64,000 bases of DNA from the NCBI RefSeq assembly GCF_964204645.1, contig NC_134026.1, positions 15,348,150 through 15,412,149 on the forward strand, written 5' to 3'. A program made the position numbers and the translations under genes. Of this stretch, positions 1 through 64,000 are shown piece after piece (position 1 is the first letter of the stretch; the number at the start of each line of letters is the position of its first letter). Source of the stretch: Tubulanus polymorphus. Its lineage: Eukaryota; Animalia; Nemertea. The notes below the pieces were generated by a model that did no database searches, was not told the origin of the DNA, and worked only from the letters and a program-made list of their open reading frames with translations.

Positions 1-879
1 CTATCAATATCTATTGAAACAAATAAGTTTCCCGGTTGGGCAGCCGCGGATATCTACCGGAAGTGTTCCGGTTCGATATTTCGAGGTTTTGAGGAATTTT
101 GGAGTGATATTGAAATCCGGTAAATACCAGCGGTAGATTGTGAAAACCCATTGCATGATATTTGTATTACTTAATCAACGAAAAGCGTCGGGGCCGCGCC
201 AGGAGTTTTCGTGATTCAAGTAGCGCAATAGCCTACTTCTTCGTGTTCGTCCACCTCAATTTTCATTCCGCCGATCTCTGACACGGCTCTGTGCCCGTCG
301 GCGCTGTGATTGCACTTTCGTATCACCAACATTTTTTATTTCTATATCAGGGAGGTCTGGAGAATAAAAAAGTCAAAATTTGGATATCACATAGGCCTGA
401 TTTCATCGAATAAGTCGACCATGGTCGTTACGTTTCCGTACTTATTACCACCTAAAACCGTCTGAACAATTTTGTCACAACCAACATTTCGTTTACAGAT
501 ATCAGGGTTCACGTGAACCCGCGGTCGTCTACTGTTTTACTTCCGGATTTTATTTTAAGATTTAAAATTGTATTTCAAGATCGATTTCTATGAAATCTTT
601 AGTTGATTTGGTGTTTGGGAGGAATTTTTATTTGCTCTACAGAAAATTCATCCTTGACAATTGCGCAAGGTTCGCGAAAAAAATGGTTTTACCAAATCGG
701 GTGTATGACCTTGATATGCTAATTAGCCATGTGCCCGAATTGTAAATTCAATCAAATTTTATTCTGCCAAAAAAATGTTAAATACAATTCGCTTTCCGAG
801 AGTTAATGGTATGCTGCATGGAACAAAGTTGTTTTGAGATGGGTCTTGAAGCTATTGAGGTCGAGAGATAACCATCTAG

Positions 880-1862
880 ATAGTTCGTGAGAGTTCCAAA
901 GTTTTGAAGAGGCTTCAAGGTAATGTCTTGATATTTGGTTTATACGTGTATCTACCCTAGACACATCTTCAGGCCAAAAACTGGCCCTGTCAGATTCAAG
1001 ATGGCCGACTGGCAGCCATTGTTGTTCGCCAAAATTAGCACTTTTTACACATTTTTGAAGTTTTCGAGGGAAATTTTGAAGACACTTTTATCAATAACCT
1101 TGATCATTCGTATATATTTGTTTCCCCCGAGGGCCCATCGGCATGAGAAAAATTGGGTCGATCGGACTCAAGATGGCCGTCCTGTGACCTTTTTTGTTCC
1201 CAAAAATGTCAATTTTGGCCTGAATTCTGAGTACTGTAGCTTTCTAATGGTGTGCCATGTTTCATTGCAATTTGTAATGGGTATTCTTTGGAAAGGGATC
1301 TTTTATATCCGAGAGGGTATTTTTGACCAGGCAATTATGACGCACTTGGCGGCCATCTTGGAGTCATCAGTACTCATTCGTAGGTGGAAAAAAGTTTTTC
1401 CACATCATAATTGATACTTAAGCATATTTTGCAACTATAATCAATTGGAAAGTTGTAGCTCATGTTCTATGATCGAGGTGAGTTTCAAGCTCATTGGTTT
1501 TTGTTTATGGCCACCAGGGGGCGTTGAACAATACAATAACTTAGTATTTCTATATTACATTCGTACCTATGCATATTTTGCTACGACAATCAATTGGAAA
1601 GTTGTAGCTCATGACATGGTCTATGATCTTGGTGAGTTTCAAGCTCATTGGTTTTTGTATATGGCCACCAGGGGCGTTGAACAATACAATAACTTAGTAT
1701 TTCTATATTACATTCATTCCTGCTGTCTGTGTTAACACACGATTTTACTATGTAAATGATATTGAGCAGGGAGTGTCTATTGATAAATATAACCCACAGA
1801 TTACATCATTTATAAAAAGCAAATCTGACAGGCTGGCCATTGTGCCCCTTGGGGCTCTTGTT
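880..1862 (+). mobile_element. Helentron-associated (HINE/DINE-like) non-autonomous element, 5'-truncated copy with ~154-bp internal repeats
   Basis: Homologous to 6895-7985 and 48762-50770. Tandem ~154-bp units (ccaccagggggcgttgaa...). 3' end has a short stem-loop gccccttggggc followed by tcttgtt. Confidence 0.6.
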
Positions 1863-2780
1863 GATATATTTTTTCTCATTTCATTTTCAAGGAAATGAAT
1901 TTTTGCATACCGGTAGCCTTTACATGACAGTTTTTTTTACGTCACACCAGTTTAGCGAGCCACTGAACCATCAGTCATTTATTGAAATTTAGGATTGATT
2001 TCCTGCCCTCTGACGGCATCCTGAAGCTCACAATTAACGTCAGTAAATGTGCCTAAAATTTGGATCATTTTTTGCTTTTGATGTCATCATCTTATCCATA
2101 TAAGCCATATGCACGAATTGCAAATTCAATAGAATTCTAGAATTCGTAAAAAAAAGTCAAATCCAAGTCAATTTTACTTAATTGTCAAAAAATTTTAATT
2201 CACCAAATTCAATTTTATTTTTTTCTACATTCAAATTATTCATAACACTATTGGTAAGGATTGATCTGCGGTATTCGTTCTTGCCAGCCCCAGTGTCTGT
2301 TAGTAAAGTAACTGATAAAACACGTTAATTGTTTTGATAGAGGGAGAGTTTTTTGACAAATAAATTATAACCCACACAGCGCACATCATTTGATTCATGA
2401 AAAGCGAATGTGAAGAGGGGCTCATTTTCATCAATTGAAGGCTCTCTCGAAGACTTTTCAGCTAATCCAAGGCCGACGGAAGCAATTTTTGAGTGGTACA
2501 ATGGTACGGCCATTCCTGTATCCAAGGTCAAGAACAGGGGGTTGAGGGTTTCCCCCGAAAATTTTTTGTTTTTTATGAATCTAATATGCGTTTTCCCAGC
2601 ATATCAGCTCATCTACAATACGTTAAAAATAACTTTTGAGTGGTACTACCTCAAAATATTACCAAGCATCCTACAGTGGTAAATGTATTGTATGAAAATC
2701 CGTTAAAATGATGATCTGATTTTTAACAATACTTTGTTTGAAGAATGACTTTTATATTATTCACCAAATAATCCATTACC

Positions 2781-4440
2781 GTGACCTTTTCCGCTGGTCA
2801 ATCACTGGTTCAGCCGGTTCGGCAGGTTCAGACTACAGGATCTGAACCAAGCGCGCGCGCCTGCGGTAGTCGAGATGCCGGCACAAGCCAGCTGGTACCA
2901 TACCGGTCCACTCCGGTATGGGCACTGGTCCGGTCCAGATGTCAGCTGGTTCTGAACTTTTGGTTCGGTCATCGGTCGTGCAGTGCGTCCGATTCTAACG
3001 TTAGTCGCTACGGGATTATAGTTCGCTCTCCCACCAGGTCCAGACGCCGTGAACGTAATAAACGGGCGAGGTCTCCTTCTCGCAGGTTAAGGATAGATTG
3101 CGAGTGGGATTACGATCGTTATTGCAGAAATTTTCACCAGAATCCCCCTCATCGTTCGTCGACGTCGGTTAGCGAAGAAGGCGATTCTTCTACTGGCAGG
3201 TCTCTATCCTGTTCCAGGGACTGTCACCGAAGTCGTCATGATCGTCGGGATAGGGGAAAATTCCTGACTCAGAAGGATTTCTGTGTATTCGAAGAAAAAA
3301 TTTTAAACTTGTTATCATCGTCACAACAAGTCGTTATTGCAACTTCTACAACAGGTAAGCCTATACCTGATTGTCCGATTAGAAGTTCGCCAGCCCACTC
3401 AGTTATTCGGAATTCTGACTCTGAATTCCTAGATGCTGGGGTAGGGTCTGATTTTAATGAGGATCCGGTCCCAGAAGCGGCAATTCCTTCTGGTGTCGTT
3501 CCCGCCGCAAGCAATTTTGGGTTGCCCCATTCAATGGGGACTTCCCTGGCTCGCAACGTTTCTATGTCTCGTTCAGTTTTATCCGAACCCGCAGGGGACA
3601 TGCCATTTAGAGCAATGATTAGTGAGTTTTTTGTCAAACACGGAGCAACTCGCGCCCACAGCGGCTCCTCTGGTCGGTGAGTCAATGGAAGCTTTTCGCC
3701 CTCCGGACTCTGATCTTAATGTTTTACGCGAATCGTCAGCGGTTTCAAGAGAATTCTGCTAGAATAGATACGCAATTATGGGGTGAATGTCGCCCCGGAA
3801 CATTTTCGTTTCCCTCTCCAGAACAGGGTATGAAATCTGAAAAATATTTTAGTTCATGCGATCCGTCTATAGGTGCATTTCGCTCCCTGTATTATGCTAT
3901 TCCCGGTACTGTGGATCATAGTCATAGCTGCCTGGATGCTGATTATACTTTGATCAGCCCGTATACTGGTTCAGCGCAGTCGGGTATTCGTTTGCCTAAG
4001 TCTGGTTTGGTGGCCATGACGTCAATCCTAGACAATCTTACCAGGGTTGGTTCGTGCTCTGCGCTTTCTCAGGCAGCTTCAGATGCCGGTTGGAGAACTA
4101 GCGCACAGCTTCAACAACCGCCTCAAGCCTCGTCCGGTCATAAGAGTTCCGGTTCTTATCGGGGCAAGGGGAAGGCTCTGAGAAGGGGCTCTTCCTTTCG
4201 GAAAAACTCGGAATGAATTCTCTGGACCAATGGGAGGTTGTCTGCAGCAGGCAAACCCAAGGACGTGATTCAAGGGCTCCGGTCAATGGGCAGCTTCATT
4301 GGACCTGAAAGATGCTTGCTTATTTTCAGGTTCCAATTCACCCAAAATATTGGCTATTTCTCAGGATAAGGTGGAAAGGCCGCCAGTTCCAGTTCTCAGG
4401 TTTCCTCCATTTGGCCTCGTGGGTTTGCACCAAGTTGGTC
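2781..4440 (+). mobile_element. DIRS1-like retrotransposon remnant (gag-like region and truncated reverse transcriptase)
   Basis: GC-richer Ser/Arg-rich ORFs 2781-3680 and 3677-4216. Then PMGGCL (like the DIRS PVGGRL RT-ORF start) and WAASLDLKDA-(4-bp duplication)-YFQVPIHPKYWLFLRIRWKGRQFQF at ~4281-4400, the DIRS-type RT motif A region. Confidence 0.72.
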
Positions 4441-5695
4441 ATAGCCAGTATTTTTCTTGATTTGTATAAAAGAAAAAGTCAGTATTTGTTTGTATTTTTT
4501 GATATTTTGTGGATGGATGGATTCTGACTTGTGAAATTGCGGTCAATTTAATACCACGTCGCTAATACATTTGTATATACGCGCATCAGCAGTCAGTCGC
4601 GTGTGTGCGAATATAGGTTACAGTATGGCTGCTTTGTGTGTTAGTAATCACCTGAGCGAGTCTATATGTAGTACAATGACTCGGTGATGATGTTAGTGTG
4701 TACACAGCGCTCTCATACATCGGCAGGCGCGCACGTATTGTCAGCCTCATACTAATTGACAAATTGAGTGAATTAAAATCTCCTGATGAAGGGCCTCTGC
4801 TTATTGGGCGAAGCTTTATGAAATCCCTGTATTTTAGGCTAAAAAGCTGCCCTCAGCTTATTGGCCAAGTCAGCTTAATCGCTGGAAAATTCAGGTGGTT
4901 GTGTTGTCAGGAACAACTGGCTCATACGCTGCCTCTCTTTTGGGTGGTGTGCTAATTTAGAGAGGATGGTACTTATTTGATTTTGCGGTTGACCTACTGC
5001 GAGCGCCGTAGGCGCAAAGCTACTCTAAGGGGGGGGGGGTTAAGGGAGCCTCCCCAAGACAACTTTGAAAATAGAAATGCATGTTCGTTCAAATTTTAAT
5101 GAATATTTCGTATGAAAATGTCACTGAAAAAATGTAATTAATCCTTGAAACATTTTCAGAATAAGTTTTCATTAGGTCTAATAATCCAACAACATACACT
5201 GGTGTCTCATCATTTATGGAGAATTGCAAATTTTTTGATAACAGTGTCTATATCTATATCATAGTTATATGTATGCATTCCCCTGGGTACATGCCTATAT
5301 AGACTAAGTTTTGGTGTGACAGTTGATGATTTGCGCATTTGATTAAAAAAGTATTGATTTTCACTTTTCAAAGGTGATGATAAGTCTTGATTTTGACCAT
5401 GGCCTGACAACTATGAACCCTGGCTAGAGTAGGGCCTGATGGGCTTATATATTATGTTGATTGCTACATTTTCAATGATTTATCCTGCTAATATTTTTTT
5501 ATAAATTACCAGATCGTCTCAAGTATTGTTTAATTATTAGACTGATAACTTGCGCCATCTATCCAAGTGATCATTATTAGTTACTTATGCATACTCAACT
5601 GTACTTGATTTTGCGTCATTAATTTAATTTATGTATGTGGTTGGTTTGCGACGATATTTTAGTGGTCCGGCTTCATTTTCCCAGTTTTCTCTGTT

Positions 5696-6539
5696 CAGAG
5701 ATGCTAGTTTTCCGGAAATATCCGGAATTCCGGAAATTTAGGATCGCCGATGTCAATTCCGGAAATTTGGTGAGAATTCCTCGCGGCGACCAGTAATGGC
5801 ACGGACCGTAAAAGCGTTTGTTTGTTTGTACTCGTCGTCGCTTCTGTGTTATTTTATCTTGGTCTCTGTTTCCGAGGACGTTCTGCTACAATGTATATAT
5901 GTGTGCTTGTTGTGGTATCTGTGCGTGCTTAGTCGGAGCGCCACTGTTGTGACGCCATTTCCAATTAAAAGTCAATTATCTTTACGCCCCGTTGTACATC
6001 GTCCCGCTGACGGCCAACAATGTGAAGATGCACGTGGTAATAATTAAGATAATATTTAATAAATATCATCTTAATTATTACCACGTGCGTGCTATTTCCT
6101 GAGGCACGCAGCTTTGTAACTTTCTTTTTGCGGGACGGTCTGCAAAATGAGCACGCACGGAAAGATTGTCAGTCGGGAGTCGGCCGATATAAAGGCAATC
6201 GACAGCGGTATAAAAAATAAATTTAACTGGCAATGGCTAGAGTGTAAGGACAGTAACGGGTCTACTTATCGAACTACATTCGTAAGATAGACTTAGCTGG
6301 CGTGGCGTACAGCGTCGTTTGTAAAGACCAGGTCAAATACGGTAGTGGCGGGAAGAAAGATATTCTTTGTCCCCCGAACAGCGCGCGGCATAAGAAGGCA
6401 GCGAGGGATGTGAAGCACAACTAATGCCTGCCGTCGTATTTTCAGATGAAAGATGCCGATCGTGACGCTGCATCTCCGGCGATGCAAAAACGCCCGTTCT
6501 AAATTCCGGAATTTTGGTACTTTGGTCCTAGCATCTCTG
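5696..6539 (+). mobile_element. hAT-like internally deleted DNA transposon with 6-bp TSD (copy 1)
   Basis: TIRs CAGAGATGCTAG...CTAGCATCTCTG. TSD tctgtt at 5690-5695 and 6540-6545. Contains a frameshifted version of the zinc-finger ORF seen in copy 2. Confidence 0.8.
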
Positions 6540-6894
6540 TCTGTTATTTGACACAAGATAGCTTTGTAACTTAATCAGTCAGTCTGAGATTTGTTGCTCT
6601 ATCTGAGTTTGTTGAAAGAAAGAATGAATTCATTTCTGAAAGAAGAAATAAATGGAATTCTGTAAGATAATAATTATTTTCCTGCCTAATGTCACATCCG
6701 GATATCCCTTTGTGCACCGTTAGGGCTGTGGTGATTGACCTTTCTTAAAGAAGTAATTTATACTCGTTGAGGTATGCCGCTACTTATTGTATCGTATCGT
6801 ATGCCTAACATTTTTGGTTTACCTTTATCAGCAGTGTGAGGTTGGCATTAAGCCAATTCATGTAAAATCGCGGAACGTTTTTTTATGTGAGCAT

Positions 6895-7985
6895 TTTCAG
6901 CCCACATGGGACTTAAGTCCCAGCGGGCTATTGCGTTCACTTTTCGCCCGTCGTCTGTCCGGCGATGGAATCCAGTTATTTCGGGAAGTTTTAATGACGC
7001 TTCAATGTAATGTCTTGATATTTGGGTTACACATGTATCTACCCTAGACACATCTTCAGCCCAAAAACTGGCCCTGTCAGAATCAAGATGGCCGACTGGC
7101 ATCCATTGTTGTTCGCCAAAATCAGCACTTTTTTCACACTTTTGAACTATTTGAGGGAAATTTTGAAGACGCTTTAATCAATTACCTTGATGTTTCGTAT
7201 GTATTTGATTCCCCAAGGGCCCATCAGCTTAAGAAAAATTGGGTTGATCGGACTCAAGATGGCCGTCCTATGACCTTTTTGGTGCCCAAAATTGTCAATT
7301 TTGGCTCGAACTCCAAGTTCTGTAGCTTCCTACTGGTTTGCCATTGCTCATTGCAATTTGTGATGGGTATTCTTTGAAAAGGGCTCTTATACCTGAGACA
7401 GGTATTTTTGATCAGCCAATTATGACACAATTGGCGGCCATTTTGGTGTCATCAGTACTGATTCATAGGTGGGAGAAAGTTTTCCACATTACATCGAAAC
7501 CTAAGCATATTGTGTTACCACAATCAATTGCAAAGTTGTAGCCCATGACATTATCTATAATTGTAGTGAGTTTTAAGGATATTAGCTATTCTAGATGGTC
7601 ACCAGGGGATGTTGAATAGTAGAATAACTTAGTATTTCCTTATTAGATTGGTACCAAAGCATATTTTGTTACCATGATCAATTGCAAAGTTGTAGTTCAT
7701 GACATGTTCTATGACTGTAGTGAGTTTCAAGGTCATTGGCTTTTGCGTATGGTCACTAGGGGGCGTTGAATAGTAGAATAACTTAACATTTCCTTATTAA
7801 ATTAGTAACGAGGCATATTTTGTTATCACAATCAATTACAAAATCGTAGCTGCTGACATGTTCTATGATTTTGGTGAGTTTCAAGGTCATTGGTTTTTGT
7901 ATATGGTCACCATGGGGCATTGAATATTGAAATTGTTAGATTGTTGAGCATTTGAAACCACTTCCCAATCCCTGGACCCTAGTTT
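6895..7985 (+). mobile_element. HINE/DINE-like element with internal ~154-bp tandem array
   Basis: Starts agcccac.tgggacttaagtcccagcgggct (5' inverted repeat) followed by GTCC-type repeats. Inserted in a T-run; the uninterrupted host sequence is at ~58240-58285. Confidence 0.7.
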
Positions 7986-9610
7986 TCATTGGTTCTCGGG
8001 TTGAACGACGTATAATCGATGCGACTGAAGATAAAACGAACCTCTGTCGATGACATGGTTAACTGTGTTATAACTCTAGGAAAAACTGTTTTTGGCGGGA
8101 AAATTCTTAGCTCTCGCGTTTAAAATTGCAATGACCTCGATTGGGGCGCGTCGTCTCTACGAGCGAATGGGATTGGCTGTTTTTGGGATATACGGGGAAT
8201 TCCGGCGCTACTAAAATAATTATGGGAAAGCCATATAATGGCGTACGTTTCATTGGACTAGGTGCCGTATATGTGCCGATTTCAAATGCTCAATGCTGGT
8301 GAGGATGTAATTATTTCACTCATCTTTCATGGGTATTGTTTCATTTTAATACCCGGTGATTGTTTTGATTGACATTGAGGTGTAAGCGAATATTCACTTA
8401 CACGAGGCCTCCACATGCACGCGGAGTGCTACACCACACACACACACACAAGCTCGTACACTACACTACTAAGGGTGATGCTGTAACGCATGCACGTTTG
8501 ACATGAAAATAGGCTGAATAATCGTAGCAGAAGATGAGTGCTGTGTTTTCTGTTCGATAGAATTTGTAATAAATTGTAATTTCTTGTGACCTGAAAATAC
8601 TAAGCAGCAAACTATAAGGTCTGTTGGTGTCTGAATATTGTAGTGATAAATTCCAGGATTTAAAACGATCTAATAGCCGATTTCCTCTGTACCGGTATTT
8701 TAGCTTCCCTGGCCAACATTGCTAGAGGTAAATATATAGACCCAATATTCAGCCACCCTCTGATATATGACATCATATGAATTTTAGGCCATCCCCAAAT
8801 AATGGTCTGTTTGCCGTAACCCGACCAACCCGACTTCAAAGGTACCGAGTGAAAACTTTTTTCTGTGATTCATTGAAATAAATTTTATTTTTGATAAAAA
8901 CGTCTGACCGACCCACTGCTGACTATGAGCTACGTATGTTTGAATTCAAGTGTGCATCGTGTGAAAACATGCCTTGACATGTGGCGTAGTTTAAGTTTTC
9001 CAGGAAACTGGCAGTGTTCCAATAAGCTGCCATTCATTCTAATAGTAACTATATTAAAGCTTGTAACGTAAAAGCGCGCACTTATTCAATGTACTGTTTC
9101 ATTTTTAACACAGAGATGACGCTCTGGACGAAGTTATAATTTTCGAATAATTCTTGAAATCTACGCTATTAGACAAATTTCCCGTGCACAACGTAGATGA
9201 TTTTTGCGATATTGTTTCCATGTAAAAAAGCCCTAAGGTGAAAAATTTGGTTTTTTTGCCCAAAAATTTTGCAAAAAAAAATTCTACCTACTTACCGACT
9301 CATCCTGAAAAGTTGAGTCGGTGTTGCGGCAAACAGACAATTATTTTGGGATGGCCTTATTTGAAAATATAAAATAGTTTCCCTGCCGCGCCTACCTGTA
9401 CCCTACAAAATTTTGGACGTGGACCGTAAAAAATGGATATCTTTGGTCTTATTTGACTACAAAATAATTCTTTAAGAAAGATAAAATACAATATAAACTT
9501 CTAGAACTTTGAAGTCACGAATTGTAAAGATTTTTTAAGCAATGCCCTTACTCCAAACAACCTCTAGCTTTCAAGGTAAATCGCACTTTGCCCATGGGCA
9601 ATTTATTTGA
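7985..9610 (+). repeat. Dispersed long repeat, paralogous to ~58266-59342
   Basis: Colinear similarity through shared blocks such as cattggttctcggg, gcgctactaaaataattatggg, ctgaaaatactaagcagcaaaact and gcaatgcccttactccaaacaacctctagctttcaaggtaaa. Confidence 0.75.
8787..9356. mobile_element. MITE with GGCC termini and TTA TSD (Zator- or PIF/Harbinger-like)
   Basis: TIRs ggccatcccc.aaataat.gtctgtttgccg / cggcaaacagacaattattttgggatggcc. TSD tta at 8784-8786 and 9357-9359. Empty site present in the paralogue near 59055. Confidence 0.75.
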
Positions 9611-9899
9611 TGAAATTAACAATGTATATCTGGTTATAATATGAGGCCTGGCAAGGACATAAAACCAGCACTTCTCATGCGTGTAAGCACTTAAGATTTG
9701 AGTTCAGAATATCAGTCCATCATGTATCACGTCACTGGCACAGTTTTTGGATCCTCACTTTAAAGTTAAGAATCAAATGAAATTAATCTTTGTCATCCGT
9801 TTTACTCTAACTTAAGATTAAAGGACTAAAGCCTGAGCTATAATTTTGGTTGTTTCCATCCTAACTGGGCTAAATTCTATCATTTTAACCTTATTTCAG

Positions 9900-9983
9900 G
9901 CTGCACAGACAGACAAGTACCCCACAGTGCTAGACATGTTGGAAATAGAAGATTCAGTAGTTGCAAACTGTTTGATTGATCAG
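9900..9983 (+). CDS. SMC6: SMC6 internal exon (hinge region)
   Basis: tttcag|...|gtatat, 84 nt, phase 0. Translates AAQTDKYPTVLDMLEIEDSVVANCLIDQ, resembling vertebrate SMC6 [22 protein letters not shown] as recalled. Joins in frame to 36282. Confidence 0.88.
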
Positions 9984-12900
9984 GTATATATATTGTCATA
10001 TCAATTCAAGGATGTTATGATTTTCTAGCATGTATCGGCATAACTGTCACAAATTTTTGTCCCTGGTTGAGATGAAAAATATTTTAGGTTGATATGAAAT
10101 CTTCCATTCACACTTGAACATATGTTGGGCAAATGCCCATCAAAATTGTAGTTTCCGTGATTTCTCAACCAGAAGAAACTTTAGTATACATATAGCGACC
10201 TGAGATGTGACTTATTGAAAAAAGGAGCGCGAATTAGCCGTAATAGTTAGCGGAATAGTTATCTATTTATCCTTCACTGCGTGCGTATAGTTCATATTCA
10301 ACCCGCGGGTGATGGTAACTATGAGAATCAACACAAGCACATGTGCGCGCTAGTACGCGTAGCCTATGTATAATTGATAAAATAAATATTATTTGTTTAC
10401 CGTATTCACTGACCTACAGTGCTACTCATTTATATACGATGATCATGGCATATACAACGTTAGCAACACTTACAATGGCAAGAGTTTATTTATTCAAAAA
10501 AATTGTGGTATTTCTCAGTAATGGCTGAACTAAAATTCAAACCAGTTCCATATTTGATATTTGTGAATACATCACATTTGAAAATGAATTTACACAATAT
10601 TCTATTTTGATGGGTTTTGCTCTTTAAAAAAGAAGGGATGTGAAATAAAAATGCGTCTTTGATCTCTACTATATATCATCTGAGCTATAACTTGCTGCTC
10701 ATCGATGGCAATTCTGATGCGTGAGAAGCTCATATGTTTATACATGTGGTCTACAGCATTCTAGGCCTATATTCCTTGAATTATCAGTGGCATTGGTCGA
10801 ATATAGAAACAAATATACTTGTAGTGATCAGTATGATTTAGTTTGTGATAAGTGCTATCTTCTGGTAAGGCCAAAAGAATCAGGTCCATTGTCTCTCACA
10901 GTGGGACAGATAAAACAAGGGTGGAAGGTTTTTATTTTTATTTTCTTTAATGTATAAAAAAGAACAAATAAAAAATGTTTCATGATTTTTGATGGGTTTC
11001 GTCGTTAGTTAACAAATGACGACATCGAACCGGCAGTATACAGAGATCGTATATCGTAATCTGGGCAACGTTAACACTCTAATTATTCTTAAGTAAATAT
11101 TGAGAAATGTCAGGTATCAACCAGACATTACGTCAGATGATGAATAGACATTAACACAAAGTGAGACAACGAGCAGTTCCTCAGCCGAGGAGTGTGAATC
11201 TACAGCCATAACTTTGCCATCCACACCACAGTACAGGGAACCTTGAAAGCTCATTGAAATGGATAGAGAGCACTAGTTTTTTCAACAGCACCAAGAGAAA
11301 ACTATTTTCATAGAAACTTTTACATAAATCTGAGAGGTTAGGTAGGACTTATTTTGTATAGCGGCACCCTCATAAAGAACAGTTTAAGAGAGGTACTTTA
11401 AGTACTTATATCACAAAGGACATTAGGTATCTAAACTCATGAGGCTGTCTGTACATAGGCCTATGGCCTTCTTTGATGGTAGATAATGATATGATATGAT
11501 GATATGATAATTAAAGATGATTACTCGTCATCAGGTGAACTCATTTTTAGACCAGCCAATGACTGAGCCTATTGCTATAAAAATGGAGCAAATTTAAATG
11601 ACATGATTTCCAGAGCTAAGGCTGTTTGACTCTGTGACTGAGCATATATTCTTGCAAATCATTTATTAAAGCATAATCTATTCTCCAATTCTTAGGGATC
11701 TGAATTTTTTTAAAAAGGCCTTGCTAATATTTACAGGAGGTATTTTACGAAATCTGAATGCAAAAATATCGAGCTATAAAATACGGTCCCAATTGACAAG
11801 TTACTCATGCATTTGCTCGGCCGAGCATTATATCAGAGAGTAGTTTACTCGGCCGAGTGATTGATTGAATTTACCAATCGACTCAACCGAGCTTATTAAA
11901 AGTTAAGTTCTAATAGAATTAACTGATCTACTCGGCCGAGTTTAGTAAAAGTTAAGATTCATCTCCCCAGTGTGGGTTGGTAGAACACATGCACTTATCA
12001 CTTTACTCAAGTACCCTAATTTTGTCAGCAACACTCTGGCGTCATTACTAGGCAGAGAACTTATACTTCTGCTGTATACCTCCATTGTATTCGGAAACTG
12101 ATTCGAAGTTAACACGTTTTTACTTCGAATTATTCCTGGTACAACTTAGGTGTAATTCCATCACAAATATCCGATATTCACGTTTTCAACGATTCTTTTA
12201 AAACATTTCTCCCCCTTATTGCAACTTCGCAATTGCAAAATCATGATGTTAATGCAATGTTGAAATGTAGAGGGACTACATTTTCTTATTACATGTATTC
12301 CAGAGGTGCCAACCTGTACGTATTTTCCATAATTGCTACGGGAATGAACCTCAATTTACGGGAGTTCGTTTTTCTGAAAATTTTCTTTTTTTTAAGTCAA
12401 AATACAGGAGGGAAAAATTATGTTACGTAATGAATAAATGTCATTTTTTGAAAAATAATCGTATTATTGTTTGATATAAACGTGCTAAGTTAGTTGCGCA
12501 ATGTCAGTGTGATGACCTCTTGCATTGCCGCTCAGAACCCGCTGCGATAACGATGGAAGACACTGTCCGCGGCTTACATCAAGGCGAAATGAATTCGTTG
12601 TATTCCGACGATGATTGGTCAGAAATTAATAAACCGATTGAAAGTGACGATGAAGGCCCTCCAGAAAAAGGGCGGCGTAATCTGCAAAAATTCAAGGTGG
12701 AATATACTGCCACAAGACAAACTAATTGACAAATTGAGTGAATTAAAATCTCCTGATGAAGGGCCTCGGATTATTGGGCGAATCTTTATGAAATCCATGT
12801 ATTTTAGGCTAAAAAACTGCCCTCGGCTTTTTGACCAAGTCGGCTTAATCGCTGGAAAATTTGGGTGGTTGTGTTGTCATGAACGCTGGCCCGTTCGCAG

Positions 12901-13860
12901 CCTCTCTTTTGGATGGGTGCTAATTCAGAGAGGGTGGAACTTATTTGATTTTGTGGTGGCTACTGCAAGCGCTGTAGGCTCGAAGCTTCTTTCAGGTATA
13001 TAATAGCCCTAAATCTGTAGGTTGCTCATAGAGTTGTTTAGCACTCTTTTGTGTTTTAGCAAACTGCTCATTCACACATTATTCCTGCTCTTGGTTAGAA
13101 GTATGAGCAGATATTTTTGTTCATGCATGTCAATTACACATGTGAGCAGAAATCAACGTTTTTGCAAGTTGCTCATGCACACATTATTTCTGCTCATGGT
13201 CAGAAGTGTGAGCGAAGATCAACCCTCAATATATAAAGAGTTCTAACTTCATATTGGATAAAATAAAACCAATTGCATATACTGGACATACTAATTACTA
13301 TAGGTACCCGGCATACAAATACCCTATATGATATTTACGAATAATTACAGATAGTGGGTGTATTTTTATAGCTCATAATTACATTACTACGCTGGACATA
13401 CTAATTTTTCAGTTCAATGGTTACCATAGAGTTAATGAATCAATGCCACTAATTTGAACTGATATTTTTGTAATACAATAACTGGAGAAATACCCCTAAT
13501 TGTGACAGCCTAGTAGTTGCATTAGAATATTAATATGATAAACTATACACATATATATATATGTATATATAAGTGATAATTTCACCCATCACCATACTCT
13601 CTTCATTGCGTCAACCGGTCACAGCTCTCGGATTCCATTCTCATTGTTAACAGCGGATTTCAAGGAGTATTTATATATACATATCGCATTATCTTAAAGG
13701 ATTCATTTAATAATATATTAGTATGGATACCGTTACCGAACGAGCTGTTAATCATCTCAAAAGTGCGCTTAAAAACTATACAACTGTGACTAGATTGGAA
13801 GCAGGATGGTTTTTTATTTTTAAAGACAAAATCAAAAACAACCATTCGTGTTCTGTGATA

Positions 13861-16130
13861 GGATCCGATCGAATCCAGGACATAATCCCACTGTCCAAAA
13901 TCCCACATGCCGTATTCCCAGATACAAAATACCATAAACCAATATCCCACATTATTCCGGACAAAATACCACACTCAAGTATTTTAGGAATGTAGATACA
14001 TGATAAACAAGATATGTTATTTGGTTGTTCAAGTATTTTAGGATACTTGATTATGTGTTGAATTCAATATACCCCTGGGCATTTGATCCATTTTAATAAT
14101 AAGTTATATACACTAATTATTGATTGTCTCGGTGTGCTGCTGCTGATTTCTGTTCACCTTTCATTGCAAGAAAATTAGTGATTATGCTTAAGCGATATAG
14201 ATAGAAGCAAAGACAACTTTAATCAACAAGAATCACTTAACAATACATACTTTTTTTATCTAGAAATATTTTATTTCATTTATCACTTTCAAGAGTTGCG
14301 AACATAAAATTTACAGAAAAAGAGAGTCACATAAACTGCAGCACAGATGATTCTTTTACAAAGATAAAAAAGTAGATATATAAATGATAATAATGATCAT
14401 ACAAAGTTATACTAAGTTATTTTCAATAATGACGCAGAATGACTGATACTTTGATATTATATATATCTAATATTATAATAAGTTTACCTTAAAAGCCACA
14501 TATTTTGCCCGATCCCACGAAGAAATTCCCTGATGGTTTTTTGTCCAGTATTATAATCTTCACACAGATTTTTCAAACGGGTGCTGAAGGTCGACATATT
14601 TGCGGCGTACTCGTTCGGTTGGGCGTTGTCCGATATTGTCCTGTGCAATTGCAGCTGAAACCGACGCATTGTCCTGTTGAAAGCTGGCAACAGTTCGCCA
14701 AATTGAGGGATGATGATGCCCAACGATATTAAAAAACTTACAGTTCCACGATTCGCAAATATTGTTTGTACGTGCATCATCATTGATTGTTGCCTGATCC
14801 ACGTTCCACACTGCTGGTTGATACAGAGGCGGCACCCGCCTCAGTCGTACTAATCCATCAGGTTCCTCGAACTCTCTTATAACTGCCTGTAACGTATGTG
14901 GCATTGAAATAGTCCACTAACAGCTCGACAGCTCCATCAGGAATAGTGTCTAGTAAGTAAGCGAGTCCCGCAGGAACAACATCAACCGGGAGAAATGCTA
15001 GACCATCCAGCATTCCAACAAGCAGCTGAAAATTCTCATCTTCTTTGTACAATTGTGTAAGCCCCAACTGTTGTATCTTCCTCTATGTTGACTGCGTCAG
15101 ATGAAAAAACCACCCCTTTATTTCAACTAGCCCATCGAATGCAGTGTTCAAACATTTTGAACTGCCTTTTCAAAGTCTGCCATGACGAACTCAGGATCTG
15201 GAAACAGCTCCCATTTTTCGCACTCTCTTATTATAACCTACAAAATCAAAATAGAAAACAATTTTACAAACTTAATGTTATAAGTACGAAAGCGACCCAG
15301 GAACATTCAGATTATCATATTCTTATATTTACTCCGAGATAATGTATTCTATTTAGCGCCAAAATCTTTAAATCCGAGGTATTAGCTTGTAGTAAATGAA
15401 TTGAAAGAATTTGAAATTTTCTCTGTAAATTGTTTAATTTAGATTAAGATAGATAAACTACCTGTAACATCTGGTATGTGGATTCATCTTTCCTTTCAAG
15501 TAGACAATACGCGGCTGTAATTGCAGTTTCTCCGAGTGGCACCCGGATGACGTAAACCTGTTCAAATAATGGTGGTGCCATCGAAAAGGTTCCGTCCATG
15601 AACCATGCTCTTGCTTCTCCCAATTTCCCAATACCATTTTCTGTTGCAAATATTACTATTCGCCGCCCTGTGGTTCTGTTGTCGTATAGTAAAAATCGTT
15701 CTTCTTGTCCATTGTCAAGGGAGTTAGAAGCCCATTTTCCTTCGATGACTAGTTCCTCGAGACTTTGTGGCTCTTTAGGTAGATTCTTCCTTTTTTCACG
15801 ACGAATTGACCTTTTGCAAACTTCTTCCCTTGCCATTCGAGCCCTGACACCATCATCATCAACTTCTGCCATAACCCTGCTATATATTTGGACCGGATTA
15901 GTTGCGGTCGCATCTGATGCAATTTTCTTCATCGCCAATCTTGTTTTGGTGACTGCTACGGCAGTGGTATCGGCGATATGGTTATGGTCCACTGTTTCCA
16001 TCGGATTTTCCATCTCTAGATCTGTTATGATTGCACCACGACACCCATCAGCTTTGTTTTTCGCACAGTTCCATCTTATTTGCTTTTTTGTAGTATATTT
16101 CTTCACGTACATGTAAACTATGCGAGTCAA
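13861..16130 (-). mobile_element. Mutator-like (MULE) transposon remnant with degraded transposase
   Basis: FLYWCH-like YMY..IRWNC..CRG..HNH. DDE motifs WFMDGTF (exon 15462-16130), ADFEKA and FFHLTQ (exon starting 15237) and RTNNICESWN. Stops and frameshifts present. TIR-like aaaatccca-rich end at ~13861-13980; the other end was not found. Confidence 0.85.
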
Positions 16131-19100
16131 TCATAAACATCATTGAAAATTTTACTTTTTAGAAAAAATATAATCATATTACACAAATTCATATTTAGGA
16201 GGAGATTTGCGTCTAAATACTCAAGTATCTCTACTTGAAGCGATATACCCTGTAGACTTATCCACGTATAAAAAGAAACTTTATGTAAGCTACGCATTGG
16301 TCCAACAATTTTGATCAACCATAAATAAAATGCGTAGGATATTTCATCTTAGTCGTTGAGAATTATAACTATTTATGCTGATGTCACGTGGTTCTACTGT
16401 CTCACAGTGTACATAATATAAGTCATATATGATATATGTCCAAGTTTCACTCCATCTCTTCCATGGTCTAGGTGATTAAATCTTTGTAATCTGGTTAGGT
16501 CTAGGCCTCATCTAGAACCAGGCAGTGCCATGCTACCTATTCATTTCTTCTCATATTTATGGGGTGCTACCAGTGTAATATGTTCTTCTTTCCTCTATGA
16601 TCTACGTTAATAATATGTTGACACAATTCTTCCTCTAGGAGTCCAATCGCACTTCCCAAGTGCAATCACATGCATGGGACATCAGCTTTTGTAGCTTTAA
16701 GACGCGGCTCATCTTTGCTGTCTCCAGGAATTATCATAATAGATCCCACTATGATACATGTAGATGTATATCCCATATCTCCCCCATATAATGCTAGCTT
16801 ATCGCTGTACTGCAGAAGAATGTTCCCTGATGTAACTGGAATTTGCAACCACCAAGATCTCCGTAATTAAAATAAACTAAATTATAGATTGATGACAATT
16901 GTTTATTTATAAAAGAACAATGAATTTCATATAAACTAAGAACAATAGGACAAGTGAAAATGTGAAAATGCATTGTTCAAAAAGAATACATTGTTCGGCT
17001 ACATCTTATTTCATTAACGCCGATAGTAACGTGTACTAGAGGGGTATCTTGCAATTACAAAATGATGCCACAATGAATATGTAAGGCTAAAGTTTCTCCA
17101 TTATATTTTATAAAAAATAACCCAGCCGCTGCGAAGAAACAAGGTATCATTTTTGTTAAGCCTAATCAGGAAAGAATATTTCCAACATAAATCGAATAAT
17201 TCAAAAGCTAGATTTCAAAATACATGTCCTGTTGTGAGTTAGAGTAAGCAGCTCAAATTTTAAAAAATTCAAGCATGTTTTAAAGCATTTTTCATTTAGA
17301 GTTCTGTTCGATTCAGAGTTTAAATTGGTCCATCCTAATGAGTTAACTATCAGTCAAATTTTAACTCAGTCAGAACAGTGAAACTGGCTTTTGTATTGGA
17401 CTTGTATTTTCTTGAATGGTGAAATCTTAAATTTGCTGCAAAAATGAATTATCGAAAGGGTCGTTTCAACTGGAAAAACTTTTTTGAAATTTCTACTGAA
17501 ATTTCTGTTCCTGTTTTTCCCAATTTTTGAGGGTACGTCAATTATACAACTATTTTTCTAAATAACCAGAATGGAAACAATAAGCAAGAGACTAGTTTAG
17601 CTCCCAGACCTTGGATCATTCCTACCGTGGCTTTTTCTCCAGTGGCTACTAAGCGTTCTATAGAATAAGCTTTAGTAAATATCAAAGTAACGCCATAAGA
17701 ATGGGAAGTTATGATTCAATCACGTGAAAATACTAATTATGTGCTATGAATTAAAAATCTAAAAATAAATGAAAATGCATTCTCTAAATCCAAGACAAGA
17801 ATCATTATCATCAGCATGAACAAAATACAAATGAACTTATATCTACTATTTCTGATTTTTAAATTACAACTTCAAAAACAATGGTTTTTTAAGAAACAAG
17901 AGTTTGCACACAGAAATACACAATCATTTCGACCACAATGGAGTGGACTAGTCTGACTAGTTGATGTACGAGTTCCAGAACAACGACTAGATACTAGACT
18001 AGGAGTGTTGTAGTAGGTTCGAGTCCAGACCTCGCGATATTCGGGATCTGATTTTAAACAAGTAAAATCGTTACGATATACTACTTATATTGACCCGCCC
18101 GGCTGGTATTTTCACCATAAAGAGAAGGTTTTAACTCTAGGCCGGCAGCATTTTATTTCTACGATTTTTATTTATCTGACCTGGCCAGGAAATGAGAAAC
18201 AAGGTATCATTTTTTGGCCGTAGTTTCAGTGTTTTGAAAGGTTTAAATAAGTCACGCAATTGAAGATCACAATATCCGTGATGAAACGGATAAGTAAAAT
18301 CTATGAATAAAATATGAGTAAAATCCCACAATAAATGAATCGAATGCTAAAATATGTTTTAAATAAACATTTTAGCATTCAATTCATTTATTGTGGCATT
18401 TTACTCGTCTCATATCAAGTCATCACATTGTTTTTCCAGATTTAATGTTGCTAATCCTCGTTCGGATACTAGCTTCCGTTCTAGCAAGTCTTCTCACTAA
18501 CTCTAGAATCGTTCCATGTGGCACTTTCTTCCCCTCTTCAATGAAGGGATGAATCAGATCTTTGAAGATTGCCTTCTCATCTTCTGACCATCCCTTTCGT
18601 TTTGTTTTTGTTACTATAAAGAGAGAATGAAATTTTGAGTTGGATGTCTATAAACATGACAAACATGACAAGGTGAACTAATTGAAAGGCACACCATAGA
18701 ATTCTGATGATTAATCTCATAAATTATCATAATTTCACTGATGAATATATTGCTACGTGGCATAATCACCTAAAACACTAATTTTTCTAATAATTATACT
18801 ACAATTCTACAATTATAGAACTTGTCATTGGCACAATTCGGCATTTGATTGTCGTTATAAAATATGCCCAGGTACCAACATAATATGGAAATACTGATTT
18901 ATTCTGCTATTTAATGACCCCTAGTGACCATATACAAAAACCAATATAGTGAAACTTACCAAAATCATAGAACATGTCATGTACAATCGAGTAACAATCA
19001 TTACAATCAAGTAATTGTTAGGCCTGAGTGTCATTATGACTTATGCGAATCTAAACTGTTTCTCCATCTGGAGTTTGAAATTGAGCTGACACAAATAAAT

Positions 19101-22100
19101 AGAATTCCTTCAGCTGGAGATATACATATTTACCTAATCCAACTTCTGATGGCTGTTCATTTCGTTTTTTTCTGTGGCAGATGTTTTTCAATAGGAGCAC
19201 CTAAAAGAACAAAGCGGTATTTACTGACTAACCCATGAGGCGCTAGAAGTAATAAGCGAATGGAAAATTCAAGGGAAATTAAATCATTAAAGGGTGTTCA
19301 TGTATTTGCAGTTTCTAATTGCAATTGAGCTGACACAAGTAAATAGAATTCCTTGAACTGGAGATATATGTATTTACCCGATCCAATGTCTGATGGCTGT
19401 TCATTTCGTTTTTTCTGTGGCAAATGCTTTTTAATAGGAGCACCTAAAAGAATGAAGCAGTGATTACTGACTAACCCATGAGGTGTTAGAAGTAATAAGC
19501 CAATGGAACATTCAAGGATAATCAATTCATTAGAGTTTTCATGGATTTGGCGTAAATCCATGTAAATTTCAGAATCCATGTGTTGTCAAAGAGGAAGCCC
19601 TGTATCAGAGCCCTATTTACTATAATCAGGACACCTACTCATCAATGGGGAATCTGTCTCTTCTTCAATCAACACTTGATTGGAACAGGGAAGAAATGTC
19701 AATATTATCTGATGAACTCAAGGCAGTTCCAGTGTTACATGTTAACAAGGAAATGTCCTCCTAAGAAAGTATAGTTGCCAATGTCAGTTTTCAACGATCA
19801 ATAAATCAGAGGTTTGCTAGATACTACAGCTTGTTCAACTACAAATTCAGTTATTTCAGTTGCACATACCTGACCATTCATCATCGAAATTGATAAGAAC
19901 AGGACAATCTGAAAAAGAATGAATGAAAAATCAGTGCTCAATTCTATCAAAAACTAGTCCCTCTTTGTCTAATGAAATCTTAAATTATAAAATCTTTATC
20001 TCATCTAACTCAAGATACATCCACGATATTAGCGAAACAAGAGATCATACAGGCAACACATCTTCAACTGGGCACTGGCCTACCTTGTAGCTGTATTTCA
20101 TCCAGTCCCTTGCCTTGATAATTTTGCATCACTCCATTGTCCATGGCAATGAGCAGACGAGCCACTTTCGTTTTCTCAAGGACAGAACTTGATAGTCGAT
20201 AATGATCCATATGGATATTCAAAGAGTGACCCATATGATCACACACTAATTTCAGTTCTGTAGGAGCCATATCCATTATCTGTTAGCAAACCAAATACAA
20301 AATACTAAAACAAAATCCTAATACCTTTTATCTCCCAACCCACATGGTGCCAAGGACATTATTTTTTTATATTTTTTTGCGAATTAGGAGCAGAGGGCCT
20401 ATTCCCTTATACATTTCTATTGTTACCGAGATTAGGCCTATAGTTTGATACTCAATTACGTTAACATAAATTCATAGCAAATGGCCTGAAGCACACTGCT
20501 CATATATACCTGCGAAGTTGTAGCCAGATACTTTCTCATTTTCTTGGTTCTTATATACTCAGGTTTTTCTAGACCAGGGCAAAGTGATGTAACATTTCGC
20601 ATTGCCTGGCAACCATCTAGGGGTGTCAGAGCATTCTTTGATTGCCTAGAAAAGCACAGAGCACAAGAATCAGTTTACATTCGTAACATCTATTATAGGT
20701 AGCATCTTGTTTCCGTGTAGCCTATACACTAGAGCAATATCCGATAAGAAGTCTTCTTTGAATGTGCGATATCATCTGCACGTATGTATCTTTTCTTGTA
20801 AGGAAAGTGGCCTTACTAAGGCAAATAAAGATACAATAATGCTAGGGCACCTAAAAACACAAAAATACTGTTTTGATGTCAAACACTGCCCGAATGTGGG
20901 TTCAATGCTTGGCAAATCCTTTTTTAACGGTTGGCTCGAACTGAACATGTGAAACTGCATCAGGTTTCAAAAGACATTTTTCATCCAACTATAGATCTAT
21001 AGCGGGAAACTCAAAATGATGGTTCTCAAAAAGATTTTTTCAGTTCCAGAAATTTGCGACTGAATAAGATGGAGTCTAGTGTACACGTAGTTAGGTAATA
21101 ACTTGTAACCATAACCTTACCTTGCAAATAAATATGGGTTCTTGGAAACAGATGTAGACTGTGTAACCAAAAACTCCATTGCTTCAACAAGGAACGGGGT
21201 TAAAAGAACAAAAACTTTCCTTAACCCCCGGGTACTCTTACCCCGTACCTCCAGCACCGTCATCCTTTAAATAAACAAAAATTACATTATCAATGTAACA
21301 CCTGCCATTTCTTAATTGGCTCCATAAAAGAATCAAATTTACACTAAGTCCAATAAGATATAAGTTATGAGGATCAAGTTATGGTACATACACCTTGTTC
21401 ATTATGCTTTTTTAAAATAGTTACAAGTCATTTTCCCTTGAAACGTTTTTCAGAATGGCAAGTGAGGCTATTCTAAAACAGTTTCTCAAAAAACCTCATT
21501 TAAAATATCTTACCTTTTAGCTTTTTCGGTAATGTCGAGGGATTCAACGATTTCTTCACAGTCTTGAACCGCCATGACTTTCGCGAAATCAGATGTCTTA
21601 ATTTCCTCAATTTCTGCAACTCTTCTCTTATTAGAGATTAAAATTCGAACCATTAAATGCTCAGCTAATGAGCGCCACTCAGCAGAATTGAGTTGATCTT
21701 TACGCGTCAGTGCAGAAATCTCCTTTTCTGACCAAACCTTTAGCTTAATAAGGTCAGACGTTAGTGGTATTTTGTCTACACCGTTTATTTTCAACAACTT
21801 TTGACGTCTGCTCAATATACAAGAGAGTCGGTTATTCCAATGGGCTTCATATAAAATCTTGAATCTAGAAGCTTCTTCTTCGATCTCACGCTCGTTTGCA
21901 ATGATGCCATTACTCTGTTTTAAGCAAACACATTGCTTGATGTAATGACCCTAAGAAAGGCCCAACTGTGGTGAAATACACCCTAAAGCTTTCACTGCCT
22001 TAACAACATTCCAGAAATTGCAAGGTTTTAAAATGCTGTTAAGGTCATGTTGTGTTCTGCCACAGACTGAATTAAACTGTTGAACAAAGCGAACTAGTGA

Positions 22101-24493
22101 CCGTATTTTTGTACGCACATTATCTTGATCTTTCCGTCTCTGTTCTTCCTTTGTTCCTAATCTACCTAGCTGTAACTTAGCGAAATCTCGGATCAAGCTT
22201 TCCTTTTTGCAAATGTCTACAAGACCAGGATTTGATTTTGTTTCACGCAGACCAATTAGGAGGGTTTCTAATTTTATATCATCTTCTTCATCAACAGAAA
22301 TACAGGGTAGCAATAAACATCTGCCATTCCTCAAATAATTGATTTCCGGCTGTTCATTGCATGGTTTGAAAGGGCATGACGATTTGATATGAACCCATAA
22401 GCTTTCCTTGTAATATAATCCGTAACAGAATTCGCATGGCACAAAGTCCCAAGGACGTTTCTCCAATGCTGATGATGGAATCAACCGCCTCGCCAGTACC
22501 AGTTCTCCTCGACCTTCCTTAATGACCTTAAACACAAGCAAGACAGTGCATGAAACTAGAGGATTAGATAAACCATGCAAACTATGAAAATTTAGAATAC
22601 ATGTAGTACTATTGACAAAAGGTTTGTGAGCACAGATTCAGTGGCAGAGTTAGGTATAATCGATATAAAGAAAGTCCCATTAAAAATAACAAGAACTATG
22701 AAAATGAAATATGTAAAAAAATGTTTCGGAAAAGCACAGATCATTCACAAAATTGGGAGTCCAGTTTCAGCGTGTGTATAATTGCTAGGTATATCCAGAT
22801 TTGCTCTAGAATAAATGGTAACCAGAAAACTTACTAAGACAATGGAACCAGGACATCCCAGCCTGCAGGATAGATTAATTTCAGCAAAATAGCAGCTAAA
22901 ATCAGGCAACTGAAACCTGATACCCCAAGTTGTGGGATATACATAAATCATATCCAGAAAATAAGGTAAAACTTAATACACAACTGACAGGGAGTTGAGC
23001 TATGAACTTCTGAAAACTAATACTGGACACCCAAGTTTGGGCATATAATATTATACCCATAAACAAGAGCCCCAAGGGGCACTATGGCCAGCTTGTCAGC
23101 TTTCATTAAATGGCAAATGATGCATTCTGTGGGTTATATTTGTCTAAACACACTCCCAGCTAAGATTCAATACTTGTAATTTACACAATACAATCGTGTT
23201 TTCATAAATAGCACAGACAGCGACTGGAGCTGGCAGGAACAAATACCTCAGATAATTCTTTTTCCCTTTGTCTTATTGATTTGAATGCAGAATGAGATTG
23301 AGCTTTCAGAAATATGCTCAATAAAATGAAATTGAATTGGTTTTGATATTTTTTAAGAATAGAATTTGATTGAATTTGCAGTTTGAGCACATGGCTAATT
23401 AGCATATCAATGTCATCAGTCCGATTTGAGAAAAAGCTATTTTCCAGCACTTTGCATAATTTTCAATGATATTTTCTGTAGTGCAAATAAAACTATTCCT
23501 CCCAAAAAACCAAATCAACTAAGGATTTCACAGAAATCGATCTTGAAATACAATTCTAAATCTTAAAATAAAACCCAGAAGTAAAACAGTAGATACCGCG
23601 GGTTCATGTGAACACCTGCTGATCTCTGCGGCTAAGGCAATCATAGAAGAGTCAACAGATATTTTTGCGTTCACATTTTCACGAAAAAGCTCATATAAAT
23701 TTTAACGAGGCCCTCCTTCAAAATTCAGCTACGTAGAGTTTGAAGAATGGATAATGCTTTAATGAATGATTTGTATGAATATATGCTTAGTTGCACAGTC
23801 AAAAACCCAGTTTAAAATATAAGAAATCATGATACCAAGAAATACATACCTTGGAGTTATGCTCGAAATTCCCCTTATTCTGGAGCAATAACAGACCGTT
23901 CTTTCGTTCCTTTGAGTTGACAGGCATCAGTAAAATTTTTTTTACATCATCTTCCAGACAGTGCACAGAAGTGTAATGGTAAGCAATCTTGGAAGTGAAG
24001 CATTTCCCACAATAAAAACAATAATCCACCTTTCTATAGTCTCTGCTTCCATCACGTTTTGGACGATATACAGGCAAGGTAACTAAAATTGAAATAATGT
24101 ATAACAAAATGACTCCCCTAGTGATGTAAGAAATCCTCGTGTGATTAATGACAAAATGAAACACATTCAATGTCAATGACTACTACATGTTTTGTGAATT
24201 TATGACACACATTATTTCTTTCTTGATAAATCGTGAAAAATGAAGGAATAGATTTTGAAAATTGAGATATGAAAACCTGGTAAATGATAGCTATTGAATT
24301 AGGAGGATAATTGATCATTAATACAGTTGCAGATATTTTGGCATAGAGACACTTAGTGTTATAAGGGTTTTATTATTACCTTAAAAGTCTTTAAGGAAAA
24401 TAATGAGAATGGCAGGAAAGTATGAGATAAATCTTCTGTTACAATGGAACTTGAATGCAAAATAAAATATTTGGTTATCTGTAAACGATGTAC

Positions 24494-27096
24494 CTTGGGC
24501 CATCTTAGCTTTAACACGATCGGTAACATCATCAGGATCGATATCACCGTTGTCTTCAGCAATTTCTTCTCTGTTGGCATCATATTCATGAACATGCTTC
24601 TCAGAGTCATTGTCCGAGTCATTATCATGCTCATCACTGTTTGAAGATTCGTCTGGATAATAATCCTGATCATCAGCATGACCAAGCAAATCGTCTATAT
24701 CATCATCTCTGTCATCATCATCAGTACCATCACTAAGTCTCATAGTATCTGAGATAAACGAAAGTATTAACAATTATCCTCTTCACTTTCAACTACCACG
24801 TAATAGAAGATTGGCTAATTGAATGGTAAAGCTAATAATGCAAGGCGATTAAAACATTCGTGCCCCGAAACTTGGCTTCGATTTTTACATATTCTAACTT
24901 AGGTCTATATGAAAATTTTAATCACTTCTTGTGTAAAGCACACATTTCAGTGAATTCATTTTACACATGCTGAAACAGGTTTTTTTGCTGACAGGCAGAA
25001 AACTGTAATAACAGATAAAATGCAAGTGATGCAAGAGATCCTTGTGTGATAAAGAACATTCATTTGGAAAAACAAAAACATACCATGTCAATGGCTTGAC
25101 AGGTACATTTTATCAGGAATTTATGATCAATCAAGTGAACAAATAATTTCCAACTTTTTACTCCTTCTTCATCACCACCATTTTAATTAATTTCCTTTCA
25201 AGAAAGATTAACATTTCAAAATCAACACATGAACTTACGGGATATAGTCAAACATCAATACGGTTGCAGATGTCTTGTACATAAGCATTTTCAAGAACAA
25301 TGATGAAAATGGCAGGAAAGACAAATCTACACTAGTTTGTAGCAACTTGAATGTAAAGGACCCAAAATGCATAACATTACCTAAAGCCATGTTAGCTTTA
25401 ACTTGATCTTTAACATATTCATCAGCATCGTTAATGTAGCCATTGCCATCTGCAATTTCTTTACTGTTGGCATCAAACTCATCGTCACTGTTGGCGGATT
25501 CATTATGTACAGCAACACCAGGAATTTCTTCATCCATATTGTCGTCGTCGGCATCATCATCTTCATTAAGTGCAGCAGTGTCACATCTATGCATCACCTC
25601 GAGTTTCTTACGCAGAAATCCAACAAGTTTCATCGTTTCCAAGTTAGACGATTCTGAAAGTATTTACAATAATTCTAATGACTTTCAACTACAGTGTTAC
25701 ATAAGATTGGCTAATTGTATGGTTATACAAGGCAAATGATAGTCTTTACATAATGGACATGATATGCACATCGAAAGTCACTGTGCACTTCTTGGCAAAA
25801 AATTTGGTAATGATAACTTCAACTATAATCGAGCTACAGACATTTTGCTATGCACCTAGCAGAAGGAATGTGAACTAATGTAATAGGTAATTGAATGGTG
25901 ATTAACTAAAAAATGTCTTCTTTCTGTAAACTAAATGTTAGATTAGGATCTTGAGAATTAATGTGCGGAAGAATAATTTAAATTTTTGAACTCTTGACCT
26001 TATGGCTGCAAGTCACTCAACCAACCATAAGACCATTCAGACAAGGTCAAGGTCTGCGTAGACCAGAGTACCAAAACGGATACCACTACCACTACCACTA
26101 CCAAAATGCCTAATTAGTTTCCTAGGTAAGGGACAACTAGCAAATGGTAGCTGGATGTAAAGGGCCCCAAAATGCGCGATAAAAGATCTTTGGTTAATTT
26201 AAGATGATTTACCTTGAGCCAGCTTAGCTGCCACTTCATCTTCAACATTTCTATTAGCATTACTAATGTCACCTTCGTCATCTGTAATTTCTTTACTGTT
26301 GGCATCAAACTCATCGTCACCGTTAGCAGATTCATTATCTACAGCAACACCAGGAATTTCTTCATCCATATTATCATCGTTATCACGTTCTGCAGAACCA
26401 AGCCTAGCCTTTATTTCATCCGAGTAAGGGTATTCTGAAAATATTTACAATTAATCAGTCAATGTTTCCTTAAAAGTACAGGGGCCAGTTGGTCAAACAT
26501 TCGTTGAAGATAACTGGCGGATAAATACCATACTAACAATGAACATTTGATTGTCACTACGTCAATTATTTACTGGTTAATACAATGAGATGATGTGCTA
26601 CAAAATGTCGAATGGGCAGAATGGCTAATTAGTCTCCTAGGGATGTAAGAGAAAACAAGGTTAGGAAAACCTGGTTAATGCCTATTATGGAATTTGGCGG
26701 ATAATCGAATATTAATACAATTCCAGATATATGTTCTTCAGTAATTTTAAGAACAAAGTAAAAAAATTGCTGGAAAGCACAACCCATATCGACTGTTTTG
26801 ATGCAACTTGGGTGTAAAGGACCCAAAATGCGCGATAAAAGATCTTTGGTTAACTTAAGAGGATTTACCTTGAGCCATGTTAGCTGTCACTTTATCTTCA
26901 ACATTTTTATTAGCATTACTAATGTCACCGTCGTCATCTGTAATTTCTTTACTGTTGGCATCAAACTCATGGTTACCGTTGGTGGATTCATTATGTAGGC
27001 CTACAGCAACACCAGGAATTTCTTCATCCATATAATCAACTCCATCATGTTCTGCAGAACCCAGCCTCGGCTTCATTTTATCCGATTTAGGAGATT
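24494..27096 (-). repeat. Four tandemly duplicated acidic exons with duplicated intron flanks
   Basis: Units share DANSKEI.D..G.I...V.A.MAQG and similar intronic flanks. Exon lengths 228, 222, 273 and 255 nt, all phase 1-1. Confidence 0.85.
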
Positions 27097-27143
27097 CTGA
27101 AAATATTTACAATTAATCAGTCAATGTTTCCCAAAATGTACAG

Positions 27144-27264
27144 GGGCCAGTTGTGCAAATGTTGGTTAAAGATAAATGGTGGATAAATACACAATAACCA
27201 ATCAATTTACCCTATGTAAACTAACCACTGGTTAGACTCTAACCAATGTTTGAGCAACTGACCC
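27144..27264. mobile_element. PIF/Harbinger-type MITE with CAG TSD
   Basis: TIRs gggccagttg.gcaaa..ttggtta.ag / ct.taaccaatgtttgagcaactgaccc. TSD cag at 27141-27143 and 27265-27267. Truncated duplicate at ~26482-26530. Confidence 0.65.
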
Positions 27265-27607
27265 CAGGAATTGATTTAGCCAACTCAAAGAGACCACAGA
27301 TTTTTCTCAGAATTAAGTAAATACGTCCCAGTTAGCGGAGGTATAGTTTAGGATTAGAAAGACAAATTGATAACTTCTTGGATAAGCTACATAGATCTAC
27401 GTTGCTACAGAGCTAGTTTTGCTTTTTAGCGATAATTAATTAGAGAGATAGTCATAAGAAAATCTTCAAAAACCGAAGACTGTAGAGAGGGAACAATATC
27501 TGACCGCCCGCCCACCTGGACGTACACTGGCAACAACAATAACCCTCGAGTCCTGTGGTAAAAGGGTTACAAGTAATGACATTACTTAGCTTAGTACTGA
27601 ATCTTAC

Positions 27608-28475
27608 CTCGCCACCATAAATGTTGACCATCACCATAATCAAATCGCAATTCATCACCGATATCAATATCTTTTGTGGCAAAGAGACACAAATGAGACA
27701 CACCAAATCTGCTGACTTTCTTCATGACACAGTTACTCAATTTATGGGGCGCATCGTTGATCATCCTTGCCATGGCTGATGTAGTATGCATAGCATCAAT
27801 ACTGAAAACATTTCATTTTGATTACTATTTGTCAAGAATTGTTATCATTTATTCACCTAGTATGTGAAGTCTACCAATAACAAATCAATAATCCATTTTT
27901 TATTGTTAAAAGTGAAGCTTGTAGGCCTAATGATCACTTACCATTCAAGTTTCTTTCCCACTTGATAAAAGTACATATAACAGCGTTTTGAACGATAGCG
28001 CTTCTCCCGCTTTGTAGCTTCTTCACCATTTATATACTCGCCACGATACTCGAGAACAAAATCTCCTTTTCTGAGGTCTTTAAGACTGAACACACCGAAG
28101 CCTATAGATACAGATAATATCAGTATAAGTAAGATCAGTATGATTAAGATTTTTCAGCTTTTACGGCTGCAAAAAGACAATATAATGATGACTTAATACA
28201 CTTTGATATGATTATGGATACCAGCTATCCAAGATACTTAGTCAAAGCGTATAAAATTCCATATTATCATCAATTGTAGGAAATATAAGATATAGGCCTA
28301 GTTAAGACAAAATTGCTACTGAAAATGAAGAAAACATAGAAGATGTGAAAGGAAAAACTGCAAATATCGCCTACCTATTTCATCATTAATAAATTTTACT
28401 TCAAAACCAATTGGATCACAGGAGTTATCAATGTATTCTTGACAAACTTTGGATGGTGGCACCCTTCTCCTTTTC
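27608..28475 (-). other. SET domain exons (PR-Set7/SETD8-like lysine methyltransferase)
   Basis: GFGVFSLKDLRKGDFVLEYRGEYI...CYMYFYQ...CIDA...ARMIND...HLCLFATKDIDIGDELRFDYGD, matching the canonical SET motifs GxG, YxG, RxxNH/D and ELxF/YDY. Confidence 0.88.
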
Positions 28476-29981
28476 CTGTACAAATGTATTATACATAAAA
28501 TAAATTAAATAATCTTTATCTCTTTTCCAGTTGGCATCGATCTGATGACATTTTTTGTTCTAAAACTAAAACGTCGCGACTTATGCCCCCAAATCAGGCG
28601 ATACGCCTGAGTGTAAAATATACCCAACACGTTGTGGGGCATAAGGAACCACTTAGCTCTGATGCATTTAGTACTAATTACGATTTTGGGAGTGCCCCTT
28701 TACTTTATGAGCATGTTCTACAGAGTAGTAGAAACCAAATAAAAGTGGAAAAGGTGGTGTGGGCTATTTTCGGGCACTCCCCAAAAAGTTCCTTCATTCT
28801 ACATTGTTAGTATTGATATATGGGCAGCATTCACAGCATTCAAGTTGTTAGAGCACATGTGAGTTAAGTGAACAGATTTATGATGTGTAGGCGGGTCAGT
28901 ATACCATTGACCTACATTCGCAAATTGTAATGTAAATGTTTTTCTTCTCACCATTGCAACCACTCGACATTTCTTATGTGTTATATAGATTGAATAGCAT
29001 AAAATAGCATGCAGACTGAGAATAAAAAGCATGCTTTGACTGGCTTGTCATCTAGTTTTGGTTAAGGGGGTTCGAACACGCAAGCACGTGGGTGCTAGCA
29101 CAGCGCTCCAGCCATACATTTGTCTACATTTGTTTCTTTAATTAATCAATTCATACATGGAATTGATCAATGGAATGGATTGAATATATTCACGCTGAAT
29201 AAACTGAATAACAAACTACATTCCTTGCCGTCCGCATGTGAATTCACTCATATAAACCATATTTGCAAATTGTGACTCCTAAGAAATTTCAAACTACAGA
29301 AATATTTTAGCCATACCTGTACCATGACTTTTCATTAATAAACAATACCCTATGCCAATTAACAATGATTCACACGAGAAAGATCACATATGGATGGCAA
29401 CGATGATCGTCAAAATACGCGCCAAAGTGAACTGTTGTTTTAGGTATGAAAAAATCTTTCATCTAATTCCATTTCTATGTGCCATGTTGGGTGGGTTTAA
29501 TTTGCCGAGAGCTCAGCTGTTGAACTCAAAGGATAATTTTCTAAAAACAGGGTAACATTCGCAACTAGAAATAAACCAAGTACCTCGAAATATTCACTAA
29601 AAGAAGGAACAAAAATCCAAATTATTTACTTCAAAGAGCAAAAACCTGATTGTTGATCATAATGATCTACTAAAACGATGCTTATTTTAATAAATAGCTG
29701 GCAAATCTTACCTGCATCAATAGTAGCAGGCCTCTTCTGCAAAAACTGCTTTTTAACCTCTCTGTTCAATGCTTCCATCTTTAAGCCATGCGCTGGTCAA
29801 ATAAAAAAGCCACACACTTATTAGTAACTAAGACAACATACAAAAATAACTAGATGTTACTAGACCTAGGCCTAGATGTAAAATAATTTTTGAACAGAAA
29901 AATTAAGCGGTACATCACCATTAGTGTGTTAGTATAGAAGGGAATAAATTCATCAGTTAAATGAGATAAATATGTACGGTA

Positions 29982-30407
29982 CAGCCCAGAAGAAACTTAA
30001 CTCCATTTTCGTTTGCGTTTAGTTTTATATCGCTCAAACCGCAGTTTTTTAGTTCCGAACGCGTTCGACACACGTTAGGGACGAATATCCATTTCAGAAC
30101 TACGCGTTTTGCTGCACGCTTATGGGTACAACGAAACCTTGAACGCCCGTATTAGGCGTTCATAATGTTACTGCATGTATTTTACCATGTAGTCACCCGA
30201 ATACAAGAAGATGCACTAGAAAAGAAGGGAGCTGCTATTAATATGTATAATAATATGATGTGCGCGCGCCAGACGCGTTGAATTTGAACCGCGGTAGTAA
30301 CTAGTTTGATTCGCGTTTCTATTTCGTTTTATCATAAACAAAAAACGAAAACGCAACGATCTCCAACGAACGCCGGACGCGTTATGAGTTATATTACTTC
30401 TAGGCTG
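29982..30407. mobile_element. MITE with TA-flanked TIRs (Tc1/mariner-like)
   Basis: ta|cagcccagaagaaacttaactc ... gagttatattacttctaggctg|ta. Confidence 0.55.
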
Positions 30408-30699
30408 TACCGCACGTATAGCCTATTTTAAAACAGGGAAAAATAAATTGGATAAAAAGCAAATATGGCACCCCAAGTAGCTTGACATACCTACAGGTTT
30501 AACCTTACAAAACTTAACATCAACTTAAGACACCTGTAATGATTAATTATGGTAAAACAACAAACCAATTTCAGACTACTGACTAGTTTTACCCACAGAT
30601 AAACGCATAAGCAAAATAGCTGCCATCTTTTTGACAACCGAGACAGACTTCTGACTATCGTGACTGCACACCACAAGTTACGTGTTATACATTATTTAA

Positions 30700-31245
30700 A
30701 CCCAGTAACATAGCTATCCCACACTGAGTTTGTACGCATTAAGTTGTGGGATATACATAAACGTGGCATAAATCCAGCAATAGAGCTTAGATAACTGTGT
30801 GTGGACACAATTTGTGGGATATACATTATCTTATCCTAGAAACATAGCTATCCCACACTAGAAACATAGCTATCCCACACTGAGTTTGTACGCATTAAGT
30901 TGTGGGATATACATAAACGTGGCATAAATCCAGCAATAGAGCTTAGATAACTGTGTCTGGACACAATTTGTGGGATATACATTATCTTAGCCTAGAAACA
31001 TAGCTATCCCACACTGAGTAAGTTGTGGGATATACATACATGGCATAAATCCAGCAATAGAGCTTAGACTATGTTGACACAATTTGTGGGATATACATTA
31101 TCTTATCCCAGTAACATAGCTATCCCACACTGAGTAAGTTGTGGGATATACATACATGGCATAAATCCAGCAATAGAGCTTAGATAACTGTGTCTGGACA
31201 CAATTTGTGGGATATACATAATCATAACCCAGTAACATAGCTAAT
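30700..31245. repeat. Minisatellite, ~4 units of ~120-150 bp
   Basis: Repeated acatagctatcccacactgagt...aagttgtgggatatacata...ggcataaatccagcaatagagcttaga...cacaatttgtgggatatacat. Confidence 0.9.
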
Positions 31246-34200
31246 TCAGACAACCGAGATTGTACAAGCCTAGTGTACATCAACACTGCGATCGGGGGAT
31301 ATACTCTACATGGCAAGAATTTAGCAAAATTGAGCTTCACATGAATATAGCCTACATCCAAGTAGTGGAATGACAGGGTTCGTAGTTGTCAGGCCCTGGT
31401 TAAAATCAAGACTATATCATTTATGAAAAGTGGAAATCAATACTTTTTTAATCAAATGCGCATATTATCAACAACTATCAAGCCTAAACTTGAGTCCAAT
31501 ATAAAGTTCATGACAAACAATGATTTCTTAACACAACTACCAGTATTTTCCGGCAATTAAGCCGACTGGGTCAATATGCCGAGGGCAATTTTTAGCCTAA
31601 AATACATGGATTTCTTTAAACTTCGCCCAATAAGCTGAGGCCCTTAATCGGGAGATTTTACTTCACTTATTATCTCAAAATACACGGACTTGAAAAATTT
31701 GCCATTTTTCATATGAGTTTTGCAGGTAAAGAATGGCCTACTTAAATGTGCTTAGGCCTAATACCATACATTTTCATTTTGAATAAAAAGAACATTGCAA
31801 GTTGTGGGATATAGATTTAAAGTTAAACCCGGAAAACATCCATATTTCTAATTCTGTCTTTGATTTTTCCAGGCCTACTCAATTTTGGAAATCGTTCAAT
31901 TTCGTAAAAATAACAGCCCAAACTATCCCAGATTAGGTGAAGTCTAGACCTTTTGTAGCTCTAATAAAGACAACCTAAGCACACTAAGACACTATCTTGT
32001 GTACTTACTAGTAATATTTCAGGATTTTGTAGTAACTACTTGCCTAATTTATGTTTAAATGAATTAGGGGCCATTCATAGAATACAAACGGTTGACTTCT
32101 GTGTATTTCAACCCCTCCCCCATGAACACTGTCTGTACATTTTTATAACCCCCTTGCGTACATACTTTTATGAATGACCCCCTTTGTAAAACTGAACCGT
32201 TCGAATCCTTAAACCTCATCTAATGTGGAATCAAAACAGCAGTTTAAACAATTTATCTATCCACAACGTACCGGGGTACATGGATTTACAGCAGAGGATA
32301 TTTGCAAAAATCACATTGTGTTTCGTGCCTAATGTACAAACTATAAACTCTCCCCCTTAGAAAAGTAGGAACACGTTGAGCTCACCCCTCCCCTGTACGT
32401 TTTGACCGGACTTTTAAAACAACCCTCCTCCTACGTGAGTACGTACTTAATACGTAGCCCCTTATTGGTATTGATGTCTTGGATTTAAATTAGGTTGTTT
32501 GCCCAGACCTCTAAGCCTAAATGGAACTTCACATGCTCGCTATGTATCGTATAATATCATTCTTAATCAACGGAATCGCCTAATTTAGGCTTATATGATT
32601 GACTTTAGAAGTTTTGCATTTAGATTAAGATAGGCCTAGGCCCTAAAGGTTTTCAAAAAATCTGACTCTATTTTTGTTAATCAGTATACTCGAGTAAATG
32701 ATTATTCTTAGAACAGGTTCCTACTTTGTAGTGGTGAGTGCATCATGCTCATTGCACTTGCATGATGTGTATTGATCCACTTATCGCTCTGAACAAAAAC
32801 CATAGGTCCAGATATCAGCTAGCCTATTCAGTACGTTTTTTATTTCATATCTTCAGGACACTAGAAAGAGGCTTTTTAGCCTGGACTTTGTCTCGTGATC
32901 GTCACGATTTTTGAACCGGAAGCCATATTGGATGGGCATTTAAAGTAAAGATTTAAACAATGTGCCATGAACCAATTAATTTGAGAAAAATATAAATTTC
33001 TTGTTGATTTCAACAAACAAATTTGGCTAGCATTAATAACGGTTATTAACCCCAGTGACAGTTGACAAAATTCGAAAAGTTTTTATGCACTGATTACCCT
33101 TACATCGTTTCAGCAAACACTTTATACAAATCTTCACTTAGATTTCCCAATCCTTCGAAAGATCATCACGATTCAGATATAAAAATCATTCGCACGGACC
33201 CGTGCGGATTACTCTGGAGGTTATTCGTACGGAACTAGGATCTGCACGCTAATAACTGTCGCTGATTAAGGCCACACCTGCGTACAGAGGTGCGCGACTT
33301 AGAAAACTCAAGAGTCTCACCTTACCCTAACCCTATCCCTTCCATACGAATAATTCCAGAGTAATCTGTACGAGTACGTACGAATAGCCTCCGGAATTAT
33401 TCGTACGCGTCCGTACAAATAGCCACTTCGTATAAAAATTGGGCCAAAAATCTAATTTCTATTGAAGATATCATAATATAAATCACTGCATCACTGCATT
33501 CTGAAGCTAGAACAGAGATTTGTTATTCAGTAAAATGCAGCAATAAATCGCGAGAGGTGCGGAAGATACAAACCCGAAGATACACCCTTTGAATGCTGTA
33601 TTTGTGAGAAAAACATGTACTATGGCTATGCTATTTCATAAGTGGCCTATGTGAACACTCAATTTTCAGAACTTCGACTTACTGTACGTACCGCGTATGC
33701 TTCGTCGTAGTACACTCACACTGTTCAATTCGTCGATTTTTTAAAAATATTGAAACGATGAGTGCGACAAAAAATCCTTCACCGATTTTGATGATCCAGG
33801 GCTTTCTGGTCGCAGAATAGTCTATATTTCACGGTTTTGCAGTTATTTGGCTCATCCACGCATAGTCAGTAACCTGTCTGTGGTTTTGTTTCACGATCGG
33901 ATATTTTCACAAACCACAGTCAGGAATGGGAAGGTCATTTTTGCAGGCAATTTTCGTCGGCCAATTTGACTGACGAGTAATTTGCCTGGCATTTCATTGT
34001 TTCTTAAGATATCCGTCTAATTTTTGTTGTAATCAACGCACAACAGATTCGTAGTTTGTCTGATACCTATAATACCTCACCTGACGATCTTAATCCATGT
34101 GCAAATCGGCCGTAAAGTGAGAGTAAATTTCCGTCGATTCGACGGTGGCCATTTTGAAAACTTGTGGAGGGTGCTGGCACCTGTGGTCTGAGACTAGGAC

Positions 34201-35077
34201 AACTACACAAACTAACAAAACGAAACGACGAAATTGAAAAAAATTAAGAAATCAACACTAATTCATATTTTTCTTCAACCAGAATTTATTATTTCATTAT
34301 TTTTTTTATGGAAAATATGAAGATTTGAAATATATGTTGGAAAACCATCAAAAATAAAAATTGTCGTTTCGTCTTGGAAGTTTTATATAAATCCTTTTAG
34401 GTCACCTTGTCTATCATGCCACCTGTGTAACAGAGAAATGGCGGAATTTGAGGAGAAATTAATTAATTTCTCAAAATAATGTCCATCAATCGCTCGAAAC
34501 ATACATAAAATTGGATTATTTCGAAAGGTACCTGTTTTAGTTTGTGAATGAAGCCATTAATTGTGGACTGAAGTCAATAGAAAATATATTTTTGAAGTGT
34601 TACTTTTTTCAACCATGTTTTGGCTCTTGTCATCCCTAACGTTGGTATAAGCCAATCCGATTATAAAAAGCTTACCACCAACGATTAGGTAACTAACTAA
34701 TCCACGCAATGATCCGACTGTGCACACACGATTAATCTGATTTCCCGTCACAAACTCTATATCACGTTCGCCATTCACCGTCAAATCAATTCAATTCAAT
34801 TTTATGCTTCTTTAACCGAAATGGCTCAAGGCCGTTTCGGTAGTTCATAGACATGCCACTACTACATTTTGGCAGCACCATAGTATATATATATATATCC
34901 AATCTAGTATAAAACCTTAAAATGCGCCGATATCATATATGAGACATACATCCCCTGGGGAGGACTGAGCCGCTTGGAAAAAAGTGGGATATTTTTGTAT
35001 ATCCCACTTTATTAGAATATCCCACAACAAAGGTTTTATATAGACAGTTTTCTCACATCTTGCCATATCTCTTTCCA

Positions 35078-35079
<2 letters not shown>

Positions 35080-35142
<63 letters not shown>
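35080..35142. repeat. (TA)n microsatellite
   Basis: Pure TA run. Confidence 0.95.
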
Positions 35143-35145
<3 letters not shown>

Positions 35146-36281
35146 TTTGAGCTAGTGATAAGAACTCTAATCCAAAATTATTGTCATTGAATTGATTAAA
35201 TTAGATGATTACTTTTGGGTTAGTAGTCATTAGAAAAACATTCAAGCACGTATGGATGTGAGTGATAAGAACTCACAAATACTAATTAAATATAGATTAA
35301 TATATATATTATCATTGGGAATCAATTACATAATCAATTAATCACATTTGCCTCGGTATTTACTGGATTTACAGTTGAACATTGCTCATTTAATGTTTTT
35401 TCCAAGTGTTTTATGAAAAGATGTATTTGTATTGGAGCTTTAATCGGGGATATAGCGGTCTGGGTGACATTTCCATTTGCTTTAGATTAGACATATATCT
35501 TAAAATTGTTCTTGCTATTATCAGTCAAATGCATTTTATATTTTTTCTTTTTATCATGTAAATTATGTAAAGAAATTAGAAACTATGGTTTATAATAAGC
35601 TCGATAAACATAAATCAATCAATCAATCAATAGTTTAATTTTAACATATTCATGTACACCTGAAATCAGTTCAAATGCAAACTAAGCTATAACTAATTTT
35701 CATTGTTTTCCTGATAAAATTAAAATAGTTTTATTTTCTTTGATCTTTTTTACTTAAATATTCATGTACACCTAAAGGTGAGCTGAAATCATGCAAACTA
35801 AATTATAACTAATTTTCATTGTTTTCCCGATCAAAGGATGATAGAAGCAGCAAATTGTCTTACTTTGATCTTTCAACAGTGTTAAGCTGAAATTAGCATG
35901 AACACATTAGACATAATGATAATTAATGAGTACTTTGCCATTATGACGCAAGTAATGATGGCACAGGTAAATGGGACGGGGCAAGCGGTACCACCAGTCA
36001 TATCATTACCAGACATCGTTAAAACATACGGATGGCCGCTCAGTGAGCTCAATCTAACTGGGCTTCGTGGACTTATTCCATAAATCGTCTTGATCTCTAA
36101 GATGCGGGATGGATCGAAGGTGGAAATCTTAAAATTTACATACTAGAGTGACATATGTGGCGTTACGCCAATCTCTAGTTCTTCTGCATTTGTTCAGTGT
36201 TAGTTCCATATTATCAGAGTGGTAAAAGCTTGGTATTGCTAGTGAAGTCAATTTGAATCTTACTATCTTGTTCTATTGTAG

Positions 36282-36368
36282 AGGGGGATTGAAAGCATAA
36301 TATTGATAGCGGATGATGAAGAAGCTAAGGTGGTCATGGACAAGCATCCTCCTCTTAATGTCAGAGAG
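36282..36368 (+). CDS. SMC6: SMC6 internal exon (hinge region)
   Basis: ttgtag|...|gtaaga, 87 nt, phase 0. RGIESIILIADDEEAKVVMDKHPPLNVRE resembles SMC6 [30 protein letters not shown]. Confidence 0.88.
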
Positions 36369-36724
36369 GTAAGATTTCATAAGACTGCACAATAGTAACT
36401 CAACCATTTGATTGAGAAAAAGTGCATTGAATTCAAAATTAACTGTTGAATGGAACATTTTTTTCCAAAGTCGTTTTTGAACATTTGTATTTTTTTAAGT
36501 CAACAGTGTTCAGCTAATGCGTGAAATAACTTTTATCTCATTAATTTTGCCCGAATGAAAATGATATATTTTCTGTTCATGAAACATTTCGAAAAATACA
36601 TTTTGATAAAGAAATACATATCTTTGCTGAAAAATATATTTCCATATGGAAAATAATTATACACAAAAAACTAATTTTTATACATGAAAATACATTTTAT
36701 TTTTCTTAAGGGATTGGGTGGTAC

Positions 36725-36935
36725 ACTTGAAGTATACTTACCAAGTACACTATTCCGTGAAGTGCACTTTCCCAATGATAAAGTGCACTAACTTTACAAA
36801 AGCAGACTCAATGAGTACACTTATTGAGTACTCTATTTTGTGAAGTGCACTTTCCCTATGATAAAGTGCACTAATTTCACAAAAGTAGACTCAATGAGTA
36901 CACTTTGAGTGAACTTTACCCACGGATGTGCACTT
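36725..36935. repeat. Short degenerate tandem repeat of AAGTGCACT/AGTACACT motifs
   Basis: Two ~83-bp units (gtgaagtgcactttccc.atgataaagtgcactaa.tt.acaaaag.agactcaatgagtacactt) plus scattered motif copies. Confidence 0.7.
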
Positions 36936-37739
36936 GAATTGAAATTTATTTTCATAAGGGTATATTCATGATGAGTCATGCAGTTGCATGTAATTATTAC
37001 GTGTGTATAATGCTGAGACCTTTTCATTCGACAGATTTTCATAAAGTTTACTTGGTTCATCTATTAAGGTTACTTTCTTAAATATTAATGCACGGACCCC
37101 CTGAACATGATGTGTTTCCATCACTCTTTAAGGTAATTCCAGTTTCCGAATGAAGTTTCTGCAAACTAAGTCATGGAAATGATCAAATAAAGACCTCGGT
37201 GGCAGATTCAGACGGGAACACAACATGCACGTGCTCTTGTCGCAATGTATATTCCTATGCCATTTTGAAAATACAACGGCAATATTTTTCAGGGCATTTT
37301 TTCCACCAGCAACTAATTAGATGCCTCAGTACCTAGAAATTGTATGAAATTGCACTGAAATTTCATATTTTTAAACCCTTGTTTTGATTGCATGGATACT
37401 TACATGGATATTTAAAAAAATATAAATTGATTGATGGACAGGTCATTTATGATTGAAACTGCCGCGTCAAGCCCTATGGGGCTCTTGTTGATTTGCTGCA
37501 GCTAAATGCCGATTTTGGACAGGTTCTATGTATTGCCGCAGCATATTTACTTAATTTCTTCAAAAACGTATTCAAAGAAAAAAAACGTCATTCAGTAGAT
37601 TATTGCCGCAGCTTTCGCCGCTGCAGTCGCTGCACTTCCAACGCCACTGCATTGGGTTATGGTCACCATGGGGTGTTGAATAACTTAGTATTTCCTTTTT
37701 ATATTGGTACCAGTATAGGCATATTTTGTTATCACAATC

Positions 37740-37955
37740 CAGGTATAAAACATGCCCATTTTCAAAAGATTACTCGGAACTTACGCGGCCGAGCAACTGC
37801 GCTGCTCGGTTTACTGCTCGGACATTCTGCTCGGTTTTGATAAATTAGCCCCGCGCAATATGAGCTGCTCGATAATCTCTGCTCGGAACTCTGCTCGGTT
37901 TCAATCGTTTGTAGATCCGCGCAAATACGAGCTGCTCGGCATGCTGCTCGGAATT
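37740..37955 (+). repeat. Left terminal inverted repeat, rich in TGCTCGG motifs
   Basis: Near-identical reverse complement of 47191-47394, with an extra 12-bp aactctgctcgg duplication. Explains the twin ORFs 37752-37967 and 47116-47382. Confidence 0.93.
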
Positions 37956-39624
37956 ATGCTCGACTAGGTGTTATGTCAAATATTGCGGAGAACCGGGATT
38001 TCCCCAGATACTCAGTAGGCCTACTCCACCGCTATAGCCACATATATACTGCATGGGCAGAAAAACTTGTATACAGGCCGGGGATTTTTGACTGAAATAT
38101 CATATCGCGACCGAGTGACTTATCGTGAAATTTCATGTCTCTCTACTAATGATATAGCGAATCGCACTCTTAGGCGAGAACGACGAAGTCCGAAAAGTTT
38201 ATCTAAGCTATTGATGTCTCCGTTAAACCATAGGCCCCTACATTTAAATTATTCACTTATACAAGAAATTGCTCAGCTCGAATATTCGTTCAACTTGAAC
38301 TATTTTCAAATTCCTTTCAACTCGCATATCTGAACGACCTCCCGGCAGCAAACACAAGTATCGATTAAAGACATGCACGTGTTTACTGCTATATTAGTAG
38401 GTTACCGATAGTAACAGTAGAACGATACACGCTACACAAAATCGCCCACAGAGACATTCAGTTCATTAAATCATGTTTTTGGAAGGTGGCTAAAAATCCC
38501 CTTTAGGCCATTCAAATTTGATACCGTGTTTCTCATTTTTTTAACATTCAATATTTATTTCATGAAGAAAACGATGTTTACAAAAATTACATGCGTCTTA
38601 CAATCACCATGCAGGCATTATAGCAAAACATAAAAATACATTTATATATATAAATAGATAGCGGTCATTGAACACGCCAAGCTCAACACGCGGGAGAAAT
38701 GTTATATATATTATGAAAAAAATACATTGTTTCATCAACACGCGCGTCGGAAAAATCATTGACGAAACTCTAGTAGAAATAAAACGAGCGCTCCCGCGTC
38801 TAGTGTAATAATTTATGTTGGTTTTTTTATAAAAGACAAAATACTCCCGCCCACATCAATAAATGATTGTTCATATGATCTTATTTCTTGTCGTGCTTGG
38901 AGATGGAAGAAAATGTCTTGAAATGCGCTTTGTCGGCAATGAATCAGGTGATTTTGTGTAGATCGGGGTTCCAAGTCCATTGCTCTGGCATGCGGTGATT
39001 TCGATCCCTCGAGATGCCATATTTACTGCATTTTCTACCGAAATAAAAATAAAAAGTTGACTCCCTCATGCTCTTTTTCAATACTCCTCCAAATATTTAA
39101 TTTCAAAGTTTTTTTTAAAAACAGGTTAAGTCAAATAAACACCTGTCTGCCTCCGTCACTTTTCATTACAATAAAACTTTTCTCATAAAGACTGCGAACT
39201 TCTTGGTAGTCAGTTTAACCATTGAATCTAAAACGAACTAAAGCAGTTAAGAATTAAGCCGAAATGGATGTTATCTTAGAATTGGAACAAAACATGTCAG
39301 ATTCAAGGGTCTCATTGACAATTTAGAAAGTGAGACACTATTTAAACAAAATAAGATTTGACGACAGACGGAATAACATCGATCGATTGTTGAGTAACAA
39401 CAGTATAAGCAAATACGCGCCTAGAAATGAACAAGTAATTTAAACTGTTAATTAATCAATTAGTGCAGGCCTGTGGGAAAAAATTGGTGTGGGACCACCC
39501 TATAAAGCCCAGTCCTCTAGTCATAAATTCATTTGCGTTCATCAAGTCAACTACACTTTCATTCACCTGCGTACACTTGCGGATAAATAATAACTTAATT
39601 AGACCAGCTACAATAAATCACAAC

Positions 39625-40953
39625 ATGTATGCGTCGTCAAAAAAATGTTGGGCAGCTATTGAAAAAGCAGTGGAGAGATATAATAAGATATCCGGTGACA
39701 ATGTCGTGGCTGTAACAATGTATCGTAACAGAATTACGAACGTACATGAAATGGCAACGACAGGTACCGATTCATTTCTGAAAGTCGTGGCGGATCAAAA
39801 ACTTAACTTTGAGGCGGCCATGTCTCCTCAGCTTCCGAATGAAGAACCGGGAGCCTCAGTTTGCGATAAATCGTTGCCAGATGTGTGCGAAGTGTACGGG
39901 AAAAAATTATCTGCACTGGCCACCGACAGCGCAAGAGAACTGCTCAGTAATTTAGTTTTTGCGAGCAAAAACATATTAGGACACGGAAAAGATGTTAATC
40001 CTCATTGGGGAAAAGAGGATTTCAGAGCTCCGTGGTGGCCAGCTAATTGGCCTTGGAAAAACCCACGCTGCGATATTCGGCCAGAAAACGACCGAACCAA
40101 CAAATGGGCCGAAGCAGTACGGGCTGCGTGCGCAGATGCATATCGTTTTCATGATATGGAACATTTGACTGGTGAGTAGCAATTCTTGAAGTTTTATTAT
40201 ATATGATAAATATTTTAACTGCTAAATCATATTGAGAATCATTTCTGTTTAATTGGCTTTAAAGTCTTTATCAATCGAGAGAATTATTTATTTTAATAAC
40301 GCATAAGCGTTGATGGAATTGACGATTGAAACAATTCGCCCGCCACGGTAAAATGCATGTAGCAAATTCGACCGTCTAGTACTGCCCCTAGGTATAACTA
40401 AAGCGGGAAAAACGAACTAAGAGGGTGGTACAAAACTTTAAAAACCGTCTCACTAAAAGCCGTCCAATCATTATGAAGGTGGTAATTAATAATTATATTA
40501 ATGGAACTGTGGTCGGGTCCTTAAATACCCTAAAATTCTGAGCTTCCCCCTCAACTTCTGAAAATTGCCTCTGTAAATTTTTTTTCAACTCAATTTGTGA
40601 ATTTAACCCGTACTTATGCATAGGCATATAGCCCATTGACCGGACACCTCCCTACAATTTGCAATTAACTCACCACAATAGTCACATTGGTACCACTTGC
40701 CACATCTAATATAAAGGCCGTTTCTCTATCATTCATTGTTTTGTGTAAGCAGTGAAAAGGTCAAAAGAAATGGGAACTAATTTATATACAAATTTTATAG
40801 TTTTCAAAATTTTTTTCAAGATTTTTACTGGGGGGATGGGTATATTTACCGAGGGGGGATTATTAACTACATTCGTGTAAACAAGTTATCTCAAGAAAAT
40901 TACACGAAACTGGACCCTTCAAATTCTGATTTGACTGATATGTAGGAACCATA

Positions 40954-40989
<36 letters not shown>

Positions 40990-41016
40990 TGTATGTATGT
41001 ATGCATTGTATGTATG

Positions 41017-41079
<63 letters not shown>

Positions 41080-41836
41080 GCTAGTTTTAAGAAATGTTTC
41101 TTATTATTTAGGTGACAACTCAGTTCCAGTTGCAGCGCCCAGGATTCGACCGGTTCCTGCACCACGAGCACCTGCCCGAGCACCAATTGAAGAAACCGTG
41201 ATAGAAGATGCAATCATGAACTGCGTTGAAAACGGTTCTCTCTCCCAAGTGTGCAGTTTTGAAATGACCCTGTTACACGACCAAAGAGGTACAATTCCCT
41301 GATTTGATTGATATACATATATATATATTTATGGTATTAGCAATATTCAACTCTTATGAGTATTCAAAACAGGTGTAAACATTTATTCTTTTTTCCAGCT
41401 AATTTGCAGTCAACTGTAATTGAGAAAGGTGTCCCACAAATTGGTATACAGTACTCGGAACCAGCAGAATACAGTAAGTTAAAATCGCAAATTTCACTAT
41501 CGAATTAAATATATACACAAATAGATACACTGATATTAAATGATCAAATTAATTCATTATTCTCATTAACTATCTCTGAATTATTTTTAAAAATTTTTCA
41601 GGCAATACACAATCGACAATTAACAAGGAGAGTGTACTGCAAACAGTCGAAGAATCAGCATGCAGTAAGTTCATTAGCTGCTTTCCGATTAATCAACTTA
41701 AAGGACTCAACAAAATATTTTTATAAAATTACAATTACTTTTTTCAGAATTTGACGAAACATATACATGTACAACATCAAGATCAAGCAGTCGACAGAAA
41801 TGCCAGACCGAACGGATGAAAACCTATCAACAATAA
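39625..41836 (+). CDS. Transposon accessory gene with NRF1/Erect-wing-like DNA-binding domain, ~316 aa
   Basis: Exons 39625-40171, 41112-41288, 41399-41473, 41602-41664, 41748-41836; all introns GT-AG phase 1; open through to [59 protein letters not shown] aligns by eye with NRF1 PGWGKESCKPIWWPEDIPWANVRSDVR...WTQALRTIVKNCYKQHGREDL. Confidence 0.8.
40951..41077. repeat. (TATG)n/(TA)n compound microsatellite
   Basis: Seen directly; lies in intron 1 of the NRF1-like gene. Confidence 0.95.
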
Positions 41837-41943
41837 ATTTAACAATTTTACAAATAAAAATTAGCTGTCCAATGTTTCAATATCTTTTTCTCAATCTATG
41901 CAACGTCTGCATATTATTGCATTTTTTCCTTTTTATCTCGGTT

Positions 41944-44900
41944 TTATATACATAAAAATAATGAAATGTTTCTCATGAAGTTTTCAATATTCATGTATGC
42001 CAACTGGGCCTTTAATCTGATGAGACCAGCATTTGCCTGTTCATTAATCTGACTGTTGATCTTCTGAATATCTAGATTGGCTCCATATGTGTCTTATTTG
42101 TACCCTATACAGCATCTGAAATTAGAATGGAATTGTAGGCTATCAAAAAATATTGAAGTTTACGTCATCAAAGCGCTTTGTAAACTCTAACACAGACGGA
42201 AAAGTGAAAACATTAGCCCCCTGGACTTCATTGCAAGTTAGCTAAAAAAAAACTTACCCAGTGTGATTTTTCCAATGCATCCTGTCTACACAGAATACAG
42301 TTTCCTTGAAAAACTCTGGCTCTCTGAAAATAAATCAAAAGGAAACCTGTACTTTTGTCTCAAACCTAATTCAGTCCATTAGAATTGAAACTAATTTCAA
42401 ATAATATCTTCTATCTTAGTACTGGTACTAAGAATAGTGACTATAATCAACTTACCTATTCAAACAATACGAGTGAAGCTTGCAAGCATTGTCATAAACA
42501 ATAATTTTTGGCGCTTTCGCGAATCTCGTTTTGAATATACTAAAAGGGTGCCTTGGTGACTCATGACTTGACATGACCTAGTAAATAATCATATTCAGCA
42601 TTGTTACAGGTACTAGATTGCCATAGTTTTTTTTCAAAAGCATAACTTGTCATACTAACCTGGAATCCATAACTGATCCCGTGTGGACAAAATATTGTGA
42701 ACACACCCGGAGTAAGCACACGATGACTCTTGGAATATTTTTGACAAGTGTTTACATCACTAGCTCTGCATGCCGGGCCTTCATTTCCACTATCCATTGT
42801 ATATCGAACATCACTGAAATTACAGATTGACAATTGGGAATACTTATAATTCTAAGAATTTCACATCTACTCATAAGGAAAAATTTTAGTCGTTCGTATG
42901 TAACTAACCTGTGTTGTTTTGGAAGACTTGGGAAGAACTCCAACGATTTAAGTAATTCTGCGGATTGTGCCGGTCTGTAATTGTCCGTGTCATTTCGTGT
43001 AACCTAAAAATTCATTGTTTTGTAATAACAGATCAATAATAAGGTTTTTTTGAAGTTGTTTAATCCAAGAAAGTTTGGTGAAGAACCAAAATGATTTAAA
43101 TTAGTAGCTTAATGTGGAAAATTTACCTGAAAGCAAAACTTGGATCTTTCTATGATATCAATGACTAATCCTAGTACATAGGCAGTCAACTCTGATTCAT
43201 TATGACAATCCAGTATAAACTGAACAAGTATTGGTGCTCTCTTAAGCAGTTCACTCACATTCGCGTGATTGTCACTGTTGAAATATCTAACATCACTACC
43301 GAGAAGATCGTAGAGCAAGTCAACAGTCCCTTCATAATCATTGCACTGCATTACTGCACAGATGGGTCCATTGCAGGCCAAAGCTTTAAACAACACGCGT
43401 TCACAAGATCTCGCTTTTAGACATGAATTTGATTCGACCAACAATTTGAGATTAGCCAGGTGACTGTGTTTAGCTAACATGCTCTCAAGCTGTTTTTTTT
43501 TTCAGTTTTACCAAGTGATTCAGACGCATATTTATGGAGTAATTTTTTACATTTTGAATCTTGTATGAAGACTCTATCCTTATGTTTTGTGCCTTCAACC
43601 TGAACATTCTCTACCCGGGGTGAGTCATCTTTTATGTTGCGCAGCAGATCTTTCCGAAATCCCAGATCTATACCATCACAAATTATTGTACGAGGTTGAT
43701 CCTCACAAACTGGACATGAAAATTCATGAGACCAATCGAAGTCTAATAATCGCACAAACACATTCCACGCACGCTGTAAAGTGTGAAGTGGAATCGCCTG
43801 TTCATTCAATAATTTTGCAGCTGACCGTGACATAGCCCTTAAATGAAATAAAAATTATGTTTTAGCAATTTTAGAAGAAAAGTGTACACTTGTGATTGGA
43901 AAATAGCAAAAAGTATAAATACCTCTGAAATGATGAGAGCGGGTTCCTTGCTTCTACCATTAAATGCATATACTTGAATAACAAACGATAATCCACTAGA
44001 CTTGAATTATTCAAATTCACTAAAAGTTCTTGCTGGCCATCGAAAAATAAACGACAATCACAATCACCAGTGGCGGGGATGTAATACACTACAAAAAAAA
44101 TACAAAAAAATACTGAATACTAAGAAGTCAAATAAGCATTTATTTTAGGGACAAATAATAATATAATGTTTAGACATTGTGATTAATATTATTAAATGAT
44201 TGATTATTTTTACATTACCTTTAATAGGCCTGACAGCACCATCTCTTATAGTATAAGACTGTCCTCCGTTTTCCGTATATATTGTAGCATTCTGCGATTC
44301 CCATCCCATTAAAACAGGATCTCGCTTATCCCACGGGAAATTATGTTTGCAACTAGGAGTTACCAATGACGGAATAAGAGCTTCCGGATACCCTAAGCCC
44401 AGTTTTCGTGTCCTGAGAACTTCCCGCAGACTGCTTGGCAATGGATAGGGTATTTTCAGTGATGACACCGAACTGATCTCTCTCTGCGCAGTAGGTTCAT
44501 CATCACTATTTGCTTTTGACGGTAAATCAAAATTATTTTCTTCGCACCAGTCTTTATACTCCACAATATGAGGGCAATTGTTATTGAAACGACATGTTCG
44601 GCAAATAAAATGTCCTAACCGACTGTTCCATTTGATAATATGTACACCAGAAACGGCAGCGACGAAGGGTTTGTTAGAAAGAATAGCTACTGAAACGGTA
44701 TCAGAAACTTCATTCTCTAAACGATTTTTATACATTTCTGCGACTGCAAAGGAATGTTTGCAGTATCTACTCGTGTAACGCATTTTGAAAGTAGCAATGT
44801 CTTCAGTAACGATTTTACTGAGTGCATTCAATTCTGAATGAACATTCATTCCCTCTTTGCAGTCACATGTCAATAACAGACAAGTTTCCGCTCCACTATA

Positions 44901-45752
44901 AAATTTCTGTCCGTTTTTCACTATAAAATATTCTGCGCCATCCGCAACAACGAAAACTCCACCAGTCACTTCCCAGTGCTGTTCATTCTTAAGTAAGTCC
45001 AAGAGGTAGCTTTGAGTGTCGGTCATATCACACGAAACCACAGCAGAGACAACCCTGGAATGAAAATAATAAGCATACATTACACAGTAACTATTAAACA
45101 GAGAATAGGAAAAGGAGCCGATGAACAGCAGAGTGATTTCAGCCCATTCCATTAGGCTATAGAAATTTAAGGTCAGGTTACGCAGGTTTGACAAATTTTA
45201 ATATATTTATAGCCTAGATATAGAGTGTAGGCCTATAGACTCCCGTAACCGTAGATAGTTTTAAATATTTACACCTGATTTCGAATGAACCGATTGCCAA
45301 ACATGTTTGATACAAATAATTAATAAAATTACTGTTGCCATGACAGGCACATGTTCAAATCTTTAGGCTAGAATAAGACAGATGCCAAATTTGTGTTATC
45401 GAACAAAAAAGAATGAAATATATTCGCTTCACGTCACTAACCAAAAACTATATTATATTAATAAATTAGGTTCGAGAGAGGCCAGAAGACTAGGTAGATT
45501 TTTTTAGTTCATAGCTTCTAAAAACAGTTTAGCTTACCCTACAACACTGGATTTTGGTTTTTCATGTGTTCTTTTTCGATTTCGAATGGTGCCGACGGCG
45601 GCGGCAACGACAACGTTGTTGTCGTTTTTATTGCAGTCGTCATGCTCTCGATGGCTTAACCTGGATATTCTAGAACGTTTGCGAGGCCTTTCCTCGGAAT
45701 CTTCGCAATCCCGTTTTTTTCCTGCTGACATCGTAATTGACCGAGTAGACAT
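41944..45752 (-). pseudogene. KDZ/Zisupton-related (HMGXB3-like) transposase, disrupted
   Basis: Exons 45538-45752, 44219-45054, 43923-44088, 43127-43837, 42909-43003, 42660-42813, 42456-42577, 42258-42323, 41944-42115. SWIM-like and CxC Cys motifs. Catalytic-type motifs CPVC...IICDG, PGVFTIFCPHG, ESP, YDNAC, DRMHWKNH, NSQINEQAN. Lesions: 1-nt frameshift in the T10 run at 43493-43502 and TAA at 42094-42096; the stop at 41944 may also be premature. Confidence 0.85.
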
Positions 45753-47190
45753 GATAGTTTTACTGTTTATATAATCTCTGGTCACTTCACCACCGATCAA
45801 ATTGTGAAAGCAAAGCGCACCACAGTCTCGGAGTGTAACAAAACTTTCGGTAATTAGGTCTAACCGAAACCGGTCCTGCTAAGTACCAAAGCGCACCGTT
45901 TAAAATAACGGTTCTCGTACGCCGCGTGATGACTTTTCACACGGTCTAACTAAAAGGCCGGTCCTACGCATTTTTATCGTAATAAAAACAAGTATCCCTG
46001 TTATTTTCATCGGAGCTAGGCCTAAACTATAGTTTCACAATTATAGTGATTTGCATATCCCCTATTAAATTAATGAATTTAATCGATAACAGAATGAATA
46101 TCGGCCCGGGCGGACCCATGGATGCGGCTCTGCCAAAGCTTGAGACTCGTAGGCCTATTTTTGATAAATAAAGTAAAATAAAAAGTAAAAATAAGTATAA
46201 ACTTTTAATGATTTAATATTAAGACTTGGCGTATTGAATGACACTGTAAAGTATATAAAAATTAGAAAGGTTTAGCTTACCTCATCGAGAATAAAAGTTT
46301 TTTGGCAAGAAATTTGTGAACTTATATCATTAACTAAAATCATCGTATATAACTTGTAACAATTAATTTTTCTATTTGAACGTCAAGACGCATATTTATT
46401 CATATTCTGATGTACAAATTCTAGTCACTTCAAAAACAGCCCATCAGATTAGTTGACATATATAGGCCCATTTGTGAATGGATCCGAGGTGGATGTTCGG
46501 AGCAAATTTGTAATTCGATCGTATGACAAGATCATTCGTTTGAAGCCGTCATCGGCCTTTGGCACACGATTGTCGAGTATACAGATAATTCATGCCACGC
46601 GAAAAATACATACCAATAGGCCTACGAAATAATTCATAGATTTAGTTCAGTAAAAACATTACCAGAAAAATAAAATCGTAAACAATTAAAGACGCCTCTA
46701 AATCAACGGCTGTTGTCACCTGTCTCTTCATGGGTAAAATATGATCAATAGTTCACTCAAACATCCAAAAACCTAATGATATGTAGTTCTACAACTAATG
46801 AACAATATTTTTTTTCATGTATTTTTTTTCTCCGTCAAAGGCGCGCTCAAAAATGTATCAACGTTTGCTCCAGTGGTACATCATCTCTACGCGAATAGCA
46901 ACATCGGCGTTAATTACTTGCTACTATGACGCTAATCCGAGCAAAGTTGCGTTACTGGAGCAGTTACTCGGCAAAAAAAATCCTGCTCGGCCGAGTAAGT
47001 CTTTCTGATCGGTGTAATTACTCGGCCAGATAATTATCTATTGTTCGGGTAGCATATAAAACCCAAAGACAGATATACGGCCAAATCATTCAGAGTTTAG
47101 AGGTTGGTGCGTTCACTACGTAGAGTTCAGCGATGACAGATGTTCCGAGCAACCCGAGTATCGTGCCTTTGCTCGGTATTTCATACGTTC

Positions 47191-47394
47191 AATTCCGAGC
47201 AGCATGCCGAGCAGTTCGTATTTGCACGGATCTACAAACGATTGAAACCGAGCAGAGATTATCGAGCAGCTCATATTGCGCGGGGCTAATTTATCAAAAC
47301 CGAGCAGAATGTCCGAGCAGTAAACCGAGCAGCGCAGTTGCTCGGCCGCGTAAGTTCCGAGCAATCTTTTGAAAATGGGCATGTTTTATAGCTC
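47191..47394 (-). repeat. Right terminal inverted repeat
   Basis: aattccgagcagcatgccgagc...gaaaatgggcatgttttatagctc, the reverse complement of the left TIR. Confidence 0.93.
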
Positions 47395-48403
47395 CACAAT
47401 CATTTGCTCAATTGAAGCTTTTGACATGTTCTTTGATTGTGGTTAGTTTCAAGTCATTGGTTTATGTATGTGGTCACCAGGGGTAATTGAATATTGAGAC
47501 TATTAGATTGTTGAGCATTTGATACCTCTTCCCAAGTGGGCATGGTATCCCTGGACACCTAGTTTACCCTTTGTACTCATATCCTCAAATATCATTCTTA
47601 TAGAAATAAATGTGACCAAGATATTTCTATTGCACTGCAACCGTGAATTTGAACTGGAATAACTACAGCCAGCATGCAACAATTGTTTTATTAATGAAAC
47701 AACATGGTGGATGGTTGAAATCACGCAAGTTTTAGTACTTTAATGAATTGCACGAAACCATGATCCCTAAAATGAGTCAATTGATTAAGTCTATTCGTAA
47801 ATCAATTTACGTTGGCTGCATTTCCGGATGATTTCTGGCTCTAATCAACGTTTTTGGACAGAAATGGTGGGAATTTTAATACGGAATTTTACTTCCGCGT
47901 TCAGTTGACGACTCGGATCGATGACAACGACACTGGAGTTAATGTAATTAAGGTGAGAATCCGTTAACCAGGGAATGTTTTAAATGATTTCTTTAATAAC
48001 ACGAGTACATATGGTAGCGAATAAATGTACTCGGTGAAGAAATGGTCATTGTTAATGCCTAGCTTTGTGGGATTCGCCTAGAGTAGCTTAAGGCCCTGAA
48101 TATAGTGGGTAGAGCCAGTCAGTGGAATGCCTAAGTGGGTTGGTTAATACTTATGTGTACGAAAATTTATTTTGATTACTTTCTTTCCAGCTATTATTTG
48201 TGGAATGAACTGGTCACTACAGTCTTCAATTCCTTTGCGGATTCTCGCAGGAATATAGTTGGGTGGAATATATTTAAACCACAGTGCGCAAGTGTACGTT
48301 TCAAATCAGGCTTTTTCGACATTGGCAGTCAAAGTTCTATCTAAACACTCTAACTTAAGCTCAACTGTCTCAGATGCTGTAAGTACTTGATGTTTTGCTT
48401 AAA

Positions 48404-48760
48404 ACCCTTTAACTGGCAATCGGTCGCTAGCGACCGATTTGAATAGACCAGCTATAGTGAATAGAATAGTCAAGTATTGATTTCAGTGAAGCATTCTAAC
48501 TCATTTTCCTATCAGCAGATGGCGACACCAGACGGCCTACAATGTCTAACAAGGTTGGAAAGTGATATATCATACATTTGGCATGTAGAAGGGGGTATGG
48601 AAACCACGTGTCACGTGGGTCAGATTTCCAAAATTGAGAATATCGGTAGTAGTAATGGCCAATGCACTAAAGACGTTCTCTAGTGAGTTTTGCTGATATT
48701 TTGGACATAGTTATGAAAGATTCTGATGATAATTCATATTGGGATGAATCTCATGACAGA
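48404..48760 (+). mobile_element. Partial copy of the piggyBac-like non-autonomous element, interrupted by a HINE
   Basis: accctttaactggcaa...gcgaccgatttgaatagaccagctatagtga, homologous to 56661-56840 and 57533-57665. Confidence 0.6.
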
Positions 48761-48761
48761 T

Positions 48762-50770
48762 TTTTAGCCCACTTGGGACTTAAGTCCCAGCGGGCTATTG
48801 CGTTCACTTTTCGTCCGTTGTCCGTCTGTCCGTTCGTCCGTCCATCCGAGACGGAATCCATTTATTTTGGGAAGTTTTGAAGACACTTCAAGGTAATGTC
48901 TTGATATTTGGGTTACACATGTATCTACCCTAGACACATCTTCAGCCCAAAAACTGGCCCTGTCAGATTCAAGATGGCCGACTGGCAGCCATTGTTGTTC
49001 GCCAAAATCAGCACTTTTTACACATTTTTGAACTTTTTGAGGGAAATTTTGAAGACGCTTTGATCAATTAACTTGATCTTTCGGATATATGTGAATTCCC
49101 CCAGTGCCCATCAGCATAACAAAAATTGGGTCGATTTTAGACTCAAGATGGCCGTCCTATGACCTTTTTAGTGCCCAAAAATGTTAATTTTGGCCCAAAT
49201 TCTGAGTTCTGTAGCTTCCTACTGGTTTATCATTTCTCATTGCAATTAGTGATGGGTATTCTTTGGAAAGGGATGTTTTATACCTGAGACAGGTATTTTT
49301 CATCAGCCAATTATGACGCAATTGGCGGCCATCTTGATGTCAGCAGTACTCATTCGTAAGTGGGAAAAAGTTTTTCCACATTATATTGATACCTAAGCGT
49401 ATTTTGTTACCACAATCATTTTGAAAGTTGTAGCTCATAACGTGTTCTATGATTGTGGTGAGTTTCAAGGTCATTGGTTTTTGTATATGGCCACCAGGGG
49501 GCGTTGAATAATGCAATATCTTAGTATTTGTATATTATATTCGTATCAATGCATATTTTGTAACCACAATCAATTGCAAAGTTGTAGCTTATGACATCAT
49601 CTATGATTGTGGCAAGTTTTAAGGCCATTAGTTTTTCTATATGGTCACACGGGGGTGTTGAATAGTAGAATAACTTAGTATTTCCTTATTATATTGGTGC
49701 CTAGGCATATTTTGCTACCATGATCAATTACAAAGTTATAGTTCGTGACATGTTCTATGATTGTGGTGAGTTTCAAGGTCATTGGGTTCTGAATATGGTC
49801 ACCAGGGGGCGCTGAATAGTAGAATAACTTAGTATTTCCATATTAAAGTGGTAACGAGGCATATTTTGTTATCACAATCAATTACAAAATCGTAGCTGCT
49901 GACATGTTCTATGATTGTGTTGAGTTTCATGGTCATTGGATTCTGTATATGGTCACCAGGGGGCGTTGAATATTGCAGAGATGCTAGTTTTCCGGAAATA
50001 TCCGGAATTCCGGAAATTTAGGATCGCCGATGTCAATTCCGGAAATTTGGTGAGAATTCCTCGCGGCGACCAGTATTGGCACGGACCGTAAAAGCTTTCG
50101 TTTGCTTGTACTCGTCGTCGCTTCTGTGTTATTTTATCTTGGTCTCCGTTTCCGAGATGATATTTAATAAATATCATCTTAATTATAACCATGCGCTTGC
50201 TATGTCCTGAGGCACGCAGCTTTGTAACTTTCTTTTTGCCTGCAGCTGTCAAGCGGGACGGTCTGCAAAATGAGCACGCACGGAAAGATTTTCAGTCGGG
50301 AGTCGGCCGATATAAAGGCAATTGACAGCAGTATAAAAAATAAATTTAACTGGCACTGGCTAGAGTGTAAGGACAGTAACGGGGACTACTTATCGAACTA
50401 CATTCATAAGTTAGACTTAGCTGGCGTGGCGTACTGCGTCGTTTGTAAAGACCAGGTCAAATACGGTAGTGGCGGGAAAAAAGATATTCTTCGTCACCCG
50501 GATAGCGCGCGGCATAAGAAGGCAGCGAGGGATGTGAAGCACAACGAATGCCTGCCGTCGTATTTTCAGATGAAAGATGCCGATCGTGATACTGTATCTC
50601 CGGTGATGCAAAAACGCAAAAATTTTCCTGGGGGAGAATTTTTCTGACCCTCCGTTCTAAATTCCGGAATTTTGGTACTTTGGCCCTAGCATCTCTGATA
50701 TTGAAATTGTTAGATTGTTGAGCATTTGAAACCACTTTCCAAGTGGGCATGGTGTCCCTGGACCCCTAGT
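48762..50770 (+). mobile_element. HINE/DINE-like element with ~154-bp tandem array, interrupted by a hAT-like element
   Basis: 5' ttttagcccacttgggacttaagtcccagcgggct followed by (GTCC)n. About four tandem units at 49400-49975. Resumes at 50698 exactly as in the copy near 7921. Confidence 0.75.
49976..50697 (+). mobile_element. hAT-like internally deleted DNA transposon with 6-bp TSD (copy 2)
   Basis: Same TIRs as 5696-6539. TSD atattg at 49970-49975 and 50698-50703; empty site tgaatattgaaattg at ~7921. ORF 50270-50647 has FNWHWL...YCVVC...LRHPDSARH, a BED-like zinc finger of a transposase N-terminus. Confidence 0.82.
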
Positions 50771-52248
50771 TTTTCTAATGCCATGTTTACAATATTTGGA
50801 TTAGTAATCAGTCGTGCTAACATACATGTAGAATTGGATTCATTGTTATCATGGGATGATAATTCATGGGCATCAAGAGTCCTGCAAGATACCCTTGATA
50901 TGAAGCTTTTTTAATGTTAATCATAGACTTATTTTGGAGTAAACAGAATAGCCCTTAAAATACCAATGCCACATGGCTCGAAGGTGTCTATGTTCTACGA
51001 GACAGTAGTAATAGATTTTCACGACAAACGTACGATTTATAAGATATCTATACTTTATTTCGCTTCTCTGTGATATTAACTGAGTAATTCTTACATTGGA
51101 TTGCTTAATTACAGGTGGAAAGAGGTCAGTTGGCATGAAAATCAACTGTAGCTGACTATTTGGCACGAGTAGATCAAGCGTTGAGGTTTCATAACGTGTA
51201 GCCTAAATGCTTCAATCATCAGGGGTAGACAAATTATCTGAAGATATATGAAAACTTCACCTTGATGATCATAAGTTGATTTTGCTGTAATTATTTTGCC
51301 TGGATAAATCAACATATCCTTCATTTCAAAATCTGTGTTCAGTAGAATTTCTTTCAATGAAATAAAAATTTATATGACTAATATTTATGTATTGAAGATT
51401 AGATTTGGGAAGTCAATTAAGGTCTTTTGCTCGAATCCAGCCGAGGGCTCAGTGGCTAAAACTCAATTCCTCAATGTCCTTTTAATGCCGAGTAGGATGC
51501 AGTTAACACACTGAAAAACGCTGGTAAGAGTAATTTGGATAAGTCTGCAATATAATGACCGCCCGGCCCCCCTGCAATTGATACATAAACAAGACTGTAT
51601 TGCTTCGATGACAAACTGAGTCCTAAGCATGATGACCTTCCAAATCAAATATAGATTAAGAAAGAAATTAATTGTTTATTACAAAACTTCAATTTCAAAA
51701 TATGGATAGGAAAAAGAGTGAACAATAAATGTGTTTGCCTTGCGTATTTTAATATTTCCTTGGAATATTTCTTTTTCTGGCTCCCACCTGCCTTGACTTG
51801 TGAGACCTTTTTCGAGATAATTTCGCTAAAAATACAAAACAACATAAAATTGATGGATGGGAATCATACATACTACAATTCACTTTTACTGCGAACATTG
51901 GAATGAGCTAAAGCAATTTTCTAGGAGGAAAAATTGAGTCAAATGATGTTTCAAAATCTGGACGGGAAAAGTTTTTCTGGATTTCATGACTATTGGCATA
52001 TTTATATTGATAAGGTAAATATCTGTATAAATGGTTGTATGCCAACTTGAATTGAAGGATTAATGCAATAGCTTTCTCAATCTTAAAGACGAGTGAGCCA
52101 TACTTGCTAGATTGGTCATGTGAATCAAAATAAAATTTAGAACTATCATCCATTTTTAGTTTTCAATCAAACACCAACCTATGAAATAAGGTTCATATTT
52201 TACTGATAAAAACCTGGAATAAACCAAAATAAAACAGGAATTCACTAA

Positions 52249-52251
<3 letters not shown>

Positions 52252-52316
<65 letters not shown>
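52252..52316. repeat. (TA)n microsatellite
   Basis: Pure TA run. Confidence 0.95.
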
Positions 52317-52318
<2 letters not shown>

Positions 52319-53901
52319 TATAGCTTGATACTTACATAAAACGAATTAACAAAGAAACTTCACTTGACAGTATACGAACTCGCAGACAAACCCCTAAAAT
52401 GAATCATGCCCTAGTCATGATAAGCACATAGAATCAAACAAAATACAACTAAAGAATTCACTAAATTTCGGTTTCAAATCCCTCAAATAGCCATTTATTT
52501 ACATAGAACGAATTATCAAACTACTTCTGCCGGCAGTATACAAATTCGCAGACAAACCCCCAAAACAAACTGTGTCATGATAAACATCTGGAATTAAACA
52601 AAATAAAGCTAAAAGAATTACAAAATTTCAGTTTCGAATCCGTCAAATAGCCTTATACTAACAAATGATGGATTATCACAACAACTATGAACTCCCACAA
52701 CACATGTCTTTAATAATTGACAGTGAAATCCTGGATTGAATGAAATAGATCTTAAAACTACGATTTGATCCCAACGTAGTCCCTCGTTCTACTTGAAGGC
52801 CTTTGATGTTGAAATAGGATAAATAATGTTATGATGAAAGAGGCATAATGGTTGGGAAAAAAATTGAATCCAATATGGCTCTAAGCATGGCAAAGTTTGA
52901 AATATCCTTTTGATTTGGCCTATACACATTTTAAAAGCAAATGACATTTTGCATCAAACTAAAAGCGACTTTATGAGAACAAAATTTGTTTGAGTCGTAC
53001 AATTTATAGCCTAGAACTAATTTCTTTGTCAAAGTGTGATGCACAATTTTGACTGGGTCTTTTTTCTACATGGTGTAATTTGAATAGGCCTAAATAATAG
53101 AATAATCGTATCTTAGGTTTCAAGATGAAGGTGCAGCAATTACTTAGATTAATTCTTATCTTTTACAATTAGGCTTATATTAAGGAAAAAGCCCAAAGTT
53201 GGTCGAACAGGGGTTAGGCATTGATGGTAGAGGGGCTGTGTGCTGAAACAGAGATAAAAATGCACGGGAACGAGTTAGTCGAGTGGAGCTTATTATTCCA
53301 TCAGGGATAGTGTACAATGGTCATGTTATATATCAAAATGTTCCTTGTTAGTTCCGCTGCATCGCTAAAAACAAATGGAGATAGGTTTCCCTGTATTTTT
53401 TAATATATTACATTACTTAAACAATAAACGTCCGTCGCCGACTGAAAATTCGAGACGATCAAAACTTCCGCATTGAGAGGGCCAGCGCACCAGTTCAAAT
53501 TCGATAATGTGGATCGGAAATCCTCCAGCGATACAATCTATGATCTTTAGAACCTGTCTCGGCTGACTGGGAATAAGATATTTCTAGAAGGTCTGAGAAT
53601 AAGCGACACTCAATGCTAGTGTTAAAGGCCCGTAAACACGAGTTCTCAGCGCGAAGGGGGCGGGGCGCAGCATCGCGTGGTCCCGCTCCACGAATAAGCG
53701 TGCGGGCACCCCGCACAGTGCCCGCTCGCTAGATTTTCAAAGGGATGAATGCACGCGTACTGCCCTGATCAGTTCACTACCGTCAAAATTGAATGTAATA
53801 ACATCGGCTAACAGAAAAAAAAACATTTTTGCAAGGGTTGTTTGACCAAATTTGATAATACATCCTATGAGTAAATTACATTCCATTGTTTTCTTTTTCA
53901 G

Positions 53902-54171
53902 GCATATATTCCAACTGGTGACCAACTGTACTGCTTACCAACATTTCGGTACTACTCTACTGATATGAAACAGCCTCAGTTTTTGAAGGTCAATGTTGAA
54001 GAAGAAATACGTGGTGCTCAGAATGAACTACATATGGCTGAAGTCCGTTTGAAAGATGTACAACAAAGGAAGTTGACTCTTGAATCTAATTTTAGATGTC
54101 AGCAAGCGGAAGAAAGAAAAAGCAATGGCCAAATCATGAAAATAAGAGAATCTATCAATAATCTTACTTTT
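53902..54171 (+). CDS. SMC6: SMC6 internal exon (hinge end and start of coiled coil)
   Basis: tttcag|...|gtaagt, 270 nt, phase 0. AYIPTGDQLYCLPTFRYYSTDMKQPQFLKVNVEEEIR... resembles SMC6 [33 protein letters not shown], followed by coiled-coil-like sequence. Overlaps ORF 53965-54216. Confidence 0.88.
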
Positions 54172-54929
54172 GTAAGTTCACTCAAACCTAAGGCCATTCC
54201 AAAACAATTGCCATAACCTACCTGACTGACCAGCCATCTATAGTGCTGAGTGAAAATGTTTTTCTAGTTAGTGCTGAGTGAAAATATTTTTCTAGGTAGT
54301 GCTGAGTGAAAATATTTTTCCAGGATTCATTGACATACATTTTATTTTTGACAAAAAACAGCTGACCAACAGAATTGCTGCCTATATTTGAGCTGTGACA
54401 TGTATATGTTTATCTGTGTACTGTAGTCATTGTCAAGATCCCCTAGGTGAAAATCCCCAATTTTTCAAAGTAGGTAAAAATCGACCACCTTTTGAATTGA
54501 CTGCAAGTAGATATACAATTACAAGGTCAATTCATTCACATTGATGTATTTGCAATTTAAAAAGAGTTTTTCCCCACAGTTCAGTTGAATGTAGAATAGT
54601 TTTAAATAAACGTTCACCTCTTTTGTTGACAGATTATCTTAGGTCATGCCCTCAAATAGCAGGTTTATTTTAGTTTTTCATATAGAAATCAGGAGAGTAA
54701 CCTGCCACTAGATGGCTTGATTAAATGGCACCGCCCATTAGTTAGTTTTGATGGTGCATTTTTGTGGTGTTGCATTTCAAGTTTATTGTATTTGAAAGTA
54801 GTAGTTACCTATCCGGAAATGGCAGAATTTACTATACAGAGATCATGTGATCTGATGATAAGTTCATTAGGGTTTCTGCTGCTTCGCAGAAACCGTCTTG
54901 TAATTCTTGTGATTATTACCTTTTCCACT

Positions 54930-56028
54930 TTTTTGTCCCCCGCGCGGCGTAGGCCGCTAGCGGGGGACTTGGTATCCGCCATCCGTCCATCCGCATGAGC
55001 TTGTGAACGCGATTCAAGAAGAACCATTGATCACAGGACTATGATATTACACAGTATGATTACCCCTAGGGAGAGGATGTGCCCTATTGATTTCGGGGTC
55101 CAAGTACCAAAGGTCAAGGTCACTACAGGTCATTCATGTGAACGCTTGTGAACGTCATTCAAGATGAACCGTTGATAGCAGGACCATGATATTACCTAGT
55201 ATGATTACCCCTAGGGAGAGGATGTGCCCTATTGATTTTGGGGTCCAAGGACCAAAGCTCAAGGTCACTACAGGTCATTCATATGAAACCTTTTGAACGT
55301 CATTCAAGAAGAACCGTTGATACCAGGACCATGATATTACGTAGTCTGATTAGCCCTAGGGAGAGGATGTGCCCTATTGATTTTGGGGTCCAAGTACCAA
55401 AGGTCAAGGTCACTACAGGTTATTCATGTGAAAGCTTGTGAACGTCATTCAAGACGAACCGTTGATAGCAGGACCATGATATTATGTGGTATGATTACCC
55501 CTAGGTAAAGGATGTGCCCTATTGATTCTGGGCTCCAATGATCAAAGGTCAAGGTCACTTCAGGTCATTCATGTGAAACCTTGTGTCGTGAATGTGATTC
55601 AGAAAGAACTGTTGATAGCAATACAATGATATTACTTCGCATGATTACCCCTAGGGAGAGGATGTGCCCTATTGATTTTGGGGGAAAAGGTCAAGGTCAC
55701 TTGATATCATTCATATGAAACCTTGTTAACACGATTCAAGAAGAACCATTGATAACAGAACAATGCTATGATTACCCCTGGGGAGGGGATGTGCATTAGT
55801 GATTTTGGAGTTCAAGGGTCAAAGGTCAAGGATGGTAGACGTCTTTTGCCTAAAACCCTGTAAACTCAATTCTTAGATAACCATTCATAGCAGGAAAATG
55901 ATATTTCATAGTATGGTTATCCCTGGATACACTCATCATTTTTCTATACCAAAGATCAGTGTCTTCAGGGGTCATTCCCTACTGGCTATCGCGGGGGACA
56001 TAGATACGTAGTATCGAATTGCCTTGTT
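54930..56028 (+). mobile_element. Complete HINE-like (Helentron-associated) element with 145-bp tandem array
   Basis: Subterminal inverted repeats tgtcccccgcg (54934-54944) / cgcgggggaca (55990-56000). CCAT/CCGT repeats near the 5' end; ~6 units of 145 bp containing aaggtcaaggtca. 3' hairpin gatac-gta-gtatc then cttgtt; T-run flanks. Confidence 0.8.
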
Positions 56029-56660
56029 TTTCATAAAATGTATCTCCCCTCAGATTAACAGCTTATAAACGTAATTTTCAATTCTGACAGAAATAAAACT
56101 CAGCGTCTGACCATTTCAAATTTGCGTATAGTAATTTATTATGAATTAATCCCGTGTAAGTACCGGGTCTGAACAGCGACAAGAATAACGCAAAGCATTG
56201 TCATCCATTCATAAAAGTACATCCCGAAAAGCCTACAAATGACCGGACAAACCTTGAGCGCCAAACTCAACCGTAAATACCGGATTCAGACTTTCAATTA
56301 GTCCGGATTTGTCATTTATCGCGAAGAATATGCAGCCGGTGCGTAACAAGTGTCTTATTAATGAAACAACATGGCGGACAGTTGAAATCATTTTCAGCTT
56401 AAATTTATGGCAAATTTATGGCGAGTTTTAGGACTTTAATGAACTTTGATCCCTGAAATGAGTCAATTGATTAATTCTTTTCGTAAATCAATTTACGTTG
56501 GCTATATTTCCTGAAGATTTCTGGCTCAAATCAACGTTATATGGACAGAAATGGTAGGGATTTTCATATGGACTTTTTATGAAGCAATGATCATTGTTTG
56601 CTACCTACTTCATGCCTAGCTTTTTTGGGGGATGCGCCTAGAATAGATTTAGGCCCTTAA

Positions 56661-57897
56661 CCCTTTAACCGGCAAGCTGTCGCGACCGATTTGAATAGAC
56701 CAGCTATAGTGATTAGGATAGTCAAGTATTGATTTCAGTGAAGCATTTTAACTCTTTTTCCTGTGAGCAGATGGCAACACCAGACACCAGACTACAATGT
56801 CTAACAAAGCAGGAAAGTGATATATCATACATTTGCCATATAAAGTATCCCAGTGGTTATGACCGCGGCATTTCACTCTCAAAGAGCCAGTATCAACAAC
56901 AATTTAATTGATACTGACAGCTTTAAGTGGTCAAACTCACACTGAGCATCGCTGCTTCGCTGGACCCCAGCTGCTTGTTACTATGGTTATAGGCAAGAGT
57001 GAATAAAGAGCAAAACTTTTCCACACTTAATCCAAGAAAATGAAGTAATAAGCAATGAAAATTCAGTTTTGAAGTCTTGTTGCATTCAAGAGTGAATATT
57101 TTCGCTGGATGCTGAAGTCAGTGTTTACATTATGAAGTGTCGAAACCAATTTCCAAGTTCAAAGATTATATTTAGACGGTGTTTCAAGCAAAACAACAGC
57201 ACTCGACTCATGAGATAATTCCAGATTATATATGCTCACACTCTGAAGAGTTTATAGATGTACAAAATCAATCAGATTGAATTTGCCCCATGACATGATT
57301 ATTCCCAAAATGAAACTAAAAATTCAAGAAAGGATTTTGTAAAATTATAAAAATTAGAATTTTATATCCTTTAATGAATGGCCAGTTGATGGTATATTAT
57401 TCACTCTTGAATGCAGTAGTCGCTTGACCTCAATTACTCGCAAGGCTGAGTGATAGAAACCACAGGGATCCCGACATGTTAGTGTAACAACTCTTTGATG
57501 CGCCGCGGTCATAACTACTGGGATAGACTTTAGTAGAGGGTACAGAAGCCACGTGTCACGTCGGTCAGATTTCCGAAGTTTAGAAGACTAGTGCGTTTTG
57601 CTGATATTTTGGACACAGTAATGACCGATTCTGGTGATGATTCGTATTGGGATGAAACTGATGACAGTGCTTTATTATGGATGGCCCGAAAATCTGGATC
57701 TCTGACCTTGGGGTCAGACCCTGATTGTAACCCCCAAAGTTGGCAAACTTGGTACCATTTGAAAGCGTATGAAAAGAGCTTTCATGAAATACATGCAATA
57801 TGAGGTTATCCCTTATATCTACTGAGTTATTCAGTTTTCCCCTTGCAACAAGGTCCAAAATCACTCACAGGCCGAAAAATACTTGCCGGTTAAAGGG
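56661..57897. mobile_element. piggyBac-like non-autonomous element
   Basis: TIR ccctttaaccggcaag / cttgccggttaaaggg flanked by ttaa and ctaa. Empty site in the paralogous repeat near 48090-48120. Confidence 0.75.
56841..57532. mobile_element. MITE nested within the piggyBac-like element
   Basis: TIR tatcccagtggttatgaccgcggc / gccgcggtcataactactgggata; absent from the copy at ~48575. Confidence 0.7.
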
Positions 57898-60800
57898 CTA
57901 ATGTAGTGTGTAGAGCCAGTGGTAAGCCTATAAGGGGCTGGTTTACACTCATGTATACGACTGTGTATTTCGATTACTTTTTTCCAGCTTATTCGTGGAA
58001 TGAACTGGTCAATACGGTCATCAATTCCTTCGCGGATTCTTGCGGCTGGTGGGAATATATTTAAACCACAGTGTGCAAGAGTACGTTTCAAATCAAGCTT
58101 TTTTGTCATTGGCAGTCAAAGCCGCAACTTACACGCAACTGTCTCAGATGCTGTAAGCACTTGACGTTTTGTATAATTGTTTTTGGTTTACTTTTGTCTG
58201 CAGTATGAGGTTGGCATTGAGCCAATTCATGTAAAATCGTGGTACGTTTTTTATGTGAGCATTTTTTTCATTGGTTCTCGGGATAAACGACGTATAATCG
58301 ATGCGATTGAAGCCATGACGAACCTCCGTCGATGACATGGTCAACTTAAATTCAACGAAAAACTGTTTTTGGCGGGAAAATTCTTAGCTCTTGCGTATAA
58401 AATGACCTCGATCGGGGGGGAGGGCGTCGGCTCTACGAGCGAATGTGATTGGCTGTTTTTGGGATATACAGGGAATTCGGGCGCTACTAAAATAATTATG
58501 GGGAATTATGGCGAACGTTTTATTGGACTGGTGCCGTATATGTGCAAATTTTAAATGCTCATTGCTGGTGAGAATATAATTATTTCACATATCGCCATAG
58601 GTATTGTTTCATTTTAATACCCGGTGATTGATGTTGAAGTGAAGCGAACGTTCACTACACAAGGCCTCCACTTGCGCAAGAGTGCTAAACATTAGACTGT
58701 TGCGCACACAAACACACGCTCATACAGACTACTTACTATATGGTGATGCTGTAACGCTGCTTGGCGCGTGCACGTTTGGTATGATAACAGGCTGAATAAT
58801 CGTCGTAGCAGAAGATGAACGCTGTGTTTTCTGTTTGATAGAATTTGTAATAAATTGTAATTTCTTGTGACCTGAAAATACTAAGCAGCAAACTAAAGGT
58901 ATAGGTCAAGGTCTGAATATTGTAGTGGTAAATTCCAGGATTTAAAACGATCTGATACTACGCCCGGTGTTTTAGCTTCCGCCGCCATACATTGGAAGTG
59001 GTTTCGTTCCCAAGACTCAATATTCAGCCACCGTCTGATATGTGACATCATATGAATTTTATTTGAATTTTTCATATCGTGAAAAATATTTTTTTTGAAG
59101 ATATAAAATAGTTGCCCTGTCGCGCCTGCCTGTACCTACGAAATTTTGGATGTAGACCATAAACAAATGTTTATCTTTGGTCTTATTTGACTAAAAAATA
59201 ATACTCTAAGAAAGATAAAACACAATATAAACTTCTAGAACTTTGAAGTCACAAATTAATAAGATTTTTCAAGCAATGCCCTTACTCCAAACAACCTCTA
59301 GCTTTCAAGGTAAACCACACTTTGCCCATGGGCAATTTATTTAGGCCAGCCGTAGGCTGAGCCTATTACTATACAAATGAAGCGAATTTAAATGACATGG
59401 TTTCCAGAGCAAAGGCAACTGAGCATATATTCATACAAATCATTCATTAAAGCATTATCCATTCTCCAAACTCTACGTAGCTGAATTTTGAAAGAGGGCC
59501 TCGTTAAAATTTATATGAGCTTTTTCGCGAATATCTGATCGCAAAAATATTGGTTTTGAAAAGCCTATCATAAAGCAAAGACTCCTCTATGATTGGCTTA
59601 GCCGCAGAAATCAGCAGGTGTTCACGTGAACCCGCGGTATCATCTACCGTTTTACTTCCGGTTTTTATTTTAAGATCTAAAAATTGTATTGCAAGATTTC
59701 TGTGAAAGCTTTAGTTGATTTGGTTTTTGGGAGGAATATTTTTATTAGCACTACAGAAAATATCATTGACCATTGTCCGGGAAAAATAGCTTTTTCTTGA
59801 AATTATTTTCTGATTTAGTCAGACATGGGGTTGGCAGGTCTGCACTCAGGAATTATACTATGTAGTGTCAATTACTCTCAGAAAATTCAAGGGAAAATCC
59901 AAGTTCATCACGATATCGAATTTCTCATTTGCTGTATATTTTCGTGCTTTACAAGTTATTACAAGTGTTATTTTGTAGAAAATAGTCATATGATGTAAGA
60001 TTTGATAAGGTGGGCCACCAAAATCGTTTGGCCCCCAGAAATTCATTAAAACTTACTTGGATTTGAAGTGAGTGCTCAGAGCACATTCATATTTGTATTT
60101 ATATGTGTTCAGAGTATATTGATATTTATTTATATTCGTATTACGAGAAAAACCGAAAAACTTCGAAAATTCTTCGCTTTCTACAAGTTACTTGTGTTGA
60201 CCTATATTTGAGTTTTCGACATGAATACAAGAAATTCTCGGAATTTCGGCACCTCTGACGTAGTTTTGGGAGTCACAAAATGGCGAACAATTCATTTCAT
60301 ATTTGTGTCGAGCTTAGTTCGCTGTTAGTTTGTTGTGAACTTAGTAGGTGTGGCAATTTAAATAGTCCTAGCCCGGCTTTGTCTTGTCATTGTCTTATTT
60401 TGACCGACTCGTACAAAATACATTCTTTCTTTGAAAGAGTAATATATGATGGCGCCAGTCTTAGAGCCGGCGTTTTTGGAGAGAGGCAGTCGACAAATAT
60501 TTGGCATCGTTTTTGTTGAAATGAGAGTTAATTGGTTCCACACAGTTGTGTGCGCTTTTTCATTTGCTATTGCCATAGGCTAATTAGTGTGTTTGCCGAT
60601 GGTTTTGCGGTATATTGGCATTCTTCGCGTAACAGCGCATAGACGTTAAAATCCGCGCACTACGTAAATCAGCTGTTATGTAATCCATATATCTATCTAA
60701 CGAACGTACATACACACCGCAGTGCATGGCAAAGTGTATGTATACTCTGTTTTCACGTATAACCGCGCGTTGCACGACTGCGCTCTCCTAGCGCGTATTA

Positions 60801-61569
60801 TCAATACTGTCATACGCTGTCTGTTCCTAATTGAGAAGTTTTTAATTGAAGTTAGCTTTATTAGGAAAGCTTTATTTTCGTGGATAATCATTTGAACTAT
60901 TTCTGTGGCAACTATAAAAACAGTTCAGTGCCAATAAAGTTTTGACATTATCTGTTTTTAAACTAAATTTTGATCTATTTTCAGAAAATATTCAGTTCGG
61001 AATGTTTGAGCTTGAAATTTTTCAGAGACCTCAAAATTGTAGGAGACTCCCGTATGATAAAATATTCAACGTTTATTTGTTCTAAAAATATATTATATGG
61101 CAATTTTAGAAAGTCAATAAATCATTGTTTGTCACTTTCTGATGAGTATATGTGCTGTCTCATCATCTAGTCCTCTCTGCATTCAAGGCTGGAATGATTG
61201 GATAGAGCATTGAACAAAATCTAAACCTATAGGAAAATATTGCCACATTCATCAGGAAGAAAATGAGCTGGTAGGCCTAAAATGAGAATTTTGGAACTGT
61301 TTAATTGGCTTCATGGATTTTTATGCTAAATACAAAGAATTGCTAAAACACAGCCAATATCAAATTTTGTGTCATGCTTCCCAGAGCCCTTATAGTTTTC
61401 TGGACATATCTAAACCAAAACTAGCAGCCACGACGCAAGTGGAAATCAAAATGAATACATGTATAATTGTACGTTCTTCTAGATAGTAGAAAGGTAAACC
61501 ACTTTGCCTGTGGCAAATTATTTTCTGATTTAGTCAGACAGGGGGTTGGCAAATATTCTGTTGATATTC

Positions 61570-62156
61570 TGCAAGAAGATGCCCTTAGACCCAAAATTAA
61601 TGACAATAACAAAACATGTATACCCCTTATTCTCACATACAATGAATATAATGTGAAGGTAGCTAGAGTCATCCGTGATAATATAAACATACTTCCAAAT
61701 GATCAACAGATAGGTCATCTATTTGATAACCACAATACAACCACTTTCAAAAACGATCAGAATATAAGAAACAAATTAGTTCGCGCTTAATTGAACCGAG
61801 CAGACAATGAAATGCTTGGTACTTTTACATGTCATAGAACTAGATGTTTTACATGCCCATATGTTTGCAATTTGAGTCACATTCATGGTAATAATTTTGA
61901 TTTTCAAATTCGTCGTTCATTCGCATGCACTAGTGACAATATCATTTACTGTATTCTTTGCCTTCAGTATAACATGAAATACATCGGCGCAACATCCTGT
62001 CGACTTAGTGATCGATTCAGAGAACATTTACGCGCTATTCGACAAATCATCCCCACTAACCCTATTTGTAAACATTTCAACTCGAACGGTCATGATATTA
62101 ATGATGTAACAGTAATGGCTTTAGTAACAATTAATAACACACAAACGAAGAATTAA
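61570..62156 (+). mobile_element. Penelope-like retroelement 3' fragment (GIY-YIG endonuclease)
   Basis: IPLILTYN...NIRNKLVRA, then C-x4-CxxC, NIIYCILC...KYIGAT..RLSDRFREH...HFN..GH. In-frame stop at 61788-61790. Confidence 0.85.
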
Positions 62157-62247
62157 AGAATCCCAGCTCAGCTACCATGCCTTAGTGATGAAAATATAAC
62201 CGTTTCATATTGATGCTGTCATGATATATCCTTTAATTTCTTTTTAG

Positions 62248-62304
62248 GAAATCAATGAATTGAAAAACATAGAGGAACCTACTCCTGGAGATGTAGTCAC
62301 GTTG
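62248..62304 (+). CDS. SMC6: SMC6 internal exon (coiled coil)
   Basis: ttttag|...|gtatga, 57 nt, phase 0. EINELKNIEEPTPGDVVTL resembles SMC6 EIRELENIEEHQSVDIATL. Confidence 0.8.
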
Positions 62305-64000
62305 GTATGAAATTTTTTCAATGCTCTAGTTTAGTTAAACTACTTTGAAAAAAATCCTCCACCAAGTCCTACCTCATATGTGTGTATACAAAATCTCTAA
62401 TTTTGTAATTATTGTATAATGTTATGTATGATAATGTTGCCTATCACCGGTAACCTTTTACCAAATCTTCAAGATGTATTAGTGCTGTCGATAAGGCCCA
62501 GTAAGCAGTAATTTTCACGCCCCAAATGTGTCTGCTTAACAATCCAAAAAAGATTTGGAGCGCACTAGGTACCGAAGATTACCAATAACATACTGTGACC
62601 TGACTGAACCAACTACAAAAGTGAGAACGTTTTTGCTGTGATTCATTGAAATAGATTGACAAAAAACAGCTGACTGACCAACTGTTGATGTATGTGCTAT
62701 ATATGTACATAGGATGTACTTAAATCAGTGTGAAAACGTGTCGTGATGCGTGGCCAATTGAAAGTTTTCCAGGAAACTGGCTACGTACCAACAAGCTACT
62801 TATCATTCTTGTGACTACGTTAAAGCTGGTAATGCGAATATAATCGATGTATTGTTTCATTTTGAAACCATAGATGATGCTCTAGATGAAGTGAAAGCTG
62901 TGAAATTCCCTTTCTCATTGAGTTTCCCATAAAATTCCAATTGAAGCTATAAGTAATACTCTGGTAAAATAGGCCCCAGAACTGCTCTAAATGCTCCTGA
63001 TCTCAAAAAAGATCTTCCCCCTTGCACTCTCCAATTCGGCACCTTTGGTGGGTCATTGTGAGGCTAGCGCTAGTGCTTGGTAAGAGATCTTTCATCACTT
63101 ACCACCCCAAATCGAGGTATTACCACCTCCCCATTTTCTCATGAAAAGGACAGTGTACTATTCAGGGTCAGGTTATTTCAGTATAAGAAAATCGTGATAA
63201 TTGGTTTTTGTCAAAATAAGTCAATGATTTCAGTAACGATTTGTTGTTGAATTGAAAAACTACACCAGTACCTGCGGCGGCCTGCGCTGCAGTCAATGGA
63301 TGATGACAATGATGATATTGAAAGCTATGTGTATTTTGTAAACGCAGTTAATTGCCAAATTCAAATCAAATCGGATAAGTGACCTTGATGTGCTGAGCCA
63401 TGTGCTTGAATTGTAAATTCAATCAAATTTCAATCTACGAAAGTTTGAACCCAATTTAATTTTAATTTGTTGAACAAAACATCAAATTCAGTATTATTCA
63501 TCATTCAAATCGATAAGACAAAGGGAGAAGATTGATCTTTGGTATTGGATTCTGTGGTCCAGGGATGAAAATCTTCCACGGAAACGCGGATTTCCGTGGT
63601 TAGAGGTCCATTTCTATCATCCTTGAGATTGGTGTAGATCATTGAGAAAATGATTGGGGTGGGGGGTTAAGGTCATGGGGAAAAGTTGAGCTTCAATTCA
63701 TTCAACAAAGCATAGCCTACGTGCTCAATAAAAGTAGTCATTGTTTTAATACAGGCACAGTGCCCTCTGTTGAGTGATAGGAAGATTATAGATAGGGGCT
63801 CTTTAAGTATGAACATGTTCTAGTGTTTTGTATATAATCGGACCCATCCTTTTCATTTACTCAAGGCAATAACAACTAACAGCCAACCGCTTGGCTTCGG
63901 CGCTCACGGCCCCTGGCTTGGCCAACACTACTAAGCCTTATACTTTCTAATATTTCCGCGTTTTCCAAACGCCTCTGTTTTCATCCCCTGTAGACACCTA

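What the first reader, a model, noticed from the sequence alone, without database searches (positions are those of the whole stretch)
18423..28475. Tyrosine recombinase fused to a PR-Set7-like SET methyltransferase, acidic repeats and a Myb/SANT-like tail: a candidate chromatin-writing Crypton-like element
Seen: 15 phase-compatible GT-AG exons give one ~1150-aa frame running SET domain, four acidic repeats, CxxC..H and CxxC..H..C motifs, a helical region, YR-like motifs (KRRVAE, RGK, TKKMRK, MGH, HY), then a WSEDE Myb/SANT-like end. Established: R-K-(H)xxR-H/W-Y is the tyrosine recombinase catalytic signature, and Cryptons are intron-containing eukaryotic DNA transposons encoding a YR. I do not recall a SET domain in the described Crypton groups. 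Inference: this mobile integrase carries its own lysine methyltransferase and could mark chromatin at its donor or target site, or on an excised circle.
Basis: partly seen in the sequence, partly recalled or inferred. Interest (0 to 1): 0.9.

Follow-up and report, generated by a model that had tools for sequence, protein, structure and literature searches.

The report
Jumping gene carrying a histone methyltransferase
This is a broken copy of a widespread animal gene family, likely a DNA transposon, whose single protein joins a DNA-cutting tyrosine recombinase to a SETD8-like domain that is predicted to methylate histones where the element binds, which would be a jumping gene carrying its own chromatin-marking enzyme.

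Summary
The fusion is real; this copy is broken. Fourteen phase-matched GT-AG exons on the minus strand (15 with an optional 66-nt exon; 1149 codons) run SETD8-like SET, acidic exon duplications, two zinc-finger motifs, tyrosine recombinase (YR) and a helix-turn-helix tail. It lies on a conserved hydrophobic column and is shared by a second haplotype; the YR exons drift at a neutral-looking rate. The architecture is a large animal family: SET plus YR in 50 of 120 listed relatives (echinoderms, fish; bivalves too), one unspliced 1483-codon genomic frame joining both, 99%-identical copies on different chromosomes, and 96% identity between two bivalve genera. A relative folds as a YR; the SET matches SETD8 best. 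Other members carry OTU, BRCT or FHA domains. It works like a Crypton, lacks CryptonA/F marker domains, and may be Repbase's CryptonV, which I could not check. Ten literature searches found no description. The scan noted a YR-SET fusion once before, in a protist (unchecked). Methyltransferase activity, element ends and circles are untested.

The parts
28375..28475 (-). Exon 1 found: basic N-terminal patch and the helix before the SET core; upstream exon with the start codon not found
   Evidence: aligns with the N-termini of family members; family profile matches SETD8 from position 10
27942..28101 (-). Exon 2: N-half of SETD8-like SET (GxG and YxG motifs)
   Evidence: Pfam SET E 2.7e-5; KMT5A E 5.6e-7
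27608..27801 (-). Exon 3: C-half of SET (N-D in place of SETD8's N-H; F-D-Y-G-D, F at the Tyr/Phe switch position)
   Evidence: Pfam SET E 1.7e-5; best match 3f9w, SET8-Y334F; same intron position as L008
24494..27096 (-). Exons 4-7 (27096-26869, 26434-26213, 25653-25381, 24748-24494): acidic linker built by tandem exon duplication
   Evidence: linker disordered in the model of relative P0279
23850..24082 (-). Exon 8: C2H2-like zinc-finger motif
   Evidence: sequence; weak Pfam zf-C2H2_11 E 0.11; region confidently folded in relative P0002
21514..22526 (-). Exon 9: C2HC-like motif, YR core-binding domain, start of catalytic domain (Arg857 at 21623-21621)
21951..21953 (-). In-frame TAG (codon 747) that truncates the protein before the catalytic domain
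   Evidence: L/I/V in 142 of 151 aligned relatives; unchanged in run X1 and X2 contigs
20084..21264 (-). Exons 10-12 (21264-21121, 20645-20510, 20279-20084): YR catalytic domain with Lys902, Arg978, His1004, Tyr1013
   Evidence: same intron positions in L001
19134..19908 (-). Exon 13 (19908-19870), optional 66-nt exon (19443-19378) and its 67-nt out-of-frame tandem twin (19200-19134): linker
18423..18613 (-). Last exon: three-helix HTH tail (WSEDE) and stop
   Evidence: tail of P0002 matches homeodomains at Z 7-8.3
34981..35143 (.). Candidate, unproven element end: perfect 12-6-12 inverted repeat at 34981-35010, 69 bases from a (TA)32 tract at 35080-35143; its arm motif recurs at 30715-31214, 31804 and in intron 8 (22932)
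   Evidence: only such site in 64 kb, 0 in 8 shuffles; motif map; link to the gene is inference

Best explanation
The locus is a stop-broken copy of an animal SET-YR gene family that is likely a Crypton-like DNA transposon: intact copies would excise as a circle and re-insert with their tyrosine recombinase, while the tethered SETD8-like domain is predicted to methylate H4K20 on nucleosomes next to the bound element. Shown: exon structure, stop, domain content, YR fold of a relative, SET-YR fusion across phyla, near-identical dispersed copies. Inferred steps: (1) the HTH tail, zinc fingers and YR core-binding domain bind sites at the element ends; (2) YR cuts and rejoins through a 3'-phosphotyrosine, giving a circle (the Crypton model, itself unproven); (3) the SET domain, on a long disordered leash, docks on nearby nucleosomes and writes H4K20me1 in cis; (4) the mark helps the element gain copies, most simply by favouring replication licensing of donor or circle, since clean YR excision leaves no break to copy from. 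My odds: mobile family 0.85; this copy dead as a recombinase 0.9; SET catalytically active in intact copies 0.6; licensing as the purpose 0.15-0.2.
For: YR: AlphaFold model of relative P0002 (41% identical to the window model over 733 aa; pLDDT 78.5) matches YRs and type IB topoisomerases in all of its top 16 VIA rows (best Z 12.3, rmsd 9.8, 256 aligned, archaeal Xer; Z 11.4, rmsd 3.2, 254 aligned, integron integrase); Foldseek top rows XerH, lambda Int, Cre, best E 1.3e-3; P0007 passes the Phage_integrase cut-off. Arg857 kept in 147 of 150, Glu860 145 of 149, Lys902 85 of 91, Arg978 86 of 86, His1004 79 of 82, Tyr1013 80 of 82 aligned relatives. SET: family profile hits SETD8 at E 3e-39, Cryptosporidium SET8 at 4e-29, the best non-SET8 at 4e-21; catalytic Tyr kept in 21 of 22 non-redundant domains (read from the alignment). 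Fusion: 50 of 120 listed hits carry both (many are isoforms); L008 has one stop-free 1483-codon frame from SET C-half to the first catalytic Arg; SET occurs on both sides of the deepest split of the YR tree. Mobility: 853-aa copies 99.1-99.8% alike on contigs of different size in Lineus; SET-YR copies 98.0-99.8% at five sea-urchin loci, one 1116-aa protein identical on 5 contigs in a carp, Dreissena copies 99.7%; Dreissena versus Mya 95.8% over 1438 aa, SET 133 of 134; several unrelated lineages per host. Dead copy; 9 non-synonymous to 2 synonymous differences between haplotypes, exon and intron rates alike, 11 of 1528 and 11 of 1371 sites (p 0.0002 against dN/dS 0.1, 0.04 against 0.3). SET folds apart from the YR core, linker pLDDT under 50. 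Tethered PR-Set7 promotes pre-RC assembly (PMC10968542, passages); no free break is expected from Crypton YR and the mechanism is undemonstrated (PMC13565253, passages).
Against: No element ends, empty sites or circles were shown; mobility rests on protein-level copy patterns. The His of HxxR is absent (Thr or Arg in 81 of 86 relatives, Lys here). SETD8's N-H is N-D in 14 of 22 SET domains including this one, so activity is not assured. SET is missing from many gene models: 0 of 45 long hits had a Pfam SET (one has half a domain) and 2 of 41 in the closest clade; this may be incomplete models or real loss. Some members carry OTU or BRCT instead, so SET is dispensable in some lineages. [quoted passage not shown] Foldseek found no PDB match at E 0.001 or better for the YR model. 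The polymorphism counts are small and come from one study. The fold was tested on relatives, not on the window's own spliced product.
Confidence: 0.62

Rival explanations
1. Same mobile family, but the SET domain is a nucleosome-docking or signalling module rather than a cis-acting writer: it steers the recombinase to chromatin of a given state, or methylates a non-histone protein to blunt the host's damage response. The N-terminal slot is then a swappable chromatin adaptor.
For: The slot also holds OTU (Tubulanus), BRCT (Saccostrea, Pecten, Anneissia) or FHA next to SET (oysters), modules known for damage and ubiquitin signalling (own knowledge). N-D replaces N-H in 14 of 22 SET domains. A basic N-terminal patch precedes the SET in most members.
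Against: GxG, YxG, RxxN and the catalytic Tyr are all kept across deeply diverged lineages; 7 of 22 keep N-H. A pure docking module would be expected to lose these.
Confidence: 0.22
2. This locus is a domesticated remnant: the stop is tolerated because the host keeps a 746-aa product with SET, acidic linker and zinc fingers.
For: The locus is at flank depth in one unbroken contig, as a single copy would be. The X1 contig over 27719-30004, which holds the SET exons, has 0 differences in 2286 bases against 30 in 3701 over the YR part. All splice sites are intact.
Against: The stop lies 437 bases before the end of exon 9 with five or six junctions behind it, a usual trigger of nonsense-mediated decay (own knowledge). 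The invariant stretch includes introns and flank, so shared haplotype explains it as well as selection. No RNA run was listed, so expression is untested.
Confidence: 0.08
3. The family is a set of fast-evolving host chromatin genes expanded by ordinary duplication, not by its own recombinase.
For: Many introns at conserved positions across animals; no ends were defined here.
Against: Copies 99% alike lie on different chromosomes in four hosts; 96% identity between two bivalve genera includes the low-complexity linker; catalytic residues are kept, unlike domesticated DUF3504 genes (PMC3212892, passages).
Confidence: 0.05
4. SET exons and YR exons belong to two neighbouring genes.
For: No transcript was seen for this locus; many annotated relatives lack SET.
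Against: Phase-matched exon chain; unspliced SET-to-YR frame in L008; 50 of 120 single proteins with both.
Confidence: 0.03

Closest known systems
Crypton DNA transposons (CryptonF, S, A, I; Kojima and Jurka 2011, PMC3212892: section 5 and search passages read)
   Same: Eukaryotic, YR as the only mobilising enzyme, no reverse transcriptase seen nearby, present in sea urchin, molluscs and fish; some carry a second domain (C48/Ulp1 peptidase, GCR1_C).
   Different: That paper says the only recognizable domain of animal Cryptons is the YR (DUF3504). Here no DUF3504 or GCR1_C hit in 62 relatives scanned; instead SET, zinc fingers and an HTH tail; no His in HxxR.
CryptonV (Kapitonov and Jurka 2012, Repbase Reports; not read, seen only as cited in PMC8869645, PMC4455052 and PMC5753468, passages)
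   Same: Animal YR DNA transposons; some families insert specifically in microsatellites, and a (TA)32 tract lies beside the candidate end here.
   Different: Unknown: I could not see CryptonV sequences or domain maps. I put about 0.6 on this family already being in Repbase under CryptonV or a sister name; the three papers that name CryptonV give no domain content in the passages read.
SETD8/KMT5A/PR-Set7 (H4K20 monomethyltransferase)
   Same: Best sequence and structure match, including the helix before the core.
   Different: Fused to a recombinase, multicopy; N-D for N-H in most members; in this copy F at the Tyr334 switch (1 of 21 domains).
SETMAR/Metnase (recalled, no call)
   Same: A SET methyltransferase fused to a transposon enzyme.
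   Different: Single domesticated primate gene, H3K36-type SET, DDE mariner transposase; here a SET8-type domain rides in a still-spreading YR family.
Fanzor-carrying Cryptons (PMC13565253, passages) and fungal Starships (search listings only)
   Same: YR elements with accessory cargo; Fanzor is discussed as a way to restore the donor site.
   Different: No Fanzor or DUF3435 hit in the relatives scanned; cargo is fused into the recombinase protein.

Membership tests
Tyrosine recombinase superfamily | Core-binding plus catalytic domain fold | tested here: met
   Model of relative P0002: residues about 317-445 and 460-696 match Xer, integron and lambda integrases. Not folded for the window's own product.
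Tyrosine recombinase superfamily | Catalytic Arg, Lys, Arg, His/Trp, Tyr | tested here: met
   All five present in the window DNA and conserved in 93-100% of aligned relatives, but behind the stop.
Tyrosine recombinase superfamily | His of the HxxR motif | tested here: not met
   Lys here; Thr or Arg in 81 of 86 relatives.
Crypton (broad sense) | YR without reverse transcriptase or DDE transposase in the element | tested here: inconclusive
   ORFs of 105 aa or more between 12 and 36 kb show only the gene's exons and a MULE-like fragment; ends undefined, so membership of neighbours is unknown.
Crypton (broad sense) | Dispersed near-identical copies | tested here: met
   Met for relatives; this copy looks single.
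Crypton (broad sense) | Short terminal direct repeats, no TIRs | tested here: inconclusive
   No long TIR pair flanks the gene; ends could not be set without a genome.
Crypton (broad sense) | Circular excision intermediate | not testable with these tools
   Needs inverse PCR or long reads.
CryptonA | DUF3504-type YR | tested here: not met
   0 of 62 relatives hit DUF3504 at E 0.01-0.05; weak hits are to Phage_integrase.
CryptonF | C-terminal GCR1_C domain | tested here: not met
   No GCR1_C hit on exon 14 or in 62 relatives.
CryptonV | YR clusters with Repbase CryptonV proteins | not testable with these tools
   No Repbase or Dfam access; the review asked for is not held.
CryptonV | Insertion in microsatellites | tested here: inconclusive
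   (TA)32 at 35080-35143 beside a 12-6-12 site; the other end is not found and the window has two more long TA tracts.
SETD8/PR-Set7 | Closest SET subfamily by sequence and fold | tested here: met
SETD8/PR-Set7 | RxxNH cofactor motif | tested here: not met
   N-D here and in 14 of 22 domains; N-H in 7 of 22.
SETD8/PR-Set7 | H4K20 monomethylation of nucleosomes | not testable with these tools
   Needs an enzyme assay.
Myb/SANT domain | Myb-type three-helix HTH | tested here: inconclusive
   Three-helix bundle predicted; best rows are homeodomains, Z 7-8.3, a range the tool calls common; no Pfam Myb hit.

The most novel reading that the evidence does not exclude
A phylum-spanning, still active and horizontally moving group of animal YR transposons carries its own SETD8-type enzyme and uses it to license replication of the donor locus or excised circle, solving the copy-gain problem of break-free YR excision; OTU, BRCT and FHA cargo in sister lineages are alternative ways of exploiting host cell-cycle and damage signalling.
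Probability: 0.17. Interest if true: 0.92.

Novelty: new variant of a known kind. Interest (0 to 1): 0.66.

Why it matters
Transposons are usually targets of histone methylation. A family that carries a SETD8-type domain inside its recombinase across fish, echinoderms and molluscs would be a transposon writing chromatin marks for itself. Crypton transposition has not been shown experimentally (PMC13565253), and this family has 99%-identical, full-length copies in sea urchin and carp-family fish, so excision, target choice and the role of SET become directly testable. It also means that many 'SET domain-containing', 'KMT5A-like' and 'set-1-like' annotations in aquatic animals are probably transposon copies. 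The copy in this window is only a fossil pointer to the family.

Tried and rejected
Word-seeded search with exon 9 against longer proteins found nothing among 5295 candidates; the unindexed search then found 1429, so the blank was a sensitivity limit. Viral contigs: 25 pattern matches, none a relative; viral fold library gave generic integrases only, so no viral origin was shown. Profile of alignment A2 against PDB sequences: only weak rows (XerA E 0.36; Sgf11 zinc finger E 0.03). No whole genome is held, so copy number and ends rest on contigs. No RNA holder listed: no evidence either way. Runs X2 and X3 have holes over the YR exons: not interpreted. A short intron ending at the stop's TAG was considered: six in-frame GTs lie 45-144 bases upstream, none with a consensus donor, and each would remove conserved helix. 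No TIRs or shared ends from self-comparison or from 12 fetched loci; the GTGGGATA motif is absent from those loci. The careful tree did not finish; the quick tree (SH-aLRT only, 59 of 59 chosen rows, picked by hand from named long proteins) is used. Horizontal transfer was not tested with a clade test or host genes. The 'Tudor' name of P0211 is a source label that Pfam did not confirm. The protein atlas did not answer. No complex was predicted. Literature: ten searches; none listed a paper on a SET-YR transposon; passages of PMC9406493, PMC4738411, PMC13465315, PMC4157794 and PMC6681497 were read and do not describe it. Subscription journals and Repbase Reports are outside the library; supplements were not opened, and those of PMC3212892 could bear on Crypton membership.
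Full report
Observation. The gene is on the minus strand. Fourteen exons between 28475 and 18423 have AG and GT ends and chain in phase over 13 introns. The chain is not open: codon 747 is TAG (21951-21953), in the middle of the 1013-nt exon 9. No start codon was located; exon 1 starts in phase 2 and relatives begin with Met and a basic patch just there.

Domains. Exons 2 and 3 each pass the Pfam SET cut-off and match SETD8/KMT5A best among PDB sequences. A profile of 20 SET-bearing relatives hits SETD8 at E 3e-39 from the helix before the core onward; the best non-SET8 row is at 4e-21, and the folded SET of relative P0279 gives SETD8 structures in its top ten rows. In 22 non-redundant domains the catalytic Tyr is kept in 21; SETD8's N-H is N-D in 14 (this copy too), N-H in 7; only this copy has Phe at the Tyr334 switch (read by eye). 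Exons 4-7 are 31% acidic and arose by exon duplication. No window exon hits a recombinase family in Pfam, so the YR call rests on relatives: P0007 passes the Phage_integrase cut-off, and the model of P0002, 41% identical to the window model, aligns to Xer, integron, lambda and Cre recombinases and type IB topoisomerases in its top 16 rows, over both the core-binding and catalytic domains. Arg857, Lys902, Arg978, His1004 and Tyr1013 are present and conserved; the His of HxxR is not. The tail is a three-helix HTH whose best rows are homeodomains at middling Z.

This copy is broken. The stop sits on a column that is Leu, Ile or Val in 142 of 151 relatives. A contig of run X1, which differs from the window at 22 places and by a 6-base insertion over 2.9 kb, carries the same stop, as does a low-depth piece of run X2 (three runs, one study). 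Between the two haplotypes, exons 9-13 differ at 9 non-synonymous and 2 synonymous sites, and exons and introns vary alike, which rejects strong purifying selection on small numbers. Depth over the YR exons equals that of unique flanks and one 3701-base contig spans them, as expected for a single copy, though the tool warns that depth is no copy number.

The family. Exon 9 has 1429 relatives at E 0.001 or better. The closest are from nemerteans and molluscs; the window groups with them at SH-aLRT 100. A second search listed 120 of 190 hits from echinoderms, fish, molluscs, an annelid and a hemichordate; all 120 carry the YR and 50 carry SET, with many isoforms among them. In the closest clade SET shows in 2 of 41 listed proteins and in further Dreissena and oyster isoforms; 0 of 45 long hits of the first search had a Pfam SET. 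The strongest proof of fusion needs no gene model: locus L008 has a stop-free 1483-codon frame from the SET C-half through tandem repeats and zinc fingers to the first catalytic Arg, and shares the intron inside SET with the window; L001 shares the YR introns. SET-bearing members lie on both sides of the deepest split, so the fusion is old or arose twice. Other members carry OTU, BRCT, or FHA beside SET.

Mobility. Copies 99% alike occur at separate loci on different large contigs in Lineus, Strongylocentrotus, Dreissena and Chanodichthys. Dreissena and Mya share a SET-bearing family at 95.8% over 1438 residues, repeats included, which suggests horizontal transfer but was not tested against host genes. 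Single hosts hold several unrelated lineages. Ends were not defined. One lead: the only perfect inverted repeat with arms of 11 or more and a 6-8 base spacer in the window is a 12-6-12 site at 34981-35010 (0 in 8 shuffles), 69 bases from a (TA)32 tract, and its arm motif recurs in the gene's upstream tandem array and in intron 8. That geometry is the textbook YR site (PMC3212892) and CryptonV families target microsatellites (PMC8869645). The link to this gene is inference, about 0.3.

Mechanism. I commit to: end binding by HTH, zinc fingers and core-binding domain; YR excision to a circle and re-insertion; and a SETD8-like domain on a disordered leash that methylates H4K20 on nearby nucleosomes. 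Only the anatomy is shown. Why carry it? YR excision leaves no free break (PMC13565253), so copy gain needs another route; tethered PR-Set7 promotes pre-RC assembly and stabilised PR-Set7 causes re-replication in mammalian cells (PMC10968542), although Drosophila origins were unaffected by H4K20 methylation (PMC5009726 abstract). The main rival is a docking or signalling role, favoured by the swappable cargo and the N-D change.

Known or new. It works like a Crypton; it fails the CryptonA and CryptonF marker tests (0 of 62 relatives), and the 2011 paper states that animal Cryptons encode only a recognizable YR. CryptonV could not be compared; given the family's abundance in zebrafish, sea urchin and oyster I think it more likely than not that Repbase holds it. 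Ten searches of the open library found no account of a SET-YR transposon. The scan's notes hold one unchecked protist YR-SET fusion and no sequence look-alike. Verdict: real architecture, dead copy, large and apparently undescribed SET-carrying variant of YR transposons; interest 0.66.

Noticed in passing
window 37741-47393: 9.6-kb element with 146-nt terminal inverted repeats 99% alike and a near-matching 8-base flank duplication. It holds a plus-strand ORF (39439-40179) with an Nrf1 DNA-binding domain, Pfam E 1.4e-13, and Cys-rich minus-strand exons (43109-45197) with no Pfam hit that recall a KDZ/Zisupton-type transposase (recalled, untested).
   Followed up: partly
window 14484-16130, minus strand: MULE-like transposase fragments in several frames with a FLYWCH finger (Pfam E 1.7e-6), 2.3 kb downstream of the gene.
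   Followed up: partly
window 30704-31243, 31804, 22932, 34981-35025, 13891-13950: A GTGGGATA-type motif recurs in a tandem array upstream of the gene, in intron 8, in the 12-6-12 site and, degenerate, near 13.9 kb; possible binding sites of the element's protein or an unrelated repeat.
   Followed up: partly
window 18307-18415: 54-nt inverted repeat (83%, 1-nt loop) directly after the stop codon of the last exon.
   Followed up: no
proteins P0434, P0389 (Dreissena) and P0184 (Mya): 95.8% identity over about 1440 residues including the low-complexity linker: candidate horizontal transfer between bivalve genera.
   Followed up: partly
proteins P0007, P0128, P0304, P0208, P0253: The N-terminal slot of the family holds OTU, tandem BRCT, or SET plus FHA in different lineages.
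   Followed up: partly
L008 1700-3300; L007 1-1340; window exons 4-7: The SET-to-YR linker is built from different tandem repeats in each lineage (18-nt units, 111-nt units, duplicated exons), suggesting that length and charge matter, not sequence.
   Followed up: no
window 27719-30004: Run X1 contig shows 0 differences over 2286 bases around the SET exons, against 30 in 3701 over the YR part.
   Followed up: no
window 61467-62156, plus strand: Broken frame with a weak GIY-YIG hit (E 0.005, below cut-off), Penelope-like by recall; 2772-4216 holds long frames with no Pfam hit.
   Followed up: partly

Follow-up and report, generated by a model that had tools for sequence, protein, structure and literature searches.

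Structure of the element

The window (the whole stretch of DNA that was analysed, 64,000 nucleotides) carries at 37740-47394 a cut-and-paste DNA transposon of 9.7 kb, in which two genes lie tail to tail between inverted ends. The terminal inverted repeats (TIRs; 37741-37955 and 47191-47393) were aligned over 215 columns with four mismatches and one 12-bp indel. Terminal sequences are CAGGTATAAAA at 37740 and GAGCTATAAAA at 47394 (reverse strand), resulting in CA..TC termini. An exact 7-bp target-site duplication (TSD), CACAATC, is present on both sides; when the flanks of this one insertion were compared at 4-6 and 8-11 bp they mismatched, and 7 bp alone matched. An 8-bp TSD was rejected, as the flanks mismatch at 8 bp with these termini. 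A second element in the window speaks for 7 bp as well: its terminus, GAGCTATAAAA at 11771, breaks a host repeat exactly at the first G.

The left TSD falls within one unit of a host repeat of 154 bp that recurs at 49369-49972. A 12-bp insertion at 47247 in reads was considered as a sign of other copies and rejected, since it equals the left TIR aligned to the right TIR. A TIR-like 11-mer at 49276-49286 is not taken for a related end either, because its second occurrence, at 7385-7395, lies within a palindrome of a very high-copy repeat.

Splicing of both genes was deduced from splice signals and homology. The features of the element are as follows.

37733-37739, plus strand: left TSD CACAATC (exact 7-bp match with 47395-47401)
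37740-37955, plus strand: left TIR, about 215 bp, packed with TRCTCGG words (TIR alignment, word counts)
39625-40171, plus strand: NRF1-like exon 1, MADS-like dimerisation domain and NRF1 DNA-binding domain (PF10491, PDB 8k3d, model/Foldseek)
41112-41288, plus strand: putative exon 2 (GT-AG signals and open frame alone)
41399-41473, plus strand: putative exon 3 (gene model)
41602-41664, plus strand: putative exon 4 (gene model)
41748-41836, plus strand: putative exon 5 with stop (gene model)
41944-42115, minus strand: transposase exon 9, putative catalytic Glu (SQINEQ), two premature stops (homology, gene model)
42258-42323, minus strand: exon 8, DRMHWKNH motif (homology, gene model)
42456-42577, minus strand: exon 7, putative second catalytic Asp (YDNACKLH) (homology)
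42660-42813, minus strand: exon 6 (homology, gene model)
42909-43003, minus strand: exon 5 (homology, gene model)
43127-43837, minus strand: exon 4, putative first catalytic Asp (ICDG), helical insert, frameshift at 43493-43502 (homology, gene model)
43923-44088, minus strand: exon 3, CxC4-like cysteine cluster (Pfam CxC4 E 0.0022, below cut-off)
44219-45054, minus strand: exon 2, SWIM-like CxC...CxH motif and further Cys/His cluster (sequence motifs; Atlas SWIM lead at 0.85 only)
45538-45752, minus strand: exon 1, basic, NLS-like, putative start (gene model)
46937-47190, no strand assigned: right subterminal zone, more TRCTCGG words, some in inverted pairs (word search)
47191-47394, minus strand: right TIR (TIR alignment)
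47395-47401, plus strand: right TSD CACAATC (exact 7-bp match with left)

The sequence-only reading had proposed a complete element with TIRs and a TSD, carrying a nine-exon transposase gene on the minus strand and a five-exon gene on the plus strand that end about 100 bp apart. Both gene models hold, every intron being GT-AG, and the stop codons are 107 bp apart. The outline of the element likewise stands; its coding capacity does not, as the transposase of the present copy is broken at three points: the 10-base run at 43493-43502 carries a frameshift, and stop codons stand at 42094-42096 and 41944-41946. Reads carry sense codons at both premature-stop positions. The present copy is dead for transposase, and could still supply the helper proposed below or be moved by another copy.

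The 845-residue transposase model is 35% identical to a Ptychodera transposase over 815 columns and 35-49% identical to KDZ/CxC4 relatives in general. When the window's exons were scanned singly against Pfam, none matched KDZ. Among relatives, the KDZ (PF18758) cut-off was passed by 3 of 7 and 2 of 4 proteins (two sets, with one protein family in both), and the CxC4 cut-off by the homologous part of the Ptychodera proteins, in agreement with the earlier assignment to the KDZ type; relatives also fall in Atlas KDZ clusters at 0.95-0.96. Three acidic residues, the Asp of ICDG (motif at 458), the Asp of YDNAC (754) and the Glu of SQINE (810), are conserved in the four full-length rows and are putative catalytic residues. 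The fold model was of low confidence (pLDDT 51), and a structure search with it gave no match. Six basic NLS-like clusters were counted on the transposase and none on the NRF1-like partner. Of 22 candidate stretches in a metagenome scan, three were transposase relatives. Their contigs, 1.6-6 kb long, carry no NRF1-like gene and break off at the 3′ end of the transposase or close to it, which makes them uninformative for a tail-to-tail partner. No relatives were found on 24 viral contigs or in eight prokaryote genomes.

The NRF1-like protein and the end words

The plus-strand gene has an open frame of 316 aa. Its exon 1 matches Pfam PF10491 (Nrf1_DNA-bind) with E 6.2e-14 and 52.6 bits (cut-off 23.5) and PDB 8k3d with E 3.4e-10. 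A predicted model of exon 1, the alignment behind which included host NRF1 rows, reached pLDDT 89.4 and retrieved 8k4l by Foldseek (E 1.5e-7 over 185 columns) and 8k3d (rmsd 1.9 Å). The NRF1/EWG-like domain that had been read from the letters is thus borne out by profile, structure and fold matches, and the exon 1 product has, as modelled, the fold of both the dimerisation and the DNA-binding domain of NRF1. NRF1 residues R206, N242 and R244, the base-reading residues according to excerpts of PMC10810270, correspond to R104, N146 and R148 of the window's protein, in which the equivalents of W224, D246 and W258 are also kept. The tail is rich in Pro/Ser/Thr/Gln (46 of 133 residues). Like NRF1/EWG/P3A2 (PF10491; PDB 8K4L, 8K3D; PMC10810270, excerpts), the protein has a MADS-like dimerisation domain, a linker and a DNA-binding domain; unlike them, it begins at NRF1 helix 3, lacks the N-terminal NRF1 helices and is only about 23% identical. 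NRF1 and EWG are conserved host genes, whereas genes of the window's type are multi-copy and transposon-linked.

A full HMMER scan of proteins gave 111 NRF1-type matches; word-indexed protein searches with exon 1 gave no relatives among 332 and 23 candidates. For the tree, 18 of 112 rows (<80 aa) were left out, after which 10 low-occupancy rows and 23 rows more than 75% identical to another were dropped. In the resulting unrooted 61-row tree, the phylogeny against host NRF1 that the earlier reading had called for, eight proteins, the window's among them, form a separate clade (support 99.3/100). The window's gene accordingly falls apart from host NRF1/EWG, i.e. it is not orthologous in this unrooted tree. 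Since the clade consists of long branches, part of its support may be due to attraction. Its members average 23% identity to host-type NRF1, and identity among themselves falls to about 30%; the PF10491 cut-off was also passed by all seven other members. Among the base readers R206 is conserved in 7/8 members and N242 in 8/8. The base-reading loop varies: the R244 position is R, K or S, and D246, fixed in 27/27 other NRF1 rows, is present in 3/8. At the V243 position Pro is found in 8/8 members versus 0/27 other NRF1 rows. This loop variation fits what would be expected if each family reads its own DNA word.

The word GCTCGG occurs 25 times in the window, 20 of these in the two ends of the main element; the whole-window expectation is 7.3. 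In the three element ends CTCG is preceded by a purine in 37/37 cases (81/174 elsewhere), and that purine by T in 32/37 (53/174 elsewhere), TIR copies not being independent. TRCTCGG words are concentrated in the outermost 460 bp or so, away from both start codons. The 8,749-bp interior of the element has seven T[AG]CTCG, close to the background of 31 in the 62,904 bp that lie outside the three ends. By their sequence the end words resemble the NRF1 half-site, TGCTC being one base apart from TGCGC. In the excerpts of PMC10810270, the TG/TA wobble is a change tolerated by R206, and human NRF1 binds less well when position 4 of the half-site is T instead of G. Because of this position 4 difference, a changed specificity must be assumed for the NRF1-like protein, a point against reading it as the end binder.

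Apparent recurrence of the pairing

The window also holds a second, decayed element and a further NRF1-like fragment.

11771-11960, plus strand: left end of a second, decayed element, with terminus GAGCTATAAAA and TRCTCGG palindromes (breaks host repeat exactly; motifs)
13723-13890, plus strand: start of a second NRF1-like gene, dimerisation-domain part (profile iE 3.3e-4; hhalign E 6.9e-6, probability 84.5%; no Pfam match)
35937-36131, plus strand: decayed NRF1-like fragment, start of the DNA-binding domain, with stop (tblastn, profile)

The decayed element repeats the terminus, the TRCTCGG word and, at a like offset, the NRF1-like start of the main element (1952 bp from the terminus versus 1885 bp). 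The interval 11771-13374 was considered as a closed small element and rejected for want of a TSD. The Tubulanus protein, used as tblastn query, matches the fragment at 35937-36131 with 54% over 44 aa and E 1.6e-6.

In Ptychodera flava, transposase XP_070541358.1 directly precedes XP_070541359.1 ('DNA-binding protein Ewg-like') in accession number, and each lies on a contig of 39,134,633 bp. Similarly, in Tubulanus polymorphus, XP_074659467.1 (LOC141912150) and the transposase piece XP_074659468.1 (LOC141912151) are consecutive, both on a 14,301,023-bp contig. Adjacency in these two cases is read from accession order and equal contig size, not from coordinates or TIRs. On this footing two of four named clade members, and two of the five named Ptychodera and Tubulanus transposase loci, could be given a partner, which limits the case for a regular pairing. 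Transposases are dispersed in both animals, with two copies 99.8% identical on different contigs in Ptychodera and three copies, 95-97% identical, on three contigs in Tubulanus. Branchiostoma has the transposase, yet none of the 111 NRF1-type matches is a clade member from Branchiostoma. The window's transposase is 49% identical to that of Tubulanus versus 35-39% for Ptychodera, and its NRF1-like protein 33% versus 28%, both weak comparisons of three taxa over unequal spans.

Together with the second element in the window, these cases speak against the one-off capture that the sequence-only reading had named as an alternative. The pairing appears recurrent, in acorn worm and ribbon worm, and it is likely that the NRF1-like protein accompanies the transposase in several animal phyla. 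Such neighbours abroad might also be an artefact of the order of accessions, or of independent insertions beside stray NRF1 paralogues. We regard this as highly improbable: in each of two independent cases accession order and contig size concur, in one of them LOC number too, the window's NRF1-like gene lies inside the TIRs, and by a rough estimate (at most 10 copies each among ~40,000 proteins) chance adjacency is below 1% per genome.

Proposed role and place among known systems

We favour, at somewhat better than even probability, a TIR-bounded KDZ-type (CxC4) transposon whose NRF1/EWG-fold partner travels with the transposase and serves as an end-binding helper. As the ends are packed with NRF1-half-site-like TRCTCGG words, a Harbinger-like helper is the best guess. 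In short, the NRF1-like protein would dimerise through its MADS-like domain, and the DNA-binding domains of the dimer would read the TRCTCGG words lining both ends. Like the PIF/Harbinger Myb-like protein, it would then load the DDE transposase onto the ends or set its position there, and the transposase would cut and insert, leaving the 7-bp duplication. The precedent is Harbinger3_DR, whose Myb-like protein recognises a 9-bp subterminal motif and must be present along with the transposase (PMC9710019, excerpts). The SWIM-like and CxC4 clusters of the transposase could read TRCTCGG instead, which counts against a helper role. The NLS-like clusters lie on the transposase and not on the partner, unlike in Harbinger, and this counts against the helper analogy.

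The partner might rather be an element-encoded transcription or anti-silencing factor that acts on the CpG-containing end words or on the two promoters and so maintains expression of the element, with the transposase finding the ends alone. It keeps a transcription-factor layout (dimerisation domain, DNA-binding domain, Pro/Ser/Thr/Gln-rich tail), the promoters of both genes point into the element at a distance of about 1.6-1.9 kb from the word arrays, and the TET/JBP genes of fungal KDZ elements are believed to work against silencing (PMC12730594, excerpts). The restriction of the words to the outermost ~460 bp, away from the start codons, and the near-background interior argue against this role, which we consider unlikely while giving it real weight. 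An old captured host NRF1 copy, hitchhiking without serving the element, would account for both domains lying in one exon, as after retro-copying; the host intron positions used in this comparison are presumed ones. KDZ elements take up many cargo genes, and in the excerpts of PMC12730594 Kojima calls TET/JBP transfer passive. Neutral cargo would decay, as the window's relics do, yet frame and DNA-contact residues survive at ~30% clade identity across at least three distantly related animals, and such a passenger is very unlikely. Slightly lower credence still goes to an action on the host, e.g. pairing with host NRF1 or taking up host NRF1 sites in the germ line. Both NRF1 domains are kept in the predicted fold, and two or three of the base-reading residues are common to both proteins; against this, identity to host-type NRF1 averages 23%, the N-terminal helices are absent and each member has a divergent base-reading loop. 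The widest version, an animal-wide KDZ lineage with an obligatory NRF1-fold end binder of which host NRF1/EWG, the master regulator of promoters of mitochondrial and housekeeping genes, is a domesticated member or ancient sister, is a long way from probable, though not negligible.

An apparently undescribed animal KDZ lineage is defined by CxC4, long TIRs, a 7-bp TSD and a conserved second gene. If the end-binding helper role is true, it would be a third independent two-protein solution to cut-and-paste transposition, after the Harbinger Myb protein and CACTA TnpA. The partners form the first fast-evolving NRF1-fold family, each member probably with its own DNA word in the element ends, through which the NRF1 recognition code and the origin of NRF1 become directly testable. 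Some stray 'Ewg-like' annotations in invertebrate genomes are explained as transposon parts. No description of a KDZ and NRF1-like pairing was found in the literature searched, a scope outside which Repbase, Iyer 2014 and Bohne 2012 lie.

With the KDZ superfamily (Kyakuja, Dileera, Zisupton; PF18758, CxC4 PF18717) the element shares a multi-exon transposase, Cys clusters and conserved D, D and E; it differs in combining a 7-bp TSD and long TIRs with CxC4, ~845 aa and NRF1-fold cargo. Extra genes, namely TET/JBP, are already on record for KDZ elements (PMC12730594, excerpts), so that the present case adds a cargo and a lineage to an established superfamily. Compared by TSD, termini and protein features, it fully fits none of Zisupton, Kyakuja and Dileera. 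Fish Zisupton is similar in TIRs, multi-exon transposase and animal host, and has 8-bp TSDs, proteins of up to about 1400 aa and CxC7 (PMC12730594, PMC12062965, PMC9297572, excerpts), whereas the window's element has a 7-bp TSD, an 845-residue CxC4 transposase and a separate second gene; CxC7 gave no match in the transposase relatives scanned against Pfam. Kyakuja of mushrooms shares the 7-bp TSD and the carrying of a second gene, but has CA..TG termini without TIRs (PMC12730594, excerpts) in place of CA..TC and 215-bp TIRs, and the cargo here is not TET/JBP. Dileera has an 8-bp TSD. PIF/Harbinger resembles the element in pairing a transposase with a DNA-binding protein of 300-400 aa and in its repeated subterminal motif, and differs in transposase superfamily, 3-bp TSD, short TIRs and Myb/SANT fold; the requirement for both proteins, demonstrated there (PMC9710019, excerpts), is inferred for the window's element.

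Structure and coding content of the element

The main element was delimited by inverted repeats of ~215 bp, which differ by 4 mismatches and one 12-bp indel and are flanked by an exact 7-bp target duplication, CACAATC. Its insertion split one copy of a 154-bp host repeat; intact copies at 49369-49972 contain the target a single time. At 11771, a second terminus of this type interrupts a different host repeat, the break falling immediately before the first base of the terminus; this fixes where the ends start, so that a 7-bp duplication is favoured over one of 8 bp. The sequence-only reading had described a complete element: its outline was borne out, while the transposase is broken by one frameshift and two stops. 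The features concerned are as follows.

37740-47394: main element, two-gene transposon (inverted ends, target duplication)
49369-49972; 18809-18987; around 37658-37739 / 47395-47496: 154-bp repeat family (sequence repeats in the window)
11771: left terminus of the second element, same type, followed by TRCTCGG palindromes
11771-13890: left part of the second element (terminus, TRCTCGG palindromes, NRF1-like start)
35937-36131: decayed NRF1-like DNA-binding-domain fragment (sequence match)

Adjacent to the 154-bp repeats, a very high-copy repeat with a GTCY microsatellite and a palindrome starts at 48761, which resembles a Helentron-associated (HINE) element. Judged by eye, minus-strand ORF pieces at 14484-16130 resemble a MULE/FLYWCH-type transposase, those at 21510-25663 (spliced, with Cys/His motifs and acidic repeats) a tyrosine-recombinase (Crypton-like) element, and the plus-strand ORF at 61791-62156 the GIY-YIG endonuclease of a Penelope-like element.

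Nine exons, on the minus strand as had been proposed, make up the transposase gene, and every intron is GT-AG. Aligned with Ptychodera XP_070560456, its 845-residue model is 35% identical across 815 columns, and identity to a Tubulanus protein reaches 49%; using a 41-residue exon as query, 26 of 26 candidates were relatives. Several relatives score above the Pfam KDZ or CxC4 cut-offs, the Ptychodera transposase falls among KDZ clusters in Atlas, and D, D and E motifs are conserved at model positions 458, 754 and 810. Judged from sequence, the transposase is a KDZ member. At the two premature stops, sense codons were present in 11/24 and 7/12 reads (run X5), and one X1 contig (948 bases, 10 differences) covers exons 2-5 of the NRF1-like gene and transposase exon 9. 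Hence, a non-identical version, either an allele or another insertion, carries both genes in linkage. The stretch 44199-44541 has a ~10% diverged counterpart in X1 and X2, which points to a related subfamily. Among the retrieved transposase relatives, 25 near-identical ones (P0130 and P0146-P0159; many 846 aa, single-ORF calls, contigs of 0.6-5 Mb) probably represent an intron-free, recently active family of another animal.

The NRF1-like gene was confirmed as a plus-strand gene model of five exons and 316 codons, exons 2-5 being predicted from splice signals and reading frame alone. Exon 1 matched Pfam Nrf1_DNA-bind (E 6.2e-14), as anticipated, and human NRF1 in PDB (E 3.4e-10). Its structure model (pLDDT 89.4) consists of a helix, two strands, a helix, a flexible linker and DNA-binding helices, and matched the NRF1 homodimer structure (E 1.5e-7); the front part gave weak MADS-box matches. 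Equivalents of R206, N242 and R244, by which NRF1 reads bases according to PMC10810270, are all kept. Clade members P0001, P0007 and P0025 stop or become low-quality right after a conserved TG corresponding to the end of exon 1, which hints at a common intron position.

Recurrence and origin of the pairing

Searching 1.84 billion proteins yielded 111 NRF1-like matches, seven of which form a clade with the window's protein, separate from host-type NRF1/EWG (FastTree 0.991, 94 rows; IQ-TREE 99.3/100, 61 rows; both trees unrooted, with long branches). P0107 and P0175, short NRF1-domain proteins, were placed between host NRF1 and this clade. Four of the seven are named (three Ptychodera, one Tubulanus). 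The NRF1-like and transposase searches were independent, one per gene, and adjacency was taken from accession order rather than coordinates. Ptychodera XP_070541359.1 directly follows transposase XP_070541358.1 (39,134,633-bp contig for both), and Tubulanus LOC141912150 directly precedes transposase piece LOC141912151 (14,301,023-bp contig for both); XP_070542580 and XP_070532876 of Ptychodera had no neighbour among the transposases retrieved. Other transposase loci were also retrieved, Branchiostoma being among their sources. The transposases of both animals are dispersed, near-identical copies, the pattern of mobile elements.

In the window's second element, an ATG and NRF1-like dimerisation domain lie 1952 bp past the 11771 terminus (1885 bp in the main element). 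This relic and that at 35937-36131, 22 kb apart, continue each other in the profile (positions 4-57, then 62-121); they may be separate relics or the halves of a single gene into which 22 kb of insertions came. The window yielded neither a right end nor a transposase for this second element. Between its left end and NRF1-like start, an inverted terminus copy, GAGCTATAAAA, occurs at 13364-13374, with neither target duplication nor repeated words. Together with the Ptychodera and Tubulanus pairs, this element speaks against a one-off capture; the pairing is real and, judged by accession order outside the window, recurs in no fewer than three animals that are only distantly related.

The tree is unrooted. 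Of the clade members, 3/7 weakly match PF11001, a fungal family (E 0.0015-0.083), which suggests that the NRF1 fold is older than animals. Capture of the gene from a host would therefore be more likely than domestication, and derivation of host NRF1 from a transposon protein family appears improbable.

Possible role of the NRF1-like protein

Of 25 GCTCGG copies in the window, where 7.3 are expected, 20 lie in the main element's two ends. The consensus over both elements, TRCTCGG, is one base away from TGCGC, the half-site of NRF1, and alternates between TG and TA, a substitution which R206 of NRF1 accepts (PMC10810270). By the same source, the differing base would weaken binding of human NRF1; however, the neighbouring V243 position is Pro in 8/8 clade members, and the base-reading loop is variable among them and nearly fixed in host rows. 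Given these word-lined ends, the half-site likeness and the altered loop, we lean slightly towards a helper that would bind TRCTCGG in the ends, by analogy with the Harbinger Myb-like protein, described as binding a subterminal 9-mer (PMC9710019). Zinc clusters are present in the transposase itself, and its partner keeps a transcription-factor layout, which makes self-activation or anti-silencing the strongest competing role, though a less likely one.

Comparison with known KDZ lineages

KDZ elements with TET/JBP cargo genes have been described (PMC12730594), so a second gene is not surprising in itself. An NRF1-fold cargo with Zisupton or any transposase was absent from the literature searched (Repbase, Iyer 2014 and Bohne 2012 being outside its scope), 'NRF' occurs 0 times in Kojima's supplement (PMC12730594), and the pairing, which might have been catalogued already, is apparently undescribed. 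The element represents a KDZ variant with a putative helper mechanism that is open to testing. In Kojima's descriptions (PMC12730594), Zisupton and Dileera have 8-bp target duplications, in contrast to 7 bp here, whereas Kyakuja shares the 7-bp duplication but has CA..TG termini without inverted repeats. Compared by these descriptions, the combination of long inverted repeats, a 7-bp duplication and CxC4 corresponds to none of these lineages.
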